Source of the DNA: Ktedonobacteraceae bacterium
GTDB taxonomy: Bacteria > Chloroflexota > Ktedonobacteria > Ktedonobacterales > Ktedonobacteraceae
Reading direction: 5' to 3'
Length of the DNA: 64,000 bases
Assembly (NCBI GenBank): GCA_034438015.1
Contig: DAOTTD010000185.1
Coordinates: forward strand, 31,908-95,907
Shown here: positions 1-64,000 of the stretch, in pieces
How positions within the stretch are numbered: position 1 is the first letter of the stretch
Layout of the letters: every line of letters starts with the position of its first letter
The notes under the pieces: model-generated
Seen by the model: the letters and a program-made list of their open reading frames with translations, nothing else
Databases searched by the model: none
Told to the model about the DNA's origin: nothing
Made by a program: the position numbers and the translations under genes

Positions 1-53
1 CTTGCTCCTTCCCCTCACGAGCAAAAAGTAGAGGTCCCCTATCCAGAAGCGTT

Positions 54-1181
54 TCACTCCGAGGAGTGGGTTCCCGTATGCCCTACGGTACGTTCCAATG
101 CCTTGTCTAAGATGTTGCACGCCGCGTTATGATCGCGATCGAGTACCACACCGCAGCTCGTGCAGATGTGTGTGCGCACGCTCAAGCTTTTCTTGATGCG
201 TGTGCCACACTCCGAACAATCCTGACTGGTGTAGTGTGGTGCGACTTTGATCACGGTGATGGCATGCATCGCACCATAGGCGCAGACCCAGGTGAGAAAC
301 AAACTCCATGCTACATCATTGATCGATTTCGCGAGATGGTGATTGCGCACCATATTGGCTATCTTCAAGTCTTCAAAAGCAATCAGATCGTGAGATGTGA
401 TCAGCGCGTTTGCCTGCTTTCGGGCAAAATCTTCACGCTGCCTCTGGACCTTGAGATATCCCTTTGCCAGTTGCTTTCTGGCCTTCTTGCGATTGCTGCT
501 CTTCTTCTGTTTGCGGGAGAGTTGGCGGTGCAACCGCTTGAGTTTCTTTTCTGCCGATGCGTAGAAGCGCGGGTTGTCAACCGTTCGCCCTTCTGAGTCG
601 GTGTAGTAGGCTTTGAGTCCTACATCAATGCCCAGATCGACGCCGGTAGGAACGTGCTCAATCACGCGCTCTGCCTGCACTGCGAACTGACAATAGAACC
701 CATCTGCACGCTTGATAATGCGTACCCGTTTGAGTCTCTTCACAGGAAAGGTCTCGATATCACGCGTGCCCACAAGGCGCAATCTTCCTATCCTGCAGCC
801 ATCGGTGAAGGTGATGTGCTTGCCATCTCCGTCCAGCTTCCAGCCTGTTGTTTTGTATTCCACCGAGCGATTATCGTGCTGGAAAGTGGGATAGCCCTTC
901 TTCCCAGGTTTCTTTGTTTTGCAGTTGTCATAGAAACGGGAGATGGCAAACCATGCGCGGTCTGCTGCTGCTTGACGTGCCTGGGAGTTGAGAGAAGAGG
1001 CAAACGAGTACTCGCGGGCGAGAACAGCACAGTAGCATTGAAGATCGTTCTTTGAGACGCCACGCTCATCCATCCACTTACGTAGACAGGTATTACGGAT
1101 GAACTGCACAACTCTGAGAGCCTCCTCAATTGCGGCGTATTGCTGTTTCGTGCCATCTATCTTGTACTCGTAGATCAACAT
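54..1181 (-). CDS. tnpB: TnpB (IS605 OrfB) RNA-guided endonuclease / transposon accessory protein
   Basis: 375 aa. RuvC-I D in GIDVGLKAY, RuvC-II E in AFEDLKI, zinc ribbon CSECG...CTSCG, RuvC-III D in DRDHNAACNI. Confidence 0.95.
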   Translation of the reverse strand: MLIYEYKIDGTKQQYAAIEEALRVVQFIRNTCLRKWMDERGVSKNDLQCYCAVLAREYSFASSLNSQARQAAADRAWFAISRFYDNCKTKKPGKKGYPTFQHDNRSVEYKTTGWKLDGDGKHITFTDGCRIGRLRLVGTRDIETFPVKRLKRVRIIKRADGFYCQFAVQAERVIEHVPTGVDLGIDVGLKAYYTDSEGRTVDNPRFYASAEKKLKRLHRQLSRKQKKSSNRKKARKQLAKGYLKVQRQREDFARKQANALITSHDLIAFEDLKIANMVRNHHLAKSINDVAWSLFLTWVCAYGAMHAITVIKVAPHYTSQDCSECGTRIKKSLSVRTHICTSCGVVLDRDHNAACNILDKALERTVGHTGTHSSE

Positions 1182-1576
1182 TAGCTTTTACTCTGCCTCT
1201 CAATATATGCGCTTACCGTGTCCTGGCTGACGAATCCCGCCGTGCTGTAGAACGTTGATCGTGTCCAGAGCGATGGCATTCTCATCAAATGGGGAAAGGT
1301 TTCTCTCAGATCATGAGAGGAACGACCCTTGATGAGCCTTGCAATATCGGTTGGCAAGGTATAGGGATTCGTTTGAATGAAGAGATGCACATGGTCTGGT
1401 TGGATAGCGAGCTGAACGATCTGCCAGCCATTTTCTTGCGCAACCTCTTCAATGATCTGCTTGAGACCGTCATACACTGGCCCTACCAGAACTTTTTTTC
1501 GCCGTTTCGGGCAGAAAATGAGGTGGTAGAGCATGTGGTGAACGGTATGCTGTTCGTGAATATAGTTCTCGTCCAT
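1181..1576 (-). CDS. tnpA: IS200/IS605 TnpA, Y1 (HUH) transposase
   Basis: HUH motif in PDHVHLFIQ and catalytic Tyr region SAYIERQ. ATG at 1576 gives the typical ~131 aa; the ORF-track GTG start at 1636 looks over-extended. Confidence 0.9.
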   Translation of the reverse strand: MDENYIHEQHTVHHMLYHLIFCPKRRKKVLVGPVYDGLKQIIEEVAQENGWQIVQLAIQPDHVHLFIQTNPYTLPTDIARLIKGRSSHDLRETFPHLMRMPSLWTRSTFYSTAGFVSQDTVSAYIERQSKS

Positions 1577-1662
1577 GTTGATAAGTATGGCAGATACAAC
1601 TAGAGTTGTCAACAGTTTTCCCTCTATGCCCATCACGCCGCCAACAGGCGCGAGCCATTCAT

Positions 1663-1684
1663 CCCCGCTCTCTGCGAGACGGGG
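1663..1684 (-). other. Imperfect hairpin upstream of tnpA; candidate IS left-end structure
   Basis: ccccgctctc-tgc-gagacgggg: 9-bp stem with one bulged C, at the position where IS200/IS605 LE hairpins lie. Confidence 0.4.
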
Positions 1685-1714
1685 CTTTCTGGCTTGTTCG
1701 TGTAAGCAATCTTG

Positions 1715-2101
1715 CTAGCGGGAAACGAAGAGCTGCACGATATAGAAAACGGAGGCAGCAGCAAGAAAGAAACTGAAGACGCCCGTGACGGCACGCGAAA
1801 CCGCAAACGTCCCGGTGCGTGGACGGATACAGAAGAGCGCCGTGCGCATCGTCACGATGAAGATGCCCACCAGGAATAAGAAGTTCAGAACCCGCACAGG
1901 AAACGCGCCATTGAACATAGCAAAGGTCAGAACGACGGCCCCAAAGGTCAACAGGGCGCCGACAATATCGAGGGCCGCGAATCCTACGAAAGAGATCTCA
2001 TCGAAAGAGTGTGAAAGCAGCCTGGGCGTCATGCGCCAGATGATGAATAGCCCCCCTCCATACGCAATGAGGCTCAGCAACGTCCATAGAACATTCTGCA
2101 T
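1715..2101 (-). CDS. Small integral membrane protein (about 4 TM), unknown function
   Basis: Hydrophobic segments throughout. Internal ATG at 2101 is preceded by a GGGGATGAAAG RBS-like sequence; the upstream extension to 2245 is non-hydrophobic and unlikely. Confidence 0.5.
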   Translation of the reverse strand: MQNVLWTLLSLIAYGGGLFIIWRMTPRLLSHSFDEISFVGFAALDIVGALLTFGAVVLTFAMFNGAFPVRVLNFLFLVGIFIVTMRTALFCIRPRTGTFAVSRAVTGVFSFFLAAASVFYIVQLFVSR

Positions 2102-2486
2102 ATATCTTTCATCCCCACACAATTTGGTAGTCATAACACGGTACATCTGTGCCTCTCGGCACTTGTACAGCAAAGGTACTATAACAGTACAGCCTGTTTT
2201 TCCTGTCAGGCCATTGTACCACGCCAACAGTGGCACTGTGACCATTCAGCGTGTATTGCCGGTGCGAATCTTTCCCGTTTAGCCTGGCATTCCATACGCT
2301 TGTAGACACTCTCTAACAACGGATCAGGCCGTGGGAATGGCACAAAATCGGGACTCTCTGGTGAGAGGCATTGCATGTGATACGGAGAGATTGCGGTACC
2401 AGGCAAAGAGGTACATGATATGGCTATTTTTTGACGGTTGTGTTACAGTAGAACAGGAAAACAAGCAGATGCAAGGGAGATCACCC

Positions 2487-3569
2487 ATGGCAGAACTGGT
2501 CTGGAAAGGCAAGCGCTGGCCTCTCGACCATCATGCGCACTCCTCATCCGAGTCGGCTCTCGTGTATCCAGCACCGTCTCTGATCACCCAGGCTTACTAC
2601 TATGGACAGGCAAGAGAGATCCAGGCAGGCGCAGAATGCTCATCGCCTTCCAGCTGGTACAACCGCCTGCTTCATGGCGATAAGAGCAGTATCTTGCCAG
2701 CCCTGCAACCTGAGTTTGCAGGCGCCGTCGACCTGATCTACATCGACCCACCCTTCATGACTGGTCGCACGTTTAGCACCGGAGAGCGGGTTGCTTACAG
2801 CGATACCTGGAAGAACGACCTGGATCGCTACCTACAATGGCTGTATGAGACGCTGCACCAGCTCTACACACTGCTCGCGCCGGAGGGGAGCCTCTATATC
2901 CATCTCGACTGGCGCGTTACCCATTATGCAAAGATCATGCTGGACGAGATCTTCGGTACGAGCATGCAGGTCAATGGCCCAGGTTTCAAAAATGAGATCA
3001 TCTGGCACTACCAGTCGGGCGGGCGCTCACAGAAATATTTTGCGCGCAAGCACGACACCATCTTGCTGTACACAAAATCCAGCCAATACTGTTTTCATGG
3101 TGAGCGCGTGGGCGTACGACGGGGCAAGCAGAAACGCAACCATATGCGCAAGGAGGTGGGACTCGATGGTCGTGTCTCATGGAGCATTCGTTCTGCCGGT
3201 CGCATCTACACATACAGCGAAGACGCTACAATGGCGCTGGCCGACGTCTGGAGCGATATCGGCCATCTTCACCAACGAGACCCCGAGCGCACCGGGTACG
3301 CGACCCAGAAGCCAGAGGCCCTACTAGAACGGATCATCCTGGCATCCTCCGAAGAAAATCATCTCGTGCTTGATTGTTTCTGCGGCAGTGGAGTCATGCC
3401 CGCCGTAGCCGGGCGTCTGGGGCGACGCTGGATTGCCATCGATAAAAGCGAGCTCGCCATCGCAATGACGCGCGAACGCCTGCAGGCTGACGAACAAATG
3501 CAACCTTTTGCATTGCAATACGTGAACGAAAAGGGACACATATTGGACGCCTTTCAAAAGAGCAAGTAG
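2487..3569 (+). CDS. Beta-class N6-adenine/N4-cytosine DNA methyltransferase, no adjacent restriction gene
   Basis: Motif IV DPPF (LIYIDPPFMT) precedes motif I FxGxG (LDCFCGSGVM). N-terminal LVWKGK. ATG at 2487 follows a GGGAGA RBS. Confidence 0.85.
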   Translation: MAELVWKGKRWPLDHHAHSSSESALVYPAPSLITQAYYYGQAREIQAGAECSSPSSWYNRLLHGDKSSILPALQPEFAGAVDLIYIDPPFMTGRTFSTGERVAYSDTWKNDLDRYLQWLYETLHQLYTLLAPEGSLYIHLDWRVTHYAKIMLDEIFGTSMQVNGPGFKNEIIWHYQSGGRSQKYFARKHDTILLYTKSSQYCFHGERVGVRRGKQKRNHMRKEVGLDGRVSWSIRSAGRIYTYSEDATMALADVWSDIGHLHQRDPERTGYATQKPEALLERIILASSEENHLVLDCFCGSGVMPAVAGRLGRRWIAIDKSELAIAMTRERLQADEQMQPFALQYVNEKGHILDAFQKSK

Positions 3570-3703
3570 TAAATCGCCATACAGCGATATACTACACTTG
3601 CCGACTGGTGCGCCAACATTCTCTGCAAGCAAACCTGTACAAGATATGGTACAAGGGACCGGGCAGTAATAAGCGCGGTATCCATAAGATAGGTGAAGAG
3701 AGT

Positions 3704-4513
3704 ATGCTAGAGCTACTAGAGCAATTATTCAGACAGGTACGATCCTACGCGCAAGCAGAGCGCTATGATCGCCAGCAGGTCTATCAGGTGTCGCCCAGGC
3801 GCACTACGATGCAATTCGATCGTGACGCGGAGGATATGATCATTCAGGGGCTGGTCGATAGCAACATCGGCTTCGAGGTTATCACAGAGGAAAGGCCAAC
3901 ATCCATCACCGCCCCCCATCCCCCCTATCGCATCGTGATCGACCCCATCGACGGCTCACAAAACATAGCGCGCGGGCTGATGACAGCGGCGGTCGCGCTG
4001 GCGGTCCTGCCCATCGACGAGCCGGTATTGCCCGAGAACGTGCAATGGGCGCTGGTGGGTGAACTCTTCAGCGGCACCGTCTACCAGGCGACGCGTGGGA
4101 ACGGCGCATTTCGCAACGAACGGCGCTGCCAGGCCAGTTCTGTCAAACACATTAAAGATAGCCTGGTTGGCATCAACCTGGACGAGCGCGATCAGCGTAT
4201 TCTGCACGCGCTACTCCTGGAGAAGCCAGCTTTCGGTGGCATACGGCGGACTGGAAGTGCGGCCATCGACTGCGTGTACGTAGCCAGCGGTACCTACGAC
4301 GCCTATATTGATGTTGGCGATGTGCTTACCGGCGAATCGTTCCTGGCATCGTTAAGCATCGTCCTTGAAGCGGGGGGCGTCGTCAGTGATCAGGAGGGCA
4401 AGGCTCTGCGGCCCATCACGGGACTGACCGAAGGGTATTCGATCGTTATTGCCGGCACCAAAGGGCTTCACGCTGAGATTCTGGCAAAGATTCAGGCACC
4501 CCCAAAAAAGTGA
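3704..4513 (+). CDS. Inositol monophosphatase-family phosphatase
   Basis: ITEERP, IDPIDGSQN and GSAAIDCVYVASGTYDAYI motifs. ATG at 3704 follows AGGTGAAGAGAG. Confidence 0.8.
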   Translation: MLELLEQLFRQVRSYAQAERYDRQQVYQVSPRRTTMQFDRDAEDMIIQGLVDSNIGFEVITEERPTSITAPHPPYRIVIDPIDGSQNIARGLMTAAVALAVLPIDEPVLPENVQWALVGELFSGTVYQATRGNGAFRNERRCQASSVKHIKDSLVGINLDERDQRILHALLLEKPAFGGIRRTGSAAIDCVYVASGTYDAYIDVGDVLTGESFLASLSIVLEAGGVVSDQEGKALRPITGLTEGYSIVIAGTKGLHAEILAKIQAPPKK

Positions 4514-4623
4514 GCCATCTCATGGGGATGATCACGTAGCCGCGTGATACTCTGGACAGAAATAATAATGTATAGTTGTCTTGTATCATATTAGTATATC
4601 GGTATTTTCAAGAGAAAAGCTCT

Positions 4624-5754
4624 ATGCCTATGAAGGACTCGCGTATGAAACTACAAAAACATCAGAGTGTGCAAAAATATGTATCGGCGCTCATATACAG
4701 CGGACTGGCGCTTATGCTGCTCCTGTTGAGCGCATGTGGTTCCAGCACTTCAACAACGCCGGTAAATAGCGGATTAACTGGAGCCATTGCCACGCCAGCA
4801 ATCGACCCGGTCCTCACAAGCCAGGGAACAGCCCAGCTACAATCCTTCCAGCAGTGGATCGGACTGCTCAAGCAGTACGGCGGCGACACCACGACGTACC
4901 AGCAACAGTATAGTGTGGATCTGCAGGCACTACAGCAAGCGAAAACGAACGCTGATTACAGGAGTGCGTTGAACGCCTTGAACGGCCAGGTCAATGCGAT
5001 TCAGATCCCTGCAATGAAGATAGAAGATCAGAAGTTGCAGCAACAGCTCAAGCAAGAGGTCACTGCCTGGGGGCAGCCGCACAAGCATTACAATGCCTAC
5101 GACAACACCAATTATCCGCTTGGCTACGAGTATGGCAATAACGGCATCGGCGGCTGGGTCCAGGGTGACCTGACTTCAGCGAAGACGCTGGCCGACTACC
5201 AGCAGGCCATTGAAAATCTGAATATGTACCTGTCCAACTTCCAGGCGATGAAAGACAACTCGAAGGACAGCACACCGTACAACAAAGTGCACCAATCCGA
5301 TCTCGAACTGATACAGCACTACGGCAAGACCAATCAGAAAGTGGTTGTCGTCTCTCTCGAAGAGCAGGCCATGCGCGTCTATGACAACGGCAAGCTCGTC
5401 AACGCCTTCCTGGTTACAACGGGCCGGCCCGATCGCCCGACGCCGCCGGGAGTCTGGTGGGTCGAGAGCAAACAATCGCCCACCGTATTCAAGTCAGGAG
5501 TGCCACAGGGGTCGCCCGACTGGTATCCCGACACGCCGATTAACTACGCCATGCAGTTTCATAGCGAGGGGTACTTCCTGCACGATAGCTGGTGGCGCGA
5601 TGACTACGGTCCCGGAACCAATTACCCGCACGCTGACTCCAGCGGTGACTCATTCTCGTCGCAGGGCTCGCATGGCTGCGTGAATCTTTCGAAGACTGAC
5701 GCAGGTTGGCTCTATGGATTTGTAAAGTTATATACGAGTATCATCATTTATTAA
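4624..5754 (+). CDS. Lipoprotein L,D-transpeptidase (YkuD domain)
   Basis: Lipobox LLLLSAC|GSS. C-terminal YkuD catalytic region HDSWW...GSHGCVNL. Confidence 0.85.
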   Translation: MPMKDSRMKLQKHQSVQKYVSALIYSGLALMLLLLSACGSSTSTTPVNSGLTGAIATPAIDPVLTSQGTAQLQSFQQWIGLLKQYGGDTTTYQQQYSVDLQALQQAKTNADYRSALNALNGQVNAIQIPAMKIEDQKLQQQLKQEVTAWGQPHKHYNAYDNTNYPLGYEYGNNGIGGWVQGDLTSAKTLADYQQAIENLNMYLSNFQAMKDNSKDSTPYNKVHQSDLELIQHYGKTNQKVVVVSLEEQAMRVYDNGKLVNAFLVTTGRPDRPTPPGVWWVESKQSPTVFKSGVPQGSPDWYPDTPINYAMQFHSEGYFLHDSWWRDDYGPGTNYPHADSSGDSFSSQGSHGCVNLSKTDAGWLYGFVKLYTSIIIY

Positions 5755-5755
5755 C

Positions 5756-5797
5756 AAAAAAGAGCGGAGCCGGTTCAACCGGTTCTCCGCTCTTTTG
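5756..5797. terminator. Bidirectional rho-independent terminator between convergent genes
   Basis: aaaaa-AGAGCGGAG-ccggttcaaccggtt-CTCCGCTCT-tttt: a long GC-rich hairpin flanked by an A-run and a T-run. Confidence 0.75.
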
Positions 5798-5824
5798 CAT
5801 GCATAGCCCGAAGAGTTGTGTCGT

Positions 5825-6742
5825 CTAATTCTGAGGCTTCAATATAGCACTGAAGCCCTGCCACATACCCGAGAACATAGCGTAGGACATACGCTGGAAG
5901 TTCGCAGGCGAGGAATCGGCGATGTAGACATACTGGCTATCACCACCACGCACCACAAAAATATGTCCGCCGGGATAATAGACGCTATCGCGCACACCCA
6001 CGATAATTGGTGACCCCTGGTTAGCGATGTTCACGAGGTCCTGCACGGTACGGGTATGGCTGGCATCGGTAGTAAAGCCAAAGGTCGCAGCGGTCTGGGC
6101 GATACCCTGTTCGCGCAAGAGGCCGAGTTGCACATCCCAGACGCCCAGCGCGAGCTCCTTTTGCAGCACATCGGCGGCGATCAGATGACGTCCGTAGGCG
6201 TTCATGACCATCTCCATGGCGATACCCGAACACGAGGAGTAGCTCCAGACCTGCCATTGATAGTCACTGTAGTACTGATCGCGCAGGGCAGAGTTGATAC
6301 GCTGCAAGCGGAGACTCGCCGTCAATGGGAGAGTCTGATACTGGATGACCGGGCGCACATCGGCAGGCTGCGTATAGGCTTGAAAGGTCAGATTCAGATC
6401 GTGAGAGATGCTCTGGATTGGCCCTTCGCCCAGCGTCGTCTGCATGAAGAGTGTGAGCACGAGCATGATCAAGAAGCCCAGAGAAACGAACGTACGGCGA
6501 CGCGAGTACCAGGCAGGGGGCAGGGTAAACGCAGGCACCGGCTTTTCGATTGCCACGATATTTCCTTCATGCAGGTGCAAAATAGCGGTAACGTGGCTAT
6601 CAAGCGGGTGAGCGGGTAAGCTCAACTGGGTAGCGAGTCTTTGTCTATGACGGGAGTACTCACGCCAGGCTCCGATGAGGAAGGTGGTAATGATCAGCAG
6701 CATCACCCCTAGCAAGAGGGTTGTGATGATGACAGACAACAT
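5825..6742 (-). CDS. Membrane-anchored papain-like (peptidase C39-like) protein
   Basis: N-terminal TM helix, a second TM, then a candidate Cys (SYSSCSGIAMEMVMNAYG) and His (YYPGGHIFVVRGGD). Assignment by motif resemblance only. Confidence 0.5.
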   Translation of the reverse strand: MLSVIITTLLLGVMLLIITTFLIGAWREYSRHRQRLATQLSLPAHPLDSHVTAILHLHEGNIVAIEKPVPAFTLPPAWYSRRRTFVSLGFLIMLVLTLFMQTTLGEGPIQSISHDLNLTFQAYTQPADVRPVIQYQTLPLTASLRLQRINSALRDQYYSDYQWQVWSYSSCSGIAMEMVMNAYGRHLIAADVLQKELALGVWDVQLGLLREQGIAQTAATFGFTTDASHTRTVQDLVNIANQGSPIIVGVRDSVYYPGGHIFVVRGGDSQYVYIADSSPANFQRMSYAMFSGMWQGFSAILKPQN

Positions 6743-6965
6743 ACGTAAACCTCTCTAAAAAATTTGATAGTAGCGATTTCACTGCGTTTAGTATAACTCA
6801 CCTCGCCAATGGGAGCTATATTTAGGCCAAAAACAGCCACATAGGGCTATTATTTTTGCCCTTTATTTCGATGAGATCAGCCTCGCTGGTAACCACGCAG
6901 ATCCTCCCTTCTGTAGAGATACTACGCAAGGAGGGTTGCAAAAGGTTCCCATTTTTAGGCTCAAT

Positions 6966-7169
6966 TTACTCCAGGTACTGTATTACGCACTTCATAGAGC
7001 AGAAATGCAGCCGCGTGCTCTCTGGACGCACTGCGCAGCGCGCGTGTACCTTCCGCGTGCAATAGAGATTTGCGCACGAAAGCAGGACATCTTCTTGTGA
7101 CGTATGGCAAACATGACACTGTGTATCAACCTGTGTCTCTGTGTTTTCTTGTTTTTTGATGGTGGACAT
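6966..7169 (-). CDS. 67-aa Cys-rich protein with a PHD-finger-like C4HC3 spacing
   Basis: Strong RBS AGGAGAAGG 5 nt upstream of the ATG. Pattern C18-x2-C21-x10-C32-x4-C37-x4-H42-x2-C45-x11-C57-x3-C61. Confidence 0.5.
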   Translation of the reverse strand: MSTIKKQENTETQVDTQCHVCHTSQEDVLLSCANLYCTRKVHARCAVRPESTRLHFCSMKCVIQYLE

Positions 7170-7452
7170 AGATACCTTCTCCTGACCAGACTTCTACATA
7201 GACCACACCGAATATTTTTCGGTTACGAAGAGAGTTTAGAAGGAAAAAGTGGGGAATGCAATATTGTGAGGGGGGCGCTGAAAATGGTCCTATTCCCTTT
7301 GCATTGATCATTCGTTTCCTCATTTATATCCAGCGCAGAGAATACGTGTGCTATACAATAGTGACACGACAGATGTTTCGTTCTGATCCGATCACTACTG
7401 AACAATGTTCTCAACGTCAAGCGACGCTTTCTGATGATAAGGAGCTGTAACC

Positions 7453-8301
7453 ATGTTCTACATCGGCTGCCCAATGTGGGGATATAAAGAGTGGACGGGG
7501 AGCTTTTTCCCCGCGCGTACGCCCGCCAGCGACTTTCTGCGCCTGTATAGTCGGCGACTGAATACAGTGGAGGGAAACACCGCCTTCTACGCGCTTCCGT
7601 CGGCGGAGACGGTGAGTCGATGGCGGCAGGAGACGCCGGAGACGTTTCGCTTCTGTCCCAAGGTGTCGCGCGATATTAGCCACGCGGCACGATTGGATGA
7701 GAGAAGGGACGAGGCGCTGGCCTTTGTGGAGCGCATGCGCGGGTTGGGGACGCGGCTGGGACCGATCTTTCTGCAGCTCCCCCCGGCGTTTGGACCGGCT
7801 CAGCTCGCGCAGTTGCAGGCGTTTCTCGACTTCTGGCCGAGAGAGGTACGCCTGGCGGTGGAGGTGCGCCATCCTGACTTTTTTGCACAGGCACACGCGG
7901 CGAAACTAAATGAGCTGCTCGATCGGTATAATGTGACACGGGTGCTGATGGATACACGCCCCATACGCGTCGGCCCGGCGAAAGAGCAACAGGTGTTGCA
8001 GGCAAGGGAACGGAAGCCGGACCTCCCGCTGCAGATCGCGCTCACCAGCGACATTGCCTTTGTGCGCTACATCGGCAATCCAAGCATGGAGGTGAACGAG
8101 CGCTTCCTTGCGGAATGGGCACGGCAGTTGGGGCAGTGGCTCACGCAAGGCATAACGGTCTACGCCTTCTGCCACAGTCCATTCGAAGAGCACTCGCCCG
8201 GTATCTGCGCCGAGCTCTATAAAAGGGTTGCGGCCCTCGTTCCGCTTCCACCCTTACCAGGGCAAACGGGAACGGAATTTGAGCAGGCTCGTCTGTTTTG
8301 A
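7453..8301 (+). CDS. DUF72 (YecE-like) family protein
   Basis: Typical N-terminus MFYIGCPMWGYKEWTGSFFP and NTVEGNTAFY. Confidence 0.8.
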   Translation: MFYIGCPMWGYKEWTGSFFPARTPASDFLRLYSRRLNTVEGNTAFYALPSAETVSRWRQETPETFRFCPKVSRDISHAARLDERRDEALAFVERMRGLGTRLGPIFLQLPPAFGPAQLAQLQAFLDFWPREVRLAVEVRHPDFFAQAHAAKLNELLDRYNVTRVLMDTRPIRVGPAKEQQVLQARERKPDLPLQIALTSDIAFVRYIGNPSMEVNERFLAEWARQLGQWLTQGITVYAFCHSPFEEHSPGICAELYKRVAALVPLPPLPGQTGTEFEQARLF

Positions 8302-8492
8302 CAATTGATGGGGAATAATCAAGAGCTTCTTTGCAGAAACGACGGAGGGAACAGCCATTGAGCAGGCATTGAGAGATATGTGCATTTTCTAGAGGTTCTT
8401 TTGACTTCTTACGCGCTACACTACTGAAGTAGGAGCAAAATCCTCGAGGCCACAACAGCTTTTTCAGTATAGCGGCGGAAGAAAGTGCAGCG

Positions 8493-10178
8493 ATGAGTTC
8501 CATATCACACATCCAGCCAATCGAGACGGCGGTAGAGCCAACATGGCAGCGCTATCTTTTTGATAGTCTGTTCGCCATTGTGGGATCGTTGTTGATCACT
8601 GCAATTATCGCCCTATTGCACCTGTATCCACGCATTCCCAATATCTCAATTCTTTACCTGCTGATCGTCTTAGGATTGGCAAGCTCGCGCGGACGGTACG
8701 CGGCTATTGTAGCATCGATCATTGCCTTTCTTTCCTTCGATTTCTTCCTGGTGCCGCCACTCTACGTGTTTACTGTTGCGCATGCGGAGGAGTGGATAGC
8801 ACTCTTCGCTTTTCTGGTGACGGCCTTATTAACGGGACAGATGGCATCAACGCTACGACTACAGGCGCAGGAGGCGCGCCGTCGCGAACGTGAGACGGGC
8901 ATTCTCTACGAACTCGTGCGCACAACGAACAACGACGAGAGGCTTGAGCAGCAACTCAATACTATCGCCAATGCTATCGTGACGGTCTTTTCGTCGTGGG
9001 GGATACGCGAGTGCGATCTTCTCCTGCCCGATTACTATGGGATACTGACCATGCAGGCCAGTGCGCCACGTTCTACACAACAGGTCGGGCTGCCAATTGA
9101 CGAAAAGGAGATCGCGTTGCAGGTGATGAAGAGTGGGAAAGCCATCGGACTACACGATGTCGCCCTTGCTCCACAGCGACTGCCCGGTTTCTCGCCACGC
9201 ATCATCATTCACAGTTCGACGGCTGGCTACGCTGCGCGTGTGCGCCTGCTGCCACTGAAAATAGGGCAGCAGGTTGTCGGCGTCCTGCGTCTACGCATCG
9301 AGGGCGGTCCATTTCACCCGGCAACTGAGGAGTCGCTACTGGAAGAGCAGGAACGGGCTGATCCGCGCACAACCTTTTTCTGGACCTTTCTCGATCAGGC
9401 GACCTCGGTGATCGAGCGCGCACGCCTGCGCCGCGAGAGCATGCATGTCGAGGTACTCCAGCGTACCGATGCACTGCGTAAGGCGCTGCTCTCGTCAGTC
9501 TCGCACGATCTACGCACGCCGCTTTCGTCAATCAAGGCGGCGGCCAGTAGCCTGTTACAGCAGGATGTGCAGTGGAGCGAGGAGGAGCGGCACAGCTTCG
9601 CGCAGGCTATCGAGCGTGAAGCCGATCGGCTGAACCGGCTGGTGGGGAATCTGCTCGATATGTCTCGCATCGAAGAGGGCGCACTGAAGCTTGAGAAGGA
9701 CTGGTACGGGGTCGCCGACCTGATGCAAGATACGCTAGAACGGATGCAGCCTCTTTTGCAGCAGCGCGAGGTTCATACTCATATAGACAAGAACCTGCCG
9801 ATGATCGAATTTGATTATGTGCAAATGGACCAGGTATTCACCAACCTGATCGAGAACGCCGTCCGCTACACGCCAAAGGGGACACCAATCGATATAGCTG
9901 TGCAAAGAGAGGGAAAGCAGATCCTCGTCACTGTGGCTGATCGCGGTCCGGGCATTCCTGCCGTCGATCTTGAGCGCGTCTTCGACAAGTTCTACCGTGT
10001 GCAGCGGGATAAACATAACGGGAACTACCCGACCGGAACGGGACTGGGGCTGGCCGTCTGCAAAGGCATTGTCGAAGCGCATGGCGGACGCATCTGGGCC
10101 AGTCCGCGCGATGGCGGTGGCGTCGTCTTCTCGGTCCTGCTGCCGATCAGCCAGACGGAGAAGCTCTCCGCTCAATAA
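8493..10178 (+). CDS. Sensor histidine kinase, KdpD C-terminal type (TM/DUF4118-like + GAF-like + HisKA + HATPase)
   Basis: Four N-terminal TM helices, H-box SHDLRTPLSSI, N-box NLIENAVRYT, G-boxes DRGPGI and GTGLGLA. No adjacent response regulator. Confidence 0.85.
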   Translation: MSSISHIQPIETAVEPTWQRYLFDSLFAIVGSLLITAIIALLHLYPRIPNISILYLLIVLGLASSRGRYAAIVASIIAFLSFDFFLVPPLYVFTVAHAEEWIALFAFLVTALLTGQMASTLRLQAQEARRRERETGILYELVRTTNNDERLEQQLNTIANAIVTVFSSWGIRECDLLLPDYYGILTMQASAPRSTQQVGLPIDEKEIALQVMKSGKAIGLHDVALAPQRLPGFSPRIIIHSSTAGYAARVRLLPLKIGQQVVGVLRLRIEGGPFHPATEESLLEEQERADPRTTFFWTFLDQATSVIERARLRRESMHVEVLQRTDALRKALLSSVSHDLRTPLSSIKAAASSLLQQDVQWSEEERHSFAQAIEREADRLNRLVGNLLDMSRIEEGALKLEKDWYGVADLMQDTLERMQPLLQQREVHTHIDKNLPMIEFDYVQMDQVFTNLIENAVRYTPKGTPIDIAVQREGKQILVTVADRGPGIPAVDLERVFDKFYRVQRDKHNGNYPTGTGLGLAVCKGIVEAHGGRIWASPRDGGGVVFSVLLPISQTEKLSAQ

Positions 10179-11380
10179 GAAGAGAGAACCCTCTCAACCG
10201 ACTCTCTTCCAAATTCATGGACAAGTGTATGATAAATCCCCATTAATGTACCTCCACCCCAAGGCCCATGAGAAAACACGAACTCACACACATCTTCTAG
10301 AGTAAAAGGAATAGCAAAAAGCTTTTTGTTTTCCATTTTATCTTTTACTCCTATTTGCCAGTTTTTCATAATTTCATGGGCAGTTTTTGGCGATTTCATT
10401 AACCCACGTAATCCGCACATATAATATTCTGTATCCAATCCAAAGCCAAGAAAAAGAATATCAGATACAGAAAAATCACTGTTTTCAATTAAGCCTAATT
10501 CTTCAAAAAGGCCACGACATGCACAACGATAGACATCTGGTGCATCACTGATCGTGCTTCTATCCAATGGTCTGCTTAATCCTTCTTCAACTGATGTCAT
10601 GAAATATCCAGGGCGTACCCCCAAATTTCCTTCTCTCTGAGCAAATAAGATATATCCATCTACAGTAAGAAGAGATAAACCGATCCCGAAAGGGATGGGA
10701 AGAGAGGGAAAAAGAATTTCCCAATCATATCCCAGGATATACTTTTCCCGAAAGATATTCTCCTTCAAACATCTATTCTTTGCTAAGATGGTAAAATAAT
10801 CTGTGGGAAGAAACCACAAGTTCAACTTCATGTGTTCATGGACGGGTTCTCTACTCAATTGGTAGTTGGCAAGATGGTAGATATCCCCATTCCATTGAAG
10901 CAGCTTCCCGTTTATCTCATTTTGTGCTTGTTCTTTCTCTATTCTTCCTCTCGTTTGTTCTATCTCTTCAATAAATCTTATTGGACGAGAATCATAGAAA
11001 GTACGAATGTTCTGCGGGGAATATGTTTCCGTTCCATTCCCATCAAGCACTATTAAAGTGGTTTCAAGTTTTCCAAAAGAAAAAAAACCATTACTCTCCA
11101 AAGCAGGGAGAGGTTTTTTATCATCTGTCATACGGTGTCTTAACCCCAATTTCCTTGGCATATCGATCTTCGCATCATACTGCGGTGCTAAATCGTGTAT
11201 GTCGCAGCCAATGACCTGTGCAAGTTTGACGCGGTCTCTCCTTGGAATAACTTGCTCGCCAGCAATATAGTGACGCAACGTCCCTTCAGGAATGCCGGAT
11301 TCACGAGCTGCTTCTCGCTGATTTAGTCCAGCGACCGCAAGCAACATCCTGAGCTTGTTCGGGTGTGGTGCTTCTTGCAT
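10172..11380 (-). CDS. XRE-family HTH protein fused to a Nudix-fold-like C-terminal domain with a degenerate Nudix box
   Basis: N-terminal LNQREAARESGIPEGTLRHYIAGEQ (HTH_XRE). C-terminal VEEGLSRP...CACRGLFEELGL resembles Gx5Ex7REUxEExGU with RE replaced by RG. Gene is strongly AT-rich relative to its neighbours. Confidence 0.7.
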   Translation of the reverse strand: MQEAPHPNKLRMLLAVAGLNQREAARESGIPEGTLRHYIAGEQVIPRRDRVKLAQVIGCDIHDLAPQYDAKIDMPRKLGLRHRMTDDKKPLPALESNGFFSFGKLETTLIVLDGNGTETYSPQNIRTFYDSRPIRFIEEIEQTRGRIEKEQAQNEINGKLLQWNGDIYHLANYQLSREPVHEHMKLNLWFLPTDYFTILAKNRCLKENIFREKYILGYDWEILFPSLPIPFGIGLSLLTVDGYILFAQREGNLGVRPGYFMTSVEEGLSRPLDRSTISDAPDVYRCACRGLFEELGLIENSDFSVSDILFLGFGLDTEYYMCGLRGLMKSPKTAHEIMKNWQIGVKDKMENKKLFAIPFTLEDVCEFVFSHGPWGGGTLMGIYHTLVHEFGRESVERVLSSY

Positions 11381-11534
11381 TGCACGCTCCCTTTCGGCAA
11401 AATCTGAGCGATTTTTGGTGACTGTGTGATGACATCTGGACGATTTATGATCACATTTGAATGATTTATGGGCAATTACTTGCCATTTTTTCCCTGCTCA
11501 TTGGGTAGACTTCTGAGAGAAGCGAGAAGGCACT

Positions 11535-11840
11535 CTATCCCTCCTGACTCTGATGGTTGGTATGGTTGGTGTCTCCAACGTCTCCACGAGATGGAGGTTT
11601 ACGAGGTCCTCTCGGTCCTGGCTTGCGCGGGGTAGCAAGGAATTTCTCTAGAGAGTCAGAATACACAAACCACTCGCGGCTGAGTTGAAAGCCCTCTAGA
11701 GTGCCCTTTCTGAGCAGTTGTGCGAGATAAATCCTCGTCAAGCCCGACCGCTCTGCGGCTTGCGGCGTTGTTAGGTACTCGCGGTTTGTATCAATGTTTT
11801 TGAGCATACGCACCTCATAGCGGCTTTCAAAAGATCCCAT
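11535..11840 (-). CDS. Small excisionase/MerR-like (HTH_17-type) DNA-binding protein with a basic Pro/Gly-rich tail
   Basis: YLTTPQAAERSGLTRIYLAQLLRKGTLEGF helix-turn-helix. Start could be an internal Met (MLKNID). Confidence 0.6.
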   Translation of the reverse strand: MGSFESRYEVRMLKNIDTNREYLTTPQAAERSGLTRIYLAQLLRKGTLEGFQLSREWFVYSDSLEKFLATPRKPGPRGPRKPPSRGDVGDTNHTNHQSQEG

Positions 11841-11868
11841 GAGAGAAGTGTAGCATAATTAACATCCC

Positions 11869-11897
11869 TTGACAAATCTTTTTTCTCAAGATACAAT
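11869..11897 (+). promoter_or_regulatory. Consensus sigma-70 promoter (TTGACA-N17-TACAAT)
   Basis: TTGACA at 11869-11874, a 17-nt spacer, TACAAT at 11892-11897. An inverted repeat TTCTCAG-N13-CTGAGAA (11899-11925) overlaps the predicted transcription start. Confidence 0.6.
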
Positions 11898-12206
11898 ATT
11901 CTCAGGATAATTATTTTTCTGAGAAATCTAATGGAAAGGTGCTTATCGACTAACGGTCAGACGGCGACGGAGCGGCATATGGGTAGGCAGATGCCGGTTT
12001 GGCAGAAGGAAAGGCAGTAAGCATAGAGGTAGGTCGTCACCTCTGGCGGCTCCCTCATCCCTGGCACCTCGTCAGAGTGCTAGAGATGAGGGATGGACCC
12101 TCAAAAGTGAAATGAGTGAAAACAAGAACTCAATGAGGTGTGCGCCCCGCTCCAATGCTCTGGTCGGGATTGGAGCGGGACTAGCCTACAAGAAGGAGTC
12201 ATCTTC
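11898..12206 (+). other. ~300-nt structured leader / possible non-coding RNA upstream of the acidic ORF and tnpB-like gene
   Basis: Several stem-loops: GGCAT..ATGCC, GAGGT..ACCTC, TCCCTCATC..GATGAGGGA (12051-12093) and an 11-bp stem CCCGCTCCAAT..ATTGGAGCGGG (12146-12179) just before the RBS. Confidence 0.4.
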
Positions 12207-12599
12207 ATGCAGACTGATACTATTGTACCAACAAATGAAGTCATCGTAAAAAAGTTAGCGAAGGCGTTGTGTGATGAGGATGGTTACGCCAATGAATCCC
12301 ACAGCACGTTCGATCAAATGCAGGTCACAACCGTTGTCCCTTTACTGTCCGCCTTGCTAGAAAATCCTGAGTTCCAGAGAGGATTGGCAATCGGGCACGA
12401 GTTCTTTGATGAGAGTTATGAGGAAGCCCCACTCACTGAAGACGAGATAATTAAGGAAGTGGAAGGAAACTTGAATCGTCGTATGGTTGAACAAGATAAA
12501 AAGATCGCTCGTGTAATGGGCGATGAGCCAACCTCCTACTTCTACAACCTTGGATTTGTGATGGGGACCATCGACAAAGGACTCACCTATACACGCTAG
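12207..12599 (+). CDS. Acidic 130-aa hypothetical protein
   Basis: ATG at 12207 follows AAGGAG. Very D/E-rich; no motif recognised. Confidence 0.55.
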   Translation: MQTDTIVPTNEVIVKKLAKALCDEDGYANESHSTFDQMQVTTVVPLLSALLENPEFQRGLAIGHEFFDESYEEAPLTEDEIIKEVEGNLNRRMVEQDKKIARVMGDEPTSYFYNLGFVMGTIDKGLTYTR

Positions 12600-12634
12600 C
12601 ACGGCTTCAGGAGTGGCGAAAGGAGAGCGGCATC

Positions 12635-13927
12635 ATGCAACTGGTTGAACAGCACGTCATTGATCGCAACGATCCACGTTTTCCCGTGCTTGATGCCGCT
12701 GCCTTTGCGTCGAAGAATTTGTACAATGCAGCGAACTACGAGTACCGACAAGCCTTCATTCACCAGGGGATTTATCTGAACTACAACGAGGTGCAGAAAC
12801 GCATGCAGTCGAGTGACTCGTACAAAGCACTACCAGCCAAGGTCAGTCAACAAATCCCGATGGTACTTGACCGAAACTGGAAGGGCTTTCGAGAGGGGTT
12901 AGAAGCGTACTACGAAGACCCTTCTAAGTTTCTAGGGCGGCCCAAGTTGCCAAAGTACAAGCACAAGACGCAAGGTCGTAACATCCTGGTCTACACGATC
13001 CAGGCCATTAGCAAACGAGGCTTGAAACGTGGGCTCATTCAACCCTCGATGCTTCCGATTGAGGTGCAAACGAAGCAAAAGGATGTCGATCAAGTTCGGA
13101 TCGTGCCGCGTTCGGGCTTCTACGTCGTGGAGGTGGTCTACGGGAAAGAGGTCAAACAGGCAGAAGTCAATCCTGCTTTTTACGCTGGTATAGACATTGG
13201 AATGAGTAATCTGGTTGCGCTCACCTCAAACAAGCCACATTTCAAGAGCATCCTTGTTAACGGGCGTCCAGTGAAGTCAGTCAACCAATTCTATAACAAG
13301 CGTAAGGCAGACCTACAGAGCAAGCTCGGTCACACCGGTACAACGAAGCGTATGGAGCGCATGACGAACAAGCGGAACAGGCGTATCGAACAGTATATGC
13401 ACACTGCCAGCAAAAAGATTATTGATCTGTTGGTAAAAGAGGGGATAGGCGTACTGTGCATCGGGAAGAATGACGCCTGGAAGCAAGAGGCAAACATGGG
13501 CAAGCGCACAAACCAGAACTTTGTTCAGATCCCTCACGCTCGTTTTATTGCGATGTTAACCTACAAGGCGGAACTGGTAGGCATTCGCGTCGAGATCACA
13601 GAAGAGTCCTACACGTCAAAGGCATCACTCTTGGACCTGGACCCGTTACCGAAATGGGAGAAGGGCAAGAGCAATGAGAAGCACACCTTTAGCGGCAAGC
13701 GCGTGAAGCGTGGACTCTATCGCACATCCAGTGGACGCTACGTGAACGCCGACATTAACGGTGCTGGTAACACGATCAGAAAAGTAGCCCCTGATGCCTT
13801 CGGGTCGGAGGGGGTAGAGGATGGTAAAGCGGTGCTTGCATCGCTGGTAGTCCATCCGGTGAGGATTGTCGTTCCCCTCACGAAGCCGAAAAGCACACGT
13901 TTGGCGACGAAAGCAAGCGGTCAATAG
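12635..13927 (+). CDS. tnpB: TnpB-like protein (IS1341-type solo OrfB), non-canonical variant
   Basis: 430 aa. RuvC-I GIDIGMSNL and RuvC-III NADINGAGN. YTSK motif but no CxxC zinc-ribbon cysteines. The canonical RuvC-II xxEDL position reads CIGKN. Confidence 0.9.
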   Translation: MQLVEQHVIDRNDPRFPVLDAAAFASKNLYNAANYEYRQAFIHQGIYLNYNEVQKRMQSSDSYKALPAKVSQQIPMVLDRNWKGFREGLEAYYEDPSKFLGRPKLPKYKHKTQGRNILVYTIQAISKRGLKRGLIQPSMLPIEVQTKQKDVDQVRIVPRSGFYVVEVVYGKEVKQAEVNPAFYAGIDIGMSNLVALTSNKPHFKSILVNGRPVKSVNQFYNKRKADLQSKLGHTGTTKRMERMTNKRNRRIEQYMHTASKKIIDLLVKEGIGVLCIGKNDAWKQEANMGKRTNQNFVQIPHARFIAMLTYKAELVGIRVEITEESYTSKASLLDLDPLPKWEKGKSNEKHTFSGKRVKRGLYRTSSGRYVNADINGAGNTIRKVAPDAFGSEGVEDGKAVLASLVVHPVRIVVPLTKPKSTRLATKASGQ

Positions 13928-13951
13928 AACGCGAGATTTCGCTACCCAACG

Positions 13952-14173
13952 CTATAGTTTTTTGGAACTATAACCAGCATCATCCAGGGTCGTCTCGATC
14001 AGTTGCAGCGAGACCTGATCGGGATGATAACGCAGATGGACCGTCTTTGTGGGAATGTCGGTATTGACTTTTTCCACGCCGGGGAGCGCGCCGAGCGAGG
14101 TGTCGATCGTCTTGACGCAGTGCTCACAACTCACATCGGGAACGGATAGCGTGATCTCCTGTACCTCTGCCAT
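13952..14173 (-). CDS. copZ: Copper chaperone CopZ (HMA domain)
   Basis: 73 aa, metal-binding SCEHC motif, ferredoxin-like HMA length. Confidence 0.9.
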   Translation of the reverse strand: MAEVQEITLSVPDVSCEHCVKTIDTSLGALPGVEKVNTDIPTKTVHLRYHPDQVSLQLIETTLDDAGYSSKKL

Positions 14174-14216
14174 CGTAAAATCCTTTCAACAGCCGCAGTG
14201 GGCTAGATACTCTTTT

Positions 14217-14498
14217 TTAGCGATTTCCTGCAATATTGTAGAGCTGGACCAGTTCCTGGATAACCTCGCCTTCGCGGTCGCCCTTGATCCCTTCGGGCAC
14301 GCAGGTCTGCAGGTGTCCCTCTAACACGATGCTTTCCAGCTTCTCCAGGGCTTTACGCACGGCGTATGTCTGGCGCAGTACATCGACGCAGTATTTATCC
14401 TCCTCCACCATTTTACGGATGCCAGCGACGTGGCCCTCGATATAAGAGAGTCTCTTCAAGACATCTCGACGACGTTCATCTTGCATAGTACCCGACAC
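14217..14498 (-). CDS. csoR: CsoR-family copper-sensing repressor
   Basis: 93 aa. RLSYIEGHVAGIRKMVEEDKYCVDVLRQ...GHLQTC carries the C-H-C ligand pattern of CsoR/RcnR. Confidence 0.9.
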   Translation of the reverse strand: MSGTMQDERRRDVLKRLSYIEGHVAGIRKMVEEDKYCVDVLRQTYAVRKALEKLESIVLEGHLQTCVPEGIKGDREGEVIQELVQLYNIAGNR

Positions 14499-14554
14499 CT
14501 TTCTCCATTGAATACGACTGCGATTCCCAAAAAGAAGCTTTCTACACGGTACTA

Positions 14555-14580
14555 TACCATACCCCCTGGGATGGGGTCAA
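14555..14580. promoter_or_regulatory. Candidate CsoR operator (GC-tract pseudo-palindrome)
   Basis: ACCCC-ctgggat-GGGGT at 14561-14577, about 60 nt upstream of csoR in the divergent intergenic region. Confidence 0.5.
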
Positions 14581-14682
14581 GAGCGTTTGACCTTAAGGGT
14601 TTTGTACGATTGACACGCCGGATTAGAGTTCTAATAGAGGCACTATTTCACTTTTCTATTTAGAAGGGCCAGTGAGAGACAT

Positions 14683-15798
14683 ATGGCATCGACGCAACCA
14701 ACATCGCCGATTGCGGACGAGCAGGGGCAGGCGGGGCCGAAGAAGAGACGGCGTCTGCTTATTATATTTTTGGCATTCGTAGTTGTCGTTCTCCTCGTCG
14801 GCTGGCAGGTAGTGAGTACGCGCGGCAACAACACAGATCCAAAGGTAGCGGGTCGCCCGTTGTCCAATCCACAGACGCATCTGCACACGGTAGCGGTAGG
14901 AGATAGGCCGGGCACGCTCTACCTCGGCACGCACTACGGCATCTTCACCAGTACCGATGATGGGCGCACGTGGCCACAGGCACGCGGCGTGCTAAATACG
15001 CTCATGGTAACGACCATCGCTACCAGTCCTGGGGATGCTAATATGCTGGCGCTCATTGGTATCCCCAGCGTCACGGGAGGAGCGGCTGCCGGCACCTATT
15101 TTAGCCAGAACGGAGGCGCGAGCTGGACGTTGCGCAATCCGCCCAACCTCTCGCAGGCGGCGTACCCTTACACAATAGTGGCAAGCAAGGCCAACGATCA
15201 GCATTTTTACGTCTACTACCTGTACGCGGGCTGGTTCGAGACGCGGGACATGGGACAACACTGGCACCCCTTCGCCCAGGGTAATCTGACGGCTATGCAG
15301 ACACCTTCTCTGCTCACATTCGCCAACAGTCCGAATCACCTGCTACTGGGCGGAGATCAGGGGCTTTTCGAGAGCAAGGATGACGGGCAAACCTGGCACA
15401 CGCTTGCCGCCGTGCAGGGCGACGTCTATAGCCTGGTGTCCTCAAAGACATCGCCTGCGACCATCTTTTGCGCAACCGACCAGGGGCTGTACACATGGCA
15501 GGACGGAGCGACACTGATCCGGCAGTTGCCCGGCACAACCATCTTCTCACGGCTGGCTGTCGACGCAACGGGCAAGATCCTCTACGGACTCGCGGCGCGC
15601 AACCTCTGGTACTCACAGGATGGAGGAGTCACGTGGGCAGAACGCAAACAGTTCCAGAGGGGAGACTTTACCGCGATGCTCCTCGATCCTCAACAGGCAA
15701 GCAGGCTCTACATAGGCTTCTTTCTCCCGGCGCAGGTAGTCTACACCTCCGATAGTGGCAAGAGCTGGCATGTTCTAACAGACAGCACAACACCTTAA
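14683..15798 (+). CDS. Membrane-anchored BNR/Asp-box repeat beta-propeller protein
   Basis: N-terminal TM anchor. Six SxDxGxTW-like repeats (STDDGRTW, SQNGGASW, TRDMGQHW, SKDDGQTW, SQDGGVTW, SDSGKSW). Confidence 0.75.
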   Translation: MASTQPTSPIADEQGQAGPKKRRRLLIIFLAFVVVVLLVGWQVVSTRGNNTDPKVAGRPLSNPQTHLHTVAVGDRPGTLYLGTHYGIFTSTDDGRTWPQARGVLNTLMVTTIATSPGDANMLALIGIPSVTGGAAAGTYFSQNGGASWTLRNPPNLSQAAYPYTIVASKANDQHFYVYYLYAGWFETRDMGQHWHPFAQGNLTAMQTPSLLTFANSPNHLLLGGDQGLFESKDDGQTWHTLAAVQGDVYSLVSSKTSPATIFCATDQGLYTWQDGATLIRQLPGTTIFSRLAVDATGKILYGLAARNLWYSQDGGVTWAERKQFQRGDFTAMLLDPQQASRLYIGFFLPAQVVYTSDSGKSWHVLTDSTTP

Positions 15799-15893
15799 GG
15801 CGGAAAAATAGGGATTCATCCTAATAGACACCCAGCGGAACGAGGGATAAGCTACGACGTGTATTCATTCATAGGTGTATTCAGGACAACTAT

Positions 15894-16544
15894 ATGAAAG
15901 GTGAAAAGATATTTATTATGCAGAATAAAGCATCGCGTGCCTATATAGCACTGCTCGCATCGTGCCTGAGTCTCGGCCTGGTACTCTTTGTCGCAGTCGG
16001 GACCGCCTCAGCCCATGCCAAAGTGATCGACTCCACACCGAAGGCCGATTCGACCATCACGAAGGAGCCTGCCAGTATACAGGTCACGACGGCGGAGAAC
16101 ATGACTATCGACCCGAAGCAGACCAATCTATTTGTTTATGGACCCAACGGTGAGCTTATCAGTCTAGGAAACGCCACCATTGATATCAACAACCCGATTC
16201 ACATGTCCGTGAAGATCAAAACTGGTGCGGGCAATGGTATCTACATTGTACACTGGATCACCAAATCGGCGGACGATGGCGATCCAGATGAAGGCGCATT
16301 CGCGTTTACTGTCAATCCCAACGCGGTCCAGGCGCCAGCCAGCAAGCAGACCACCGCAACGAACACGACAGCGATCAGCAATAGCAGTTCTCCCATTGTG
16401 CCAGCGATCGTCGTCGGCGTGATCGCCCTGCTGGTCGGTCTGGGAGCAGGCATCGGCATCGGGCGCACACGTCCAGCCGCTGCACGCGTTGATAGCAGCG
16501 CAGAGGCGACGCCAGAGGGCAGGGAGACAACGCCCAGGCCGTAA
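15894..16544 (+). CDS. copC: CopC-domain copper-binding protein with C-terminal TM anchor
   Basis: Signal peptide ending ASA|HAKVIDSTP (mature N-terminal His typical of CopC). C-terminal TM helix. Alternative start at 15918. Confidence 0.8.
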   Translation: MKGEKIFIMQNKASRAYIALLASCLSLGLVLFVAVGTASAHAKVIDSTPKADSTITKEPASIQVTTAENMTIDPKQTNLFVYGPNGELISLGNATIDINNPIHMSVKIKTGAGNGIYIVHWITKSADDGDPDEGAFAFTVNPNAVQAPASKQTTATNTTAISNSSSPIVPAIVVGVIALLVGLGAGIGIGRTRPAAARVDSSAEATPEGRETTPRP

Positions 16545-16677
16545 ATCAGCTCACTTGCAAGACCTGCCGCATTTTCACTTGACCTCTTAGGATTTCGTGT
16601 ATATACTTCCTTTCGGGGAGGCCGTAGAAGTCTTTGTTCCTTTACGACCCGTTTGAGGGTACTGCAACAATAATACT

Positions 16678-17064
16678 ATGCGTATACGACCATTCTTCTG
16701 GTGCCTGTTGGCCTTCGTGTGCGTGAGCGTGTTTCTTTTTGCGGCGACCAGCCGGGAGCATGCACCCGCTTTGCTGTGGGTGCATGTCGATCAAGAGAAG
16801 ATCACGGCGGCCAGCCTGACGACACTGGATCTGCATCTCACCGATCCGCAAGGTATCCCCATCGAGGAGGCGCACGTGCTGCCGAATGCGCGCATGACCA
16901 ATATGGACATGCAGGCCAGCTACAGCACGGTGAGCGCGATAGGAAAAGGCCAATACAAGGTACAGTTGCGCCTGTACATGGCTGGTCCCTGGCTCATTAC
17001 GCTGCGCGCAAATGCTGATGGCTTTCGTCCTCTAGAGCAGACGCTGCAAGTCAATGTCGTCTAG
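16678..17064 (+). CDS. YtkA/FixH-like domain protein
   Basis: Signal/TM segment, then an Ig-like domain with Met-rich ARMTNMDMQ. Typical partner of copC clusters. Confidence 0.6.
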   Translation: MRIRPFFWCLLAFVCVSVFLFAATSREHAPALLWVHVDQEKITAASLTTLDLHLTDPQGIPIEEAHVLPNARMTNMDMQASYSTVSAIGKGQYKVQLRLYMAGPWLITLRANADGFRPLEQTLQVNVV

Positions 17065-17643
17065 ATCGCAGATCTGCCCCGCGCTTTCCTTGCGAAAAAA
17101 CACCATTCCGTGCCCGCCGATTTCGTCAAACGGAGCTCAAAGATTTGATACCACTCTATAGCTTGTGCGTCCTTGATAAAAGTGGAGCTTGAGCGTATAG
17201 TGGTAGTACGAAATAGAGAAAGCGCATGCATATCAGGGAGAAAGTGAGCTCGTTTGCCATGAACCACTGCCGGAAGATCCGGCGTGGCTTGTAGATCACC
17301 ATCGACCGAGACAACGCCTATTCCGTTGTCTCTCCGGTGCCACGATGGGCTGCATGACAACAGCCCGTTGGTAGCTGGCCCAACATTTTTACACAGCAAG
17401 GCCATTCGTTGCTGAAACCCATATGTTGTTGAACGTGCAAACCGGTGGCTCTCCGCTACCAGAGAGTGTCTTAGCATTGGTAGCATAGCAAAAGCGGTAG
17501 GATATCGCAAGAACGCACAAGAAAGGACAGCGAAGAGAGTGGATACATGGACGAGAGTGGCAGCGGCGATCGGAGTAGAGTACCGGGTCCGACTTTCATT
17601 CCTCCCCTGGCTGAAGCCGTAGGGCTTCCTGAAAGGAAACCGT

Positions 17644-18759
17644 GTGAAAAGGATCGCCCATTTCTTTATCACGCTCTTGCAGCGTTGGCACCTCTCCCTC
17701 TTCGAAAAAGTTATCCTGGTGAACAGCCTGATGCTGGTCGGAGAGGCGCTGGCGGGACTATGGGTAACGAGCCACAATCTGGAGAGCCAGCACTACCTGA
17801 TCGACACAAGTTTCATCATCCTGGCAACGCTGCTCACCCTGTTCACCAACATTCTGCTGCTACGTGTGAGCTTTCGTCCCCTCTTCGGTCTCCTCTCGAC
17901 GATCCGCGAGATCAGCGCGGGCATGACACAGGCCAGGGCGCCACAATCCCGCTCGGACAGCGAGGTCAACGAGCTTGCGGAAGCCTTCAATACGATGCTT
18001 GATCGCCTGGAAGATGCGCGCCGCCAACAGGCCACAGTGATTTTACAGGCGCAGGAAGACGAACGGCGGCGCATTGCACTTGAACTGCACGATGAAGCGG
18101 GCCAGAACCTTACCGCGTTATTAGTGCACACGGAACTTTTGCAGCAGAGCCTTGCGCAAGCAACTGGGGACAGAGATGGCACGTATCAGCGCCTGGAGTC
18201 GGGCCTGCAACAACTGGCAAAGCTGACGCAGGACACGCTGGAAAACATTCGCGTCCTCGCGCAGCAACTGCGACCCAGCGTTCTCGACGATCTTGGGCTG
18301 CTGGCGGCGTTCCGCTGGCTGGTCGAAGATAGCGAGGAGCGTTTGCACCTGAACATCGAGTTGCATACCGATGGCATCACGAACGGGGCGCACAGTCTGC
18401 CGCCAGACTATGAAACGGCCCTCTTTCGCATCGCCCAGGAGAGTCTGACCAATATCGCCCGTCATGCCCAGACGCAGTACGCGACACTCTCTCTTATCCA
18501 GAGCCAGAAGCAGATCTGCCTGTTGATTCAAGACAGAGGTTGCGGCTATGACGCGGCGCAACATCCCACCGGTTCAGGCGTTTTCGGCATGCGCGAACGA
18601 GTTGCACTTCTGCATGGTCAATTTACCATCGACACACAGCCTGGACGCGGAACAACGGTGAAGGCGCTTCTGCCTCTTCCTGAAACAAGGGCGGAGCTTA
18701 CAAAAGAGCCGGTACAGATGCAGATCCAGGCGACGGAGAACTCTTATTATGGCAGCTGA
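17644..18759 (+). CDS. Sensor histidine kinase, NarL-partner type (HAMP + HisKA_3 + HATPase)
   Basis: GTG start, two TM helices, H-box ERRRIALELHDEAGQ, C-terminal GSGVFGMRERV. Confidence 0.85.
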   Translation: MKRIAHFFITLLQRWHLSLFEKVILVNSLMLVGEALAGLWVTSHNLESQHYLIDTSFIILATLLTLFTNILLLRVSFRPLFGLLSTIREISAGMTQARAPQSRSDSEVNELAEAFNTMLDRLEDARRQQATVILQAQEDERRRIALELHDEAGQNLTALLVHTELLQQSLAQATGDRDGTYQRLESGLQQLAKLTQDTLENIRVLAQQLRPSVLDDLGLLAAFRWLVEDSEERLHLNIELHTDGITNGAHSLPPDYETALFRIAQESLTNIARHAQTQYATLSLIQSQKQICLLIQDRGCGYDAAQHPTGSGVFGMRERVALLHGQFTIDTQPGRGTTVKALLPLPETRAELTKEPVQMQIQATENSYYGS

Positions 18760-19453
18760 ATTCTCAGAGACAGAACCGATTCGCGTCTTATTGGCAGACG
18801 ACCACGATATTTTGCGACAGGGTTTGAAGTTGCTGCTGGAGGCACAGCCCGATCTACGAGTCGTGGGCGAGGCGCGCACAGGCAAGGGAGCCCTGGAACA
18901 GGTTGCAGAGTCGCAGCCAGACATAGTTGTGCTGGATATCAGCATGCCCGATACGGATGGATTGGAGGCGTGCCAGCGGATACGCGGCCAGTATCCAGAC
19001 ACGCAGGTCCTCATACTGACGATGCACGAGAGCGAGGAGTATTTCTTGCAAGCGCTACGCGTGGGAGCGGCGGGCTATCTCGTCAAAAAGGCGGCTCCTG
19101 CCGAGCTCTGTGCCGCCGTGCGCACCGTAAAGCAAGGAGGGGCATTTCTCTACCCCGGGTTGGCGAAGGCGCTCATAAGGGCATATCTATCGCCACGAAA
19201 CGAACCGCTATCGGGTACCGCGCCGGATGCGTCTGCTACAGGCGTACTGGACGTTTTAACGCCGCGTGAACTGGAGGTCTTAAAACTGGTAGCCGGCGGT
19301 CACACCAACCAGGAGATCGCGGACCGGCTGGTACTGAGCATCAAAACGGTGCAGGCGCACCGGGCCAATGTGATGGAGAAGCTGGGACTACACGATATCA
19401 CCCATCTGGTTCGTTTTGCACTGCGTCACGGCTTGATTCAACCTGATAGCTGA
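18749..19453 (+). CDS. Response regulator, NarL/LuxR family
   Basis: REC domain (LLADDH, DIVVLDISMPD, K in LVKK) plus a LuxR HTH (LTPRELEVLKLVAGGHTNQEIA). Overlaps the kinase gene by 11 nt. Confidence 0.9.
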   Translation: MAAEFSETEPIRVLLADDHDILRQGLKLLLEAQPDLRVVGEARTGKGALEQVAESQPDIVVLDISMPDTDGLEACQRIRGQYPDTQVLILTMHESEEYFLQALRVGAAGYLVKKAAPAELCAAVRTVKQGGAFLYPGLAKALIRAYLSPRNEPLSGTAPDASATGVLDVLTPRELEVLKLVAGGHTNQEIADRLVLSIKTVQAHRANVMEKLGLHDITHLVRFALRHGLIQPDS

Positions 19454-19599
19454 ACCGGATGATGAGAGACCTGCAGCGACGGCACGCGAGAGTATATAGC
19501 GAAATCAGGTAGCTTTTCAATTAAGGATATTAGGAAGAGATAGAGCGCACGGAGAGTGACGAATCTGGAGGATGCACGTTAGTATATAGAGAACGAAAT

Positions 19600-19640
19600 A
19601 CAACAAAGGAGAGCCAGCGAACTGAACTCTCCTTTGTTGT
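19600..19640 (-). terminator. Perfect 14-bp stem-loop; possible terminator for a minus-strand transcript
   Basis: ACAACAAAGGAGAG-N13-CTCTCCTTTGTTGT. On the minus strand it is followed by a moderately U-rich tail (tatttcgttctc). Confidence 0.4.
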
Positions 19641-20063
19641 CCCCCTAGAATAGGGACCCGTACGCTAAGAGCGTGGCACCTCCCCCAAGATGCCGCACCA
19701 TAGCATATACCTGTTCCTGGAGACGCCCGCCGGGTTGTAGCCATCGAGCGTCTCTTTCCTGCTTCTCTCAGGATCACCAGGAAGGTGGCCCTGTCCACAG
19801 GCGTTACTTCCCGCCGAACAGGCGGTACGCGTCCCTTGCCATATGTTACCGTGAGAGCGTTGGACCCCCCCAGGACCACCGCCTCGCGTAACATTTCGTT
19901 CCCCACGCATATAATACCCAATAGCCAGTAAGAAGAGGTTGACGACGCGTTGAGAAGTTATGGAGATTCATCCGAATACGGCGATCCAGGGTTAAGAAAA
20001 CAACATTGAAGGAAAATCGCTGTCAGATACGCCCAGAACTGGCGAATTTTCCAGGAGTTGTTA

Positions 20064-21101
20064 TCATGGCAACAATGAAACCACCGTTACGCCCGCTATC
20101 ACTCCCATCACGACATAATCCATGGTAGCGAACGTCGTTTCGTGGAGCAGGGTCTGGCGGCCCTCAACCTCATAGCCACGGGCCTCTAGCGCCACCGCCA
20201 GGTCCGCAGCGCGGCGCAACGAGCCCTGGACCAGTGGCACGAACAGCATCGAGAGGCTCTGGAAGCGTTCCCGCAGGGTGCCGGAGGTGAGATCGGCGCC
20301 GCGCGAGGACTGGGCTTTGTAGAGTTGCTCGGCCTCCTCCAGCACCGTCGGGATGAAGCGCAGGGCCAGCAGCGACATCAGCGCGAAATCATCGACGGGC
20401 AACTTTAAACGGCGCAGGGGTGCAAGCAGCATCGTCAGCCCCTCGATCAACGCGACCGGCGAGGTTGTCATGGTCAGCAGCATCGAGAAGATCAGGAGGG
20501 CAAACAGGACCAGGAAGCCGCTCAGCAAGGTCCACACGCCGCCATAGGTGATTACGTAGGGGCCGATGGAGAGGGCCTGCGCGCCCGGATTGGAGCCGAT
20601 CAGCCAGAAGGTGACGCACGCCGCCACGGTGAGCAGCAGCGAGGCAACCCTGAGCCAGCGAATGCTACGACGCCGCCAGAACGCACGTAGAGCCGGGACA
20701 GGCAAGAGCGACGACAGGAACAGTGCGGCGAAGATAGCGCCTCCGACGAGAAGCACGATACGCGCAAGACCATACGTCGTTATCAAGGGGCCGAGAGCAG
20801 TGAAGATCTTAGGGTCTTCAGCGGTCGCAGAGAGCAGCGGAATCGCGCTCAGGGCAAAAATGATGAGGATCAGCCAGGTCCGGCGCCATATCTCGCGCGG
20901 CGGGATGCGAGAGAGGGCGATGACTGAGCAGATGAGCGCAACGAGCACGATATAGGGCAGAAAGTGCCATTCGCGATGATTCGCAACGATCAACCACGGC
21001 ACCAGCCAGACCAGGATCAGCAGCTTTGTCCTGGCCTGTAAGTTATGAAACAGGCTATTGCTGGGAAAGTAGGCCCCAACCGGAATATTTCTAAACAACA
21101 T
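20064..21101 (-). CDS. ecfT: ECF transporter transmembrane component EcfT (CbiQ family)
   Basis: Multi-TM protein with the conserved C-terminal ARG..RS...A.ALE.RGY region. Start set at the ATG at 21101 (MLFRNIPVG), just after the ecfA stop. Confidence 0.85.
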   Translation of the reverse strand: MLFRNIPVGAYFPSNSLFHNLQARTKLLILVWLVPWLIVANHREWHFLPYIVLVALICSVIALSRIPPREIWRRTWLILIIFALSAIPLLSATAEDPKIFTALGPLITTYGLARIVLLVGGAIFAALFLSSLLPVPALRAFWRRRSIRWLRVASLLLTVAACVTFWLIGSNPGAQALSIGPYVITYGGVWTLLSGFLVLFALLIFSMLLTMTTSPVALIEGLTMLLAPLRRLKLPVDDFALMSLLALRFIPTVLEEAEQLYKAQSSRGADLTSGTLRERFQSLSMLFVPLVQGSLRRAADLAVALEARGYEVEGRQTLLHETTFATMDYVVMGVIAGVTVVSLLP

Positions 21102-21117
21102 GCGTTTTGCTCTTCCA

Positions 21118-22008
21118 TCAGAATAGGCGTGGAATAGGCGCTTCGCTGCGCAGCCAGGCGAAGGCTTCATCCAGAGTGAAAATATCAAGAGGGACCGCGA
21201 GGCCCTGTTTCCGTAAGAGTGACAGCAGTTCGCTGAGCGGGGGAGCAGCCAGTCCCCATTCCCGCAAGCGCTCGCTCTCAGTATAGATGCTGCGTGGCGG
21301 CCCACGCATCACCAGGCGTCCATCGTACAGGACGAAAAGTTGGTCGGCCAGAGAGGCTACCTCGGTCATGTCGTGCGAGACCAGCACGATCGTCACGCCC
21401 TGTAAGCGTTGGGCGCGGCGCAGGTACATGTAAAACTCGCTGCGCGCATCTGCGTCCAGGCCGACCGTCGGCTCGTCAAGAATGAGGGTCGTGGGGAGCA
21501 TCGCCAGCACGCCAGCAAGAGCGACGCGCCGCCGCTGTCCCCCACTGAGATCAAAGGGCGAGCGCGAACCAAACTCCCGATGGGGCAGGCCGACCGTCTC
21601 CAGGGCCATGTGTACGCGGGTGCGAATCTCGCGGCGTCCCAGGCGCATGCGTTGGGGACCGAAGGCGACATCGGCAAAGACGGTGCGCTCGAAGAGCTGC
21701 GCCTCGGGAAACTGGAAGAGCATGCCCACACGCTGGCGCAGGACGCGTAGATCTGCTCCGCTCGTCCCTACATCGATGCCATCCACCAGCACGGTTCCTG
21801 CTGTGGGGCGCAACAGACCATTGAAATGCTGTATCAGTGTGCTCTTGCCGGACCCTGTTACGCCGATAATGGCGGCGCAACTGCCCCGCGCGATCTCCAG
21901 GTTGACATCTTCCAGAGCAGCTCTACCGATGGGACCGGAATGATAGGTATGCGATAGGTGACGAGTAATGATAATTGGTTCAATCAATGTGTAGCAGCTC
22001 CCTTGCAA
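21118..22008 (-). CDS. ecfA2: ECF transporter ATPase EcfA2
   Basis: Walker A GVTGSGKST, signature LSGGQRRRVALAG, Walker B LILDEPTVGLD. Confidence 0.9.
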   Translation of the reverse strand: MQGSCYTLIEPIIITRHLSHTYHSGPIGRAALEDVNLEIARGSCAAIIGVTGSGKSTLIQHFNGLLRPTAGTVLVDGIDVGTSGADLRVLRQRVGMLFQFPEAQLFERTVFADVAFGPQRMRLGRREIRTRVHMALETVGLPHREFGSRSPFDLSGGQRRRVALAGVLAMLPTTLILDEPTVGLDADARSEFYMYLRRAQRLQGVTIVLVSHDMTEVASLADQLFVLYDGRLVMRGPPRSIYTESERLREWGLAAPPLSELLSLLRKQGLAVPLDIFTLDEAFAWLRSEAPIPRLF

Positions 22009-22837
22009 TAGCTTCTATAGTTACCGCATCCTGCGCGATAGGAAGTCCTTCAGCGCGTAAGCGAGCGGCCAATGCGATAGGTTCGGGGATCGCCAGTTTT
22101 AGAGCGCTCATCAGCTCAAGGTCGGCGAAGACCTCGGCAGGGGAACCTTCGAGAACGCAGCGCCCGCGCTCCATCACAACAACGCGATGGGCCAGCGCAG
22201 CCTCCTCCAATAGATGCGTCACCTGGATGATCGTCAGCCCATACTCCCGGTTGAGCTGGTGCAGGAGGGTAGTGATATCCTGGCGCGAGAGGGGATCGAG
22301 CATCGAAGTCGCCTCGTCAGCGATGATGCAGTGGGGGCGCAGAGCCAGCACACCGGCAATCGCCACGCGCTGTCGCTGGCCACCAGAAAGCCTGTGCGGC
22401 GGCTGCTGGCGGAGATGCGCGATGCCCACTGCCTCCAGCGCCGTCGAGACTCGTTCGCGAATGAGCGAGGCGGGAAGGCCACGTATGGTCAGTGCCCAGG
22501 CCACATCGTCCTCCACGATGGTCGCAATGATCTGGTTATCTGGATTCTGGAAGATGATACCTACATCATCACGAATTGTGCGCTGGAGCGCACGCTCCCT
22601 GGTATCCATGCCCGAGACCAGGACGTGCCCATTATCGGGGAGCAAGAGCGCGTTACAGTGACGAGCAAGCGTCGATTTGCCGCTACCGTTATGGCCCAGC
22701 ACGGCAACGTACTCGCCCTGTTGTATCTGCAAACTCAGATGGTCGAGGGCAAGGATGGACCGTTCATCCTGGACTTTCTTCTGCGCAGGATAGGTGTAAC
22801 TGATTTCCTGTATATCGATGAGTGGTTGTGAACTCAT
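21980..22837 (-). CDS. ecfA1: ECF transporter ATPase EcfA1
   Basis: Walker A GHNGSGKST, signature LSGGQRQRVAIAG, Walker B IIADEATSMLD. Confidence 0.9.
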   Translation of the reverse strand: MSSQPLIDIQEISYTYPAQKKVQDERSILALDHLSLQIQQGEYVAVLGHNGSGKSTLARHCNALLLPDNGHVLVSGMDTRERALQRTIRDDVGIIFQNPDNQIIATIVEDDVAWALTIRGLPASLIRERVSTALEAVGIAHLRQQPPHRLSGGQRQRVAIAGVLALRPHCIIADEATSMLDPLSRQDITTLLHQLNREYGLTIIQVTHLLEEAALAHRVVVMERGRCVLEGSPAEVFADLELMSALKLAIPEPIALAARLRAEGLPIAQDAVTIEAIARELLHID

Positions 22838-23586
22838 GCGCTGACACTCCTTCGTTTGATTATACCGCGTCTGACGGCAAACTTAACGGAGCGTCGTCTC
22901 GCGCGGCGCAGCAATCTGCCGATGCGACCACCGGGGAATGGCCGCACATCGTAGCCGAGGAGGCGCACAAAAACGTTCGTCATACCGTAGATCATAAAGA
23001 CCACAGGACAGAGAGATAGCCAGATCAAAACAAAGTATGACAGCCACCAGTATGTAAAGGCTGCGTTCACAAAAGGCGAGAGCGCTGGATAGAAGGAGGT
23101 CTTCCACCAGACACCCAGCCCGATGTGCGCGGTCAGTATATCCATAAAGGCGATCGCGGCTTTGTAGGCTGCATGGAGCGCATCGACGACCGTTGTCAAC
23201 GGTATGCCAAAAACCAGGGAGGTGAGCAGTAATATTCCGTACAGAGCCAGCGTGCCGCCGGTAGCGCCAAGCAGGAGCATGGGCAAGAAGCGCACACGAT
23301 ATTTCATCACCATACCCAGGAAGAGACCGCCCATGCATTGGATGAGCATCAGGAGGATGGAATGCGACCCCACTATGACCGTGACGACGAAGAGGGCAAC
23401 GCAGAAGCCCATCAATCCCACGTAGAGTCCGCGCCGCAGAACCAGGACCGTGAAGACGATGAAGATGAGCACGCGAAAGAGGTCTCCGGCGATCGGCAGG
23501 TAGATAGATAGCAATTGAAAGATAACGGCGATATCTGCCAGGAGCGCGCCCTCAGCTATCTCCAATGCATTGAGCCTGCGAAACAT
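22834..23586 (-). CDS. Polytopic membrane protein; putative substrate-capture (S) component of the ECF transporter, with an Arg-rich C-terminal tail
   Basis: About 6 TM helices. First gene of the ecf operon, overlapping ecfA1 by 4 nt. Substrate family not recognisable. Confidence 0.5.
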   Translation of the reverse strand: MFRRLNALEIAEGALLADIAVIFQLLSIYLPIAGDLFRVLIFIVFTVLVLRRGLYVGLMGFCVALFVVTVIVGSHSILLMLIQCMGGLFLGMVMKYRVRFLPMLLLGATGGTLALYGILLLTSLVFGIPLTTVVDALHAAYKAAIAFMDILTAHIGLGVWWKTSFYPALSPFVNAAFTYWWLSYFVLIWLSLCPVVFMIYGMTNVFVRLLGYDVRPFPGGRIGRLLRRARRRSVKFAVRRGIIKRRSVSA

Positions 23587-23662
23587 TTTTTTCCTTCATT
23601 CCCCTTCATAAGAATAGTAAATTTCGATTAGTAAACGTCGATACATAAATTTTTCTAGCTGC

Positions 23663-23691
23663 ATTGTAGTGTTTTTTGAGCAAAGGAGCAA
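23663..23691 (-). promoter_or_regulatory. Candidate sigma-70 promoter of the ECF operon (TTGCTC-N17-TACAAT on the minus strand)
   Basis: Plus-strand ATTGTA at 23663-23668 and GAGCAA at 23686-23691 with a 17-nt spacer. Confidence 0.4.
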
Positions 23692-23866
23692 GCCCCCGTG
23701 TGCAATGTCCTGCCTTACGAGAGCATTACAGTCTGTTCAGATCCTCGAAAGACGCCCCCACTATCTCTACTAACGTATTGCCAATGCGCGTCGCAACATG
23801 ATATAGTACGACCCCGTGAGACACGAAACATCCTCATCTTGTAAATAAGTGGAAAGATAGGAATCA

Positions 23867-26131
23867 ATGGCATCTCAGGGAACACGACCCAGAACGAAGA
23901 CACAGGCTCCATTTCACGCAAATCCCCAACAGGCTGCGGCCATCGCACATACCAACGGTCCGGCTGCCTTTATTGCAGCGGCGGGCACAGGCAAGACGTC
24001 GATTCTCGTGCAGCGGCTGGTGCGACTGGTGGCGGAGGCGGGCATCGCGCCCGAGGCTATCCTGTGCGTGACGTTTACACGGGCGGCGGCGGACGAGATG
24101 GAGAAGCGGGCGCTCAAAGCGCTGCGGACGCGGGGCATGGCGGCGAAGGACGTGAAGGCGCTGCGTGTGGTGACGTTCCACGGACTCGGACACCATATGC
24201 TGCGCGAGAAACTGGGGTGGACGCCGCAGGAGTTGAATCAGCGCCTCCTGAGCGGCGATCCGCGCCAGTGGCTGGCGGAGGATATTATCCGGCCCTGGCG
24301 TAGCAATCGCACAAAAGGCATGAACTGGGTTATCGAGATCGCAGGCGTCCTGAGCGCCGTTGATCGCGCTAAAGAAGGGATGGTCAGGCCGGAGCAGTCG
24401 CGCGCTTTCTTCGGCTCGTATCTGGGAATCGAGAACGAGCTGGCCGAACGGTATCAAGAATTTTTTGAACACTATGAGCAGACGAAACAGAAGGAGAAGC
24501 TCTACGACCTCTCTGACCTGATCTATGTGCCACTGACACTGCTCGAAGGCAGTCCCAAATTTCGCCAGACCTGGCAGGCGCGCTACCACTATTTGCAGGT
24601 CGACGAGACGCAGGATACCAATCCATCGCAATATAAGCTCATCCAGTACCTCGCCGCACCCAGGCAGAACGTCGTCGTCGTCGGCGATCCAGACCAGGCG
24701 ATCTACCAGTTCCGCGGGGCCAGTCCCGAGGCGTCGATCCTTTCGTTCAAGGAGATGTATCCGAAGGGTAAGATCTATCACATCGAGGAGAACTATCGCT
24801 CGACGCCGCAGATTCTCGACGCCGCGAACCGCCTGATCAGCCACAACGACATCACGCCGGGCTTCGAGAAAATGCTGCGCCCCACACAGCCGGACGGCGC
24901 GCCGGTACAGGTCACGGCGTATGACGACCAGGAGAACGAGGCCGACGGCATCGCCGCCCGCATCGGGCAACTGGTGCGCACGTGGAAGGAACAGGGCGAG
25001 AGCCTGTCGTACCACGATATCTTTGTGCTCTCGCGCACCAACCATCACCTGGCGTCGCTGGAGATCGCGCTGGCACGCGGAGGCGTCCCCTATCGCACCG
25101 TCGGCGGCTCGTCGTTCTTTAAGCGCAAGACCACGCGCGACATGCTGGCATACCTATCGCTGATCGATGGCATGCGCATCTACCAGGGCTATCTTGCTGC
25201 GCGGAACGGGCCACAGGCACAGAGATGGGACGAGGTCTTCACTCCTGTCCACAGCGGCGAACAGAACGCGGCCTTCCGCACTGTCGCAAATATCCCCTCG
25301 CGCGATTACTTTGCGCGCGCGGGCAAGACATCGCACCGCTTCACACCCACGTTCTACGGCTCGCTCTCTGGCTTCGCCAGTGGACGCCCGCTGTTGCAGT
25401 TCTGCGATGAGCAGGCTTATACCATCGCTGCGGAGCACCAGCTCGGCATCAAGGATTTCGTTGGACTGATTCGCGCAGCCTGGTCGCGCTGCAATAATCA
25501 TCCAGCGGAGGTCATAAGGGTAATTCGCGAGCTGGCCTACGACACGCACCTGCGCCACTACGATAGCAAGCACAAAGACGATCACGAGGAGGAGGCCGAG
25601 ACGCCGACGCATCACGAAGAGACACGGCTGGATGGTCGCTACGACGAGCTCGAAGAGCTGACACAGATCGCGCAACGCCACCATACGATCCGTCACTTCC
25701 TGCACGCTATGGCGGAGCTAAAGGAGCAGGCGGAAGACAGCAGCAAGAACAAACGCGACTGTGTTAGCTTGATGACCATCCACAAATCGAAAGGTTTGGA
25801 GAGTCCGGTGGTGTTCGTGATGGGGCTGACCGAGGGGATCTTCCCGCACCGGCGTTCGTTTACGATGGCGGAGGATGGGCCCATCGCGCTAGCGGGGATA
25901 GCGGAGGAGCGCCGCCTGGCATATGTTGCGTTCACGCGTGCGCAGAAGCTGCTCTTCCTCTCGTCCATTCTGCGCTACCGTGGCAGCGACGCCGTCGCCT
26001 CGCGCTTCATCCAGGAGGCAAGGCTCACGCCGACCGACGAAGATGGGACGCTCAATCCCTATCTCATGCAGCGCGACGGCTCACCGCGTAAGCTCAGTCC
26101 CCTGGTCACGCCGCCAACGCTGTTCGACTAA
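23867..26131 (+). CDS. UvrD/PcrA/Rep-family ATP-dependent DNA helicase
   Basis: Motif I AAAGTGKTS, motif II VDETQDTN, motif III VGDPDQAIYQFRGA, then NYRSTPQIL, MTIHKSKGLE, EERRLAYVAFTRA. Confidence 0.9.
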   Translation: MASQGTRPRTKTQAPFHANPQQAAAIAHTNGPAAFIAAAGTGKTSILVQRLVRLVAEAGIAPEAILCVTFTRAAADEMEKRALKALRTRGMAAKDVKALRVVTFHGLGHHMLREKLGWTPQELNQRLLSGDPRQWLAEDIIRPWRSNRTKGMNWVIEIAGVLSAVDRAKEGMVRPEQSRAFFGSYLGIENELAERYQEFFEHYEQTKQKEKLYDLSDLIYVPLTLLEGSPKFRQTWQARYHYLQVDETQDTNPSQYKLIQYLAAPRQNVVVVGDPDQAIYQFRGASPEASILSFKEMYPKGKIYHIEENYRSTPQILDAANRLISHNDITPGFEKMLRPTQPDGAPVQVTAYDDQENEADGIAARIGQLVRTWKEQGESLSYHDIFVLSRTNHHLASLEIALARGGVPYRTVGGSSFFKRKTTRDMLAYLSLIDGMRIYQGYLAARNGPQAQRWDEVFTPVHSGEQNAAFRTVANIPSRDYFARAGKTSHRFTPTFYGSLSGFASGRPLLQFCDEQAYTIAAEHQLGIKDFVGLIRAAWSRCNNHPAEVIRVIRELAYDTHLRHYDSKHKDDHEEEAETPTHHEETRLDGRYDELEELTQIAQRHHTIRHFLHAMAELKEQAEDSSKNKRDCVSLMTIHKSKGLESPVVFVMGLTEGIFPHRRSFTMAEDGPIALAGIAEERRLAYVAFTRAQKLLFLSSILRYRGSDAVASRFIQEARLTPTDEDGTLNPYLMQRDGSPRKLSPLVTPPTLFD

Positions 26132-26140
26132 GCACGGGCC

Positions 26141-27070
26141 TCAGCCGTCCCGCGCGCCAACCTGGTGTAGATCGGACTCCTGGTCGCGCGCGGGCTGCAA
26201 GAAAGTGCAGAACGCCTGCGCGGCGCGCGAGAGTTGTTTATCAGCGCGCTGGATAAGGCTAAGCTGGGGGCGTAACTCGACACCAGCGATCGGCACCTGC
26301 ACAAGTTCGCCATTCGCCAGTTCGCGCTGAACCGAAAGCGACGAAACAATAGAGGTGCCCACGCCGCTGATCACCATCTGCTTGATCGCCTCGTTATCGG
26401 TAAGCGTAAACAAGGGATGAACCGGTATGGCGTGCCGGAGCAGCTCCTGCTCAACAGCCTCTCGTACACCACTGCCGGGCTCGCGTAGGAGCAGCGTTCC
26501 CTCACTAAGCGCCTGTGGCTGCACGGAAACCAGTTTACTCCAGGGATGTCCGGGCGCCACCACCAGGATCAGTTCATCATAGGCAAAAGCCCGCACTTTC
26601 AGGCCAGGAGAGAGCGTTGAGGCATCGACCTCGACAAGGCCGAAATCCAGGTTCCAGTTCAGCGTCTCGTCCACGATCTCCTGCGAATTGAGGATAGAGA
26701 TATGCAGATCAACCTGGGGATAGCGCGTGCGGAAACGCGCCACGATCGGCGGTAGCAGATAGACGCCCGCCGTCGTGTTCGCCGCCAGCGTCACCTCACC
26801 GCGCTCGACGTCGCGCAACGACGCCAGGGACTCCTCCATCTCGCGCTCCAGAGCAAAGATCCGGCGAGCATAGCCTTGCAGGACGCGACCAGCATGCGTC
26901 AGGGCGATGCGACGTCCCTGGCGCTCGACCAGCGCCAGGCCAATCTCATGCTCCAGGCTCTGAATCGTCTTTGTGACCGCGGGCTGGCTCAGACCCAGCT
27001 CCTCGGATGCACGTGTGACATGCTCAAGTTCAGCCACCTTCAAAAACACGCGCAAATTCTGCAGATTCAT
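26141..27070 (-). CDS. LysR-family transcriptional regulator
   Basis: MNLQNLRVFLKVAELEHVTRASEELGLSQPAVTKTIQSLE wHTH plus a substrate-binding domain. ATG at 27070 follows a GGGAGAGAG RBS. Confidence 0.9.
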   Translation of the reverse strand: MNLQNLRVFLKVAELEHVTRASEELGLSQPAVTKTIQSLEHEIGLALVERQGRRIALTHAGRVLQGYARRIFALEREMEESLASLRDVERGEVTLAANTTAGVYLLPPIVARFRTRYPQVDLHISILNSQEIVDETLNWNLDFGLVEVDASTLSPGLKVRAFAYDELILVVAPGHPWSKLVSVQPQALSEGTLLLREPGSGVREAVEQELLRHAIPVHPLFTLTDNEAIKQMVISGVGTSIVSSLSVQRELANGELVQVPIAGVELRPQLSLIQRADKQLSRAAQAFCTFLQPARDQESDLHQVGARDG

Positions 27071-27294
27071 AATCTCTCTCCCAGTACATCCCCAATGCCG
27101 ACGAAATGTGGTAGTAACTTTATAGTCGCCATAGCCGCCTTGAAGCGATCTCAAAATAGAAACGTCATGATTTTCAGAATATAACCCCCTGGCATTAGTA
27201 TTTTACACCATTTATTTTGCAGATGGAACGAGAGCATTTCGTTTATGCAGGTCTATTCAATTACGTCATCTTTTTTCGTTACTCCAGGGAGGCA

Positions 27295-27364
27295 TCCTAT
27301 AGTACAGATCGGTAGAAAACATCGACAGAATGCGGTCCTATAGTGCATAATGAAGAAACGTTTC
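27295..27364. promoter_or_regulatory. Direct repeat pair plus a 10-bp palindrome in the LysR / zinc-ribbon divergent region
   Basis: TCCTATAGTACA (27295-27306) and TCCTATAGTGCA (27336-27347), 11 of 12 bases identical. GAAACGTTTC palindrome at 27355-27364. Confidence 0.3.
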
Positions 27365-27429
27365 TATTTTAGAAGAGATGTAGCGTCTTTTCGGCGTTCG
27401 GCCATTCGCGAGTAGGAAGCGTCTGTGAG

Positions 27430-28038
27430 ATGAAACTCTGTCCGCAATGCAATTTCGAAAATATCAGAAACAGTTTTTATTGCGAGCGCTGTGGCACGCT
27501 GTTGCCCGCCAATAAGGCGCAAGCGACGAAGACAACGGCTCCATCACGAGTCCAGGAGTCTATGCTGCCCTTGTTGGAGATATATACGCCAACGCCACCT
27601 CCACCACCCCCGCTACCCCCTGGGATCGTATATTCTCAGCAGGTGATCGAGTCTTTGCCTTCGCACGCGAGCAGTGTCCTGGATATCACTGTACGCGTAC
27701 TCCTCTACCTGACCGGTACGCTTATCGCCTCCTTCGGACTGTTCGGATTTCTCACCGCGTTCATGAGCACCTCGGCGGCCATCGTGGGCTTCTTATTCCT
27801 ATTTATGAGTAGCGTCGTTATCCTGGTCATCGCACTCATCCTGCACCTGGTGCCGTACCTGTCCTGGTGGCAGCGGCTGGTGGGCATGCTCACGGTCACA
27901 GGGGTGATATTTGTCGTCTTGCTCATTGGAGCAGCTATCGTCAGCAAGCAGGGAAGCGGTAGTAAGGCACCGGATGTCATCTATGGTAGCATCGTCACCA
28001 TCTATGGCGTCGTATTGGCAGCAACCGCCGTGTGGTAA
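27430..28038 (+). CDS. Zinc-ribbon membrane protein
   Basis: N-terminal CPQC-x13-CERC ribbon, a Pro-rich linker (PTPPPPPPLPPG) and about 4 C-terminal TM helices. Confidence 0.65.
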   Translation: MKLCPQCNFENIRNSFYCERCGTLLPANKAQATKTTAPSRVQESMLPLLEIYTPTPPPPPPLPPGIVYSQQVIESLPSHASSVLDITVRVLLYLTGTLIASFGLFGFLTAFMSTSAAIVGFLFLFMSSVVILVIALILHLVPYLSWWQRLVGMLTVTGVIFVVLLIGAAIVSKQGSGSKAPDVIYGSIVTIYGVVLAATAVW

Positions 28039-28298
28039 TATCTAAGCGTCCAATCTACTAATCCCAGAGATGGAGAAATGTGGCATGACGGAATCGTCGG
28101 AGCAAAATAAACCGAATAACCCTTTTATTATGCAAGAGAGCAGCCCGCAGCTCGCATGGCTCTTTAACCTTGACGCCGTGGTGACCAGGGAGTTTTACCT
28201 CCATTCCGCCTCTTCGCTTAGTTGCAGTGGGGCACAGCGATCTAGACGAAAGAGCCTGGAGGCAACTACCAAGCTCTTTCGTCTCCCACTTCACAAGT

Positions 28299-30755
28299 TC
28301 AGGATACTACCAGGAACAACTCCCTCCCTTCAGCATTTGTCAACTGGCTCGTCTCTCCAGGCTCCTCAACAAGGATAGCACGGGCGCGGGTAGCGCTCTT
28401 GAGGTCGACGAGGGCAGTAGACAGCGCCGGGTGAAGCGCTACCGGGGCGCTGACATGCAGCGCATCCAGTTCGGTGCCGACGGAGAGGCCGTGCTCGGCT
28501 TTGTAGCGGCGAACCTGGCGCAGCAGGTCCAGCAGCATTTTGCCCACCTCTTCGGCCCCCGCGTCGATCTCCTCGGCGCGCGTGGTGGGCCAGGACGACA
28601 GGTGGATGGAGACCGCACCATCCCATTGCCGGAAAAGCCCCTGGTAGATCTCTTCGGTGATGTAGGGCAGGTACGGCGCCAGCAGTTGCAGGGCAGTGAG
28701 CAGGGCGCGATAGAGCGTCCACTGCGCGGCCCGACGTTCAGCGCTATCCTCGCGATAGAGGCGGGCCTTTGCCAGTTCCAGGTAGTTGTCGCAGAGGTCC
28801 GACCAGAAGAAACGCTCGACCTCGGCCCGCGCCGCCGCATACTCGCCGCGCGGCAGTTCGTCTGTCGCATACAGCGTGGTGCGCGCCAGGCGCGAAAGGA
28901 GCCAGCGGTCCATTGCCAGCAAGAGCTCAGGAGCCGGGCCGTTCAGCAGGGAAGCGTCGCACCCCTGCAGACAGCGTTCAGCCAGGCGGGAGGCGTTCCA
29001 GAGCTTGGTAACGAGCCGCCGACCCGTGGCGAGCATCTCGGGATTGAAGGACGTATCGCTTCCGGTCTTGATCGAGGTCGCCCAGTAGCGCAGCGCGTCC
29101 GCCGACTCCTGCTCGATCAGGGCCACGGGTCCGGCGGCGCCGTGCGCCTTCGATTTGGAGATCTTGCTGCGCTCAGCCGAGAGCGCGTGACCGGAGATCA
29201 TGATCGAGCGCCAGGGGATCTCGTTGGTATGGTAGAGTGCCTTGACGATCGTATAAAAGGCCCAGGTACGGATGATATCGTGCGCCTGGGGCCGCAAGTT
29301 CGCCGGGAAGTGTTGCGCGAACCAGGTCGGGTCATCGGTCCAGTGACCGATGATCAGCGGTGAGCAGGATGAGGTAGCCCAGGTATCCATAACGTCCGGC
29401 TCCGGCTCAAAATCCGTCGAACCGCAGGCACAGGGCCGCGAGGGAGCTGTGATCCTGGGATCGAGGGGCAATTGCTCCAGCGCAGCCAGCAGCATCTCGC
29501 CGCACGTGCGACACATCCACGCCGGAAAAGGAACGCCGAGGAAGCGCTGGCGCGAGATGCACCAGTCCCACTGCAGGTTCGCGACCCAGTGCTCGTAGCG
29601 CGCACGCATGTACTCGGGATGCCAGTCAATCTCGCGCCCGGCGGCCAGGAAGCGCTCCTTTTGATCCAGGACACGGATAAACCACTGCCTCGTATGCAGG
29701 TATTCGACGGGTGTAGAGCAGCGCTCATGGGTTCCGATACTGTGCTCAATGCTCTCCTGGTGCAGGATCAAGCCCTGCTCAGCCAGGTGCGCCAGGATAC
29801 GTTGGCGCGCCGCAACGACAGGCAGACCGGCGTAGGGGCCTGCCGTCATGCGTCCAGCACGGTCAAGCGCGGAGCGTAGAGGTAACTGATGCGCGCGCCA
29901 CCAGCGAACGTCGGTGGAGTCGCCGAAGGTGCAGCACATGACGGCACCGCTGCCCTTCGCGGGATCAACCAGCTCATCACCCAGGATAGGGACCTCGATA
30001 CGCGCCTCCTGTGAGAAGGCGTCACTCTCGATGCTCGCAGTCGATCCGATCAGGTGGGCATAGCGCGCATCAGAGGGATGAACGAAGATGGCAACGCAGG
30101 CAGGCAGGAGCTCCGGGCGCGTAGTGGCAATGGGCAACGTACCGCCATCCTGCCGACGGAAGGCTAGCGTCGTGAAGAGCGTCGGCAGCGTAATATCGTC
30201 GACCTCGGCCTGCGCGATGGCGGTCTGGCATTCGGGACACCAGAGTGTCGGCGCGACCTGTGTATAGGCGAGACCGGCCAGGTAGAGCTGAATAAATGAC
30301 CATTGCGAGGTGCGCTGAGCGAGCGGCGAGATGGTGGAATAGCGATAGTTCCAATCGACGCTCAGACTCAGGCGACGCCAGAGCGCCTCGAAGCGGTCCT
30401 CCGTCTGCTGAATCAGGTTATGGCAGTGTGCGAGGAACTCGCCGCGCTCCATCTCGGTTGCCTTACGCTTGATAGTTTTTTCGACGAAGCGCTCGGTGGG
30501 CAGGCCGTTGTCGTCGAAGCCCATGGGGTAGAAGACGCGCTCGCCGCGCATTCTGTGGAAGCGTGCGATAACGTCCGTCTGCGTGTAGGAATAACAATGA
30601 CCGATGTGCAGTTCACCGGAGACGGTCAGGGGCGGTGTATCGATGGTATAGATGGGGCCAGAGCCGACGGCATCGAATGTGAACAGGTTGGCAGCGGACC
30701 AGGAGCGGGCGAGGCGGGGTTCGGCCTCGCGAAAGTTGTAGCGGTCGGGCAGCAT
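28299..30755 (-). CDS. valS: Valine--tRNA ligase (about 820-aa archaeal/actinobacterial-like type)
   Basis: Class I HIGH (LHIGHCYSY) and KMSKS (KISKSK) motifs. TPPLTVSGELHIGH...PMGFDDNGLPTER. Upstream T-box with a GUG specifier. ATG at 30755 follows AAGGAG. Confidence 0.85.
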   Translation of the reverse strand: MLPDRYNFREAEPRLARSWSAANLFTFDAVGSGPIYTIDTPPLTVSGELHIGHCYSYTQTDVIARFHRMRGERVFYPMGFDDNGLPTERFVEKTIKRKATEMERGEFLAHCHNLIQQTEDRFEALWRRLSLSVDWNYRYSTISPLAQRTSQWSFIQLYLAGLAYTQVAPTLWCPECQTAIAQAEVDDITLPTLFTTLAFRRQDGGTLPIATTRPELLPACVAIFVHPSDARYAHLIGSTASIESDAFSQEARIEVPILGDELVDPAKGSGAVMCCTFGDSTDVRWWRAHQLPLRSALDRAGRMTAGPYAGLPVVAARQRILAHLAEQGLILHQESIEHSIGTHERCSTPVEYLHTRQWFIRVLDQKERFLAAGREIDWHPEYMRARYEHWVANLQWDWCISRQRFLGVPFPAWMCRTCGEMLLAALEQLPLDPRITAPSRPCACGSTDFEPEPDVMDTWATSSCSPLIIGHWTDDPTWFAQHFPANLRPQAHDIIRTWAFYTIVKALYHTNEIPWRSIMISGHALSAERSKISKSKAHGAAGPVALIEQESADALRYWATSIKTGSDTSFNPEMLATGRRLVTKLWNASRLAERCLQGCDASLLNGPAPELLLAMDRWLLSRLARTTLYATDELPRGEYAAARAEVERFFWSDLCDNYLELAKARLYREDSAERRAAQWTLYRALLTALQLLAPYLPYITEEIYQGLFRQWDGAVSIHLSSWPTTRAEEIDAGAEEVGKMLLDLLRQVRRYKAEHGLSVGTELDALHVSAPVALHPALSTALVDLKSATRARAILVEEPGETSQLTNAEGRELFLVVS

Positions 30756-30777
30756 AGCGTGGTACTCCTTTTTCTCA

Positions 30778-31049
30778 CGATAAAACAAGTGCCGCCTCTT
30801 CCCAAGGACGAGGGCAGCCAGCTCGCGGTACCACCTTGTTTCGACAATCGACCCGCCCAACCAGAACATGGGTCGATTCTCCTCTAGCAGCGTTAACGGG
30901 CATACCCGGAAGACCCTACAGCGTTTTACGACGCCTCGAATCCTCGACTCGCGAGTCACGTTCGAGAGGCATATGCGCAGAAGGCTTCCACCCGGTGGCC
31001 TTCATTCTCTGTCGCAACGGATCTCTCTACTCCGCTCGTTCAAAGTCCC
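30778..31049 (-). promoter_or_regulatory. T-box riboswitch leader (Val specifier GUG) controlling valS
   Basis: RNA-sense AACAAGGUGGUACCGCGAGC T-box motif (plus-strand 30824-30835 for the core). Stem I shows AGUA/GAA S-turn elements and a specifier loop GAAC-GUG-A (GUG = plus 30957-30959). The terminator helix reuses the T-box 3' half and is followed by UUUUA. Confidence 0.75.
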
Positions 31050-31067
31050 AATATTAACGTATACTAA

Positions 31068-31096
31068 ATAGTACATGCTTATCGGTGACCCGTCAA
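31068..31096 (-). promoter_or_regulatory. Candidate promoter for the valS T-box leader (TTGACG-N17-TACTAT)
   Basis: Plus-strand CGTCAA at 31091-31096 and ATAGTA at 31068-31073 with a 17-nt spacer. Confidence 0.5.
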
Positions 31097-31211
31097 GTGT
31101 TTTGAATAGCTTCACCTACAAAAGCATGGCTCAAGATGAAGAGGTAATTCGATGAAACTTTTCCATATAGCTTGACGTGAATGCGAATAGATACCGTAGA
31201 AGCGAGAGAAA

Positions 31212-31565
31212 GTGAGAACTATCGTTATGCCACAATGGGATCAGCATAGTATTCGCGCACATATGCGTGCCTTCTCCTCGGACAACAAGGATCTGGGCCA
31301 TATAGCCCAGGTTTACGAGGATTCATTCAAAATCGAAAAGGGCTTGCTCTTCTTCACCGACCGCTATATCCCATACAGCGCCATCGCCTCGGTTGACAAT
31401 GACCGCGTGCAACTGGCGATGAGCGCGGACGAAGCTATCAACAACGATGAATGGAAGGTGCGACCGAACTACGAAGATCACCTGGGCGATCCAACGCAGC
31501 TCATGTATGATCGCGGGCATGGCATTCACGACCCGTTCGACGAGGATAATCCAGACCTACCCTGA
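31212..31565 (+). CDS. Small PRC-barrel/DUF2171-like hypothetical protein
   Basis: LGHIAQVYEDSFKIEKG....IPYSAIASVDNDRVQL pattern. GTG start at 31212; alternative ATG at 31227. Confidence 0.45.
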   Translation: MRTIVMPQWDQHSIRAHMRAFSSDNKDLGHIAQVYEDSFKIEKGLLFFTDRYIPYSAIASVDNDRVQLAMSADEAINNDEWKVRPNYEDHLGDPTQLMYDRGHGIHDPFDEDNPDLP

Positions 31566-31848
31566 GAGGGCCACACGCCTGCTATGGAGAGAAAAGCGCT
31601 TCAAGATGGATGAAGTGGAGGTAAGGGCCAGCCGGAGGAAGATAAGGTTAGAACCTGACTTTATTTAGGGTAATTACCCGATGTTATCGCCCTATCCACT
31701 CTTTTACAATTAGGGAGAAGAGAGAGTGAAGAATGGATGCATACCCTATCAGCATAAACATGCCTGTGTGCCTGTGTATGTTGACCACGAGGCCATACGG
31801 AGCCGACGCTGATCTTGTCGGTAAGTTTCCTGAAGGGAGCGTGGAATC

Positions 31849-32967
31849 ATGGCAATAGTTAATCCTGTGAGCGATAAGCGTAGAAGCGTCAGAAGTTCGA
31901 TGATAAAGACTAAGTTTACCTCTACCACCGTACCCGATTTTGATGTAGACCTGGACAGCTCGCCCGTTGACGACGTTCCAGGGCGGCACACGGAGCCGCT
32001 GGTGGATATAGGGGCTGCACTGGTGGCGGCAGATGTATTGCTGGATGATGCAGAGGACGAGGACAGCAGCGAGATTGAAGCCCTGGATACATCCTCCACC
32101 CGTTCAAGACGCCCAACAGTCACCAGCACACGGCAAGCCACTGGCGCTGAAGATGCTTTTCAGAGCTACCTGCGCGACATCCGTGGACTCGGACTGCTGA
32201 CCCATACGGAGGAGATCGATCTTGCACAACGCGCCGCCGCCGGCGATGAACTGGCCCGGCGCAAACTGATCGAATCGAACCTGCGCCTGGTGATCGCCAT
32301 CGCGCGTCGCTACACCAGCACGGGAGTTCCACTGATCGATCTTATCCAGGAGGGCAACCTGGGCTTGATGCGCGCCGCCGAGAAATTCGACTACCAGCGC
32401 GGTTGCCACTTCGGAACCTACGCCACGTGGTGGATTCGCCAGGCGGTCAGTCGCGCGGCGGGTGAGCAGTCGCGCCTGATCCACCTCCCCGAACATGTAG
32501 CGACCCGTTTGCGCAAGGTACGCCGCATCGCGGCGCAATTGTCGCAAGAAAACGGTCTCGATCCACTGCCAGAACAGATCGCCAACGCATGCAATATAGA
32601 TGTAAACGAAGTTATCGACCTGCTCGGGGTGATCGAGCAGCCCGTTTCCCTCGACGCGCCCGTTGATGACGAAGCGCGCTACTCACTGGCCGACACTCTG
32701 GAAGACAGCACGACACCGGCCCCGTCTGAGACCGCGTCGCAGCACCTGCTAGGCGAAGAGCTGCACCGCGCCCTGGCCCTGCTCACACCCCGCGAGCGCT
32801 CGGTGATCACGCTGCGCTACGGCATAGGCGACGGACGCAGCCGGACGCTGCTGGAGGTCGGCAAAGAGCTCGGTATCTCGCGCGAACGCGTACGACAACT
32901 TGAAGTGGTCGCACTGATGAAGCTGCGCGGCATCAGCGGGCACGCGGCGTTACGCGAGTGCGTGTGA
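31849..32967 (+). CDS. RNA polymerase sigma-70 factor (group 1/2, RpoD-like)
   Basis: Regions 1.2 through 4.2: [84 protein letters not shown]. Confidence 0.9.
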
Positions 32968-32983
32968 GCGCGAAGGATATTGC

Positions 32984-33014
32984 AAAAGGACACTGTTGGA
33001 GGTGTCCTTTTTTG
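32984..33014 (+). terminator. Rho-independent terminator after the sigma factor gene
   Basis: AAAGGACAC-tgttggag-GTGTCCTTT followed by TTTT. Confidence 0.8.
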
Positions 33015-33181
33015 TTGGGCAGGAGCATCCTGCCAGCTCTCACGGTACTAATACTCTCGACGCTCGGTGAGCGATATGATATACTACGCGGCGATTACAG
33101 TATCGCAAATACTATGCCGAACGTTTTCTATTTTGACAAATTATTTCAATCACCCGGAATCCGTAGCACTGAGGACTGTTT

Positions 33182-34948
33182 ATGAACACGAAAATCGACA
33201 ACACGCCAAAGGATGACGCGGCCTATCCACCATCTAAACAATCGGAACAGTCGAAAGAGCGTATACACCGACGATTTTCAGGGATCGATGTCGCTATTCT
33301 ATGCGCCCTGGCCCTCGTGGCACTGATACCACGCATTATTCTTGCCGGGCAACTCGATGTAGTTACCGACGAGGTTGTCTATATTCTGGGCGGCAAGATC
33401 TATCTCCCGCTCCTGGCACATCTGAAGATCGGAGCGAGCGGCTGGATGTTCAACTACGAGCACCCGCCTTTCGTGAAACTGCTCATCGGGCTGGCGCTGG
33501 TCTTCAATTCAGCGCTGGGCCATCCCCTGGGAGAGCTCTTCGCGGCGCGCATTCCCAGTATTCTCTTCGGGACGCTGCTCGTGGTGGCGCTCTATGTGCT
33601 GGGACGCGGACCGGTTGGCAGGGCAACGGCGCTCCTGGCCGCGCTCTGCCTCGCTGTCAGTCCCTGGTTGGTGTACTTCAGCGCCCTGGCCTACCTGGAT
33701 ATGACGATGACTGCGCTGATCACGGTCGCCTACCTTCTGCTGTGGTACGCGATCCGGCGGCCATGGCTCTACCTGGTTGTGGCGGCGCTGACGGGCCTGG
33801 CAACGGCAAGCAAGTATACAGCATTACTGGCAATACCAGGGATAGTCCTCTTTATCGCCTATTATTACCTGGCGCTGCGGCCCCGACTTCCCGCCAAGCA
33901 GCGCCCTCCCTTTCCCTGGAAATGGTGGGTGGGCGCGCTTATGGTGGCACCGCTCACCTTCCTCGCAGTCGATCCGGCGATCTGGCCGCAACCTGTCGCG
34001 CTGCTCCATCACAGCTTCGGCTTCGAGTTCAACCATTCGATCAATGGGCATCTCACCTTTCTGGCCGGAACCTATAGCCTGCATGTGCCGCACTGGGCTA
34101 TCCTCTACATCATCTTCACCAAGATGAGCGCCTTTGTGACGATTCCGGCGGCCTTCTTCGCCCTCTTCGCGGTCGTGCAACTGGTACGTTTCCATCTCCG
34201 CGCGGGCAATGTGCAGGTCGCAGAGGCGACCATGCTGGGCTTCCTGTTCATCTGGCTGATCGCTATTCTGGGAATGTTCAGTCTGCTCAATATCGTCGTG
34301 GGGACGCACTATCACCTGCCATTGGCGGCACCAGTGGCGATGGCGGGAGCCGCCGGGCTGGCGATCATTCTGCGCTATCGACGCGGCTCGCTGTTCGCCA
34401 GAGATCAGGTCCAGGCAGCAACGGGTGAGACGATAAAAGAGCCTGCAAAAGTCGCCAGGAAAGTGCGGATCAATCCGCGCGCGGCTGGCGTGCTAGCGAT
34501 CATGGCACTTTTTATGATCGGCTCACACCTCTTTGGCCTGATTACGGTACGCGACGCGGAAGGCTATACGAGCGAGTTCCTCCCGAACGAGAATAACGCG
34601 CTGCAGGTCGCTTACCCTGGGTACCGGGACGCGATCCAATGGATCGCGACGCAGGACAGCAATCCCGCGCATATAGGGCTGGTGGCGCTGCCGGGCACGC
34701 TCACCGGGGACTCCAGCGCGGCATCGTGGTTCACATATAACCAGGATCTCCCTAAACGCTTTGCCCTGACCGAGGTTCACCCGACCGACAAGAGCTTTGC
34801 CGACGACAACTATCTCGTCTGGCCTATGCACCTGGTACAGCGCGGCTACGCCATCCCTGCGGGCTGGCGCGCACACATCGTCCATATCGTTATGGGCGGA
34901 CAGACGGTCTATTGTTATATCCTGGCAAATCCCAATGGATCACAATAA
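33182..34948 (+). CDS. GT-C fold glycosyltransferase, family 39 / ArnT-PMT_2-like
   Basis: More than 10 TM helices. Early loop EHPPFVKLLIG is typical of PMT_2/ArnT-type enzymes. Confidence 0.65.
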   Translation: MNTKIDNTPKDDAAYPPSKQSEQSKERIHRRFSGIDVAILCALALVALIPRIILAGQLDVVTDEVVYILGGKIYLPLLAHLKIGASGWMFNYEHPPFVKLLIGLALVFNSALGHPLGELFAARIPSILFGTLLVVALYVLGRGPVGRATALLAALCLAVSPWLVYFSALAYLDMTMTALITVAYLLLWYAIRRPWLYLVVAALTGLATASKYTALLAIPGIVLFIAYYYLALRPRLPAKQRPPFPWKWWVGALMVAPLTFLAVDPAIWPQPVALLHHSFGFEFNHSINGHLTFLAGTYSLHVPHWAILYIIFTKMSAFVTIPAAFFALFAVVQLVRFHLRAGNVQVAEATMLGFLFIWLIAILGMFSLLNIVVGTHYHLPLAAPVAMAGAAGLAIILRYRRGSLFARDQVQAATGETIKEPAKVARKVRINPRAAGVLAIMALFMIGSHLFGLITVRDAEGYTSEFLPNENNALQVAYPGYRDAIQWIATQDSNPAHIGLVALPGTLTGDSSAASWFTYNQDLPKRFALTEVHPTDKSFADDNYLVWPMHLVQRGYAIPAGWRAHIVHIVMGGQTVYCYILANPNGSQ

Positions 34949-34967
34949 GAGAGATGAGAATATAGGC

Positions 34968-36389
34968 ATGATGCAACAGAAACACAGGCACTATCTACTC
35001 GATATCTTGCTGCTCCTGCTCGTGAGCGCGCTCCTCTACTATGGCGTGTTCTGGAAAAACCTGAACGTGCTCAGCGGAGCCGAGAACGATACGGATGCTG
35101 CAAAGTACGAGTGTTACGCCGTCGCATTCTGGCACGGGCAGGCGGCGACGCGTGCTCTGCCGGCGGCTCAGTGCTCTTTTCTCACCCATCCAACTACGCC
35201 ATCGATCTCTCAGGGACAGATTGTGCAGAGCATGAAGCGCTACGGTATGCCAGATGGACTGGTCCAGTTCGTGGCGAACCAATCAGCCACGCAGCCTTTC
35301 CACGCCCTGCCACATGAGTATCCATTGTTGACGCTGATACCGTTCTCGCTCGGGCTGGTTGCGCCCTATGACTGGTACCTGGTCGCTTTTGCGTTGTGGA
35401 TGATTCTTTTCATTGCAGCTACCTACTTTGTGCTCAAGCGCTTTGCCTCCGATGGAGCTGCGTATGCCTTCGCGTTCTACATGGTCGTTGGCTGCTGGGT
35501 GACGGGGGCGGGACGCTTCGATATTCTCCCTTCGGCCCTCACCTTGCTTGCCATACTCTGCGCCGAACGAGCGCGCTGGCGATGGGCCTTTGCGCTGCTC
35601 GCGCTTGCGACGCTGCTCAAATTTTATCCTGTCGTGCTGCTAGTACCGTTTCTTATCGCGCAACAGACACAACTTAAAGAAAAGTGGTATGTATGGTCCA
35701 GATTTGTGCCGTTGGTAGTGTTTGTAGCGATCTGCGCGCTCGTCACAGCGGTCTCGCTGCTGCTGAGCGTCGAGGGGACGCTCGGTCCGCTCGGTTATTT
35801 CGGCACGCGTCCGATTGAGTTGGAGTCCAGCCTGGCATCGCTGGTGTGGGCGGTCAGTGCGGTATTCGGAAAAGCAGTTACCTACCAGTTCAGTTTCGGC
35901 TCGCGCAACATCCTCAGTCCGCTCTCGTCCGATGCGACGCAGCTGGGAACGGTTGTGCTCCTGGGAGGATTGCTCTATACGTTCTGGCTGCAATGGCGGG
36001 CGAAGATCGGCCTGGCGCTGGCCTGCCTGTTGACGCTGCTGATCGTGATGCTCACGGGCAAGATCTTCAGCGCACAGTACCTGATCTGGGTCGCTCCGCT
36101 GGTCGCTTATATAGGCAGGGGAAACTGGCGCTGGCTCGTCGGGTGGGGGAGCGTGTGCCTGCTCACGACGGTGATCTATCCGTTTCTTTACGAGCCAAAC
36201 AAATTTCCGTTCGGTGCGCTGCTGCCACCATTCAGCGCGACGGTGCTTGTACGCAACGTGCTGCTGTTGCTCTTCACCTGCGCTCTGCTCTATGCGGCTT
36301 CGCGGAGTCGTCGGCGGGTTGAGGAAAGCGGAGCGATGGAAGATACTACAGCACAGCTTGCCAGCCCGGTACTCGACAAGCGAGGATAA
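34968..36389 (+). CDS. GT-C fold membrane glycosyltransferase-like protein (DUF2029/GT87-like); paralog of 58411-59853
   Basis: Polytopic. Shares blocks with the paralog: YECYA/YQCYA, FHALPHEYPLL/FHALPHEYPML, KFYPV, SAQYLIWV/SPQYLIWV. Start is ambiguous (34935 or 34968). Confidence 0.6.
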   Translation: MMQQKHRHYLLDILLLLLVSALLYYGVFWKNLNVLSGAENDTDAAKYECYAVAFWHGQAATRALPAAQCSFLTHPTTPSISQGQIVQSMKRYGMPDGLVQFVANQSATQPFHALPHEYPLLTLIPFSLGLVAPYDWYLVAFALWMILFIAATYFVLKRFASDGAAYAFAFYMVVGCWVTGAGRFDILPSALTLLAILCAERARWRWAFALLALATLLKFYPVVLLVPFLIAQQTQLKEKWYVWSRFVPLVVFVAICALVTAVSLLLSVEGTLGPLGYFGTRPIELESSLASLVWAVSAVFGKAVTYQFSFGSRNILSPLSSDATQLGTVVLLGGLLYTFWLQWRAKIGLALACLLTLLIVMLTGKIFSAQYLIWVAPLVAYIGRGNWRWLVGWGSVCLLTTVIYPFLYEPNKFPFGALLPPFSATVLVRNVLLLLFTCALLYAASRSRRRVEESGAMEDTTAQLASPVLDKRG

Positions 36390-36843
36390 TATTCCGGACA
36401 AAGCATAAGAATGTTGAACCTTCGCTTTTTCTCGCAATTTGCTGTGCTTACATTATTATCTCAGCAATCGTTTTAATTCTTTATAGATAAAGAAGGTAGA
36501 ACTCTTTATTAAACGCCGTCCATTAGAGGCTGTAGATATAGGAGAGTTCCTCTGTGTGCAAGCGGGCAGCACATTCTCAAAGCCCTCTGCAAGCCCATGC
36601 ACAGGAACCATGCTCTTTTCTACAAGATCTTCGCAATACTCTATAAATAAGGATCATTGTACTTGATAAGTTCCATATTTTATGTTACCATTTCCTGGTT
36701 GAGTCCTTTTACTAAGTGGCTGTTAAGATTTCCACAGCCATCGCCAAATCGTGTTGTCATCTCCCTGTTTATTGTGTACGTTTTCTCTATTTGTAGGATG
36801 TAATACTTCTCTCTATGGTAGAGATTATCCTAGGAGGGATCTC

Positions 36844-37875
36844 ATGGCGACCGGAGCACGCGTGGAGGATGTCCACATTATCTGGATAACGGCTGGATTG
36901 GGCTGTGATGGGGATACCATCTCAATCACCGCAGCTACCCAGCCCAGCATTGAGGATGTATTGTTGGGTGCCATACCGGGGCTACCCAGGGTGCATCTTC
37001 ACAATCCCGTCCTGGCCTATGAAACTGGTGACAGCTTTATGTCCTGGTGGTATAAGGCGGAAAAAGGCGAACTTGACCCCTTTGTGCTCGTCGTAGAAGG
37101 CTCCATTCCCAATGAGCGCATCAAATCCGAGGGATACTGGGCGGCGCTCGGCACCAATGAGGCGACGGGGCAGCCCATCACGACCACTGAATGGGTCGAC
37201 CGCCTGGCACCGAAAGCCTGGGGAGTGGTGGCGATCGGAACGTGCGCGACCTATGGAGGCATACATGCCATGGCGGGAAATCCGACCGGGGCAATGGGCC
37301 TTCCCGACTATCTGGGATGGAACTGGAAGTCGCAGGCAGGCCTGCCCATCGTCTGCGTTCCTGGCTGCCCGGTACAGCCCGATAACTTCACGGAGACGCT
37401 GCTCTATCTCCTTTACCAGGCAGCAGGTCTCTCGCCTATGATTCCGCTCGATGAGGCGCTGCGGCCAACATGGCTCTTCGGTCAGACCGTGCACGAGGGC
37501 TGTGATCGCGCGGGCTACTACGAGCAAGGCGACTTTGCCGAGGAATACGGCTCACCCAAGTGCATTGTGAAGTTGGGCTGCTGGGGTCCTGTCGTGCAGT
37601 GCAATGTCCCCAAACGCGGCTGGATGGCTGGCATCGGTGGCTGCCCGAACGTGGGTGGCATCTGCATAGGTTGTACCATGCCTGGCTTCCCGGACAAGTT
37701 CATGCCCTTCATGGACGAGCCACCGGGCGCGAAGTTCTCGTCCTTCGCGGTACGCACCTACGGTGTTACGATTCGCACGCTGCGCAAGTTCACGAAGGAC
37801 ACATTGAACAAAGAGCCTTCGTGGCGGCATACGGGCACGCAGCTCACCACGGGATATAAGCCGGTACAGCACTGA
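36844..37875 (+). CDS. hhyS: [NiFe]-hydrogenase small subunit, group 1h (high-affinity, actinobacterial-type)
   Basis: No Tat signal. WITAGLGCDGD proximal-cluster motif and multiple Cys ligands (GTCATYGG, CPVQPD, GCxxxGxCIGC). ATG at 36844 follows AGGAGGG. Confidence 0.9.
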   Translation: MATGARVEDVHIIWITAGLGCDGDTISITAATQPSIEDVLLGAIPGLPRVHLHNPVLAYETGDSFMSWWYKAEKGELDPFVLVVEGSIPNERIKSEGYWAALGTNEATGQPITTTEWVDRLAPKAWGVVAIGTCATYGGIHAMAGNPTGAMGLPDYLGWNWKSQAGLPIVCVPGCPVQPDNFTETLLYLLYQAAGLSPMIPLDEALRPTWLFGQTVHEGCDRAGYYEQGDFAEEYGSPKCIVKLGCWGPVVQCNVPKRGWMAGIGGCPNVGGICIGCTMPGFPDKFMPFMDEPPGAKFSSFAVRTYGVTIRTLRKFTKDTLNKEPSWRHTGTQLTTGYKPVQH

Positions 37876-38003
37876 TAAGCGCTGCAGCGCTCCCGCCTGC
37901 GAGTTTATACAGGTCCGTCTGACCGTTTGCCTCTATCTTCACGTCGTGGAATGTACCGGTAGTGAGTTTTCCCTGGTGAGATTTCCAAATGTAAGGAGAG
38001 AGC

Positions 38004-39800
38004 ATGAGTACAGAGATTCGACGCGAGGACCCCTCGGCTCAGCCACCACAGCTTGTCGAGATGTCCTGGGATCCCATTACGCGTATCGTCGGCAGCCTGG
38101 GCATCTACACAAAAATAGATTTCAAGCAGCGCCAGGTCGTTGAATGCCACAGCACTTCGTCTATATTTCGAGGCTACAGCCTCTTTATGCAGGGGAAGGA
38201 CCCGCGTGACGCCCATTTTATCACCAGCCGTATCTGCGGCATCTGCGGTGATAATCACGCGACCTGCGCCGTCTACGCTCAGAACATGGCCTTCGGGGTC
38301 AAGCCGCCGGCGATAGGCGAGTGGATACTCAACCTGGGCGAGGCGGCTGAGTACATGTTCGACCACTGCCTCTACCAGGACAATCTCGTCGGTGTCGATT
38401 TCTGCGAGCAGATGGTGCGTGAGACCAATCCCGGCGTTCTTGAGAAGGCCGAGCATACTGAGTCCCCCCACGCGCACCTGCATGGATACCGCACCATAGC
38501 CGACATCATGCGCTCGCTGAATCCGTTCACAGGCGAGTTCTATCGCGAGTCGCTGCAGATGAGCCGGACGACACGCGAGAAGTTCTGCCTGATGGAAGGG
38601 CGTCACGTACACCCCTCGACGCTCTACCCCGGCGGCGTGGGAACGGTCGCCACCATCCAGGTCTTCACGGACTATCTCGTCCGTCTGATGAAGTACGTCG
38701 AGTTCATGAAGAAGGTCGTGCCGATGCACGACGACCTGTTCGATTTCTTCTACGAGGCTCTGCCTGGCTATGAGAAGGTCGGACAACGGCAGATATTGCT
38801 GGGCTGCTGGGGATCGTTCCAGAACCCCGACGTGTGCGATTATGACTATCGCACGATGGCCGAGTGGGGACGCGCGATGTACGTGACGCCCGGTGTCGTC
38901 GTCGACGGTAAGCTGGTGACGACGAGCCTTGTGGATATCAACCTGGGCATGCGCATCCTACTCGGCAGCTCCTATTATGACGATTGGAACAACGAGCCAC
39001 TCTTCGTGACACACGATCCGCTGGGCAATCCGATCGACAGGCGGCACCCCTGGAACCAGACGACGCTGCCGAAGCCGCAGAAGCGCGACTTCCAGAACAA
39101 CTATAGCTGGGTGATGTCGCCGCGCTGGTACGATAAGCGCACCGGCAAGCACCTCGCGCTCGATACCGGCGGCGGACCGATCGCGCGCCTGTGGACGACC
39201 GCACTGGCGGGCCTGGTCGATCTCGGCGGTTATATCAAGGCGACCGGGCACAGCGTCAAGATCACGCTGCCACGCACCGCGTTGAAGCCTGAGATGGAAC
39301 TGGAGTGGAAGATCCCGCAGTGGAGTAATGCTCTGGAACGCGACCGCGCCAGGACGTACTTCCAGGCATATTCTGCCGCCGCCGCGCTCCACTTTGTGGA
39401 GAAGGCGCTCGATGAGATACGTGCAGGCAGAACAAAGACATGGAACGACTTCAAGGTGCCCCAGGACGCGATCGGCTGTGGCTTCCACGAGGCGGTACGT
39501 GGCGTGCTCTCCCATCACGTCGTCATTCGCGACGGGAAGATCGCCAACTATCACCCCTATCCGCCGACACCCTGGAACGCCAATCCGCGCGACATCTATG
39601 GAACGCCTGGCCCCTATGAAGACGCGGTACAGAACACGCCAATCTTCGAGGAGAACGGCCCGGACAACTTCAAAGGCATCGATATCATGCGCGCGGTGCG
39701 CAGCTTCGATCCCTGCCTGCCGTGCGGAGTGCACATGTACCTGGGTCCCGGCAAGGAACTACAGATCGTCCACTCTCCCACGTTCGGCGTGGGCGGCTAA
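38004..39800 (+). CDS. hhyL: [NiFe]-hydrogenase large subunit, group 1h
   Basis: L1 motif TSRICGICGDNH and L2 motif SFDPCLPCGVH. Confidence 0.95.
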   Translation: MSTEIRREDPSAQPPQLVEMSWDPITRIVGSLGIYTKIDFKQRQVVECHSTSSIFRGYSLFMQGKDPRDAHFITSRICGICGDNHATCAVYAQNMAFGVKPPAIGEWILNLGEAAEYMFDHCLYQDNLVGVDFCEQMVRETNPGVLEKAEHTESPHAHLHGYRTIADIMRSLNPFTGEFYRESLQMSRTTREKFCLMEGRHVHPSTLYPGGVGTVATIQVFTDYLVRLMKYVEFMKKVVPMHDDLFDFFYEALPGYEKVGQRQILLGCWGSFQNPDVCDYDYRTMAEWGRAMYVTPGVVVDGKLVTTSLVDINLGMRILLGSSYYDDWNNEPLFVTHDPLGNPIDRRHPWNQTTLPKPQKRDFQNNYSWVMSPRWYDKRTGKHLALDTGGGPIARLWTTALAGLVDLGGYIKATGHSVKITLPRTALKPEMELEWKIPQWSNALERDRARTYFQAYSAAAALHFVEKALDEIRAGRTKTWNDFKVPQDAIGCGFHEAVRGVLSHHVVIRDGKIANYHPYPPTPWNANPRDIYGTPGPYEDAVQNTPIFEENGPDNFKGIDIMRAVRSFDPCLPCGVHMYLGPGKELQIVHSPTFGVGG

Positions 39801-39812
39801 CGTAGCAAGCTT

Positions 39813-39847
39813 ACAGATGGGCTGTATCTCTTAGGCGGCCCGTCTGT
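39813..39847 (+). other. Intercistronic 10-bp stem-loop after hhyL
   Basis: ACAGATGGGC-N15-GCCCGTCTGT (one G-U pair). No U-tract. Confidence 0.35.
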
Positions 39848-39871
39848 ACTGCATGGAAGAAAGGCTGTAGC

Positions 39872-40441
39872 ATGCAACATGATGTGCAGAAAGCCTCCTC
39901 CTGGACGGGGCGCATCGAGGCGCTGGTTGAGAGGGTCGCCCGGTTCCCCGATGCCGACGCGCGCGCCACCACCGAGGAATTGCTGCAAACGGTGCTTGAA
40001 ATGTACGGAGAAGGGATCTCACGCCTGCTTGAACAGGTCTACGAGCACAGTGGAGGGGATACGGCGCTACTGGAAAAGATCGCTGACGACGAGCTGGTCG
40101 GCTCCTTACTGCTGCTGCATGGGTTGCACCCGCTCACGATCGAGCAGAGGATCGTGCGTGGGATCGAAGAGGTGCGTCCCTACCTGGAGAAGCACGGAGG
40201 GAACGTCGAACTGGTGAAGGTCGCAGATAACGTGGCCTATCTGCAACTGCAAGGGAGCTGCCAGGGCTGTTCCTCCTCTACGACGACACTGAAAACGGCC
40301 ATCGAGGAGACCCTTTACCGAGTGGCCCCCGACCTGGAGCGGATCGAGACGGAGGATGCTAACACGCCGGCGGCAAAACCGGTTATATTTATCTCTCCAA
40401 GGCGCAAACGGAGTGAGCCTGTTGTGCAGCAGACTAGATAA
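39872..40441 (+). CDS. NifU C-terminal (Nfu)-domain Fe-S scaffold-like protein, hydrogenase-associated
   Basis: GGNVELVKVADNVAYLQLQGSCQGCSSS (CxxC Nfu motif). Confidence 0.75.
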   Translation: MQHDVQKASSWTGRIEALVERVARFPDADARATTEELLQTVLEMYGEGISRLLEQVYEHSGGDTALLEKIADDELVGSLLLLHGLHPLTIEQRIVRGIEEVRPYLEKHGGNVELVKVADNVAYLQLQGSCQGCSSSTTTLKTAIEETLYRVAPDLERIETEDANTPAAKPVIFISPRRKRSEPVVQQTR

Positions 40442-40451
40442 GGAATAGGCT

Positions 40452-41138
40452 ATGACAGCAGATTCCAATCGCCGCTTCAATCGACCTGAAGCTCCGCTGG
40501 GTGCATTGCAACGCTTTGCGCGCAGCACGCCTCCTCGCGCAACGCTAGAGCACTGCGATCTGTGCAATGAGGTCGTGCCCTCCGAACACCGGCACCTGCT
40601 GGACCTCGCCAACCGCTCGCTGCTCTGTGCATGTAGGGCCTGCGCGCTGCTCTTCGATAAAGAGGGCGCGGGCAGTGGCAAGTACCTGATCATTCCGCAG
40701 CGCGTCCTGGCCCTGCCGGATTTTCAGATGAGCGATGGCGAGTGGGAAGAGTTGATGATACCCGTGAACATGGCTTTTCTCTATCGCAGCAGTGGAGAGA
40801 AGCCCATCGCCGCCTTCTATCCCGGTCCCGCCGGCGCTACAGAGTCGATGCTGGAGCTTGCGCAATGGAACGTGCTGGTGGATAATAACCCCATCTTGGA
40901 GACGATGGCGCATGATGTCGAGGCGCTGCTGATCAACCGGGTGCGTGGCGCTCGCGAATATTACATCGTCCCCATCGACAGTTGTTATCAGCTCGTGGGG
41001 CTGATCCGTCTCTCCTGGCGCGGGCTGAGCGGCGGTGAGGAGGTCTGGAAGAAGATCCTGGCCTTCTTCACAGATCTACGAGCAAGGGCAAAAACGCCGG
41101 AGACACCTATAACAGGAAGAGGTGCGACCGATGCCTGA
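40452..41138 (+). CDS. Conserved hydrogenase-cluster protein with an N-terminal Cys cluster, unknown function
   Basis: CDLC-x20-CACRAC motif. Placed between hhyL and the maturation genes. Family name not confirmed. Confidence 0.6.
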   Translation: MTADSNRRFNRPEAPLGALQRFARSTPPRATLEHCDLCNEVVPSEHRHLLDLANRSLLCACRACALLFDKEGAGSGKYLIIPQRVLALPDFQMSDGEWEELMIPVNMAFLYRSSGEKPIAAFYPGPAGATESMLELAQWNVLVDNNPILETMAHDVEALLINRVRGAREYYIVPIDSCYQLVGLIRLSWRGLSGGEEVWKKILAFFTDLRARAKTPETPITGRGATDA

Positions 41139-41781
41139 CCTGAACTTCGCGGTGGTCGGGGCCGAGATTCCCACCTTTGCCGCAACGCCGACGCTGCTCT
41201 TCAAGTTGCGCGTAACGAACGCCAACGAGCAGGAGCGCATACACAGCGTGACTTTGCGCAGCCAGGTCCAGATCGCGGCAACGCGCAGAAGATACAACGC
41301 TGATGAGCAGGCGCGCCTGGGCGATGTCTTCGGCGAGCCACAACGCTGGGGCGAGACGCTGCGCAGCCAGCTTTGGACGCATACTAGCACCGTTGTGCCG
41401 CCATTCGCGGGCAACACTGTCGTCGATCTTCCGGTGCCATGCACGTATGATTTCGAGGTCGTGAGCACGAAATATTTCAACGCGTTGGAAGGCGGCGATA
41501 TCCCGCTCTCCTTCCTGTTCAGTGGCACGATATTTTACGAGGGAGCAACCGGACAGCTCCAGGTGGGGCAGATCTCCTGGTCGAAGGAGGCGACGTTTCG
41601 TCTACCGGTCGCGCTCTGGCAGGAAATGATCGCCCACTACTATCCCAACAGCGCCTGGATACGTCTGCATAAGTATGCCTTCGACCAGCTCTACCAGTAT
41701 AAGCTGCGCAAGGGGCTTCCGACGTGGGAAGACGTTGTGGCTCATCTGCTTCAGGACAGTAGCGAAGGAATAGAGCAGTGA
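41131..41781 (+). CDS. Conserved hydrogenase-cluster protein, unknown function
   Basis: ATG at 41131 follows AGGAAGAGGTG. Overlaps both neighbours (translational coupling). Confidence 0.6.
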   Translation: MPDLNFAVVGAEIPTFAATPTLLFKLRVTNANEQERIHSVTLRSQVQIAATRRRYNADEQARLGDVFGEPQRWGETLRSQLWTHTSTVVPPFAGNTVVDLPVPCTYDFEVVSTKYFNALEGGDIPLSFLFSGTIFYEGATGQLQVGQISWSKEATFRLPVALWQEMIAHYYPNSAWIRLHKYAFDQLYQYKLRKGLPTWEDVVAHLLQDSSEGIEQ

Positions 41782-43073
41782 AGATAGAGCAAATACGAGA
41801 AATCGCCGACGCCATTCTCTACGAGGGATATCTACTCTATCCATACCGGCACTCGTCGATAAAAAACCGCCAGCGCTGGATGTTCGGCATCGTCTCTCCC
41901 AGGGTTGCAACAGGCGTCTCTTCCCACGCCTGGCGCATGCAGACGCAATGCCTGCTCGTGGGAGACGCAGCTACGCACCTCGACGTGCGTGTGCGCTTCC
42001 TCCATATATTGGAGCGCGCGCCAAAGACACCAGAGCCAGCGTCCCAATCCACGTTGCATGCCTCCCAGACGGAAGAGGTCCGGCGCTCAACCTCCCTCGA
42101 GGTCTGGGAAGAGGGCATACCACGCGAGGTGAGCGCGCTCGATGTAGTGCTGAATGATCTACTAAGCGCGGAACAGCGCATCGAGATCGACATTCCAGGC
42201 GGAGAACTGGAGGATGCTCATGATCCCCTGGCTGTTCGCTCTCAGCAAGCTATCATAGGAACGGTGACGATCGGAGCGGAGCCGGTCGGAGAGCGGGTGT
42301 ACAGGCTCACCGTGCGCATCGAAAATACAACGCCGGGAGATACGCAGCAAAACGCTATGTTGCAGTCATTCGTCTCGACGCACACGCTCCTGCAGGTACA
42401 CCAGGGATCGTTCGTCTCGCAGTTGGAGCCGCCGGAGGCGCTTTCGGCGCTCGTGCAGAAATGCCAGAATCTCTCCACATGGCCCGTACTGGTAGGGGAC
42501 GAGGGCGAGGCCGACGCGATGCTCTCCTCGCCCATCATCCTGTACGACTACCCGCGCATCGCACCGGAGAGCGTGGGAACGCTCTTCGACGGCACGGAGA
42601 TCGACGAGATCCTGACGCTGCGCATCCTCACCCTGACGGACGAGGAGAAGCGAGAGATGCGCGAGGCTGACGCGCGCACACGCGACCTGCTGGAACGCAC
42701 CGAGGCGCTCTCGGCGGAACAGCTTCTCAAGCTGCACGGCGTGATTCGCAGCCTGAAGCCGACCGACAAGGCAGGGGAGAGCATGGAGCCCGCAGAAGCA
42801 GCGCCAAAAGCAGTTGCTGTAAAGAACGGGACCGTGCGGACGAGAGATCGCGTGCGCCTGCATCCGAGCGCACAGGCTGACGCATTCGACATTCTACTCA
42901 ACGGCAAAACCGCCCGTGTCGAAGAGATCAAGCAGGACTTCGAGGGCCGCTACTACCTCGTCGTCACGTTGGACGACGATCCTGGACGCGAGCAGGAGGA
43001 CGAGCGCGTGCTGCCCGGACACCGTTTCTTCTTCTATCCGCAGGAGGTCGAGCGATTGGGGGAGGCGCGATGA
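41778..43073 (+). CDS. Conserved hydrogenase-cluster protein (431 aa), unknown function
   Basis: 4-nt start/stop overlaps on both sides. N-terminal ILYEGYLLYPYR. No motif recognised. Confidence 0.6.
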   Translation: MKIEQIREIADAILYEGYLLYPYRHSSIKNRQRWMFGIVSPRVATGVSSHAWRMQTQCLLVGDAATHLDVRVRFLHILERAPKTPEPASQSTLHASQTEEVRRSTSLEVWEEGIPREVSALDVVLNDLLSAEQRIEIDIPGGELEDAHDPLAVRSQQAIIGTVTIGAEPVGERVYRLTVRIENTTPGDTQQNAMLQSFVSTHTLLQVHQGSFVSQLEPPEALSALVQKCQNLSTWPVLVGDEGEADAMLSSPIILYDYPRIAPESVGTLFDGTEIDEILTLRILTLTDEEKREMREADARTRDLLERTEALSAEQLLKLHGVIRSLKPTDKAGESMEPAEAAPKAVAVKNGTVRTRDRVRLHPSAQADAFDILLNGKTARVEEIKQDFEGRYYLVVTLDDDPGREQEDERVLPGHRFFFYPQEVERLGEAR

Positions 43074-43621
43074 GTTCTCCCACTCCCCCCCAGCGGGTAC
43101 TGATCGCCTGCATCGGCAATATCTTTCTGGGAGACGATGGCTTCGGTGTCGAGATGGCGCAGCGCCTGATGCGCAGAAGCTATCCACATTACGTAGAAGT
43201 GATCGATTTCGGCATTCGCGGCGTGGAACTGGCCTACACCCTGCTCGACGACTACGACGAACTGATCCTTGTCGACGCCGTACCACGCGGAGGATCACCA
43301 GGAACGCTCTATCTTTTAGAGATCGATATGGAGAACATTCCTGCAGGGGACGCAACGCGCGTGACCCTCGACGCGCACAGCATGGACCCGGTCAGGGTAC
43401 TGGCCTTCGCGCGCTTGCTAGGTGCGCGCCCGATACACGCGCTGCTCGTCGGCTGCGAACCCGCGCTGCTGGGAAGCGTGGGAGACTACGAGGATATGCA
43501 GATGGGACTGAGCGAACCGGTACAGGCCGCTCTGGATGACGCGGTCAAGATGATCGATGATCTTATTGAGCAATGGTATACTTTAAGCAACGACCCCGTC
43601 GAGAAAGGAAAGACACGATGA
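43070..43621 (+). CDS. Hydrogenase maturation endopeptidase (HupD/HyaD/HybD family)
   Basis: RVLIACIGNIFLGDDGFGVE, LILVDAV and DAHSMDP metal-ligand pattern. Confidence 0.85.
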   Translation: MSSPTPPQRVLIACIGNIFLGDDGFGVEMAQRLMRRSYPHYVEVIDFGIRGVELAYTLLDDYDELILVDAVPRGGSPGTLYLLEIDMENIPAGDATRVTLDAHSMDPVRVLAFARLLGARPIHALLVGCEPALLGSVGDYEDMQMGLSEPVQAALDDAVKMIDDLIEQWYTLSNDPVEKGKTR

Positions 43622-43731
43622 TTACAATTGATCTTCGCAAAGTGCTGCTGGTGATTTTTCTGGTTATAGTTGGGATAACAGCGTATCAATATCGCGATGT
43701 TATGCGCTACTTACGCATGCGCTCGATGTAA
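43618..43731 (+). CDS. Possible 37-aa single-TM micro-protein, translationally coupled to the protease gene
   Basis: ATGA start/stop overlap at 43618-43621. MITIDLRKVLLVIFLVIVGITAYQYRDVMRYLRMRSM has a hydrophobic core and a basic tail. Below the ORF-track cut-off. Confidence 0.35.
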   Translation: MITIDLRKVLLVIFLVIVGITAYQYRDVMRYLRMRSM

Positions 43732-43757
43732 AGTTCCAGGGATGAGACATTATATCC

Positions 43758-44114
43758 ATGCACGAACTCGCCATTGCCGAGAGTATCGTTGAAGGCGTCA
43801 CCCGGCACGCACAGGAGTGTCGCGCCCAGCGCGTCACATCCGTACGCGTGCAGATCGGCGAGGCCTGCGGCATCGTCAGCGACTCGTTGGCCTTCTCATT
43901 CGAGATGATCGCCAACATGGAGCCGTTGCTCAGCGGGGCGAAGCTGGTGATCGAGCGCGTGCCGCATAGGGCGCGCTGCCGACACTGCAACAAAGAGTTC
44001 AACGTGATACACTTTATTGCACAGTGTCCCACTTGCGAGACATGGGACACGGATATCATCTCCGGTACGGAACTGCGTGTTCTCGATATGGAAATCGAAA
44101 CAGGCAAGGAGTAG
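43758..44114 (+). CDS. hypA: Hydrogenase nickel insertion protein HypA
   Basis: MHELAIAESIV N-terminus. Zinc site CRHC...CPTC. Confidence 0.9.
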   Translation: MHELAIAESIVEGVTRHAQECRAQRVTSVRVQIGEACGIVSDSLAFSFEMIANMEPLLSGAKLVIERVPHRARCRHCNKEFNVIHFIAQCPTCETWDTDIISGTELRVLDMEIETGKE

Positions 44115-44120
44115 TTTTCT

Positions 44121-44807
44121 ATGGTAAAAATCTCCATAGTGCAGAACATCCTGGCGGCCAACGACGAGGTTGCGCAGGAGATCCGGCAGAAGCTGCTAGC
44201 GCATGGCCTGCGCACGATCAATATGATGAGCTCGGCGGGCGCAGGCAAAACCACACTGCTCGAACAGACGATCAGGCACCTGAACGGGCGTCTGAGGCTC
44301 GGAGTGATCGAGGGCGATGTCGAGACCGCAGCCGACGCCGAGCGCATCGCCGCCGCCGGTGGGGAGAGCGTTCAGATCATCACACAGGGCGCCTGCCATC
44401 TTGAGGCGCACATGGTGCGCGCGGCCCTTGCCCAGCTCGACCTGGACGCCATCGACATGCTCATCGTCGAGAACATCGGCAATCTCGTCTGCCCGGCTGG
44501 CTGGGACCTGGGCGAGGATCTCAAGGCGGTGGTCGTCAGCACAACGGAGGGAGACGACAAGCCCGCCAAGTACCCACATATGTTCGCGGCCTCGCAGATC
44601 ATGATCATTAATAAGATCGACCTGCTGCCTTATGTCGACTATGACCTGAGCGCGGTGAAACGCTTCGCGCTGGCAGTGAATCCGCGCCTGCGTATCTTCG
44701 AGGTGAGCTGTCGCACAGGCGAAGGGATTGCGGCATGGTGTGAGTGGCTAGTCTCGTTTGCGCATGCAACAACCGAGGCAACAACAGAAGTGGAGGTGAG
44801 CAGGTAG
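44121..44807 (+). CDS. hypB: Hydrogenase nickel-incorporation GTPase HypB
   Basis: P-loop SSAGAGKTT, ENIGNLVCPA, NKIDL. Confidence 0.9.
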   Translation: MVKISIVQNILAANDEVAQEIRQKLLAHGLRTINMMSSAGAGKTTLLEQTIRHLNGRLRLGVIEGDVETAADAERIAAAGGESVQIITQGACHLEAHMVRAALAQLDLDAIDMLIVENIGNLVCPAGWDLGEDLKAVVVSTTEGDDKPAKYPHMFAASQIMIINKIDLLPYVDYDLSAVKRFALAVNPRLRIFEVSCRTGEGIAAWCEWLVSFAHATTEATTEVEVSR

Positions 44808-44808
44808 C

Positions 44809-47154
44809 ATGGAAGCGGTCTCGACGCTGCAACGCCGGCGTATCCTCATTCAAGGTATCGTACAGGGCGTGGGCTTCCGGCCCTTCGTCTACGGACAGGC
44901 GCACCACTACGGCCTGTGCGGCTTTGTGTTGAACGACAGCACCGGCGTCACCATCGAAGTCGAGGGGTCTATGACGGATCTCGACGCGTTCCAGCACGCA
45001 TTGACTGAGAAGGCACCGCTCCTGGCGCGCATCGACACGCTGGCCGTCGAGCAGATACCCCTATGCCTCGATACATCCTTCGTCATCGCGCACAGCCAGA
45101 GCAGCAGTGAGCGCCTGGCGCTGATCTCGCCCGATACCTCGACATGCGCCGACTGCCTGCATGAGCTCTTCGATCCCACCGACCGCCGCTACCACTACCC
45201 GTTTATCAACTGCACCAACTGCGGGCCACGCTTCACCATTGTACAGGGCGTGCCCTACGACCGGGCCAACACCACCATGAGCGTCTTCCCACTGTGCCCG
45301 GATTGCCAGGCCGAATACGATGATCCGCTCAGCAGGCGCTTTCACGCTCAACCGAATGCCTGTCCCATATGCGGTCCACAGATGCAACTGCTCGCCCAGG
45401 ACGGAGCGCCCATCGCCAGCGCCGATCCCATCGCCGCCGCCGCACAGCGATTAGCAGATGGGCAAATTCTAGCAGTGAAGGGCCTGGGAGGGTATCACCT
45501 GGTCTGCGACGCGCGCAACGAAGATGCAGTGGGACAGTTGCGGAGCCGCAAGCGCCGCGAGGCCAGACCCTTTGCGTTGATGGTTCCCGATCTAGAAACG
45601 GCGCGGCAGCTCTGTACAATCAGCGCAGACGAGGCAAAGCTCCTGCAATCGTACCGGCGCCCCATCGTCTTACTACAACAGACGTCTGACCGTTCGGTAG
45701 CACCATCGGTAGCGCCAGAACATAACACACTGGGAATTATGTTACCTTACGCACCGTTCCATTATCTGCTCCTGCATGCGTTCTCGCGCTGCATGGGCCA
45801 GGGGCGTCCGGCGGCGCTGGTCATGACCAGCGGCAATGTGAGCGACGAGCCGATAGCGTACCGCGACGAAGATGCACTCGCGCGTCTCGCGACCATCGCC
45901 GATGCCTTCCTGACGCACAACCGCGCGATCCATATGCGCTGCGACGACACGGTGATGCGCGCGGCGGCCCACGGAGAACAGTTCTTCCGACGGTCGCGCG
46001 GTTATGCGCCAGAGCCGCTCTCGCTACCACACGAATGTCCCGTTCCTGTGCTGGCCTGCGGCGGACACCTCAAGAACACGTTCTGCCTCGGTAAGAGCAG
46101 GCAGGCGTTTCTCAGCCATCACATCGGCGACCTGGACAATCTGGAGACGCTCATCTCGTTCCGCGAGGGGATAGAACATTATAAAGATCTCTTTGGCATC
46201 GCGCCCCAGGTCATAGCGCACGACCTGCACCCTGAATATCTGGCGACCAAATATGCTCTCGACGCGGCTATCCCCTATAAGATCGGCGTGCAGCACCATC
46301 ATGCGCATATCGCCAGCGTCATCGCTGAGCACGGTCTGGAAGGACCGGTGATTGGGGTAGCGGCTGACGGCACAGGCTATGGCACGGACGGCGCGGTGTG
46401 GGGCTGCGAGGTGATGGTCGCCGACCTGGAGGATTTTCAACGCGTGGCGCATCTCGCATACGTGCCGCTGCCGGGCGGTGAGCAGGCGATCCGCCAGCCG
46501 TGGCGCATGGCCGCCGTCTACCTCGCGCAGGCATACGGCGACGACTTTCTTGCACTGGACATACCCTTTGTGGAGCAGATGGACCAGAGACGCTGGCACA
46601 CGCTTGCCCAGATGATAGCACGCTCCATGAATACGCCGCCCACCTCCAGCCTTGGACGCCTGTTTGATGCCGTCGCCGTACTGCTGGGTATAACGGCGAT
46701 CGGCGCGCAACCGGAGCGCGAGAACCAGCTTTACGAGGGGCAGGCCGCGATCGAGATGGAGATGCGCGCCGCCGCGCTAACCGGCGCTATGGAGAGCTAT
46801 CCCTTCGCGCTGCACGCGGGCAGCCCTGCGCAGCTCGACGTACAGCCGCTAATACGCGCCATCGTCCAGGACATCCAGCGCGGCATCCCTGCCGCACAGA
46901 TCGCCGCAAGATTTCACTATTCGATCGCGCAACTGCTCGCGGAGGCGTGTACGCAGACGCGCGAGCGCACACAGATACACAGCGTTGCACTAAGTGGAGG
47001 AGTATTTCAGAATCGCCTGTTGCTTGAACAACTCACCTTGCAGCTTGCACGACAGGGCTTCCAGGTCTACACCAACCGGCGCGTCCCGCCGAACGATGGT
47101 GGATTGAGCCTGGGGCAACTGGCAGTAGCAGCGGCGCTCATGAGGCAGGACTGA
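44809..47154 (+). CDS. hypF: Carbamoyltransferase HypF
   Basis: Acylphosphatase domain (IQGIVQGVGFRPFV), two zinc-finger pairs (CADC...CTNCGPR; CPDC...CPICGP), YrdC-like and Kae1-like domains. Confidence 0.95.
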   Translation: MEAVSTLQRRRILIQGIVQGVGFRPFVYGQAHHYGLCGFVLNDSTGVTIEVEGSMTDLDAFQHALTEKAPLLARIDTLAVEQIPLCLDTSFVIAHSQSSSERLALISPDTSTCADCLHELFDPTDRRYHYPFINCTNCGPRFTIVQGVPYDRANTTMSVFPLCPDCQAEYDDPLSRRFHAQPNACPICGPQMQLLAQDGAPIASADPIAAAAQRLADGQILAVKGLGGYHLVCDARNEDAVGQLRSRKRREARPFALMVPDLETARQLCTISADEAKLLQSYRRPIVLLQQTSDRSVAPSVAPEHNTLGIMLPYAPFHYLLLHAFSRCMGQGRPAALVMTSGNVSDEPIAYRDEDALARLATIADAFLTHNRAIHMRCDDTVMRAAAHGEQFFRRSRGYAPEPLSLPHECPVPVLACGGHLKNTFCLGKSRQAFLSHHIGDLDNLETLISFREGIEHYKDLFGIAPQVIAHDLHPEYLATKYALDAAIPYKIGVQHHHAHIASVIAEHGLEGPVIGVAADGTGYGTDGAVWGCEVMVADLEDFQRVAHLAYVPLPGGEQAIRQPWRMAAVYLAQAYGDDFLALDIPFVEQMDQRRWHTLAQMIARSMNTPPTSSLGRLFDAVAVLLGITAIGAQPERENQLYEGQAAIEMEMRAAALTGAMESYPFALHAGSPAQLDVQPLIRAIVQDIQRGIPAAQIAARFHYSIAQLLAEACTQTRERTQIHSVALSGGVFQNRLLLEQLTLQLARQGFQVYTNRRVPPNDGGLSLGQLAVAAALMRQD

Positions 47155-47214
47155 CGAGTTCCACCAATGCGATGTTGTCATAAACGTCGTATTTTCAATG
47201 ACGAGGAGGGTATC

Positions 47215-47487
47215 ATGTGTTTAGGCATTCCGGGTCAGATCGTAGAGATCGTAGATGAGACCTATGACATCGCAAAGGTCGAGGTTTCCGGAATCAAACG
47301 CAACATCAGCATCGCCCTGGTGCGACCGGACGGCATCGGGCCGGGCGACTGGGTGCTGGTCCACGTAGGCTTCGCTATGAGCAAGATCGACGAGAAGGAG
47401 GCGCACGACACACTGCAGGCACTCCAGTTAATGGGCGATCCCTACAGAGACGAGATGGAGATGTTGCACAGCAGTCAGATTGAGTGA
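47215..47487 (+). CDS. hypC: Hydrogenase assembly chaperone HypC
   Basis: MCLGIPGQIVEI with the essential Cys2. ATG at 47215 follows GAGGAGGG. Confidence 0.9.
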   Translation: MCLGIPGQIVEIVDETYDIAKVEVSGIKRNISIALVRPDGIGPGDWVLVHVGFAMSKIDEKEAHDTLQALQLMGDPYRDEMEMLHSSQIE

Positions 47488-47508
47488 CGCTGGAAAGAGA
47501 GAAGGGCG

Positions 47509-48117
47509 ATGGCTGCTGATACCAACGCGCTGCAACAACGGCTCACAGCGCGCTTCACACAGAGTATTGAGGTACCAAAGACGTTCTTCGCGGCGGAGGC
47601 GGAGCAGATAGCACAGGCGTGCTGGTCGATGGCGCGGCGCTTCCACCAGGGAGGCAGGCTGCTGGCATTCGGCAGCGGGTCCTGGGCGACCGACGCGCAG
47701 CACGTCGCAGTCGAGTTCGTCCATCCCGTCATCGTTGGCAAGCGGGCACTCCCTGCACTCGCGCTAACCAATGATAGCGCCACGCTCAGCGGCTCACTCG
47801 CCAGCAGAGAGAGCCACGAGTTCTTCAGCAGACAGTTGCAGGTGCTGGCACGGTCCCAGGATATCGCGCTGGGCTTCTCGCAGGATGGAAACGATGCGGC
47901 AGTGCTGGCGGCGCTTGACGTGGCGCGCAGGATGGGTCTACTCACGCTGGGACTGAGCGGAGGCGAAGGTGGTCAGATCACGCAGATGACGGTCGATTTC
48001 CGCTTCATCGTGCAGGCGAACGATCCGTTGGTGATACAGGAGACGCACGAGACGCTCTACCACATCCTGTGGGAACTTGTACATATTTTCTTTGAGCATG
48101 AAGGGATGTTGCGATGA
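47509..48117 (+). CDS. SIS-domain protein (GmhA/phosphoheptose-isomerase-like), copy 1
   Basis: GGRLLAFGSGSWATDAQHVAVEF, LPALALTNDSA, GLLTLGLSGGEGG. Confidence 0.75.
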   Translation: MAADTNALQQRLTARFTQSIEVPKTFFAAEAEQIAQACWSMARRFHQGGRLLAFGSGSWATDAQHVAVEFVHPVIVGKRALPALALTNDSATLSGSLASRESHEFFSRQLQVLARSQDIALGFSQDGNDAAVLAALDVARRMGLLTLGLSGGEGGQITQMTVDFRFIVQANDPLVIQETHETLYHILWELVHIFFEHEGMLR

Positions 48118-48425
48118 TGAATAGTAAAGCTCCGTATTCGGCTGCTAACGACGCTGCGCGTCTACCTACGGTCAAGCAGCCGCAAGGTAGTAATCCATTC
48201 GCCTGTATGCTTGACGAAGAGGGACACTGCATCACCTGTTCGGACGAGGCGCTCTCCGTGAAGGTGTTGCTCGTCGATCGGGAGACGGAGATGGCGCGCG
48301 TGGAAGTGCAGGGCAAAGAAGAGGAGGTAGACATCACGCTGATCGAGAACGTACGGCCCGGCGATATCTTGCTGGTGCACGGCGGCGTCGCCATCGCCTG
48401 CACAGAGGGAAACGGCGATGAATAG
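48114..48425 (+). CDS. HypC/HupF-family chaperone-like protein (second copy, N-terminally extended)
   Basis: HCITCSDEALSVKVL...GDILLVHGGVAIA. 4-nt overlap with the upstream gene and 8-nt overlap with the downstream gene. Confidence 0.7.
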   Translation: MMNSKAPYSAANDAARLPTVKQPQGSNPFACMLDEEGHCITCSDEALSVKVLLVDRETEMARVEVQGKEEEVDITLIENVRPGDILLVHGGVAIACTEGNGDE

Positions 48426-49092
48426 CGAGGGATCGGAGTACGACCGGCTCTTCTACCCATACCTTTTCGAGGGCGGTCAGGTCAGCACCGAGGAGGTACT
48501 GGCACAGGTGCGGCACTCGATACTGGAGAAGTGCGCCGAGATCGTCGAACTCCGGCGCGTCGTGCTTGAGCGGTCAGGTCCGCAGATCATCGCCGTTGGG
48601 CGCGCAATGGCACGGGCCTTCGCCTCCGGCGCGACGCTGCTGGCCTTCGGGAACGGCGGCAGCACTACCGACGCGCAGGACATCGTGACCGAACTGCTGC
48701 GCCCGCCGTTTCCCTCCTGGTCGCCGCTACCGGCGATCGCGCTGACCAACGACAGCGCCGTCATCACAGCGGTAGGCAACGACGTTGGCTTCGAGAATAT
48801 CTATGCACGCCAGGTGATCGCCTTCGGCAAACCAGGCGACATCGCGCTGGGCATCTCGACCAGCGGCAACTCAGCGAATATTCTGTTTACCTTCGAGCAG
48901 GCTAAGAAGCAGGGATTGCTGACGATAGGACTGGCCGGGTACGATGGCGGGAAGATGGCACGTTCTGCTGCCGTTGACTACTGCATCACCACGGCTGGCG
49001 ATCATATTCCGCGCCTCCAGGAGGTGCAGGCGACCACATATCACGCGCTGCTGGAGATCGTGCAGCTTTTGTTACAAGAGGATAAATTATAG
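48418..49092 (+). CDS. SIS-domain protein (GmhA-like), copy 2
   Basis: GATLLAFGNGGSTTDAQDIVTEL, LPAIALTNDSAVITAVGND, GISTSGNSANI, GLLTIGLAGYDGG. Confidence 0.75.
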   Translation: MNSEGSEYDRLFYPYLFEGGQVSTEEVLAQVRHSILEKCAEIVELRRVVLERSGPQIIAVGRAMARAFASGATLLAFGNGGSTTDAQDIVTELLRPPFPSWSPLPAIALTNDSAVITAVGNDVGFENIYARQVIAFGKPGDIALGISTSGNSANILFTFEQAKKQGLLTIGLAGYDGGKMARSAAVDYCITTAGDHIPRLQEVQATTYHALLEIVQLLLQEDKL

Positions 49093-49137
49093 CAAACCGA
49101 GAGTTATGTGCAGTCTGACGCGCAAGGAGCAAATGCG

Positions 49138-50289
49138 ATGAAATATGTCGATGAATACCGGGATTCAGACCTGGCGCGTTCCATCTCAACAGAGATCGCG
49201 CGCCTTAGCAACGGACGCAGTATCAAATTGATGGAGGTCTGCGGAGGGCACACGCACACCATCTACAAGCACGGCATCGAGGATGTCCTGCCCCCCAATA
49301 TCGACCTCGTGCACGGGCCCGGCTGCCCGGTCTGCGTGCTCCCAATGGGGCGCATCGACGACGCCATCGCCATTGCGCATACCGAGAACGTCATCTTCAC
49401 CACCTTCGGCGACATGATGCGCGTCCCCGGCTCACACGGCAGCCTGCTCGACGCCAAGGCTGAGGGTGCCGACGTGCGCTTCGTCTACTCGCCGCTCGAC
49501 GCGCTCAAGATCGCGCACCAGAACCCCGATCGCCAGGTGGTATTTTTCGCCATCGGCTTCGAGACCACGGCTCCATCCACCGCCGTTACCCTGCTACGCG
49601 CGCAGGCGGAGAAGATTAAGAACTTCTCCATCTTCTGCAACCACGTCACCATCATACCCGCGATCAAGGCTATTCTGGACTCGCCCGACCTGCGCCTGGA
49701 CGGCTTTCTTGGGCCGGGACATGTGAGCATGGTGATCGGCATGCGACCGTACACATTTATCGCGCGCGACCACCACAAGCCCATCGTCATCGCAGGCTTC
49801 GAGCCGCTCGACATTATCCAGACGACGTACATGGTCGTCAAGCAGCTCAGCGAAGGGCGGGCCGAAGTCGAAAACCAGTACGCGCGCGTCGTGCGGGCAG
49901 AGGGCAACGTCAAAGCCCTGGAGGCGATGGCACGCACGATGGAGCTGCGTCCCTTCTTCGAGTGGCGCGGGCTGGGCTTCATCACGCACAGCGCACTGAA
50001 GCTACGCCCGGAGTTCGCGCCGTGGGACGCCGAGCTGCGCTTCGAGGTGCCGGGCCTGCGCGTCGCCGATCCCAAAGCCTGCCAGTGTGGAGAAGTGCTC
50101 AAGGGCGTTATCAAGCCGTGGGAGTGCAAGGTCTTCGGCACTGCCTGCACGCCGGAGACGCCGATCGGCACTTGCATGGTCTCGCCGGAGGGGGCCTGCG
50201 CCGCCTACTTCAGTTACGGACGCTTCTCGATGGCATCCGAACGCTCGCGGCTGAACATTCTGCCGGTCACGCAGGCAAGGGAGGCTTAG
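49138..50289 (+). CDS. hypD: Hydrogenase maturation protein HypD
   Basis: MKYVDEYRD, EVCGGHTH, GPGCPVCV, C-terminal Cys cluster. ATG at 49138 follows AAGGAG. Confidence 0.95.
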   Translation: MKYVDEYRDSDLARSISTEIARLSNGRSIKLMEVCGGHTHTIYKHGIEDVLPPNIDLVHGPGCPVCVLPMGRIDDAIAIAHTENVIFTTFGDMMRVPGSHGSLLDAKAEGADVRFVYSPLDALKIAHQNPDRQVVFFAIGFETTAPSTAVTLLRAQAEKIKNFSIFCNHVTIIPAIKAILDSPDLRLDGFLGPGHVSMVIGMRPYTFIARDHHKPIVIAGFEPLDIIQTTYMVVKQLSEGRAEVENQYARVVRAEGNVKALEAMARTMELRPFFEWRGLGFITHSALKLRPEFAPWDAELRFEVPGLRVADPKACQCGEVLKGVIKPWECKVFGTACTPETPIGTCMVSPEGACAAYFSYGRFSMASERSRLNILPVTQAREA

Positions 50290-50346
50290 CGCTTCCCGGC
50301 CATGTCAAGGTGATGCATGGTTTTAAAAGATAGGACGGAGGACTTT

Positions 50347-51441
50347 ATGGAGAGACAGGACGCGCGCGTCGACGAGGTACTGAACAAGATCGAGCGCACA
50401 CGGCAGGCGCGGCGCAACAAATTCTATCTGCGCGACGAGCATATCACGCTCAGTCATGGCAGCGGCGGCAAGGCGACACACAACCTGATCGAGGGCGTCT
50501 TCGCGCCCGCCTTCTCCAACCCGATACTCGACCAGATGGACGACTCGGCGCGGCTGGAGATCTCCGGTGCGCGCCTCGCCTTCACTACCGACACCTACGT
50601 CGTCAGCCCGCTCTTCTTTCCAGGCGGCGACATTGGCAAGCTCGCCGTACATGGCACGATCAACGATCTCGCAATGGCGGGTGCCGAGCCGCTGTATCTC
50701 TCCGCTGGCTTCATCTTAGAGGAGGGCTTCCCCATCGCCGACCTGAAGCGCATCGTCACCTCGATGGCACTGGCGGCGAAAGAGGCTGGCGTCTCCATCG
50801 TCACCGGTGACACCAAGGTCGTGCAGCGCGGCAAAGCGGACGGTCTGTTTATCAACACGGCGGGCATCGGTCTCATACGCAACGCAGCGGTAGCGGGACA
50901 GGTCCAGGTGCAGCCGGGCGACCGGGTGCTGTTGAGCGGACCCGTCGGGGACCACGGCATCGCCATCATGCTGGCGCGCGACGAGCTCGACATCGAGACG
51001 AGCGTTGTGAGCGACACGGCACCGCTGCATACGCTGGTGGCGCACCTGCTGGCGGCGGTCGGAGACGGTGTGCGCTGCCTGAAGGACCCCACACGCGGCG
51101 GCGTCGCAACCACACTCAACGAGATCGCCCTGAGCTCCGAAGTCTCCATTGCCCTCGACGAACGGGCCATCCCCATCCACGCCGAAGTCAGGGGTGCCTG
51201 CGAGATACTGGGCCTGGACCCCTTGACGATCGCCAACGAGGGCAAGTTACTAGCCATCGTCAGGCCGGAGGCCGAGCGGGAAGCCCTGGCGGCGCTGCGC
51301 AGTCATCCGCTGGGACGCGAGGCCGCGCTGATCGGTACGGTGCAGGCCCAGCCGCCGGGGATGGTCTTCTTACGCACCGATATCGGGGGAACGCGAGTTC
51401 TGGATATGTTAGTGGGCGATCCTCTGCCACGCATATGTTAA
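50347..51441 (+). CDS. hypE: Hydrogenase maturation protein HypE
   Basis: SHGSGGK, AIR-synthase-like fold motifs, C-terminal PRIC. Confidence 0.95.
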   Translation: MERQDARVDEVLNKIERTRQARRNKFYLRDEHITLSHGSGGKATHNLIEGVFAPAFSNPILDQMDDSARLEISGARLAFTTDTYVVSPLFFPGGDIGKLAVHGTINDLAMAGAEPLYLSAGFILEEGFPIADLKRIVTSMALAAKEAGVSIVTGDTKVVQRGKADGLFINTAGIGLIRNAAVAGQVQVQPGDRVLLSGPVGDHGIAIMLARDELDIETSVVSDTAPLHTLVAHLLAAVGDGVRCLKDPTRGGVATTLNEIALSSEVSIALDERAIPIHAEVRGACEILGLDPLTIANEGKLLAIVRPEAEREALAALRSHPLGREAALIGTVQAQPPGMVFLRTDIGGTRVLDMLVGDPLPRIC

Positions 51442-51512
51442 ACTAAAGGAAGGATGCAGAAAAGTCTCTCTATGTGAGATGAGGATGTCGCCCACCTTCT
51501 CACCTTCTGCAA

Positions 51513-51549
51513 GAACAACGCGCCTGATCAGCGCGTTGTTCGGGTTTTT
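51513..51549 (+). terminator. Rho-independent terminator closing the hyp operon
   Basis: GAACAACGCGC-ctgatca-GCGCGTTGTTC then gggTTTTT. Confidence 0.8.
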
Positions 51550-51580
51550 GGGAATACGTCCTATAATCGCTCTTTACTGA

Positions 51581-51814
51581 ATAGACATCATTCAGCAGAG
51601 GATACCCGAAACCTGTTCGTCAATCAAATCTATCAAGGTAATTCAGGGACATCACCGTATCGGGCATGCTGACCACAATTTAGCGGTCTTACGCCATATT
51701 GCTCTCAATCTCCCGCGGCAAGAACGTACGGCCAAGGTCGGCGTCAAAACCAAACGGCTCAAAGCTGGTTGGAGCAATGAGGATCTCCTGAAAGTTTTAG
51801 GTATCCCAAATTAA
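51581..51814 (+). pseudogene. C-terminal remnant of an ISAs1/IS4-like DDE transposase
   Basis: Open frame without a start codon. It ends ...[49 protein letters not shown], resembling the conserved C-terminus of ISAs1-family transposases. No catalytic core is present. Confidence 0.6.
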
Positions 51815-51980
51815 GATGCGATTGCCCTGGAAACACGCCTCTTGTCTCTTGCATTTCATGTGTTTCAAATGTAATCTAATAGTGCGTGAGGAAAAAGAGG
51901 TTATTGAAAGGCGGGCAATGGCGGGGGCCAGCCATAGGATCAACCCACGCCACTACATTTTTTGCATTGGAAGGGGAATT

Positions 51981-52640
51981 ATGGATATTATCCTGATCGG
52001 AGCACCGGGAGCGGGGAAGGGGACACAGGCTGAGAAGCTTTCTCAGCTCTTTGGAATGCGCCATATTGCTAGCGGTGACTTGTTCGAAAAGGCATTTGAA
52101 GAGCAGACAGAGCTTGGGTTAAAAGCGCGGATGTATGTTGATCTAGGGGAACTGGTTCCCGATGAGATGACGATCCCGATGGCGCTTCGTCACATTGAGG
52201 AACCTGAGAGTACGCATGGCGTAGTGCTGGATGGCTTTCCGCGCACTCTCTCGCAAGCACTGGCACTGGATGCAGAACTACAACAGCTCAACCGACAGAT
52301 TGATCTCGTGATCTCCCTCAAGGTTTCGCGTGGAGAATTACTGAGGAGGCTAGCGGGCAGAGTATTCTGTCGAGCAAATTCACACGTCTACAATGTCGAG
52401 CTTCACCCACCGAAAGTGCCTGGTGTGTGTGATCTGGACGGCAGTATGCTCTATCAACGTCCTGATGATACAGGAGAAGCAGTGCGAAAAAGGCTGGTCG
52501 TCTTCTTCTATGCAGCCGGCCAGGTGCTCGACCACTACAAAAAGCAGAACAAGTTGAGGGAGGTGGATGGCAATCAAAGTATCGACCAGGTACAGGCGAT
52601 GATCACGAGTGAGATAAATGATTACATGGGGAAAAGGTAG
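51981..52640 (+). CDS. adk: Adenylate kinase (zinc-less LID variant)
   Basis: P-loop GAPGAGKGTQ. LID region C-RAN-S...C-DL-D keeps only 2 of 4 metal ligands. ATG at 51981 follows GGAAGGGG; the upstream ORF-track extension is unlikely. Confidence 0.9.
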   Translation: MDIILIGAPGAGKGTQAEKLSQLFGMRHIASGDLFEKAFEEQTELGLKARMYVDLGELVPDEMTIPMALRHIEEPESTHGVVLDGFPRTLSQALALDAELQQLNRQIDLVISLKVSRGELLRRLAGRVFCRANSHVYNVELHPPKVPGVCDLDGSMLYQRPDDTGEAVRKRLVVFFYAAGQVLDHYKKQNKLREVDGNQSIDQVQAMITSEINDYMGKR

Positions 52641-52661
52641 AAAGCAGGGAGAGGTGTTCTC

Positions 52662-54116
52662 ATGGTACAAAAAACGCCAATAACCGTGGCATACGGGGAT
52701 GGCATCGGGCCAGAAATCATGGAAGCGACCCTCCATATCCTAAAAGCAGCGGAGGCCCGTATCGAAATTGAACCCATCGAAGTGGGCGAGAAAGTCTATT
52801 TGCGCGGCATCAGCGCCGGTATTGAGCCAGGCGCCTGGGAGTCTCTGCGGCGCACGCGGGTCTTCCTGAAAGCGCCCATCACGACTCCCCAGGGTGGTGG
52901 ATACAAGAGCCTCAACGTCACCACTCGCGTCACGCTAGGGCTCTATGCTAATGTACGACCCTGTGTATCCTACTATCCGTTTGTCGATACCAGGCATCCC
53001 GACATGGATGTGGTCATCATTCGTGAGAACGAGGAAGACCTTTATACCGGCATCGAGTATCGCCAGACGCATGATATGGTGGAGAGCCTGAAACTGATTA
53101 GTCGTCCCGGCTCCGAAAAAATCGTGCGTTACGCCTTCGAGTACGCTCGAAGCCACAATCGTAAGAAGGTTGTCTGCTTCATCAAAGATAATATTATGAA
53201 GCTGACCGATGGCCTCTTCCACAAGGTATTTAACGAGATTGCGGAAGAATATCCCGATATTCAGAATGAGAGCTGGATCGTTGACATCGGGTCAGCAAAA
53301 CTAGCCGACACCCCAGAAGCATTCGATGTGCTTGTCTTGCCTAACCTGTATGGTGATATTCTTTCCGACGTGGCGGCTCAGCTTGCCGGTTCGGTTGGTC
53401 TCGCTGGTTCAGCAAACATTGGCGATAGTTGCGCGATGTTTGAGGCCATTCACGGTTCCGCTCCTCGTCGTGCGAGCCAGAACATCGCCAATCCCTCTGG
53501 GTTATTGCTCGCGGCGGTGATGATGCTGGTTCACATCAATCAACCAGATGTCGCGACACTCATACACAATGCCTGGTTGCGTACTGTTGAGGATGGCATT
53601 CACACCTACGATATTTATGTGGAGGGGGTGAGCAAAGCAAAGGTTGGTACAAGAGAGTTCGCGGAGGCCGTTAGCGCTCGTCTTGGTCAGGAGCCACATA
53701 TGCTCAAGGCAATTCGTTATACGTCAGCGCCGGCACTTATTACCAATGAACAGGTGAGCGCATCCTCGTCTTCCGAGAAGAAGGATCTGGTGGGGGTAGA
53801 TATCTTCCTGGATTGGCATAGCGGAAGTGCCGAGGAACTGGGCGAGAGCTTTAAGAAGCTGAGCAGTCATGGCCTCGAGTTGAAGGTGATTACGAACCGT
53901 GGCGCGAAGGTGTGGCCGGAGGGCCTGCCCGAGACGTTCTGTACGGATCAGTGGCGCTGCCGTTTCATGGCACCTCATGCTGGCGATGTAATCAACCATT
54001 TGCAGATCATCGCACTGCTTCAGCACATAGACGAAGCAGGCTATGACTTCATTAAGTTTGAGAACCTGTACAACTTCGATGGCCGACCGGCATACTCGAC
54101 GGTACAGGGTGCATAG
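52662..54116 (+). CDS. icd: Isocitrate dehydrogenase (isocitrate/isopropylmalate dehydrogenase family, ~480-aa type with C-terminal extension)
   Basis: GDGIGPEI, SLNVTTRV..LYANVRP, NLYGDILSD, GSAP motifs. Confidence 0.8.
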   Translation: MVQKTPITVAYGDGIGPEIMEATLHILKAAEARIEIEPIEVGEKVYLRGISAGIEPGAWESLRRTRVFLKAPITTPQGGGYKSLNVTTRVTLGLYANVRPCVSYYPFVDTRHPDMDVVIIRENEEDLYTGIEYRQTHDMVESLKLISRPGSEKIVRYAFEYARSHNRKKVVCFIKDNIMKLTDGLFHKVFNEIAEEYPDIQNESWIVDIGSAKLADTPEAFDVLVLPNLYGDILSDVAAQLAGSVGLAGSANIGDSCAMFEAIHGSAPRRASQNIANPSGLLLAAVMMLVHINQPDVATLIHNAWLRTVEDGIHTYDIYVEGVSKAKVGTREFAEAVSARLGQEPHMLKAIRYTSAPALITNEQVSASSSSEKKDLVGVDIFLDWHSGSAEELGESFKKLSSHGLELKVITNRGAKVWPEGLPETFCTDQWRCRFMAPHAGDVINHLQIIALLQHIDEAGYDFIKFENLYNFDGRPAYSTVQGA

Positions 54117-54204
54117 GTTTGTAAAATAGGTTCTCTCGAAAATCTCGGTCATACCTCTCTATCTGTAAATCATTTCATTCCATGAACGGAATCTGTACAA
54201 TTAT

Positions 54205-55377
54205 ATGGGTGCTTTTCAGAGGCTCTCGATCACAAAACAGAGTTCGACGCGTGATATTCTGTGGTTGTTTATTGCTACGCGCATTGTGCTCATCATTATT
54301 ACATATATCGCTTATATTCTGCTCACGGCACCTAAATACTCAAGTACGCCGGTGGATGTCGTTGCCCTGTTCACGACCTGGAACCGCTGGGACGCCGCTA
54401 ATTATGTAAGGATCGCGCAGTACGGCTACGAGCAGCGGGTCGACCTGGCCTTCTTTCCGCTCTTTCCCCTGCTCGTCAGCGCGATCGGGCACGTGCTGGG
54501 CAGTTGGAGCTACTTGCTCGCCGGAACGCTGATCAGCAACGGAGCACTACTGGGCGTGCTCTTCCTGCTCTATAGGCTGGCGACCGATGCGTTCGACGCG
54601 ACGACGGCGCAGCGCACGCTACTCTACCTGTGCATCTTTCCCACAGCGCTCTTCTTTTTCGCGGCCTACAACGAATCGCTATATCTCCTGTTCACGGTGG
54701 GGGCGTTTCTGGCATTGCAGAGGCAGCGGTGGGGGCTGGCTGGCTGGCTGGGCCTGCTGGCGTCGCTCACACGCTCGGTGGGTATTCTGTTCGTTATCCC
54801 TTATCTCTATGAATTGTGGGTGACGCGGGAGCAGGTGCTCACGAACGTACGCAGCTTCGTGATTAGCGTGTTGCCTGTCGCTCTGATTCCCCTGGGAACG
54901 GCGCTCTACGGCATCTACTGCTGGATAACGGTCGGCGATCCACTGGCGTTCGTCCATGTGCAGCAGCATTCGGGCCGTTACCTGGCGTGGCCCTGGCAGG
55001 GGATCTGGCAGGCGACTACGGCACTGCTGATCGAACCACAGGCGTTCGGCTCCTCCAACCAGGCACACCTGCTGCTCGATCTGGCAGCGACGCTCGGTTT
55101 TATCGCGTTGGTGATTGTGGGCTGGCGCAGACAGCGTATGAGCTACAACCTGTGGATGTGCTTCAATATTGTCTACATCCTGCTCTATCCGGCCCTGGAT
55201 AAGCCCGATATCCTGCTCTCCAATCAGCGCTTCGTGCTGGAACTGTTCCCGGCGTTTTTGACGCTGGCGCTGCTCGGCATACAGAAGCCACGCCTGCATC
55301 AGGCGCTGGTCCTGATCTTCCCCACGCTCCTGGCGGTCTTGAGCATCGCATTTTTGATGAATCGTTGGATCGTGTAG
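54205..55377 (+). CDS. GT-C membrane mannosyltransferase-like protein (PIG-V/GT76-like), tandem copy 1
   Basis: WNRWDAANYVRIAQYGY...AFFPLFPLL motif. About 9 TM helices. Confidence 0.55.
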   Translation: MGAFQRLSITKQSSTRDILWLFIATRIVLIIITYIAYILLTAPKYSSTPVDVVALFTTWNRWDAANYVRIAQYGYEQRVDLAFFPLFPLLVSAIGHVLGSWSYLLAGTLISNGALLGVLFLLYRLATDAFDATTAQRTLLYLCIFPTALFFFAAYNESLYLLFTVGAFLALQRQRWGLAGWLGLLASLTRSVGILFVIPYLYELWVTREQVLTNVRSFVISVLPVALIPLGTALYGIYCWITVGDPLAFVHVQQHSGRYLAWPWQGIWQATTALLIEPQAFGSSNQAHLLLDLAATLGFIALVIVGWRRQRMSYNLWMCFNIVYILLYPALDKPDILLSNQRFVLELFPAFLTLALLGIQKPRLHQALVLIFPTLLAVLSIAFLMNRWIV

Positions 55378-55460
55378 CATGTATTCGTGCTCTTGACTTT
55401 CCATCCCTGACTCCACTAGAATAACCAGGAAAAACTTGAAGGTCATTTTGAAAGCTGGTC

Positions 55461-56603
55461 ATGAAACGTGCTCCAACCCGCGATATAATCTGGCTCTTTC
55501 TCGCGACGCGCCTGCTGCTGATGCTGGTGACGTACTTCGGCTATATTCTGCTGACCGCGAGCAAGTATTCGGGCGCACAGGTGAACCTGGCGGCATTCTT
55601 CTCCTCCTGGGATCACTGGGACGCGCAGCGATACCTGTCGATCGCACAATATGGCTATAAGACGCCGTTCGATTTTGCCTTTTTTCCGCTCTTCCCGCTT
55701 TTGACGGCGCTTCTCACGCCTCCACTGGGTAGTTGGAGCTATCTGTTCGTCGGGATGCTGATCAGCAATGGGGCGCTGCTGGGCATGCTGTTCGTGCTCT
55801 ACCAGCTTGCCGTGGATAGCGGCGGCGAGCAGGTGGCACGGCGGACGCTGCTGTATCTGTGCATTTTCCCCACGGCGTTCTTCTTTTTCGTGGCCTACAA
55901 CGAGTCGTTATTTTTATTGTGCGTCACCGGAGCGTTTCTCGCGCTACGGCGGCAGCGCTGGTGGGTAGCGGGACTGCTCGGCCTCTTCGCCACTCTGACG
56001 CGCTCGGCGGGAATATTGCTGGTCATACCATATCTTTACGAACTGTGGCAGGCGCGCGAGAGCTTAGTGGTGAAAGGGCGCACGTTGGTGTTTGCCGTGG
56101 CGCCGATTGTGCTGATTCCGTTGGGCATACTCCTGTATAGCCTCTATTGCTGGAAGATGACGGGCAATCCACTGATATTCGCTTCGGTGCAGTATCACTG
56201 GGCGCGCCATCTCTCCTGGCCGTGGGTCGGCATCTGGCAGGCGCTCTTCGAGTTCTTCTGGAATCAGCCGTTTGGCTCATTTAATGAGGTCCACGTGCTG
56301 CTCGACCTCAGCGCGACGCTGGCTTTTATCACGCTGGCTATAGTGGGGAGGCGCCAGTTGCGCGGGAGTTATACGTTGTGGACGGGTTTTCTCCTGCTGT
56401 ACATAATTCTGACGCCGAGCATAGATCAGCACGATTCGCTGATCTCCAATCAGCGTTTTGTGTTGGAGATGTTCCCGGCATTCATTACGTTGGCGATGCT
56501 CGGTATACAGAGGCCACGCCTGCACCAGGCATGTATGCTGCTCTTTCCTCCCCTACTCGCCACGCTCAGTCTGCTCTTTGTAATGAACCGTTGGATGGTA
56601 TGA
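55461..56603 (+). CDS. GT-C membrane mannosyltransferase-like protein (PIG-V/GT76-like), tandem copy 2
   Basis: Collinear paralog of 54205-55377 (WDHWDAQRYLSIAQYGY...AFFPLFPLL; RTLLYLCIFPTAFFFF; NQRFVLEMFPAF). Confidence 0.55.
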   Translation: MKRAPTRDIIWLFLATRLLLMLVTYFGYILLTASKYSGAQVNLAAFFSSWDHWDAQRYLSIAQYGYKTPFDFAFFPLFPLLTALLTPPLGSWSYLFVGMLISNGALLGMLFVLYQLAVDSGGEQVARRTLLYLCIFPTAFFFFVAYNESLFLLCVTGAFLALRRQRWWVAGLLGLFATLTRSAGILLVIPYLYELWQARESLVVKGRTLVFAVAPIVLIPLGILLYSLYCWKMTGNPLIFASVQYHWARHLSWPWVGIWQALFEFFWNQPFGSFNEVHVLLDLSATLAFITLAIVGRRQLRGSYTLWTGFLLLYIILTPSIDQHDSLISNQRFVLEMFPAFITLAMLGIQRPRLHQACMLLFPPLLATLSLLFVMNRWMV

Positions 56604-56609
56604 AAGTTT

Positions 56610-58340
56610 ATGGCACAAAAAATTTCAGGAGCTATTCCTGCATCAAATGGTGAAAGATTGCACACAAAGCGCTCTAATGCGGACACGGGGATGATATTCT
56701 ATACGCTGGCCTTTGTCCTGTGTGTCCTGATCAGTGTCACGCCGCTTAACCGCCTGGCGGGTACGACTTTTCTGCTGGCACTCCCAACCAATACGTTGCT
56801 TATCGACGTGGGGACGTGGTTGCCGATCGACCTCGGCTTCAGCGCTCATGCTCGTGACTCGCAGCTCACGACGCATACCGTTCTGCTGCTCACGCTGGTA
56901 GCGCTGGCCTTTCTGATCTACGGATTGTGCGCCCGGTATATACAGCGACGCCCGCAGCAGGATAGCTACAGGCGTATCCTGGGACTGATCTGGATCGGGA
57001 CAATTAGCGCGGGACTGGTCTTTCTCCTGACGCCGGGTATGCTCTCGCACGATGCATTCGTTTACGCGGGTTATGGTCGTGTGCTCGCCGTACATGGGGC
57101 CAACCCTTACTTTGTGCCACTCACCAATTTTCCGCGCGATCCACTGATACCGTTCGATGACTGGAGCAATGCACCAGCCGCGTATGGTCCGCTCTGGCTA
57201 CTCATCTGCACGCTATGCTCCCTCTTTGCGGGGAGTGACCCTTTACACTACCTGCTGATCTACCGCGCGCTTGGATTAGCGGCGCATCTCCTGAACGCGC
57301 TCCTGGTCATGATGATTTTGCGCAAGATGGAATGCTCGTCGCGCACGGTTGCGCTGGGAACGCTGCTCTACGCGTGGAATCCGCTCGCGCTGCTGGAGAG
57401 CAGCCAGGGAGGGCATAATGACACGTTTATGGTAACGATGATCCTGTTGGGCATGTTCTTCTGCGTACAGGCAGAACGCAGGAAGATCAGGCATTTTTCA
57501 GATCTGCGCTACTATCTGCTGGCAATCATCGCCTTTACGCTGGCAACCCTGGTCAAGTTCACGGCTGCTCCGTTGATCGTCTTCTTGCTGGTATGGATCG
57601 CTCGCCAGACGCTCTACTCTGCGGCAAACAGTGACCTGCCGGTGAGGCGGCTGGAGTGGCGTCGTGCATCGTTAGCGGTTGTGGTGGGAGCTTTTCTCAG
57701 CGGGGCGCTGGCATTAGCATTTTACGCACCATTCTGGATCGGACACAGTATTCCTGCGATCGTGAGAAGCTTCACCTCGCCGCCGTCCGCGTATCAAGCG
57801 TATGGCTCCATTCTGTTCGCCATCATCAAATGGATAGGGGTTTACGGTCTTCCCACACAGGGATGGATGGCGCGTGTGCTGTTCGTGCTGAGTCTGCACA
57901 GCACCTGGAGCGCGCTCAATCTGCTGGTTGTGGTCGTTACGATGGGCGTGGGCGGTCTATGGTTGTGGCGCGTTCCGACAACACGCACGCTGGCGCTCGC
58001 CAGCCTCAGCGTACTGGGCGCGCTCCTCATCGTGACGCCCTGGTTCTTCCCCTGGTACGTGATCTGGCTGGTCGGCCTCGCCGCGCTCTGCGTACCTTAT
58101 GATCGCGTAGGGAGAGCGCTGGTAGGCGCGACGCTCGCGTTCTCAGCATCGGCATTCTGCATCTACCTCTACGCGCGCGGCATCCCACCGCTGGGGTCCT
58201 GGATCGGACTCACATTTCTCACCACGATCGGTCTCCCTATAGTTGTGTTGCTGGCGCTGCTGTTCTTTCCGCGCTTGCATAATGCCCTTGGGAGGCTCAT
58301 CCGCTATCTTGGTAAAGTTCGTTTGATTGGTAAAACATGA
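56610..58340 (+). CDS. Polytopic GT-C glycosyltransferase-like protein (MptA/MptB-like)
   Basis: SHDAFVYAGYGRVLAVHGANPY...APAAYGPLW loop motif. More than 12 TM helices. The start may be an internal Met at 56691. Confidence 0.5.
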   Translation: MAQKISGAIPASNGERLHTKRSNADTGMIFYTLAFVLCVLISVTPLNRLAGTTFLLALPTNTLLIDVGTWLPIDLGFSAHARDSQLTTHTVLLLTLVALAFLIYGLCARYIQRRPQQDSYRRILGLIWIGTISAGLVFLLTPGMLSHDAFVYAGYGRVLAVHGANPYFVPLTNFPRDPLIPFDDWSNAPAAYGPLWLLICTLCSLFAGSDPLHYLLIYRALGLAAHLLNALLVMMILRKMECSSRTVALGTLLYAWNPLALLESSQGGHNDTFMVTMILLGMFFCVQAERRKIRHFSDLRYYLLAIIAFTLATLVKFTAAPLIVFLLVWIARQTLYSAANSDLPVRRLEWRRASLAVVVGAFLSGALALAFYAPFWIGHSIPAIVRSFTSPPSAYQAYGSILFAIIKWIGVYGLPTQGWMARVLFVLSLHSTWSALNLLVVVVTMGVGGLWLWRVPTTRTLALASLSVLGALLIVTPWFFPWYVIWLVGLAALCVPYDRVGRALVGATLAFSASAFCIYLYARGIPPLGSWIGLTFLTTIGLPIVVLLALLFFPRLHNALGRLIRYLGKVRLIGKT

Positions 58341-58410
58341 TTACCATGTCAGTCCAGGTGGATCGGGACAGCCCACCTGATCCTGCCGCCTTAACGCCGA
58401 CATTTACACG

Positions 58411-59853
58411 CTATGAATCAGAGATCGCCTCAACCTCCCCAGGCTCCATCTTCTCTGGCACAGCCTTCCTGCGTACGCTGGAGATCAGGATGGCCAGGAC
58501 GAAGCCAAACAGGATGAAGTTGCGCAGCGTCGTTACGGGGTAGAACCAGGGTACGGATGGAACGCCCATGATGGAGCCAGATGCAGACATATTATAGATA
58601 AACGGATAAATGAAGGTCGTCAAAGCGCCGATAGCGGCCCAGGGAACGATCCAGCGCAGATTGGAGCCGCCGATAGAGGCCACCAGCGGCACAACCCAGA
58701 TCAGATACTGCGGGCTAAACACCTTCCCCGTGACCATTACGATCAGCAGGGTCAGCAGCATAGAGGTAGAGAGTTCGATCTTCTTGCGCCATTGTAGCCA
58801 GTAGGTAAAGAGCAGGCCAGCAACCATCAATAGCGTCTCAATGAGCGAGATCGGTATGGAGTAGGCATGCAACATATTCAGGGAGCCGTATGTGAACATA
58901 TACGTGATGGGAGGAGACCCCAAGAAGTTCGAGAGCCAGATCAACGACGCCCCGAACGACTCCACCTGGATCGGGCGCGTCTGGAAGTAGCTGAGAGGCG
59001 CGATCGTCCCCTCGACATTCAGCAGCAAAGAAACGCCCATCACAATGATACACACACCAATAAACGTGGCCAGTGGCCGCCAGCGACGCCATGCGTACCA
59101 ACGCTCGCGCGAAGCGAGCTGCTGCGCAAACAGGAGCGGGATCAGCAAAGGGACAGGATAGAACTTGATCAAAAACGCCAGGGCCAGAGCGACAAAAGCC
59201 CAGACCCAGCGTCTCCGTTCGGCCAGGATCAACGTCGCCAGTGTGAGGAGCGACGGCACCAGATCAAAACGGCCCGCCGCCGTCGCCCAGCCACCGATCA
59301 CGAGCAGAACAGCGCCAGCGATAGCAGATCGGCGCGACTTAAAGCGCAGCAGGATGAAGTACATGGCGGCAGCAAGCAGTATCATCACTATAGCGAAGCT
59401 CACCTGATACCAGCCAGGCGGCGAGAGCAGCGCCAGGGTGAAAGGTATTAGAGCAAGCATTGGATATTCATGGGGCAGGGCGTGAAAGCTATCCGTGATG
59501 TCCTGCGTCACTACGAAGTTCACAAGCGCGTCCGGCGCATGATACTCATTGCGCAGGTTATCCGCGATCTGAGCATTCGTGTAGAATTGACCTTCAGTAT
59601 ACAAAATAAAGCCGCATTGCGACGCAGGATACGACTGCACAGCTGCCATACCATACAAGAAGGTAGAGGCATAGCACTGATATCTGGCTGCATCCGTATT
59701 GGTGTTAAAGATCTGCCACGAGGCGCCACAGTAGAGCAATATTCCCATCACTACTACGATAACAACATCCAACAGGTAGGGTGGTCGCTTATTCTTTGTT
59801 AGCCTGGACACAATAGTTTCTTTCGTGTCCTGTCCTTTTGTATCGATATTCAT
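58411..59853 (-). CDS. GT-C fold membrane glycosyltransferase-like protein (DUF2029/GT87-like); paralog of 34968-36389
   Basis: Shares conserved blocks with 34968-36389 (see that entry). Confidence 0.6.
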   Translation of the reverse strand: MNIDTKGQDTKETIVSRLTKNKRPPYLLDVVIVVVMGILLYCGASWQIFNTNTDAARYQCYASTFLYGMAAVQSYPASQCGFILYTEGQFYTNAQIADNLRNEYHAPDALVNFVVTQDITDSFHALPHEYPMLALIPFTLALLSPPGWYQVSFAIVMILLAAAMYFILLRFKSRRSAIAGAVLLVIGGWATAAGRFDLVPSLLTLATLILAERRRWVWAFVALALAFLIKFYPVPLLIPLLFAQQLASRERWYAWRRWRPLATFIGVCIIVMGVSLLLNVEGTIAPLSYFQTRPIQVESFGASLIWLSNFLGSPPITYMFTYGSLNMLHAYSIPISLIETLLMVAGLLFTYWLQWRKKIELSTSMLLTLLIVMVTGKVFSPQYLIWVVPLVASIGGSNLRWIVPWAAIGALTTFIYPFIYNMSASGSIMGVPSVPWFYPVTTLRNFILFGFVLAILISSVRRKAVPEKMEPGEVEAISDS

Positions 59854-60231
59854 CTATCGCATCTCATAAACATGGGCATCCTGTATACTTTTATTACGCG
59901 AGGCAGGGCAGGTTCATTCTTCTAGATCATATCCGCCAGACCCGACTACACGATCCACATTAACAGTATAAATTCACGTACAAAACCGATCGCAGGGGAC
60001 AGTATAGAGACGTCTCGCGCAGCCTGTCAAGGAACCTCCGAAAAAATACATACTTTTATGTATGCAAAACTAACTACGTTCTCATATATAACGAGCCAAC
60101 ATCGCTTATGATTTCATCATTTTAGTCCTAAAATCCCATGAGCCTGGCGGGCATGTGCGATACAATAGCTATATCGAGAAGAAAATGAGAGAACGAGATC
60201 ATATTCGACGGGCTTCTTCTACATTCTATTG

Positions 60232-61047
60232 ATGAACAGGGATCCGAGATCGGACGGGGACGGAAATCTTATGGAAAGACAACCAGAACAACAATTGACC
60301 GATAGACGAGAGATCAATTTTTCGAATGGAAATCGGGCCCAGGCGGTTCTAGCGCCCGTCGGCACTCAAACGGACGAACTGGCGTCCATGCTGGGCATGC
60401 TGGCGCCGAGGAACGCCATTCTCATCGCGGGAGGCGCTTCGGCGATGGACAAAGAGAGCGACGACAAACTTTTTCCGTTGCTCATGAATGGCGTCGTTCA
60501 TCCAGCGACCTCGCTCGGTGCCCTGATCATCGACGGCGGGACGCAGACGGGTGTGATGGCACTGATCGGTCTGGGGGTAGCGCAACAGCAACACAGGCCG
60601 CCACTGCTGGGAGTCGCGGCGGATGGCATGGTCCTCTATCCCGGCAAGACGACCGGCACGAGCACATATGCCGTCCCACTGGATCCCAACCACTCTCACT
60701 TTGTCCTTGTAGAGACTGATATATGGGGAGTGGAGACCGAAACAATGTACGAGTTGGTGCAATTTCTCTCGCGCGAGCATTCCTCAGTTGCTATTCTGGT
60801 CAACGGCGGTGAGATTGCCAGAAGAGAAGCATTGTATAATGTCCGCCAGGGGCGTCCACTGATCATCATCGAGGGAAGCGGTCGGGCAGCAGATGAGATT
60901 GCGCATGCCATGCGCAACGCAAAAGCCTCTTCATCCGATACTGAGCTTGCAGAGATCGTCGCAGATGGGAAGCTGCACCTCTTTCCCCTTACTGGCCCTG
61001 CAAAAGAGCTAGAGCAATTGACCTTGCATCTGCTTCAGCGGAGATAA
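60232..61047 (+). CDS. SLOG-superfamily protein, TRPM-like LSDAT type (predicted nucleotide-ligand sensor)
   Basis: Gly-rich Rossmann-like motifs ILIAGGASAMD, IIDGGTQTGVM, LVNGGEIARRE, LIIIEGSGRAADEIA. Assignment from motif memory, not an HMM search. Confidence 0.7.
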   Translation: MNRDPRSDGDGNLMERQPEQQLTDRREINFSNGNRAQAVLAPVGTQTDELASMLGMLAPRNAILIAGGASAMDKESDDKLFPLLMNGVVHPATSLGALIIDGGTQTGVMALIGLGVAQQQHRPPLLGVAADGMVLYPGKTTGTSTYAVPLDPNHSHFVLVETDIWGVETETMYELVQFLSREHSSVAILVNGGEIARREALYNVRQGRPLIIIEGSGRAADEIAHAMRNAKASSSDTELAEIVADGKLHLFPLTGPAKELEQLTLHLLQRR

Positions 61048-61072
61048 AATCATCAGTTCATGGAGGTTTGTA

Positions 61073-61582
61073 GTGAAACTATTCAAGCGCTTTCCAAATT
61101 TCCATCCGTTATCAGCAGAGGAGCCGTATATCGTCAAACCTGCTGCCAGAAGCGATTATCCTGCCTTTGCCGAAGATTTTATTACGCTCGATACAGAGCT
61201 GATGAAACAATTTCGTGAGCTTGATAACGAGGCACAACGCCGTCAGAACTGGTACCGCTGGATGTACATAATTCTGGTGCTCGGCGGAGCGCTCACCACT
61301 ATTCTACTCATTGTTCAGATAGCATTCATCTCGATTACCGGCTTCGATCTCGCCGGGGCGGTGCTCGCGGCTGTGTTGGGGACGGCCACAGCCATATCGC
61401 GCTCCTTTAAACATCATGAACACTACTTGAACGCCCGCCTGGCGGCTGAACGGCTGCGCAGTGAGTATTTCTTATTTCTTGGACATATTGGCCAGTACGC
61501 CGACGATCAACACCGCGTACAAAATCTGCGTTTTCGCGTGAACGAAATACACAAGGAGGGATTGTATGAGCCAGCGCGATAA
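61073..61582 (+). CDS. SLATT/DUF4231-like two-TM protein 1
   Basis: GTG start 6 nt after a GGAGG RBS. Central hairpin of two TM helices flanked by helical regions (QNWYRWMYIILVLGG...; ...YLNARLAAERLRSEYFLF). Confidence 0.65.
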   Translation: MKLFKRFPNFHPLSAEEPYIVKPAARSDYPAFAEDFITLDTELMKQFRELDNEAQRRQNWYRWMYIILVLGGALTTILLIVQIAFISITGFDLAGAVLAAVLGTATAISRSFKHHEHYLNARLAAERLRSEYFLFLGHIGQYADDQHRVQNLRFRVNEIHKEGLYEPAR

Positions 61583-62045
61583 TATTCAATTTCTCGCACT
61601 CTACAAAGCGTATCGTTACGAGGATCAGTTGCAATTCTACAAAAATCGGCACCAAGAGTTTGAGGCGGCAAACACACAGGCGGTTACAATAAGTATAGTG
61701 CTGATATTTCTCACGGCCCTTACAGCGGGAGTTGCATCTTCGACTAACATCTCCTGGTTGAAGCTGACCTGTTTACTGGTAGCGGCGATAAGCCCGATCC
61801 TCTCCAGCGCGCTGGCAGGATACAGCGCGTTATATGGCTTCGAACAGCAGGCAAAACTGTACCAGGACACGATGAATAATCTGTTGCAAACCAGTACTAA
61901 AGAGCCCGACCTGCAACAGGATCTCAGCGATACCAGCAGCGCTGAGAAGATAGATGAGTACGTTTACGAGATGGAGAATGTCCTGCTGGTAGAACAGGGG
62001 CAATGGGGACAGTTAGCCAGGGAGTTGAAGCCATCCGAGGCATAG
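61566..62045 (+). CDS. SLATT-like two-TM protein 2
   Basis: ATG follows AAGGAGGG and overlaps the upstream gene by 17 nt. Two TM helices (VTISIVLIFLTALTAGVASS; LKLTCLLVAAISPILSSALAGY) and a C-terminal acidic helical tail. Confidence 0.6.
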   Translation: MSQRDNIQFLALYKAYRYEDQLQFYKNRHQEFEAANTQAVTISIVLIFLTALTAGVASSTNISWLKLTCLLVAAISPILSSALAGYSALYGFEQQAKLYQDTMNNLLQTSTKEPDLQQDLSDTSSAEKIDEYVYEMENVLLVEQGQWGQLARELKPSEA

Positions 62046-62219
62046 GGTATGCTATTCAGTTGTGTGAGGAAAGTGCCGCCTCTCAGGCATGCCAGCCAAT
62101 CAGGGCCAGGAGGCATCGTACATTATGTCTACTAGTCCTGTATCATAGTCTGGCTGCGAGCCGATATGCTACAATAGCATGGCAGCAAAATAGATCTTGT
62201 ACGGAACACGAGGTAGAGT

Positions 62220-63878
62220 ATGCAAGCATTGGAAGAAGGGCAGAGATTCGAACGCTATCGCGTGCAGCGTCGCCTGGGAAGCAGTGTGTCGGGGGCAAGT
62301 TACGAGGCCGAAGACACACTTTTGCAGCGCAAAGTGACCCTCAAGTTGATTCATCCCTGGGCGACGTTACAGGATGCGGCGCGGCGCCAGTTCTTTCGCG
62401 AGATGCAGGGTATCGGCGAACTGACTCATCCCTGCCTGGCAGCCGTCCTTGATTATGGAGAAGTTGATGGGCGGCTCTACATTGCGCGTCGTTATGTCAC
62501 GCCCGGCTCGCTGCTTGGCGACGAGGGAAGATACTGGTTTCAGCCGCCGTTGGACATTTCGCGTGCCGTTCACTGCACTTATCAACTTGCAGAGGCACTC
62601 CAGTATATCCATAACAATGGATTTCTCCATGGGTCATTGACTTTCGCGAATATTCTGGTGTTATGTGGCATTGGAGAAGACAACGACCCATTCCTGATCG
62701 CGGACGTCGGCACGACCCACTTTGTGCGCCGCTTCGGCCAGCTTCAGAGTGCTGTATTGCCGATCACAGCAGCGCCCGAACAGTTCGGCCAGCGCGTGAT
62801 GCCCGCCAGCGATCAATACGCGCTGGCAGTTATACTCTATTTCTGGCTGACCGGGTGCCTGCCTTTCCTGGGGACGCCGGAAGAGATCGAGCAGCTCAAG
62901 CTGACTGAGAAGCTCACGACGCTCACCTCATTGAATCTCAATATACCTCTTGAGCTGGAAGGCGTGATCAGACGTGCGCTGCGCGTCTATCCTGAAGAAC
63001 GCTATCCATCCATCCTGGCGTTCGCCGACGCGCTTCAGGCGTCGATCGCGCGCCTGGTTCCAACATCGCCATTGCCTGTCGCTAAAAAGCAAACTGAAGT
63101 TGTCCCGCACAGCATAGAGGCGACTCCGGAGCCTGCGATGCTCGATATTGCCGAAAGCGAGCAGATTGAACAGATATCGATAGCTTACAATCCAGTAAAC
63201 GAACCCATATTTGCACCCGTCCAACAGAACGGCGAGGAGGTTCTCAAGTGGCACGAGAATGCCAATGGGGCCACTCGCCAGCACGCATGGACGCACGACC
63301 AGGTTTTTCGCGATAGCCCGACATCGATCCTTGAACTCCTTTCCATGGGCGTGCTACCGCCTGAGCCGGTCCTGCGAGTAGATCAACCGACGCAACCAGC
63401 GCAGCCAATCATACCAGAGCCATCGGCACAACCCGAGACGCCAGTGGAGCCTGCACAAAATAGCGCGTCGTCGCTTTATCAAGATGTGGAAGAGGGCGAG
63501 GCAGAACTCGCTGTCGAGGAGGCATCAGGTCCACTACAGGCAAGCTTCGTCATCACATCGGTCTATATCGAGAGCTCGCAGGAGGTTGTTATAGAGCGCG
63601 CAGAAACAACGCTTGGCCGGGCAGGTTCAAGCGATATTCTGCTGGACCAGGGCGTCCTCACGTCGCGCCACCACGCGCTGCTGAAACAGGAGGGCGATCA
63701 CTACTTCATCTACGATCAGCGCAGCGCCAACGGAGTTATGGTCAACGGTGAGAAGATCGTCGACGAAACGGCGTATGAGATTAAAGATGGCGACCATATC
63801 GTTATTGGTGAATATGAGCTGGTCTTCCACCTCAAGCCGTCCAGCCAGGATGCCGCTGGTGCCCTCTATATCAGTTGA
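62220..63878 (+). CDS. Ser/Thr protein kinase-like (predicted pseudokinase) fused to a C-terminal FHA domain
   Basis: Kinase fold motifs present (VTLK, E in FFREM, DVG, APE), but the HRDLKPxN catalytic loop reads HGSLTFAN. FHA signature: LGRAGSSDILL...SRHHA...SANGVMVNG. Confidence 0.85.
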   Translation: MQALEEGQRFERYRVQRRLGSSVSGASYEAEDTLLQRKVTLKLIHPWATLQDAARRQFFREMQGIGELTHPCLAAVLDYGEVDGRLYIARRYVTPGSLLGDEGRYWFQPPLDISRAVHCTYQLAEALQYIHNNGFLHGSLTFANILVLCGIGEDNDPFLIADVGTTHFVRRFGQLQSAVLPITAAPEQFGQRVMPASDQYALAVILYFWLTGCLPFLGTPEEIEQLKLTEKLTTLTSLNLNIPLELEGVIRRALRVYPEERYPSILAFADALQASIARLVPTSPLPVAKKQTEVVPHSIEATPEPAMLDIAESEQIEQISIAYNPVNEPIFAPVQQNGEEVLKWHENANGATRQHAWTHDQVFRDSPTSILELLSMGVLPPEPVLRVDQPTQPAQPIIPEPSAQPETPVEPAQNSASSLYQDVEEGEAELAVEEASGPLQASFVITSVYIESSQEVVIERAETTLGRAGSSDILLDQGVLTSRHHALLKQEGDHYFIYDQRSANGVMVNGEKIVDETAYEIKDGDHIVIGEYELVFHLKPSSQDAAGALYIS

Positions 63879-64000
63879 GAGAAATAGTTTCATGAAAGCT
63901 ACTTTCTACTCTTCTATCCCCTCTGCCAACGGGACAGCTTAGTTGACGGTGGCCTGACCAGGACCGCCAGCGGCGTGGCAGATATCGATGGTCGCCTGGC

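Follow-up and report, generated by a model that had tools for sequence, protein, structure and literature searches.

A strain-specific insertion next to copZ of a soil Ktedonobacteraceae bacterium, and a small gene that accompanies its TnpB clade

In the genome of a soil Ktedonobacteraceae bacterium, approximately 3.8 kb of inserted DNA separates the copper gene copZ from a neighbouring sensor kinase gene, at positions 10172–13971 of the 64,000-nucleotide stretch analysed here (the window). The insertion is strain-specific and is likely to be a mosaic within the kinase–copZ spacer, in which two unrelated accessory modules are now fused: a regulator operon with its promoter region (module A, 10172 to approximately 12000) and a copy of a TnpB-encoding transposable element (module B, 12306–13971). 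As islands go it is unremarkable, and what stands out is a small gene, ORF97, conserved and previously undescribed, that travels with this TnpB clade.

Table 1 Features of the insertion and its flanks (window coordinates).
Feature	Position	Strand	Basis or remark
KdpD-C-terminal-like sensor histidine kinase (host flank)	8493..10178	+	Pfam DUF4118, HisKA, HATPase_c
XRE402	10172..11380	-	HTH_3/HTH_31 (Pfam); strongly AT-rich gene
Xis101, small excisionase/MerR-like HTH_17 protein	11535..11840	-	Residues 22–69 match four libraries
Back-to-back promoters, predicted, with overlapping -35 hexamers	11847..11897	.	Sequence
Inverted repeat TTCTCAG-N13-CTGAGAA, candidate operator	11899..11925	+	At predicted plus-strand transcription start
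Conserved motif of ~65 nt, 5' end of divergent transcript (module A)	11936..12001	+	Sequence identity in relatives
Leader segment joining the modules	12002..12305	+	No relative in the genome or fetched loci
ORF130	12207..12599	+	Core 12306–12599 is the conserved 97-aa TnpB-associated protein ORF97
TnpB, RNA-guided-nuclease family	12635..13927	+	NF040570 guided_TnpB, 166.9 bits (cut-off 100)
Right end, presumed ωRNA scaffold	13742..13971	+	Ends ...TTTTTTGGAACTAT; similarity with all other copies stops at 13971
Flank at would-be ωRNA guide position (AACCAGCATCATCCAGGGTC)	13972..13991	+	Position set by right-end boundary
copZ (host flank)	13952..14173	-	Pfam HMA; compared with G002, G004

A sequence-only reading of the window had described an AT-rich island wedged between the two host genes, and related genomes bear this out: in two same-genus genomes, G002 (88% amino acid identity) and G004, the kinase gene adjoins copZ across a gap of 60–165 nt, with the island absent. 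The NCBIfam KdpD model matches the kinase over positions 390–889 only, with a score under its cut-off. Synteny with G002 stops at 10171, and homology of XRE402 with two further loci (L068 and L069) ends exactly at its stop codon, at 10172. Both flanking proteins have altered C termini. The kinase changes from ...SA* to ...SAQ*, with island sequence supplying the new stop codon, and the CopZ ending changes from the native ...AGYT[IV]AK* to ...AGYSSKKL*, coded by the transposon right end. A second, independent ENA contig crosses both junctions (99.89% identity, 9 mismatches over 8138 nt); the insertion is real, and an assembly chimera is ruled out. A variable locus (copZ–csoR is wholly missing in G001, G003 and G005) and an assembly of 384 contigs with 8.8% estimated contamination would suit genes that are ancestral and were deleted in relatives, or junctions that are artefacts. 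Such an origin is scarcely credible, however, given the transposon-coded copZ end (those of G002 and G004 are different and mutually conserved), the replaced kinase stop, the outlying composition of XRE402 and the matching junctions of the independent assembly. Counting against the mosaic, no intermediate state with just one of the two parts, module A or the element, was found at this site; among the relatives searched, the site is either empty or without any copZ.

The sharp AT shift noted at the kinase stop was confirmed, with GC falling from 55–61% within the kinase gene to 37–41% directly past its stop, as was the 7-bp convergent overlap of the island's first gene, XRE402, with that stop. 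At 46.9% GC (against 56.2%, s.d. 3.1), the island is the lowest of all 3.8-kb stretches of the window, and the 1.2 kb over XRE402 (40.7% against 56.1%, s.d. 4.2) is the lowest for that size. Relative to 1801 long ORFs from the whole genome, XRE402 is a strong outlier (GC 40.9%, z = -3.8; GC3 of 0.35, z = -3.4; lowest 0.3–0.4%), and the z-scores for GC are -2.7 for ORF130, -1.2 for Xis101 and -1.4 for TnpB, the GC3 of which is native-like (z = -0.4). The strong AT shift is therefore that of one gene, and the remainder is milder. The proposed return to high GC at copZ is not sharp (51% in TnpB, 53% in copZ), and the right edge, formerly placed at 13950, belongs at 13971, within the final codons of copZ. 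The gene content is as first listed, only regulators and mobile-element-type genes, and neither an integrase nor a TnpA gene is present within 10172–13971. Searches for direct repeats flanking the island and for tRNA genes within 25 kb found neither. Like classical genomic islands and integrative elements, the insertion is strain-specific, compositionally deviant and placed between conserved host genes; unlike them, it lacks an integrase, a tRNA target and direct repeats, measures only 3.8 kb and joins two smaller units.

In module A, Xis101 is the first gene of an operon with XRE402. Its matches (HTH_17, 1.3e-4; TIGR01764, 6.8e-4; phrog_1840; PADLOC mad1, 1.2e-5) are all under curated cut-offs, its tail RKPGPRGPRK is conserved, and the genome holds four paralogues. 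XRE402 comprises an XRE-type HTH (residues ~6–65), a disordered linker (69–95) and a NUDT22-like two-domain Nudix fold (~96–402). The Nudix assignment made from sequence is supported by the AF2 model (pLDDT 87.5), for which the top Foldseek match in the PDB is human NUDT22 (5lor_A; E = 4.7e-14, TMt 0.70); no Pfam or NCBIfam Nudix model matched at E <= 0.01. Human NUDT22 (PDB 5lor, 5lf9) is a UDP-glucose/UDP-galactose pyrophosphatase. The match spans approximately 300 residues of XRE402, across the N-terminal beta and Nudix domains (target-normalised TM 0.70–0.72), although XRE402 is bacterial, HTH-fused and only 14–15% identical in sequence. Residues R289, G290, E293, E294 and G296 (RG..EE.G box) are invariant across 48 homologues, and because the Nudix-box glutamates are conserved, catalysis may be retained. 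XRE402 resembles NrtR, a family of Nudix-related transcriptional regulators (PMC2330246), in joining a Nudix-fold effector domain and a DNA-binding domain. It differs from NrtR in its reversed order (HTH N-terminal, Nudix C-terminal), in an HTH of XRE/Cro-C1 type rather than a winged helix, in a Nudix part nearer the two-domain NUDT22 fold than ADP-ribose pyrophosphatase, in its conserved Nudix-box glutamates and in having no link to NAD genes. By analogy, the combination in one polypeptide suggests metabolite-responsive control of transcription. XRE402 would be a repressor that responds to a ligand: a nucleoside-diphosphate-X compound would be bound or hydrolysed by its Nudix domain, and the target of its HTH, alone or together with Xis101, would be the divergent promoter.

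That promoter region comprises a predicted plus-strand promoter (TTGACA-17-TACAAT, 11869–11897; 11/12) and a predicted minus-strand promoter ahead of Xis101 (TTGTCA-17-TACACT, 11875–11847), and it is 78–84% identical at the Xis loci of G115 and G059; a bidirectional layout can likewise be read off the sequence of another locus, L065. The candidate operator folds as the opening helix of the leader and is part of the sequence shared with G115 and G059. The ~65-nt motif, which matched no Rfam family, is 78–85% identical in G003 (beside its Xis–XRE402 pair), G077 and G067. Pairs with an Xis-like gene upstream of an XRE402 homologue also occur at L065, L091, L092 and L093, with different neighbours and identity down to 44%. 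The operon is recurrent across Ktedonobacteraceae in unrelated neighbourhoods, 12–17 GC points under its surroundings wherever seen, and XRE402 homologues are AT-rich in five further contigs. Judged by these occurrences, module A is a separate unit that recurs apart from the TnpB element. The weak matches of Xis101 to excisionase families and of XRE402 to phage repressor families, with low GC and strain specificity compatible with foreign origin, could instead mark a lysogeny module left by a prophage or an integrative or conjugative element that lost its integrase. This origin is highly improbable: phage structural and replication genes are lacking along with the integrase, the tRNA gene and the direct repeats, the pair occurs in many non-phage contexts, and phage CI-type repressors have no 300-residue Nudix domain.

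The TnpB of module B, which also matches the Pfam families OrfB_IS605 and Cas12f1-like_TNB, has a rearranged RuvC-II. Alignments with Cas12f and within the clade place D187, G277 at the canonical Glu position, an invariant E285, E323/E324, and D373 within an NADIN motif; all four zinc-finger cysteines are absent clade-wide. The E-to-G change and the conserved alternative glutamates are also clade-wide, in agreement with the RIIr clades of Altae-Tran et al. 2023 (PMC10691335), and with D187 and D373 conserved, the protein is probably active. The RIIr clades are IS200/IS605-family, TnpB-only elements (IS1341-type, OMEGA) with catalytically rearranged RuvC-II. Features shared with the present elements are a TnpB of ~400–430 residues matching the guided_TnpB profile, an NADxN RuvC-III and the E-to-G replacement with its alternative glutamates retained, a conserved 3' scaffold that passes abruptly into variable flank, and a subterminal left-end hairpin in multicopy elements without an internal TnpA. 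The present clade differs in lacking all four zinc-finger cysteines, and the window copy in having no recognisable left end and an ORF fused to foreign 5' sequence.

The genome holds six TnpB paralogues (61–86% identical) and several solo right ends. The full element is of IS200/IS605 type and approximately 1.77 kb long, with left-end hairpins, ORF97, tnpB and the ωRNA/right end; counted from the TnpB ATG, its copies are homologous between about -440/-470 and about +1300/+1330. Each complete copy has a 9–13-bp hairpin of varying sequence at a fixed left-end position and, unlike IS605 elements, a conserved ORF for a predicted helical protein of 97 residues, which sits ahead of tnpB, after the left end, in the place of tnpA. 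The right-end terminus is common to copies with divergent flanks, and its consensus fold shows compensatory changes in 8 of 32 pairs; we infer that RNA is made from this end. The flank at the guide position is antisense to the copZ 3' end, and no second copy of it at 0–1 mismatch exists in the genome. Three Y1 TnpA genes were found in the genome, one of them within a complete IS605-type element with another TnpB at window positions 54–1636. Elements of this TnpA-less type would move as single-stranded DNA, with Y1 TnpA acting in trans. Comparison of its copies sets module B apart as a unit of its own. In the window copy neither the conserved left end nor the conserved 5' UTR can be recognised, and this copy is thus probably immobile. 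The suggestion of a decayed or non-autonomous element therefore stands for the TnpB part; the island as a whole is not one element, since its two modules are found separately elsewhere.

Homology of the window copy begins at the ORF97 start codon. The usual ATG is ACG here, and the frame runs upstream to a new ATG, adding 33 codons. These lie in the segment 12002–12305 with two strong hairpins (12051–12093 and approximately 12146–12179) and a Shine–Dalgarno sequence, AAGAAGGAG. This 304-nt segment has no relatives in either the genome or the fetched loci, and its local alignments with other element left ends did not exceed those of shuffled sequences, barring a marginal match of the ribosome-binding-site region with one copy, C71 (z = 3.65, under the best shuffle). 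On that marginal match, the left end may be very divergent instead of deleted. The structured RNA leader proposed from sequence does fold (z = -3.7 for the whole leader) but is conserved in no relative except for its first ~100 nt, which are part of the regulator module.

The acidic ORF of the sequence-only reading is not an orphan but a conserved companion of the TnpB clade. ORF97 has 13 homologues, mostly of 97 residues, and about 100 clusters in a 50%-identity library; it occurs together with TnpB at about 18 of 20 loci of the clade, ~10–70 nt upstream where both are found (36 nt in annotated contigs). ORF130 has no match in Pfam, NCBIfam, PHROG or PADLOC, and AF2 gives a helical model of low confidence (pLDDT 60). 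We found no mention of the association in the text of PMC10691335, supplements aside. That text does describe archaeal RHH/MazE–TnpB pairs, proposed as toxin–antitoxin systems, which share with the present case a small co-directional gene immediately upstream of a catalytically rearranged TnpB. ORF97 differs in being acidic and predicted all-helical, with no RHH, AbrB or other family match, and the present elements are multicopy with transposon-like ends, in bacterial hosts (Chloroflexota).

At 12/12 other ORF97–TnpB loci, the immediate upstream neighbour is an HTH_17 gene, in most cases divergently oriented, and such a gene also adjoins three of the six TnpB copies of this genome; a search of 6.8 Mb gave only about 55 HTH_17-like ORFs. 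The juxtaposition of Xis101 and ORF130–TnpB may thus be no accident of fusion, and HTH_17 regulator, ORF97 and TnpB could form a conserved three-part system. Such a system might be an RNA-guided nuclease restrained by a small helical protein and a divergent repressor, by analogy with the RHH/MazE–TnpB pairs, or a transposon targeting or using HTH_17 promoters; in the window, the XRE–Nudix protein would add a nucleotide-sensing input. Fused HTH domains in distant ORF97 relatives (weak Pfam matches), the position of all four genome-wide ORF97-HMM matches directly upstream of TnpB copies, and the precedent of small upstream partners of rearranged TnpBs in PMC10691335 favour it. We nonetheless regard it as unlikely, as the HTH_17 neighbours fall outside the DNA common to element copies and have at least three unrelated architectures (short; HTH_17 with a weak GNAT match; Xis101 with XRE402). 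Moreover, Xis101–XRE402 pairs also stand beside other divergent genes without TnpB, the closest TnpB paralogue (C189, 86%) lacks both ORF97 and an adjacent HTH_17, guide-position flanks match their own site alone, as expected of a plain transposon, and the loci are partly non-independent because many derive from a few related soil metagenomes. Nor did positive evidence emerge for the conflict cassette first suggested, PADLOC giving a weak mad1 match (small HTH) and Cas12f-type matches (TnpB).

Under the favoured reading of two fused modules, the element's right end would have landed in the final codons of copZ, rewriting its C terminus. ORF97, minus its ATG, would have been lengthened by 33 codons and supplied with a new ribosome-binding site downstream of the module A consensus promoter, and transcription of ORF130–TnpB would come under the HTH regulators of the island itself. 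Either the element or module A may have been the first to arrive, or a ready-made mosaic may have been imported by homologous recombination. Whatever the order of events, the insertion cost approximately 70–165 nt of spacer, the kinase stop and the last four copZ codons.

The 3.8-kb segment between the kdpD-like sensor kinase gene and copZ is a real, strain-specific island, situated where the sequence-only reading had placed it. It combines two accessory modules in a mosaic and is not the single decayed element that had been one proposal. Module A, on the kinase side, contains the regulator pair Xis101 and XRE402, and module B is a copy of a transposon-like unit in which ORF130, an N-terminally extended form of a conserved 97-residue protein (ORF97), precedes tnpB. 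XRE402 overlaps the end of the kinase gene convergently by 7 bp, as had been noted. The organism belongs to the Ktedonobacteraceae (Chloroflexota), judging by the names that its protein homologues bear. In two genomes of the same genus the kinase adjoins copZ without the island, and copZ-csoR-BNR follows after a spacer of only ~60 nt in G002 (kinase 88% identical) and ~165 nt in G004. The region downstream of the kinase is itself variable: copZ-csoR is present in the window's own genome (G000), G002 and G004, and absent from G001, G003 and G005, where the BNR gene directly follows the kinase. In G004 (locus L047) and G001 (L103), a frameshift or stop interrupts the orthologous kinase gene.

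Locations of the features discussed (window positions unless a contig, C, of the window's own genome or a fetched locus, L, is named)
Feature	Location	Strand	Details
IS605-type element	54-1636	minus	
TnpB of this element	54-1181		375 aa
Y1 TnpA of this element	1181-1636		PF01797, E = 8e-33
N6/N4 DNA methyltransferase gene	2331-3569		
kdpD-like sensor kinase gene	8493-10178		
Island	10172-13971		
Module A	10172 to ~12000	minus	
XRE402 gene	10172-11380	minus	
XRE-type HTH of XRE402	residues ~6-65		
Back-to-back promoters	Xis101 intergenic region	plus; minus	TTGACA-17-TACAAT (11/12); TTGTCA-17-TACACT; overlapping -35 hexamers
Motif of ~55-65 nt	11936-12001; L093:902-966; L094:1501-1562; L095:1501-1540		AAGGTGCTTATCGACTAAC...GGCGAC..AGCG...GGCAGATGCC
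Module B	12306-13971	plus	
CopC-domain gene	15894-16544		
Fragment paralogous to the XRE402 Nudix part	C142:155-547		contig end
Right-end-like termini without adjoining TnpB	C8:32500; C120:47269(-); C212:8566(-); C216:31438(-); C359:3078		
HTH_17 neighbours in the own genome	C9:13423-14343; C312:6198-7055		
HTH_17 neighbour, short type			60-84 aa
HTH_17 neighbour, long type			260-296 aa at the 12 other loci, 260-306 aa with the own-genome copies included; HTH_17 domain and weak GNAT match
HTH_17 neighbour, short gene then GIY-YIG + HTH_17 gene	L059; L080		
GIY-YIG + HTH_17 gene	L059:4740-5327; L080:1635-2267		195-210 aa

Nucleotide alignment with the relatives places the left breakpoint at 10171/10172 and the right breakpoint at 13969-13971. 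On the left, the native kinase C terminus is changed from ...SA to ...SAQ before the stop, the first inserted base being the first base of the XRE402 stop codon. On the right, the C terminus of CopZ, ...AGYT[IV]AK in both G002 and G004, has become ...AGYSSKKL. The site is a clean example of an insertion that rewrites the ends of both flanking host genes and inactivates neither reading frame. Approximately 70-165 nt of native spacer and the last four codons of copZ were lost, and no remnant of the native copZ 3' end or spacer was found inside the island. An independent ENA metagenome contig is colinear from the kinase to the YtkA-like gene, with an identity of 99.89% (9 mismatches in 8138 nt), which excludes an assembly chimera as the source of the junctions; the middle of the region is also present on shorter JGI and Logan contigs. 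Absence from close relatives and deviant composition are the marks of a genomic island. The ends are not those of a classical one, with no integrase, none of the flanking direct repeats that had been suggested as a check, and no tRNA gene within 25 kb. Taken as an island it is unremarkable, a small composite in which a regulator cassette is joined to a transposon copy without a recognisable left end. A second strain-specific difference within the copper cluster is the CopC-domain gene that separates the BNR propeller and YtkA-like genes; it has no counterpart there in five of five same-genus genomes.

Sliding GC content falls from 55-61% in the kinase gene to 37-41% directly past its stop, remains low for ~1.1 kb and then runs at 46-51% as far as copZ. 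The abrupt shift described by the sequence-only reading at the kinase stop is thus present, but the sharp return to high GC at copZ is not. Measured as a whole, the island deviates clearly, with a GC content of 46.9% against a window mean of 56.2% (s.d. 3.1), the lowest of any segment of that size in the window; the 1.2 kb over XRE402 (40.7% against 56.1%, s.d. 4.2) is likewise the window minimum for its size. Among 1801 long ORFs from the whole 6.77-Mb assembly (genome GC 55.3%), XRE402 lies in the bottom 0.3-0.4% (GC 40.9%, z = -3.8; GC3 35%, z = -3.4). On the same reference, the GC z-scores of ORF130, Xis101 and TnpB are -2.7, -1.2 and -1.4, and the GC3 of TnpB is native-like (62%, z = -0.4). 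These per-gene values indicate that the AT-rich island is made up of one very AT-rich gene and a mildly depressed remainder. Further short patches with a GC content below 44% occur in the window at ~7100, 27000-27500, 36300-36900 and 59700-60300.

XRE402 has hundreds of homologues with 43-91% identity, the named ones belonging to Ktedonobacteraceae or Thermosporothrix. The AlphaFold2 model, confident at a pLDDT of 87.5 and built on 48 homologues, comprises the HTH domain, a disordered linker (residues 69-95) and a large alpha/beta domain. The top six Foldseek matches in the PDB are human NUDT22 (E down to 4.7e-14, TM-score of 0.68-0.72 normalised to the target, ~300 aligned columns), and the remaining matches are mostly other Nudix proteins. 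The C-terminal domain therefore has the Nudix alpha/beta/alpha fold, which upholds the earlier 'XRE::Nudix-like' call. No Nudix model in Pfam or NCBIfam matched XRE402 at E <= 0.01. Residues R289, G290, E293, E294 and G296 are invariant across the family, and the segment R289-G-L-F-E293-E294-L-G296 fits the REUxEExGU half of the Nudix box GX5EX7REUXEEXGU, with Gly replacing the Glu after Arg; the first half of the box is interrupted. Nudix catalysis is plausible. XRE402 does not belong to the NrtR family, in which an N-terminal Nudix-like domain precedes a C-terminal winged-helix DNA-binding domain, whereas XRE402 has the two parts in the opposite order and an XRE-type HTH. This combination of an XRE-HTH with a NUDT22-like Nudix domain represents a reversed NrtR-like regulator architecture that is widespread in Ktedonobacteraceae. 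In five other contigs the XRE402 homologue lies 12-17 GC points below its surroundings, a persistent AT bias that is odd for a family so common in the lineage. The homology of XRE402 with two fetched loci, L068 and L069, stops exactly at the stop codon. A fragment at the end of another contig of the same genome is 50% identical to XRE402 residues 247-378 and contains one in-frame stop.

Residues 22-69 of Xis101 match HTH_17/excisionase profiles in four libraries, all under the curated thresholds (HTH_17, 22.5 bits with a cut-off of 27; TIGR01764, 20 bits with a cut-off of 28.8), and its profile search against PDB sequences returned chance matches only. Xis101 probably has a DNA-binding fold. 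The evidence does not support a role as an excisionase, the scores being sub-threshold and no integrase having been found nearby. The Xis101-XRE402 pair recurs in locus L065 (XRE402 91% identical), in G003 (89%) and in two other genomes of the family, G115 and G059 (44%), and the genes on the other side of the pair differ at each recurrence. The two proteins would act as regulators, with the Nudix domain of XRE402 sensing a ligand.

G115 and G059 share the intergenic region of the pair, with its inverted repeat TTCTCAG-N13-CTGAGAA, at 78-84% identity. The ~55-65-nt motif farther downstream is kept at 78-85% across genera, beside the G003 pair and in two other genomes, and each of its occurrences is near HTH regulator genes. 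Either an RNA motif of the 5'UTR or an operator region is conceivable; Rfam contains no match for the motif and none at E <= 1 over 10000-14400. Judging by the promoter region conserved in G115 and G059 and by the motif beside the G003 pair, module A includes the consensus promoter as well as the initial ~100 nt of what had been described as a structured RNA leader. The leader as a whole is not conserved: blastn searches against 17 ORF97 loci, L065 and 112 genomes of the family recovered only the promoter and the 65-nt motif, and its Smith-Waterman scores do not rise above those of shuffled sequences. On these grounds we do not interpret it as a riboswitch or as a 5' ωRNA.

The 'acidic ORF' of the sequence-only reading is not an orphan, having 13 close homologues, most of exactly 97 residues, in a family of about 100 clusters in a 50%-identity library. 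Among 20 loci examined in MAGs and soil metagenomes, ~18 have ORF97 upstream of a same-clade TnpB, at a distance of ~10-70 nt (36 nt in annotated contigs). Only four ORFs in the window's own genome match the ORF97 profile, two of them weakly (E = 0.02-0.09), and all four are directly upstream of TnpB (C185, which holds the window, C71, C8 and C9). ORF97 showed no significant match in Pfam, NCBIfam, PHROG, PADLOC or PDB sequences (best PDB-sequence match E = 0.014 over 26 residues), and its low-confidence AlphaFold2 model gave no Foldseek match with E < 1; in some distant relatives the same polypeptide also shows weak matches to HTH domains. All-against-all blastn of copies in differing contexts shows homology from approximately -440/-470 to +1300/+1330 relative to the TnpB ATG, which defines a unit of ~1.77 kb comprising a left end, ORF97, tnpB and a right end. 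In complete copies, a hairpin of 9-13 bp occupies the same position at the left end with a sequence that differs per copy, followed by a conserved GGTRAGAGTC... and a conserved 5'UTR block; it was seen by per-copy folding, the RNAalifold consensus having missed this first hairpin because MAFFT cannot align unlike stems. The right ends of all copies finish in ...TTTTGGAACTAT and then diverge, and when the last 230 nt are folded to a consensus, 8 of 32 pairs show compensatory changes.

By sequence, this anatomy is that of an IS200/IS605-type, TnpA-less OMEGA element. The ωRNA would be made from the right-end scaffold, and transposition would use a Y1 (HUH) TnpA supplied in trans: the element encodes none, and the genome contains three PF01797 genes, one of them in the window. 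As to a target or TAM, several left ends have ATA[AG]/CTAT-like motifs at a distance of 3-8 nt upstream, and the empty site of G004 contains TATAG, with no consistent motif fixed. The window TnpA belongs to a complete IS605-type element 9 kb upstream of the island, which encodes a different TnpB with a normal TNB/zinc-ribbon domain and is followed by an N6/N4 DNA methyltransferase gene. Right-end-like termini without an adjoining TnpB, candidates for remnants or miniature versions of the element, also occur in the genome, and such a terminus is found 8 nt before the left-end hairpin in L071 and ~170 nt before the element in L072 and on contig C189.

The TnpB scores 166.9 bits against the NCBI guided_TnpB model NF040570 (cut-off 100), matches Pfam PF01385 and PF07282 (the OrfB_IS605 and TNB models) above their cut-offs, and thus has a RuvC-like nuclease domain; the genome contains six paralogues, 61-86% identical. 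Alignment to Cas12f and of 17 clade members shows that D187 (RuvC-I) and D373 (NADIN, RuvC-III) are invariant. The canonical D-E-D triad is absent throughout the clade, with Gly (G277) at the RuvC-II Glu position, and E285 (WKQE) and E323/E324 (EESYTSK) are further invariants. The C4 zinc finger between RuvC-II and RuvC-III is also lacking, with no CxxC cysteines in 16 of 17 members and a single Cys in the other. The clade is unusual yet of a known kind. The main text of Altae-Tran et al. 2023 (PMC10691335) describes major TnpB clades that likewise have Gly for the RuvC-II Glu, an alternative Glu being predicted to compensate, some large branches that have lost zinc fingers, and rearranged enzymes for which activity is predicted. 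It also describes rearranged TnpBs with small upstream partners (RHH/MazE); an ORF97-like partner is not mentioned in that main text.

We reject an exapted, nuclease-dead TnpB of the TldR type, the catalytic Asp and alternative Glu residues being kept and a second target being absent. The 16-nt flanks at the guide position of 11 right ends match only their own sites, with no other match at 0-1 mismatches in the genome, and thus nothing suggests TldR-type trans-targeting. A conflict-related cassette, as had been considered, is not demonstrated: PADLOC returned only Cas12f-like matches to TnpB and a weak mad1 match to the small HTH protein.

The similarity between the window copy and every other element starts exactly at the ORF97 start codon, where the window reads ...cacagcACG|TTCGATCAAATGCAGG and other copies read ...cgcacatcATG|TTAGATCAAATGCAGG. 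The window copy lacks the conserved left-end/5'UTR block, and the subterminal-hairpin left end of complete copies is unrecognisable in it. Local alignments of 12000-12306 with seven left ends do not exceed shuffles, except that the ribosome-binding-site region marginally matches the C71 copy (z = 3.65, under the best shuffle). The 304 nt at 12002-12305, which include the N-terminal extension, have no relative in the genome or any fetched locus and contain two strong hairpins; the hairpin at ~12146-12179 could be a left-end relic. The ORF130 frame extends 33 codons upstream and opens with an ATG at 12207, ahead of which stands AAGAAGGAG. The internal Met38 lacks a Shine-Dalgarno sequence in front of it, and a 130-residue product is therefore the likely one. 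We infer that a Y1 transposase could not mobilise the window copy and that ORF130-TnpB would be transcribed from the consensus promoter of module A.

The proximity of Xis101 to ORF130-TnpB might not be accidental, a rival view kept alive by the neighbourhood of other copies. An HTH_17-domain gene, usually divergent, is the left neighbour at each of the 12 other ORF97-TnpB loci (among L070-L086 and L059) whose upstream sequence is long enough, although these loci are not fully independent, many coming from a few related soil metagenome series. An HTH_17 neighbour is present at three of the six TnpB copies in the window's own genome (C185, C9 and C312), in which an iterated profile search found only ~55 HTH_17-like ORFs over 6.8 Mb. 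As the HTH_17 genes lie outside the DNA common to element copies and differ in architecture, they are not simply cargo. Such near-constant adjacency points to target choice or regulation beyond the current IS200/IS605 model.

Beyond the island itself, the analysis brings out a conserved, unannotated family of ~97-residue proteins, which the elements of a rearranged, zinc-finger-less TnpB clade carry between their left end and tnpB. To our knowledge, TnpB accessory proteins are barely known. We tentatively consider, while regarding it as rather unlikely, that ORF97 is an undescribed accessory protein of this TnpB clade, borne within the transposon in the place of TnpA, and that a functional link joins the elements to divergent HTH_17 regulators. 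This link could consist in insertion into regulator promoters, in repression, or in ORF97 acting as a partner of the HTH protein or an inhibitor of TnpB. Loss of the left end in the window would then have fixed the HTH_17 link, placing an RNA-guided nuclease under an XRE-Nudix/HTH_17 switch. If ORF97 modulates ωRNA-guided cleavage or transposition, it would be of interest for transposon biology and for compact genome editors.

In the third neighbour type, the GIY-YIG + HTH_17 protein is homing-endonuclease-like. Its gene and the adjoining short HTH_17 gene lie upstream of TnpB variants that differ between the two loci. The left flank shared by these two loci is better conserved (95%) than their TnpB elements (75%).

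Follow-up and report, generated by a model that had tools for sequence, protein, structure and literature searches.

The MHR1/2 head of TRPM2, through which ADP-ribose gates the channel, is derived from the bacterial LSDAT family. Prokaryotic systems that combine an LSDAT (SLOG-in-TRPM) protein with SLATT proteins were reportedly predicted by Burroughs and colleagues in 2015, and the prediction is relayed in a later paper (PMC13143021) and in the DRT10 preprint. The SLOG domain of Thoeris ThsA binds 3'cADPR and the SLATT effector ThsH responds to cADPR (bioRxiv 10.64898/2025.12.03.692087), and a SLATT protein is a required effector of DRT10 (DRT10 preprint). In the literature searched, we found no experimental paper on a prokaryotic LSDAT+SLATT system, no solved structure of one, and no bacterial member of the LSDAT family that had been purified, solved or tested; nor did sequence and fold searches of the PDB return a prokaryotic LSDAT or a matching SLATT. 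This fits the opinion of the sequence-only reading of this DNA, namely that the arrangement is experimentally uncharacterised.

The cassette described here was found in a soil Ktedonobacteria genome, in a stretch of 64,000 nucleotides that was analysed as a whole (the window). It comprises three tightly linked, co-directional and translationally coupled genes and is predicted to belong to the kind of nucleotide-triggered, membrane-permeabilising system outlined above.

The three-gene cassette and its upstream region

The features of the locus are as follows.

59854..60270, no strand assigned: AT-rich (GC 0.43) intergenic region that separates the cassette from the divergently oriented - strand GT87 gene
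60271..61047, + strand: LSDAT gene, soluble 258-aa TRPM-type SLOG domain protein, predicted nucleotide sensor (Pfam and AF2)
61062..61066, + strand: GGAGG ribosome-binding site read from the sequence, with a 6-nt spacing to the SLATT-A GTG start
61073..61582, + strand: SLATT-A gene, 169 aa, GTG start, DUF4231-type SLATT with one 2-TM hairpin and cytoplasmic helices at the N and C termini
61553..61560, + strand: AAGGAGGG ribosome-binding site within the SLATT-A 3' end, 5 nt before the SLATT-B ATG, read from the sequence
61566..62045, + strand: SLATT-B gene, 159 aa, ATG start, SLATT_1-type with a single 2-TM hairpin plus an acidic cytoplasmic tail

The three + strand open reading frames are present with the ends given in the sequence-only reading, as is the tight coupling that it described. 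The LSDAT stop (61047) is separated from the SLATT-A GTG (61073) by a 25-nt gap that carries the GGAGG site, while SLATT-A (end 61582) and SLATT-B (ATG at 61566) overlap by 17 nt and the second site, AAGGAGGG, lies within SLATT-A; both the gap and the overlap are kept in orthologues. The start that had been assigned to the LSDAT gene, 60232, had to be replaced. LSDAT homologues are about 258 aa long, independent gene calls at this locus and at its orthologues give a protein of 258 aa, and ATG 60271 is conserved across the orthologous loci, in which ATG 60232 reads ATA and a frame-breaking indel lies between the two positions. The true start is almost certainly ATG 60271, and the upstream gap, previously put at about 375 bp, is therefore about 417 bp.

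Both promoters probably lie in this intergenic region, as does a 5' UTR of roughly 100 nt. Its mean column identity across orthologous loci was 85%. Promoter scanning returned a promoter-like TTGACA-18-TATACT at 60030..60001 on the - strand, facing the GT87 gene. On the + strand, TACAAT at 60161-60166, which the scan did not return, reads TATAAT in the orthologues when the alignment is inspected by eye and is a candidate promoter element. In the 417-bp gap an Rfam search matched neither a riboswitch nor another structured RNA, and its sole match across the cassette was a chance-level snoRNA (E=0.7) inside SLATT-A; a scan for a terminator-like site at the operon end found none. The idea that the operon is AT-richer than its surroundings holds for the two SLATT genes (GC 0.50) and for the upstream gap (GC 0.43), but not for the LSDAT gene, whose GC of 0.56 equals the window mean. 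The GC3 of the cassette (0.55-0.61) is near that of the adjacent kinase gene (0.62).

The LSDAT and SLATT proteins

All three proteins scored above the curated cut-offs of the families to which the sequence-only reading had assigned them. LSDAT matched Pfam LSDAT_prok (PF18171) with 173.6 bits (cut-off 25.4, E=3.7e-51) over residues 64-259 of 272 (positions 4-192 of the 195 in the profile), and Pfam LSDAT_euk with 62.3 bits (cut-off 25.7, E=6.3e-17). SLATT-A matched Pfam DUF4231 (PF14015; 49.1 bits, cut-off 24.7, E=8.4e-13) and NCBIfam SLATT_1 (60.1 bits, cut-off 41, E=2.1e-16), and SLATT-B matched Pfam SLATT_1 (PF18181; 36.3 bits, cut-off 26.3, E=6.7e-9) and NCBIfam SLATT_1 (46.0 bits, cut-off 41, E=4.7e-12).

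The AF2 model of LSDAT (pLDDT 89.6, pTM 0.89) has a bilobed Rossmannoid fold like that of TRPM MHR1/2. Among its best 50 Foldseek matches in the PDB, 49 were TRPM MHR1/2 chains and one was a 256-aa ciliary protein (E in the range 1e-17 to 1e-14, the lowest being 7.7e-17; TM-score 0.67-0.80 on the query). By sequence, only TRPM channels were matched in the PDB, with E-values from 1.7e-10 (choanoflagellate TRPM2, the best) to 1.6e-8. LSDAT has no hydrophobic segment (Kyte-Doolittle). The four serial Gly-rich motifs noted earlier, including GSG(R)xAD, are all in the translation. These loops (G54/G55, D88-G-G-T91, G94, G179/G180 and G202-S-G-R205..D208) are invariant or nearly so throughout the family.

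The ADPR site of human TRPM2 MHR1/2 has been validated by mutation and includes M215, Y295, R302 and R358 (PMC6759353, PMC13060097). In our alignment these positions correspond to M96, W152, M159 and R205 of LSDAT, and the TRPM2 TGG loop corresponds to A53-G54-G55. LSDAT thus keeps three of the four validated ADPR-contact side chains, which suggests that it binds a nucleotide ligand. Across 123 family representatives, the site positions are highly conserved in standalone and fused forms alike: G94 and H141 are present in all 123, G54 in 121, D208 in 118, W152 in 113 (with an aromatic residue there in 121) and M96 in 109. The ligand may not be ADPR itself, because the R302 equivalent is hydrophobic (M/L/I) throughout the LSDAT family and about half of the fused forms lack R205.

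Each small protein has one double-helix hydrophobic region by Kyte-Doolittle analysis, at about residues 61-109 in SLATT-A and 34-89 in SLATT-B. The AF2 model of SLATT-A (pLDDT 80.8) contains helices at 30-84, 91-111, 114-136 and 148-165 and shows a helical hairpin with cytoplasmic helices on either side. The claim of two adjacent TM helices per protein is therefore borne out by hydropathy for both and by AF2 secondary structure for SLATT-A. BLASTP revealed no significant similarity between the two, which indicates that they are old paralogues rather than products of a recent duplication. No matching SLATT structure was found in the PDB by sequence search, and the fold search gave no structural neighbour for SLATT-A. 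To the PADLOC CBASS "2TM effector" model the two proteins gave weak matches only (E=2e-4 and 6e-4).

Fused and split forms, and the history of the locus

The trio behaves as one evolutionary unit. Of the 150 best cluster representatives at 50% identity, 68 are single chains of 550-780 aa (typically about 600 aa), and among these 68 long relatives a profile search detected LSDAT_prok in 68, DUF4231 in 66 and SLATT_1 in 67. The domain order in the single chains is the gene order of the Ktedonobacteria cassette. Half-fused forms also exist, joining either LSDAT to SLATT-A (P0248, P0339, P0348 and P0351) or SLATT-A to SLATT-B (L086), and the split cassette recurs intact amid unrelated flanks (L006, L092, L015-L028 and L051/55). 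The operon-like unit proposed earlier is accordingly conserved in other genomes, including the orthologous loci, and the fusions together with this conservation indicate that the three genes form one functional unit. Such an arrangement is not unusual: it is the context by which an existing Pfam family is defined, and the single-chain version is at least as common.

A SLATT pair in any arrangement (a single SLATT at one locus) was carried by 24 of 56 non-redundant loci. Purpose-built SLATT HMMs proved too narrow for divergent partners; Pfam identified some of the neighbours scored as "no SLATT" as 8xMP, 2TM-TPR or TIR proteins. Many close LSDAT homologues have such other partners or no detected partner. 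In two lineages, L077/78/81 and L050, standalone LSDAT genes have TIR-domain genes as neighbours, and one locus (L091) carries the same SLATT pair among TIR, NB-ARC and caspase genes.

The neighbourhood in the window is a housekeeping one. The flanking genes belong to hydrogenase maturation, core metabolism and envelope/glycosyltransferase functions, there is no defence island around the cassette, and scanning the 14 flanking genes individually, as well as the operon, revealed no nucleotide-generating enzyme. No PADLOC model matched the LSDAT protein, and the PADLOC matches across the window were of a generic sort: TnpB matched Cas12f models, UvrD matched GajB and a kinase matched PD-T4-6, besides a match to a methylase. 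The role in biological conflict, as a suicide effector, that the sequence-only reading had put forward thus finds no support in the local context.

In five related genomes, the slot between the GT87 and kinase genes holds a VTT/DedA-like gene in four and is empty in one, and the cassette is present in none, which points to an insertion. Orthologous loci at 77-86% protein identity carry the cassette in identical flanks, so the insertion is old; the cassette is not recent, because its divergence in these loci keeps pace with that of the flanks. SLATT-A, at 86% identity in the orthologues, is more conserved than the flanking genes (69-83%), which counts towards the trio being one unit. Taken together, the comparison indicates an old insertion into a conserved slot. 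Horizontal acquisition had been suggested earlier from base composition. That argument is weak, and recent transfer deduced from composition is rejected on the GC of LSDAT, the GC3 of the cassette and orthologue divergence, although acquisition itself is upheld by the comparison of the slot in the five related genomes. The closest IS elements lie some 59 kb from the cassette, which is not flanked by an integrase, a transposase or repeats.

Predicted function and comparison with known systems

On balance, we consider it slightly more probable than not that the trio is one machine, with LSDAT as the sensor and SLATT-A and SLATT-B, probably in equal numbers, as a membrane part that acts as a permeabilising pore. 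Within the cleft that separates its two lobes, cytoplasmic LSDAT would bind an ADP-ribose-class nucleotide. Closure of the cleft would be relayed to the cytoplasmic helices of a SLATT-A/SLATT-B hetero-oligomer, which would then open or assemble into a membrane-permeabilising pore, and the resulting depolarisation would lead to growth arrest or cell death. Since the operon has no signal-making enzyme, the ligand would have to originate elsewhere, from an unlinked TIR-type or other enzyme, from an invader, or from NAD+ breakdown under stress. The ligand class and the effector role are proposed from the precedents of ThsA, ThsH and the DRT10 SLATT and from the TIR-adjacent LSDAT genes. As the fold search of the PDB brought up nothing similar to SLATT-A, formation of a membrane pore by the SLATT pair is likewise suggested by analogy. 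The housekeeping neighbourhood, the lack of a linked nucleotide-generating enzyme, the weak PADLOC matches, the changes at the R302 and R205 positions and the many LSDAT homologues with other partners or none detected count against this reading.

The same architecture could instead serve as a reversible, non-lethal ligand-gated channel in normal physiology, for instance as a TRPM2-like sensor of ADP-ribose or of NAD+ breakdown during oxidative or metabolic stress, and not as an abortive-infection or suicide effector. We regard this as rather unlikely. The stable chromosomal position amid envelope and core-metabolism genes, the vertical inheritance in step with the flanks, the lack of a signal generator or defence genes nearby, the predicted pocket conserved with TRPM2, and the occurrence of single-chain forms in developmentally complex bacteria such as Archangium would all suit a physiological channel, whereas the SLATTs with experimental data in the literature found are defence effectors throughout, the swapping of LSDAT partners (SLATT, 2TM-TPR, 8xMP and TIR) amid changing flanks is typical of conflict systems, and the SLATT pair of L091 sits among TIR, NB-ARC and caspase genes. 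It is also conceivable, though doubtful to a similar degree, that the trio is a true ligand-gated ion channel in which the sensor is a separate protein and the pore unit a 4-TM heteromer, and that it serves multicellular bacteria (Ktedonobacteria, Myxococcota) in the reversible signalling of stress or development rather than in cell suicide, possibly with cross-talk to the pseudokinase-FHA protein. If so, it would be a working bacterial counterpart of the ADP-ribose gating of TRPM2, built on an unrelated pore. That the cassette is a recently acquired mobile defence island is highly improbable: the AT-rich upstream gap, the lower GC of the SLATT genes and the absence of the cassette from the equivalent slot in five related genomes could be read in this way, but LSDAT has the mean GC of the window, the GC3 is like that of the neighbours, the orthologous loci have identical flanks, and mobile elements are distant.

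The adjacent kinase-FHA gene bears on another reading, in which the SLATT pair merely anchors or regulates LSDAT and the output is delivered by the Ser/Thr (pseudo)kinase-FHA protein together with the envelope glycosyltransferase locus, as in a signalling adaptor with no pore. This gene begins 174 nt after the cassette with no terminator-like site between, and three other non-redundant loci (L038/41, L056 and L073), which have different flanks and no SLATT, carry close homologues of it immediately upstream of LSDAT. The kinase catalytic loop reads HGSLT(F/L)(A/S)N in all five aligned sequences, against the canonical HRDLKxxN, which suggests a pseudokinase scaffold. However, none of the five kinase-FHA homologues sampled on long contigs has an LSDAT gene nearby, and all five sit within the same glycosyltransferase backbone, so the kinase is a backbone gene beside which the cassette was inserted; most split cassettes of this kind elsewhere are without the kinase. 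Kinase-FHA proteins are also very numerous in Ktedonobacteraceae (612 matches at E<=1e-30 among 8,000 candidates scored), which makes chance adjacency plausible. We therefore downgraded the kinase as a fourth component on the strength of the five sampled homologues, and consider the adaptor reading distinctly unlikely. A little less probable still is that LSDAT is a LOG-like enzyme that hydrolyses or otherwise processes a nucleotide and so makes or destroys a signal, with the SLATT pair exporting or answering to its product. The SLOG superfamily includes enzymes, base-releasing activity has been predicted by the Aravind group for some SLOG/TIR-fold domains (PMC7159879), an acidic residue, D208, is conserved after the GSGR loop and H141 is invariant, and LSDAT weakly matches LOG-like LDcluster4, TIGR00725 and 1rcu. 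Against this, the LOG-type family matches reach 14 bits, far under cut-offs of 26 and 107, the nearest relatives by sequence and fold are the non-catalytic, ligand-binding MHR1/2 regions of TRPM channels, and the retained residues are ADPR contacts in TRPM2.

The sensor-and-pore machine that we favour lends itself to experiment. The split cassette offers the sensor as a free, soluble 258-aa protein with a confident model, so the ligand, the way in which a SLOG domain drives 2-TM proteins, and the choice between defence and physiology are directly testable; the fused, half-fused and split forms provide a natural guide to stoichiometry and interfaces.

LSDAT is homologous to TRPM MHR1/2 in sequence and fold (TM-score 0.7-0.8). 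It retains the GGA loop and the GVM Met, as well as the NHSHF motif, an aromatic residue where TRPM2 has Y295, and the GSGR Arg. Unlike TRPM, it is free-standing and soluble, without MHR3/4, the 6-TM TRP channel or NUDT9H, its TRPM alignments are limited to MHR1/2, it has a hydrophobic residue at the R302 position of TRPM2, and its membrane partners are of an unrelated 2-TM family. The likeness to Thoeris lies in a SLOG receptor for an ADPR-derived signal (ThsA, type I, SIR2-SLOG), a SLATT as signal-activated membrane effector (ThsH, type VII), and TIR genes beside some LSDAT relatives. However, neither the cassette nor the 14 flanking genes include a TIR gene, the three proteins gave no PADLOC Thoeris match, the SLOG is of the LSDAT rather than the ThsA clade, and sensor and effector are separate, the latter being a pair of divergent SLATTs. 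With CBASS and DRT10 the cassette shares 2-TM SLATT or 2TM effectors that are thought to breach the membrane when activated, whereas there is no CD-NTase/SMODS in the operon or the 14 flanking genes and no reverse transcriptase partner, and the SLATT of DRT10 is SLATT_5, in contrast to DUF4231 and SLATT_1 here. The closest likeness is to the predicted LSDAT+SLATT systems, in which a SLOG sensor is paired with 2-TM SLATTs, adjacent here and fused in 66-67 of the 68 long relatives. The split into three genes is the one feature that sets the cassette apart from them, and what it promises is mechanistic insight into a predicted system rather than a new kind of system.

Gene layout and family assignment of the cassette

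The three ORFs and four Gly-rich motifs quoted in the sequence-only reading are present in the sequence and its translation, and both couplings it described, a 25-nt gap with GGAGG and a 17-nt overlap with AAGGAGGG, can be read there. The ORFs are co-directional.

Features of the cassette and its upstream region
60030..60001, - strand: strong promoter-like TTGACA-18-TATACT, facing the GT87 gene
60161-60166, + strand: TACAAT (TATAAT in orthologues, by our reading of the alignment)
60229/60271-61047, + strand: LSDAT ORF
61062-61066, + strand: GGAGG within the LSDAT/SLATT-A spacer, before the SLATT-A GTG
61073-61582, + strand: SLATT-A ORF, GTG start
61553-61560, + strand: AAGGAGGG, before the SLATT-B ATG at the SLATT-A/SLATT-B overlap
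61566-62045, + strand: SLATT-B ORF, ATG start

The LSDAT start previously placed at 60232 is replaced by ATG 60271, which gives a product of 258 aa. This agrees with the length of LSDAT homologues (~258 aa) and with independent gene calls for the identical locus (L099/L100) and its orthologues. In an upstream-region alignment of four orthologous loci, ATG 60271 is kept; ATG 60232 is ATA in the orthologous loci, and a frame-breaking indel lies between the two positions. The divergent intergenic region (59854-60270) has 85% mean column identity across orthologous loci, with long invariant runs; its conservation is that of coding sequence and would seem to exceed the apparent need of promoters alone. 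This intergenic region has no Rfam match, and no terminator-like site was found. Transcription may read through into the kinase-FHA gene, 174 nt downstream of the cassette.

Family matches of the three proteins
LSDAT: Pfam LSDAT_prok, E=3.7e-51, 173.6 bits (cut-off 25.4)
LSDAT: Pfam LSDAT_euk, E=6.3e-17, 62.3 bits (cut-off 25.7)
SLATT-A: Pfam DUF4231, E=8.4e-13, 49.1 bits (cut-off 24.7)
SLATT-A: NCBIfam SLATT_1, E=2.1e-16, 60.1 bits (cut-off 41)
SLATT-B: Pfam SLATT_1, E=6.7e-9, 36.3 bits (cut-off 26.3)
SLATT-B: NCBIfam SLATT_1, E=4.7e-12, 46.0 bits (cut-off 41)

All matches lie above the family cut-offs, bearing out the proposed SLOG/LSDAT and SLATT identities. Hydropathy agrees with the 2-TM layout suggested for both small proteins, each having a single double-helix hydrophobic region and LSDAT none. 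Given that BLASTP found no significant similarity between SLATT-A and SLATT-B, they are old paralogues rather than products of a recent duplication.

Predicted structures and the sensor cleft

By sequence, the only PDB entries matching LSDAT above noise are eukaryotic TRPM channels, led by the choanoflagellate TRPM2 chanzyme (E=1.7e-10) and human TRPM2 (1.6e-8); this search found no solved prokaryotic LSDAT structure. The AF2 model of LSDAT (47 homologues) is confident (pLDDT 89.6, pTM 0.89), and TRPM MHR1/2 accounts for 49 of its 50 top Foldseek matches (E down to 7.7e-17; TM-score on query 0.67-0.80). The remaining one, a free-standing 256-aa ciliary tip central-pair protein (PDB 9nw3 chain 6A), matches the model full-length (E=1.4e-14, TM-score 0.72 on both), indicating that standalone LSDAT-like proteins occur in eukaryotes too.

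Mutation has validated four residues of human TRPM2's N-terminal ADPR site, M215, Y295, R302 and R358 (PMC6759353, PMC13060097). Mapped through the printed alignment to native-numbered 6mix, M215 and R358 are kept in LSDAT as M96 and R205, Y295 corresponds to W152 (aromatic kept), R302 is not kept (M159), and the T174-G175-G176 loop corresponds to A53-G54-G55, with both glycines retained. Among 123 cluster representatives, of which 55 are standalone and 68 fused, G94 and H141 are invariant (123/123 each), and G54 (121/123), D208 (118/123), W152 (113/123; aromatic in 121/123) and M96 (109/123) are also conserved. R205 occurs in 45 of the 55 standalone forms versus 31 of the 68 fused forms, and nearly all 123 have M, L or I where TRPM2 has R302. 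This conservation indicates family-wide constraint on the cleft, which fits a conserved small-molecule ligand, ADP-ribose-like though not necessarily ADP-ribose.

The AF2 model of SLATT-A (pLDDT 80.8) has a long helix (30-84) continuing into TM1, then TM2 (91-111) and two cytoplasmic helices (114-136 and 148-165). Since basic residues lie at both ends of the hairpin, the positive-inside rule suggests that both termini are cytoplasmic, in agreement with the N-terminal position of LSDAT in fused relatives. SLATT had no PDB match by sequence profile or fold (best Foldseek E-value 0.74).

Relatives, alternative partners and locus history

In a phmmer search of 1.84 billion 50%-identity cluster representatives, 1,641 relatives pass E<=1e-3, of which 1,018 also pass E<=1e-10 and 188 pass E<=1e-30. 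Among the best 150, 55 are standalone-sized (230-330 aa), 68 have 550-780 aa and 20 are intermediate. Pfam assigned LSDAT_prok to all 68 long relatives, SLATT_1 to 67 and DUF4231 to 66, and their single-chain order, LSDAT > DUF4231 > SLATT_1, is the gene order in the window. The intermediate proteins include LSDAT-SLATT-A fusions (P0248, P0339, P0348, P0351), and locus L086 has a SLATT-A-SLATT-B fusion adjoining LSDAT. The synteny sought elsewhere is thus found, as a recurring three-gene cassette and as fusions of the same domains; LSDAT, SLATT-A and SLATT-B are one functional unit. The best-scoring representative, P0208 (1080 aa, JGI metagenome), is an unusual multi-sensor architecture, its single chain having several tandem LSDAT-like stretches and then hydrophobic segments.

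Arrangements in 90 surveyed loci (56 non-redundant at 95% identity; sample biased to the window's subfamily), as non-redundant loci that could be assigned to an arrangement; 10 of the 56 are too short to classify
Window-type cassette (LSDAT > SLATT-A > SLATT-B): 10
SLATT pair 5' of LSDAT: 4
Single-chain fusion: 8
SLATT on opposite strand: 2 (fused pair L086/L061; single L008)
LSDAT + 396-aa 2TM-TPR protein: 7
LSDAT + 8xMP (PF24838) membrane protein: 2
LSDAT + TIR-domain protein: 2
LSDAT + 230-aa protein of no assigned family: 2
LSDAT adjoining IS200 transposase fragment: 1
Kinase-FHA homologue immediately 5' of LSDAT: 3

The window-type cassette is kept whole amid unrelated flanks in L006 (NB-ARC/HTH-TPR genes on one side, a P450 on the other) and L092 (preceded by a two-component system). 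The 2TM-TPR protein (396-405 aa; two N-terminal hydrophobic helices plus TPR repeats; L009/L010 6812-8011, L019, L032-34, L037, L040, L046, L054, L074) is a second recurrent membrane partner of the sensor, replacing the SLATTs. In L083 (3136-3636) and L084 (5784-6281), LSDAT comes before a ~165-aa 8xMP 'octameric membrane protein' (PF24838, E=1e-19 to 1e-21), which makes a third type of small membrane partner. TIR_2 proteins adjoin standalone LSDAT genes in two lineages (L081 5923-7113, also L077 and L078; L050 943-2064, - strand), in one flanked by a transposase and a serine recombinase, in the other as a pentapeptide-repeat-TIR protein. In L091 (6326-8874, on a 2.1-Mb contig), a close relative of the window's DUF4231+SLATT_1 pair is not preceded by LSDAT, and its SLATT-A frame is broken by a frameshift. 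Upstream of the pair lies a 434-aa protein without a Pfam match, in which we read TIR-like motifs and CxxC pairs; the surroundings also include four TIR_2 genes, a caspase, an NB-ARC gene and a transposase.

The relatives come from Ktedonobacteraceae (Chloroflexota) in soil metagenomes and MAGs. Orthologous loci L005, L011-13 and L099 have GT87 upstream and kinase-FHA downstream, as in the window, with GalK/GalT following the kinase in L005 and L099. At the protein level LSDAT is 77-78% identical, SLATT-A 86% and SLATT-B 78-82%; of the flanking genes, GT87 is at 78%, the GT-C gene upstream at 83% (in L013 only) and the kinase at 69%. These shared flanks and identities show long vertical inheritance under purifying selection. 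Five more distant Ktedonobacterial genomes (L094-L098) share the backbone, and their GT87-kinase slot holds a VTT/DedA-family gene in four and is empty in one; the cassette is therefore an old lineage-specific insertion or replacement. Horizontal acquisition, as proposed earlier, thus holds in substance, although its compositional argument is weak: the SLATT genes (GC 0.50 each) and the 417-bp upstream gap (0.43) are AT-richer, as claimed, but LSDAT has the GC of the 64-kb window (0.56), and GC3 is 0.55-0.61 in the cassette genes versus 0.62 in the kinase gene.

The window encodes mainly housekeeping functions, including a tRNA synthetase and UvrD helicase. After a [NiFe]-hydrogenase maturation cluster (~43070-51441; HycI, HypB, HypF, HypC, HypD, HypE-like) come adenylate kinase, isocitrate dehydrogenase and a run of four GT-C-type glycosyltransferases (54205-59853; two PIG-V-like, one MptA/B-like by synteny with L097, and GT87). 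PADLOC matched no model to LSDAT and gave the SLATTs only weak '2TM effector' matches. The cassette neighbourhood is not a defence island, and the biological-conflict role envisaged earlier gets no backing from the neighbouring genes. IS200/IS605 elements lie at the far end of the window. One (54-1636) comprises TnpB (54-1181, - strand; OrfB_IS605 and a Cas12f1-like TNB domain), which PADLOC matches strongly to Cas12f, and an adjoining 151-aa ORF (1181-1636), probably the sole IS200 Y1 transposase in the window; another TnpB-like ORF lies elsewhere in the window.

The kinase-FHA gene (62220-63878) has the catalytic loop HGSLT(F/L)(A/S)N versus canonical HRDLKxxN, with Asp to Ser and Lys to Thr in 5/5 aligned homologues, and is therefore predicted to encode a pseudokinase or atypical kinase. 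Homologues (55-60% identity) precede LSDAT immediately at three non-redundant loci with different flanks and without SLATT (L038 3195-4841; L056 3070-4841; L073 581-904), and LSDAT was nearby in none of five sampled homologues elsewhere.

Predicted mechanism and comparison with known systems

The LSDAT and SLATT context already defines existing Pfam and NCBIfam families, the fused relatives already carry the RefSeq name 'DUF4231 domain-containing protein', and a 2015 comparative-genomics study reportedly predicted this context. A specialist would find the cassette unsurprising; the window contributes a split three-gene member in Ktedonobacteria. No structure of or experiment on prokaryotic LSDAT+SLATT was found in the PDB or in the literature searched, whose coverage is incomplete, which makes this absence of evidence, in keeping with its earlier description as experimentally uncharacterised. 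The cassette is a handy entry point to the predicted system, with a direct evolutionary tie to TRPM2 gating.

The analysis shows what the domains are, how they fold and how the genes are coupled, as well as their co-inheritance, their fusion in relatives and the conservation of the pocket. By analogy with the SLOG and SLATT proteins of ThsA, ThsH, CBASS and DRT10, LSDAT may bind an ADPR-class nucleotide, and binding would gate or assemble a hetero-oligomeric SLATT-A/B pore, with depolarisation as the result and growth halted or the cell killed. In view of the operon's lack of a signal generator and its housekeeping neighbours, a serious, if rather improbable, rival to this pore is a reversible channel with a physiological role.

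ThsA binds 3'cADPR through its SLOG domain, and cADPR elicits a response from the SLATT effector ThsH (bioRxiv 10.64898/2025.12.03.692087); CBASS uses SLATT effectors, DRT10 defence needs a SLATT protein, and the Aravind group has since 2015 regarded SLATT as a predicted nucleotide-responsive pore former (PMC7159879). The LSDAT-beside-TIR arrangement of the L081 and L050 lineages resembles Thoeris, and this adjacency hints, by analogy, at an NAD+-derived ligand.
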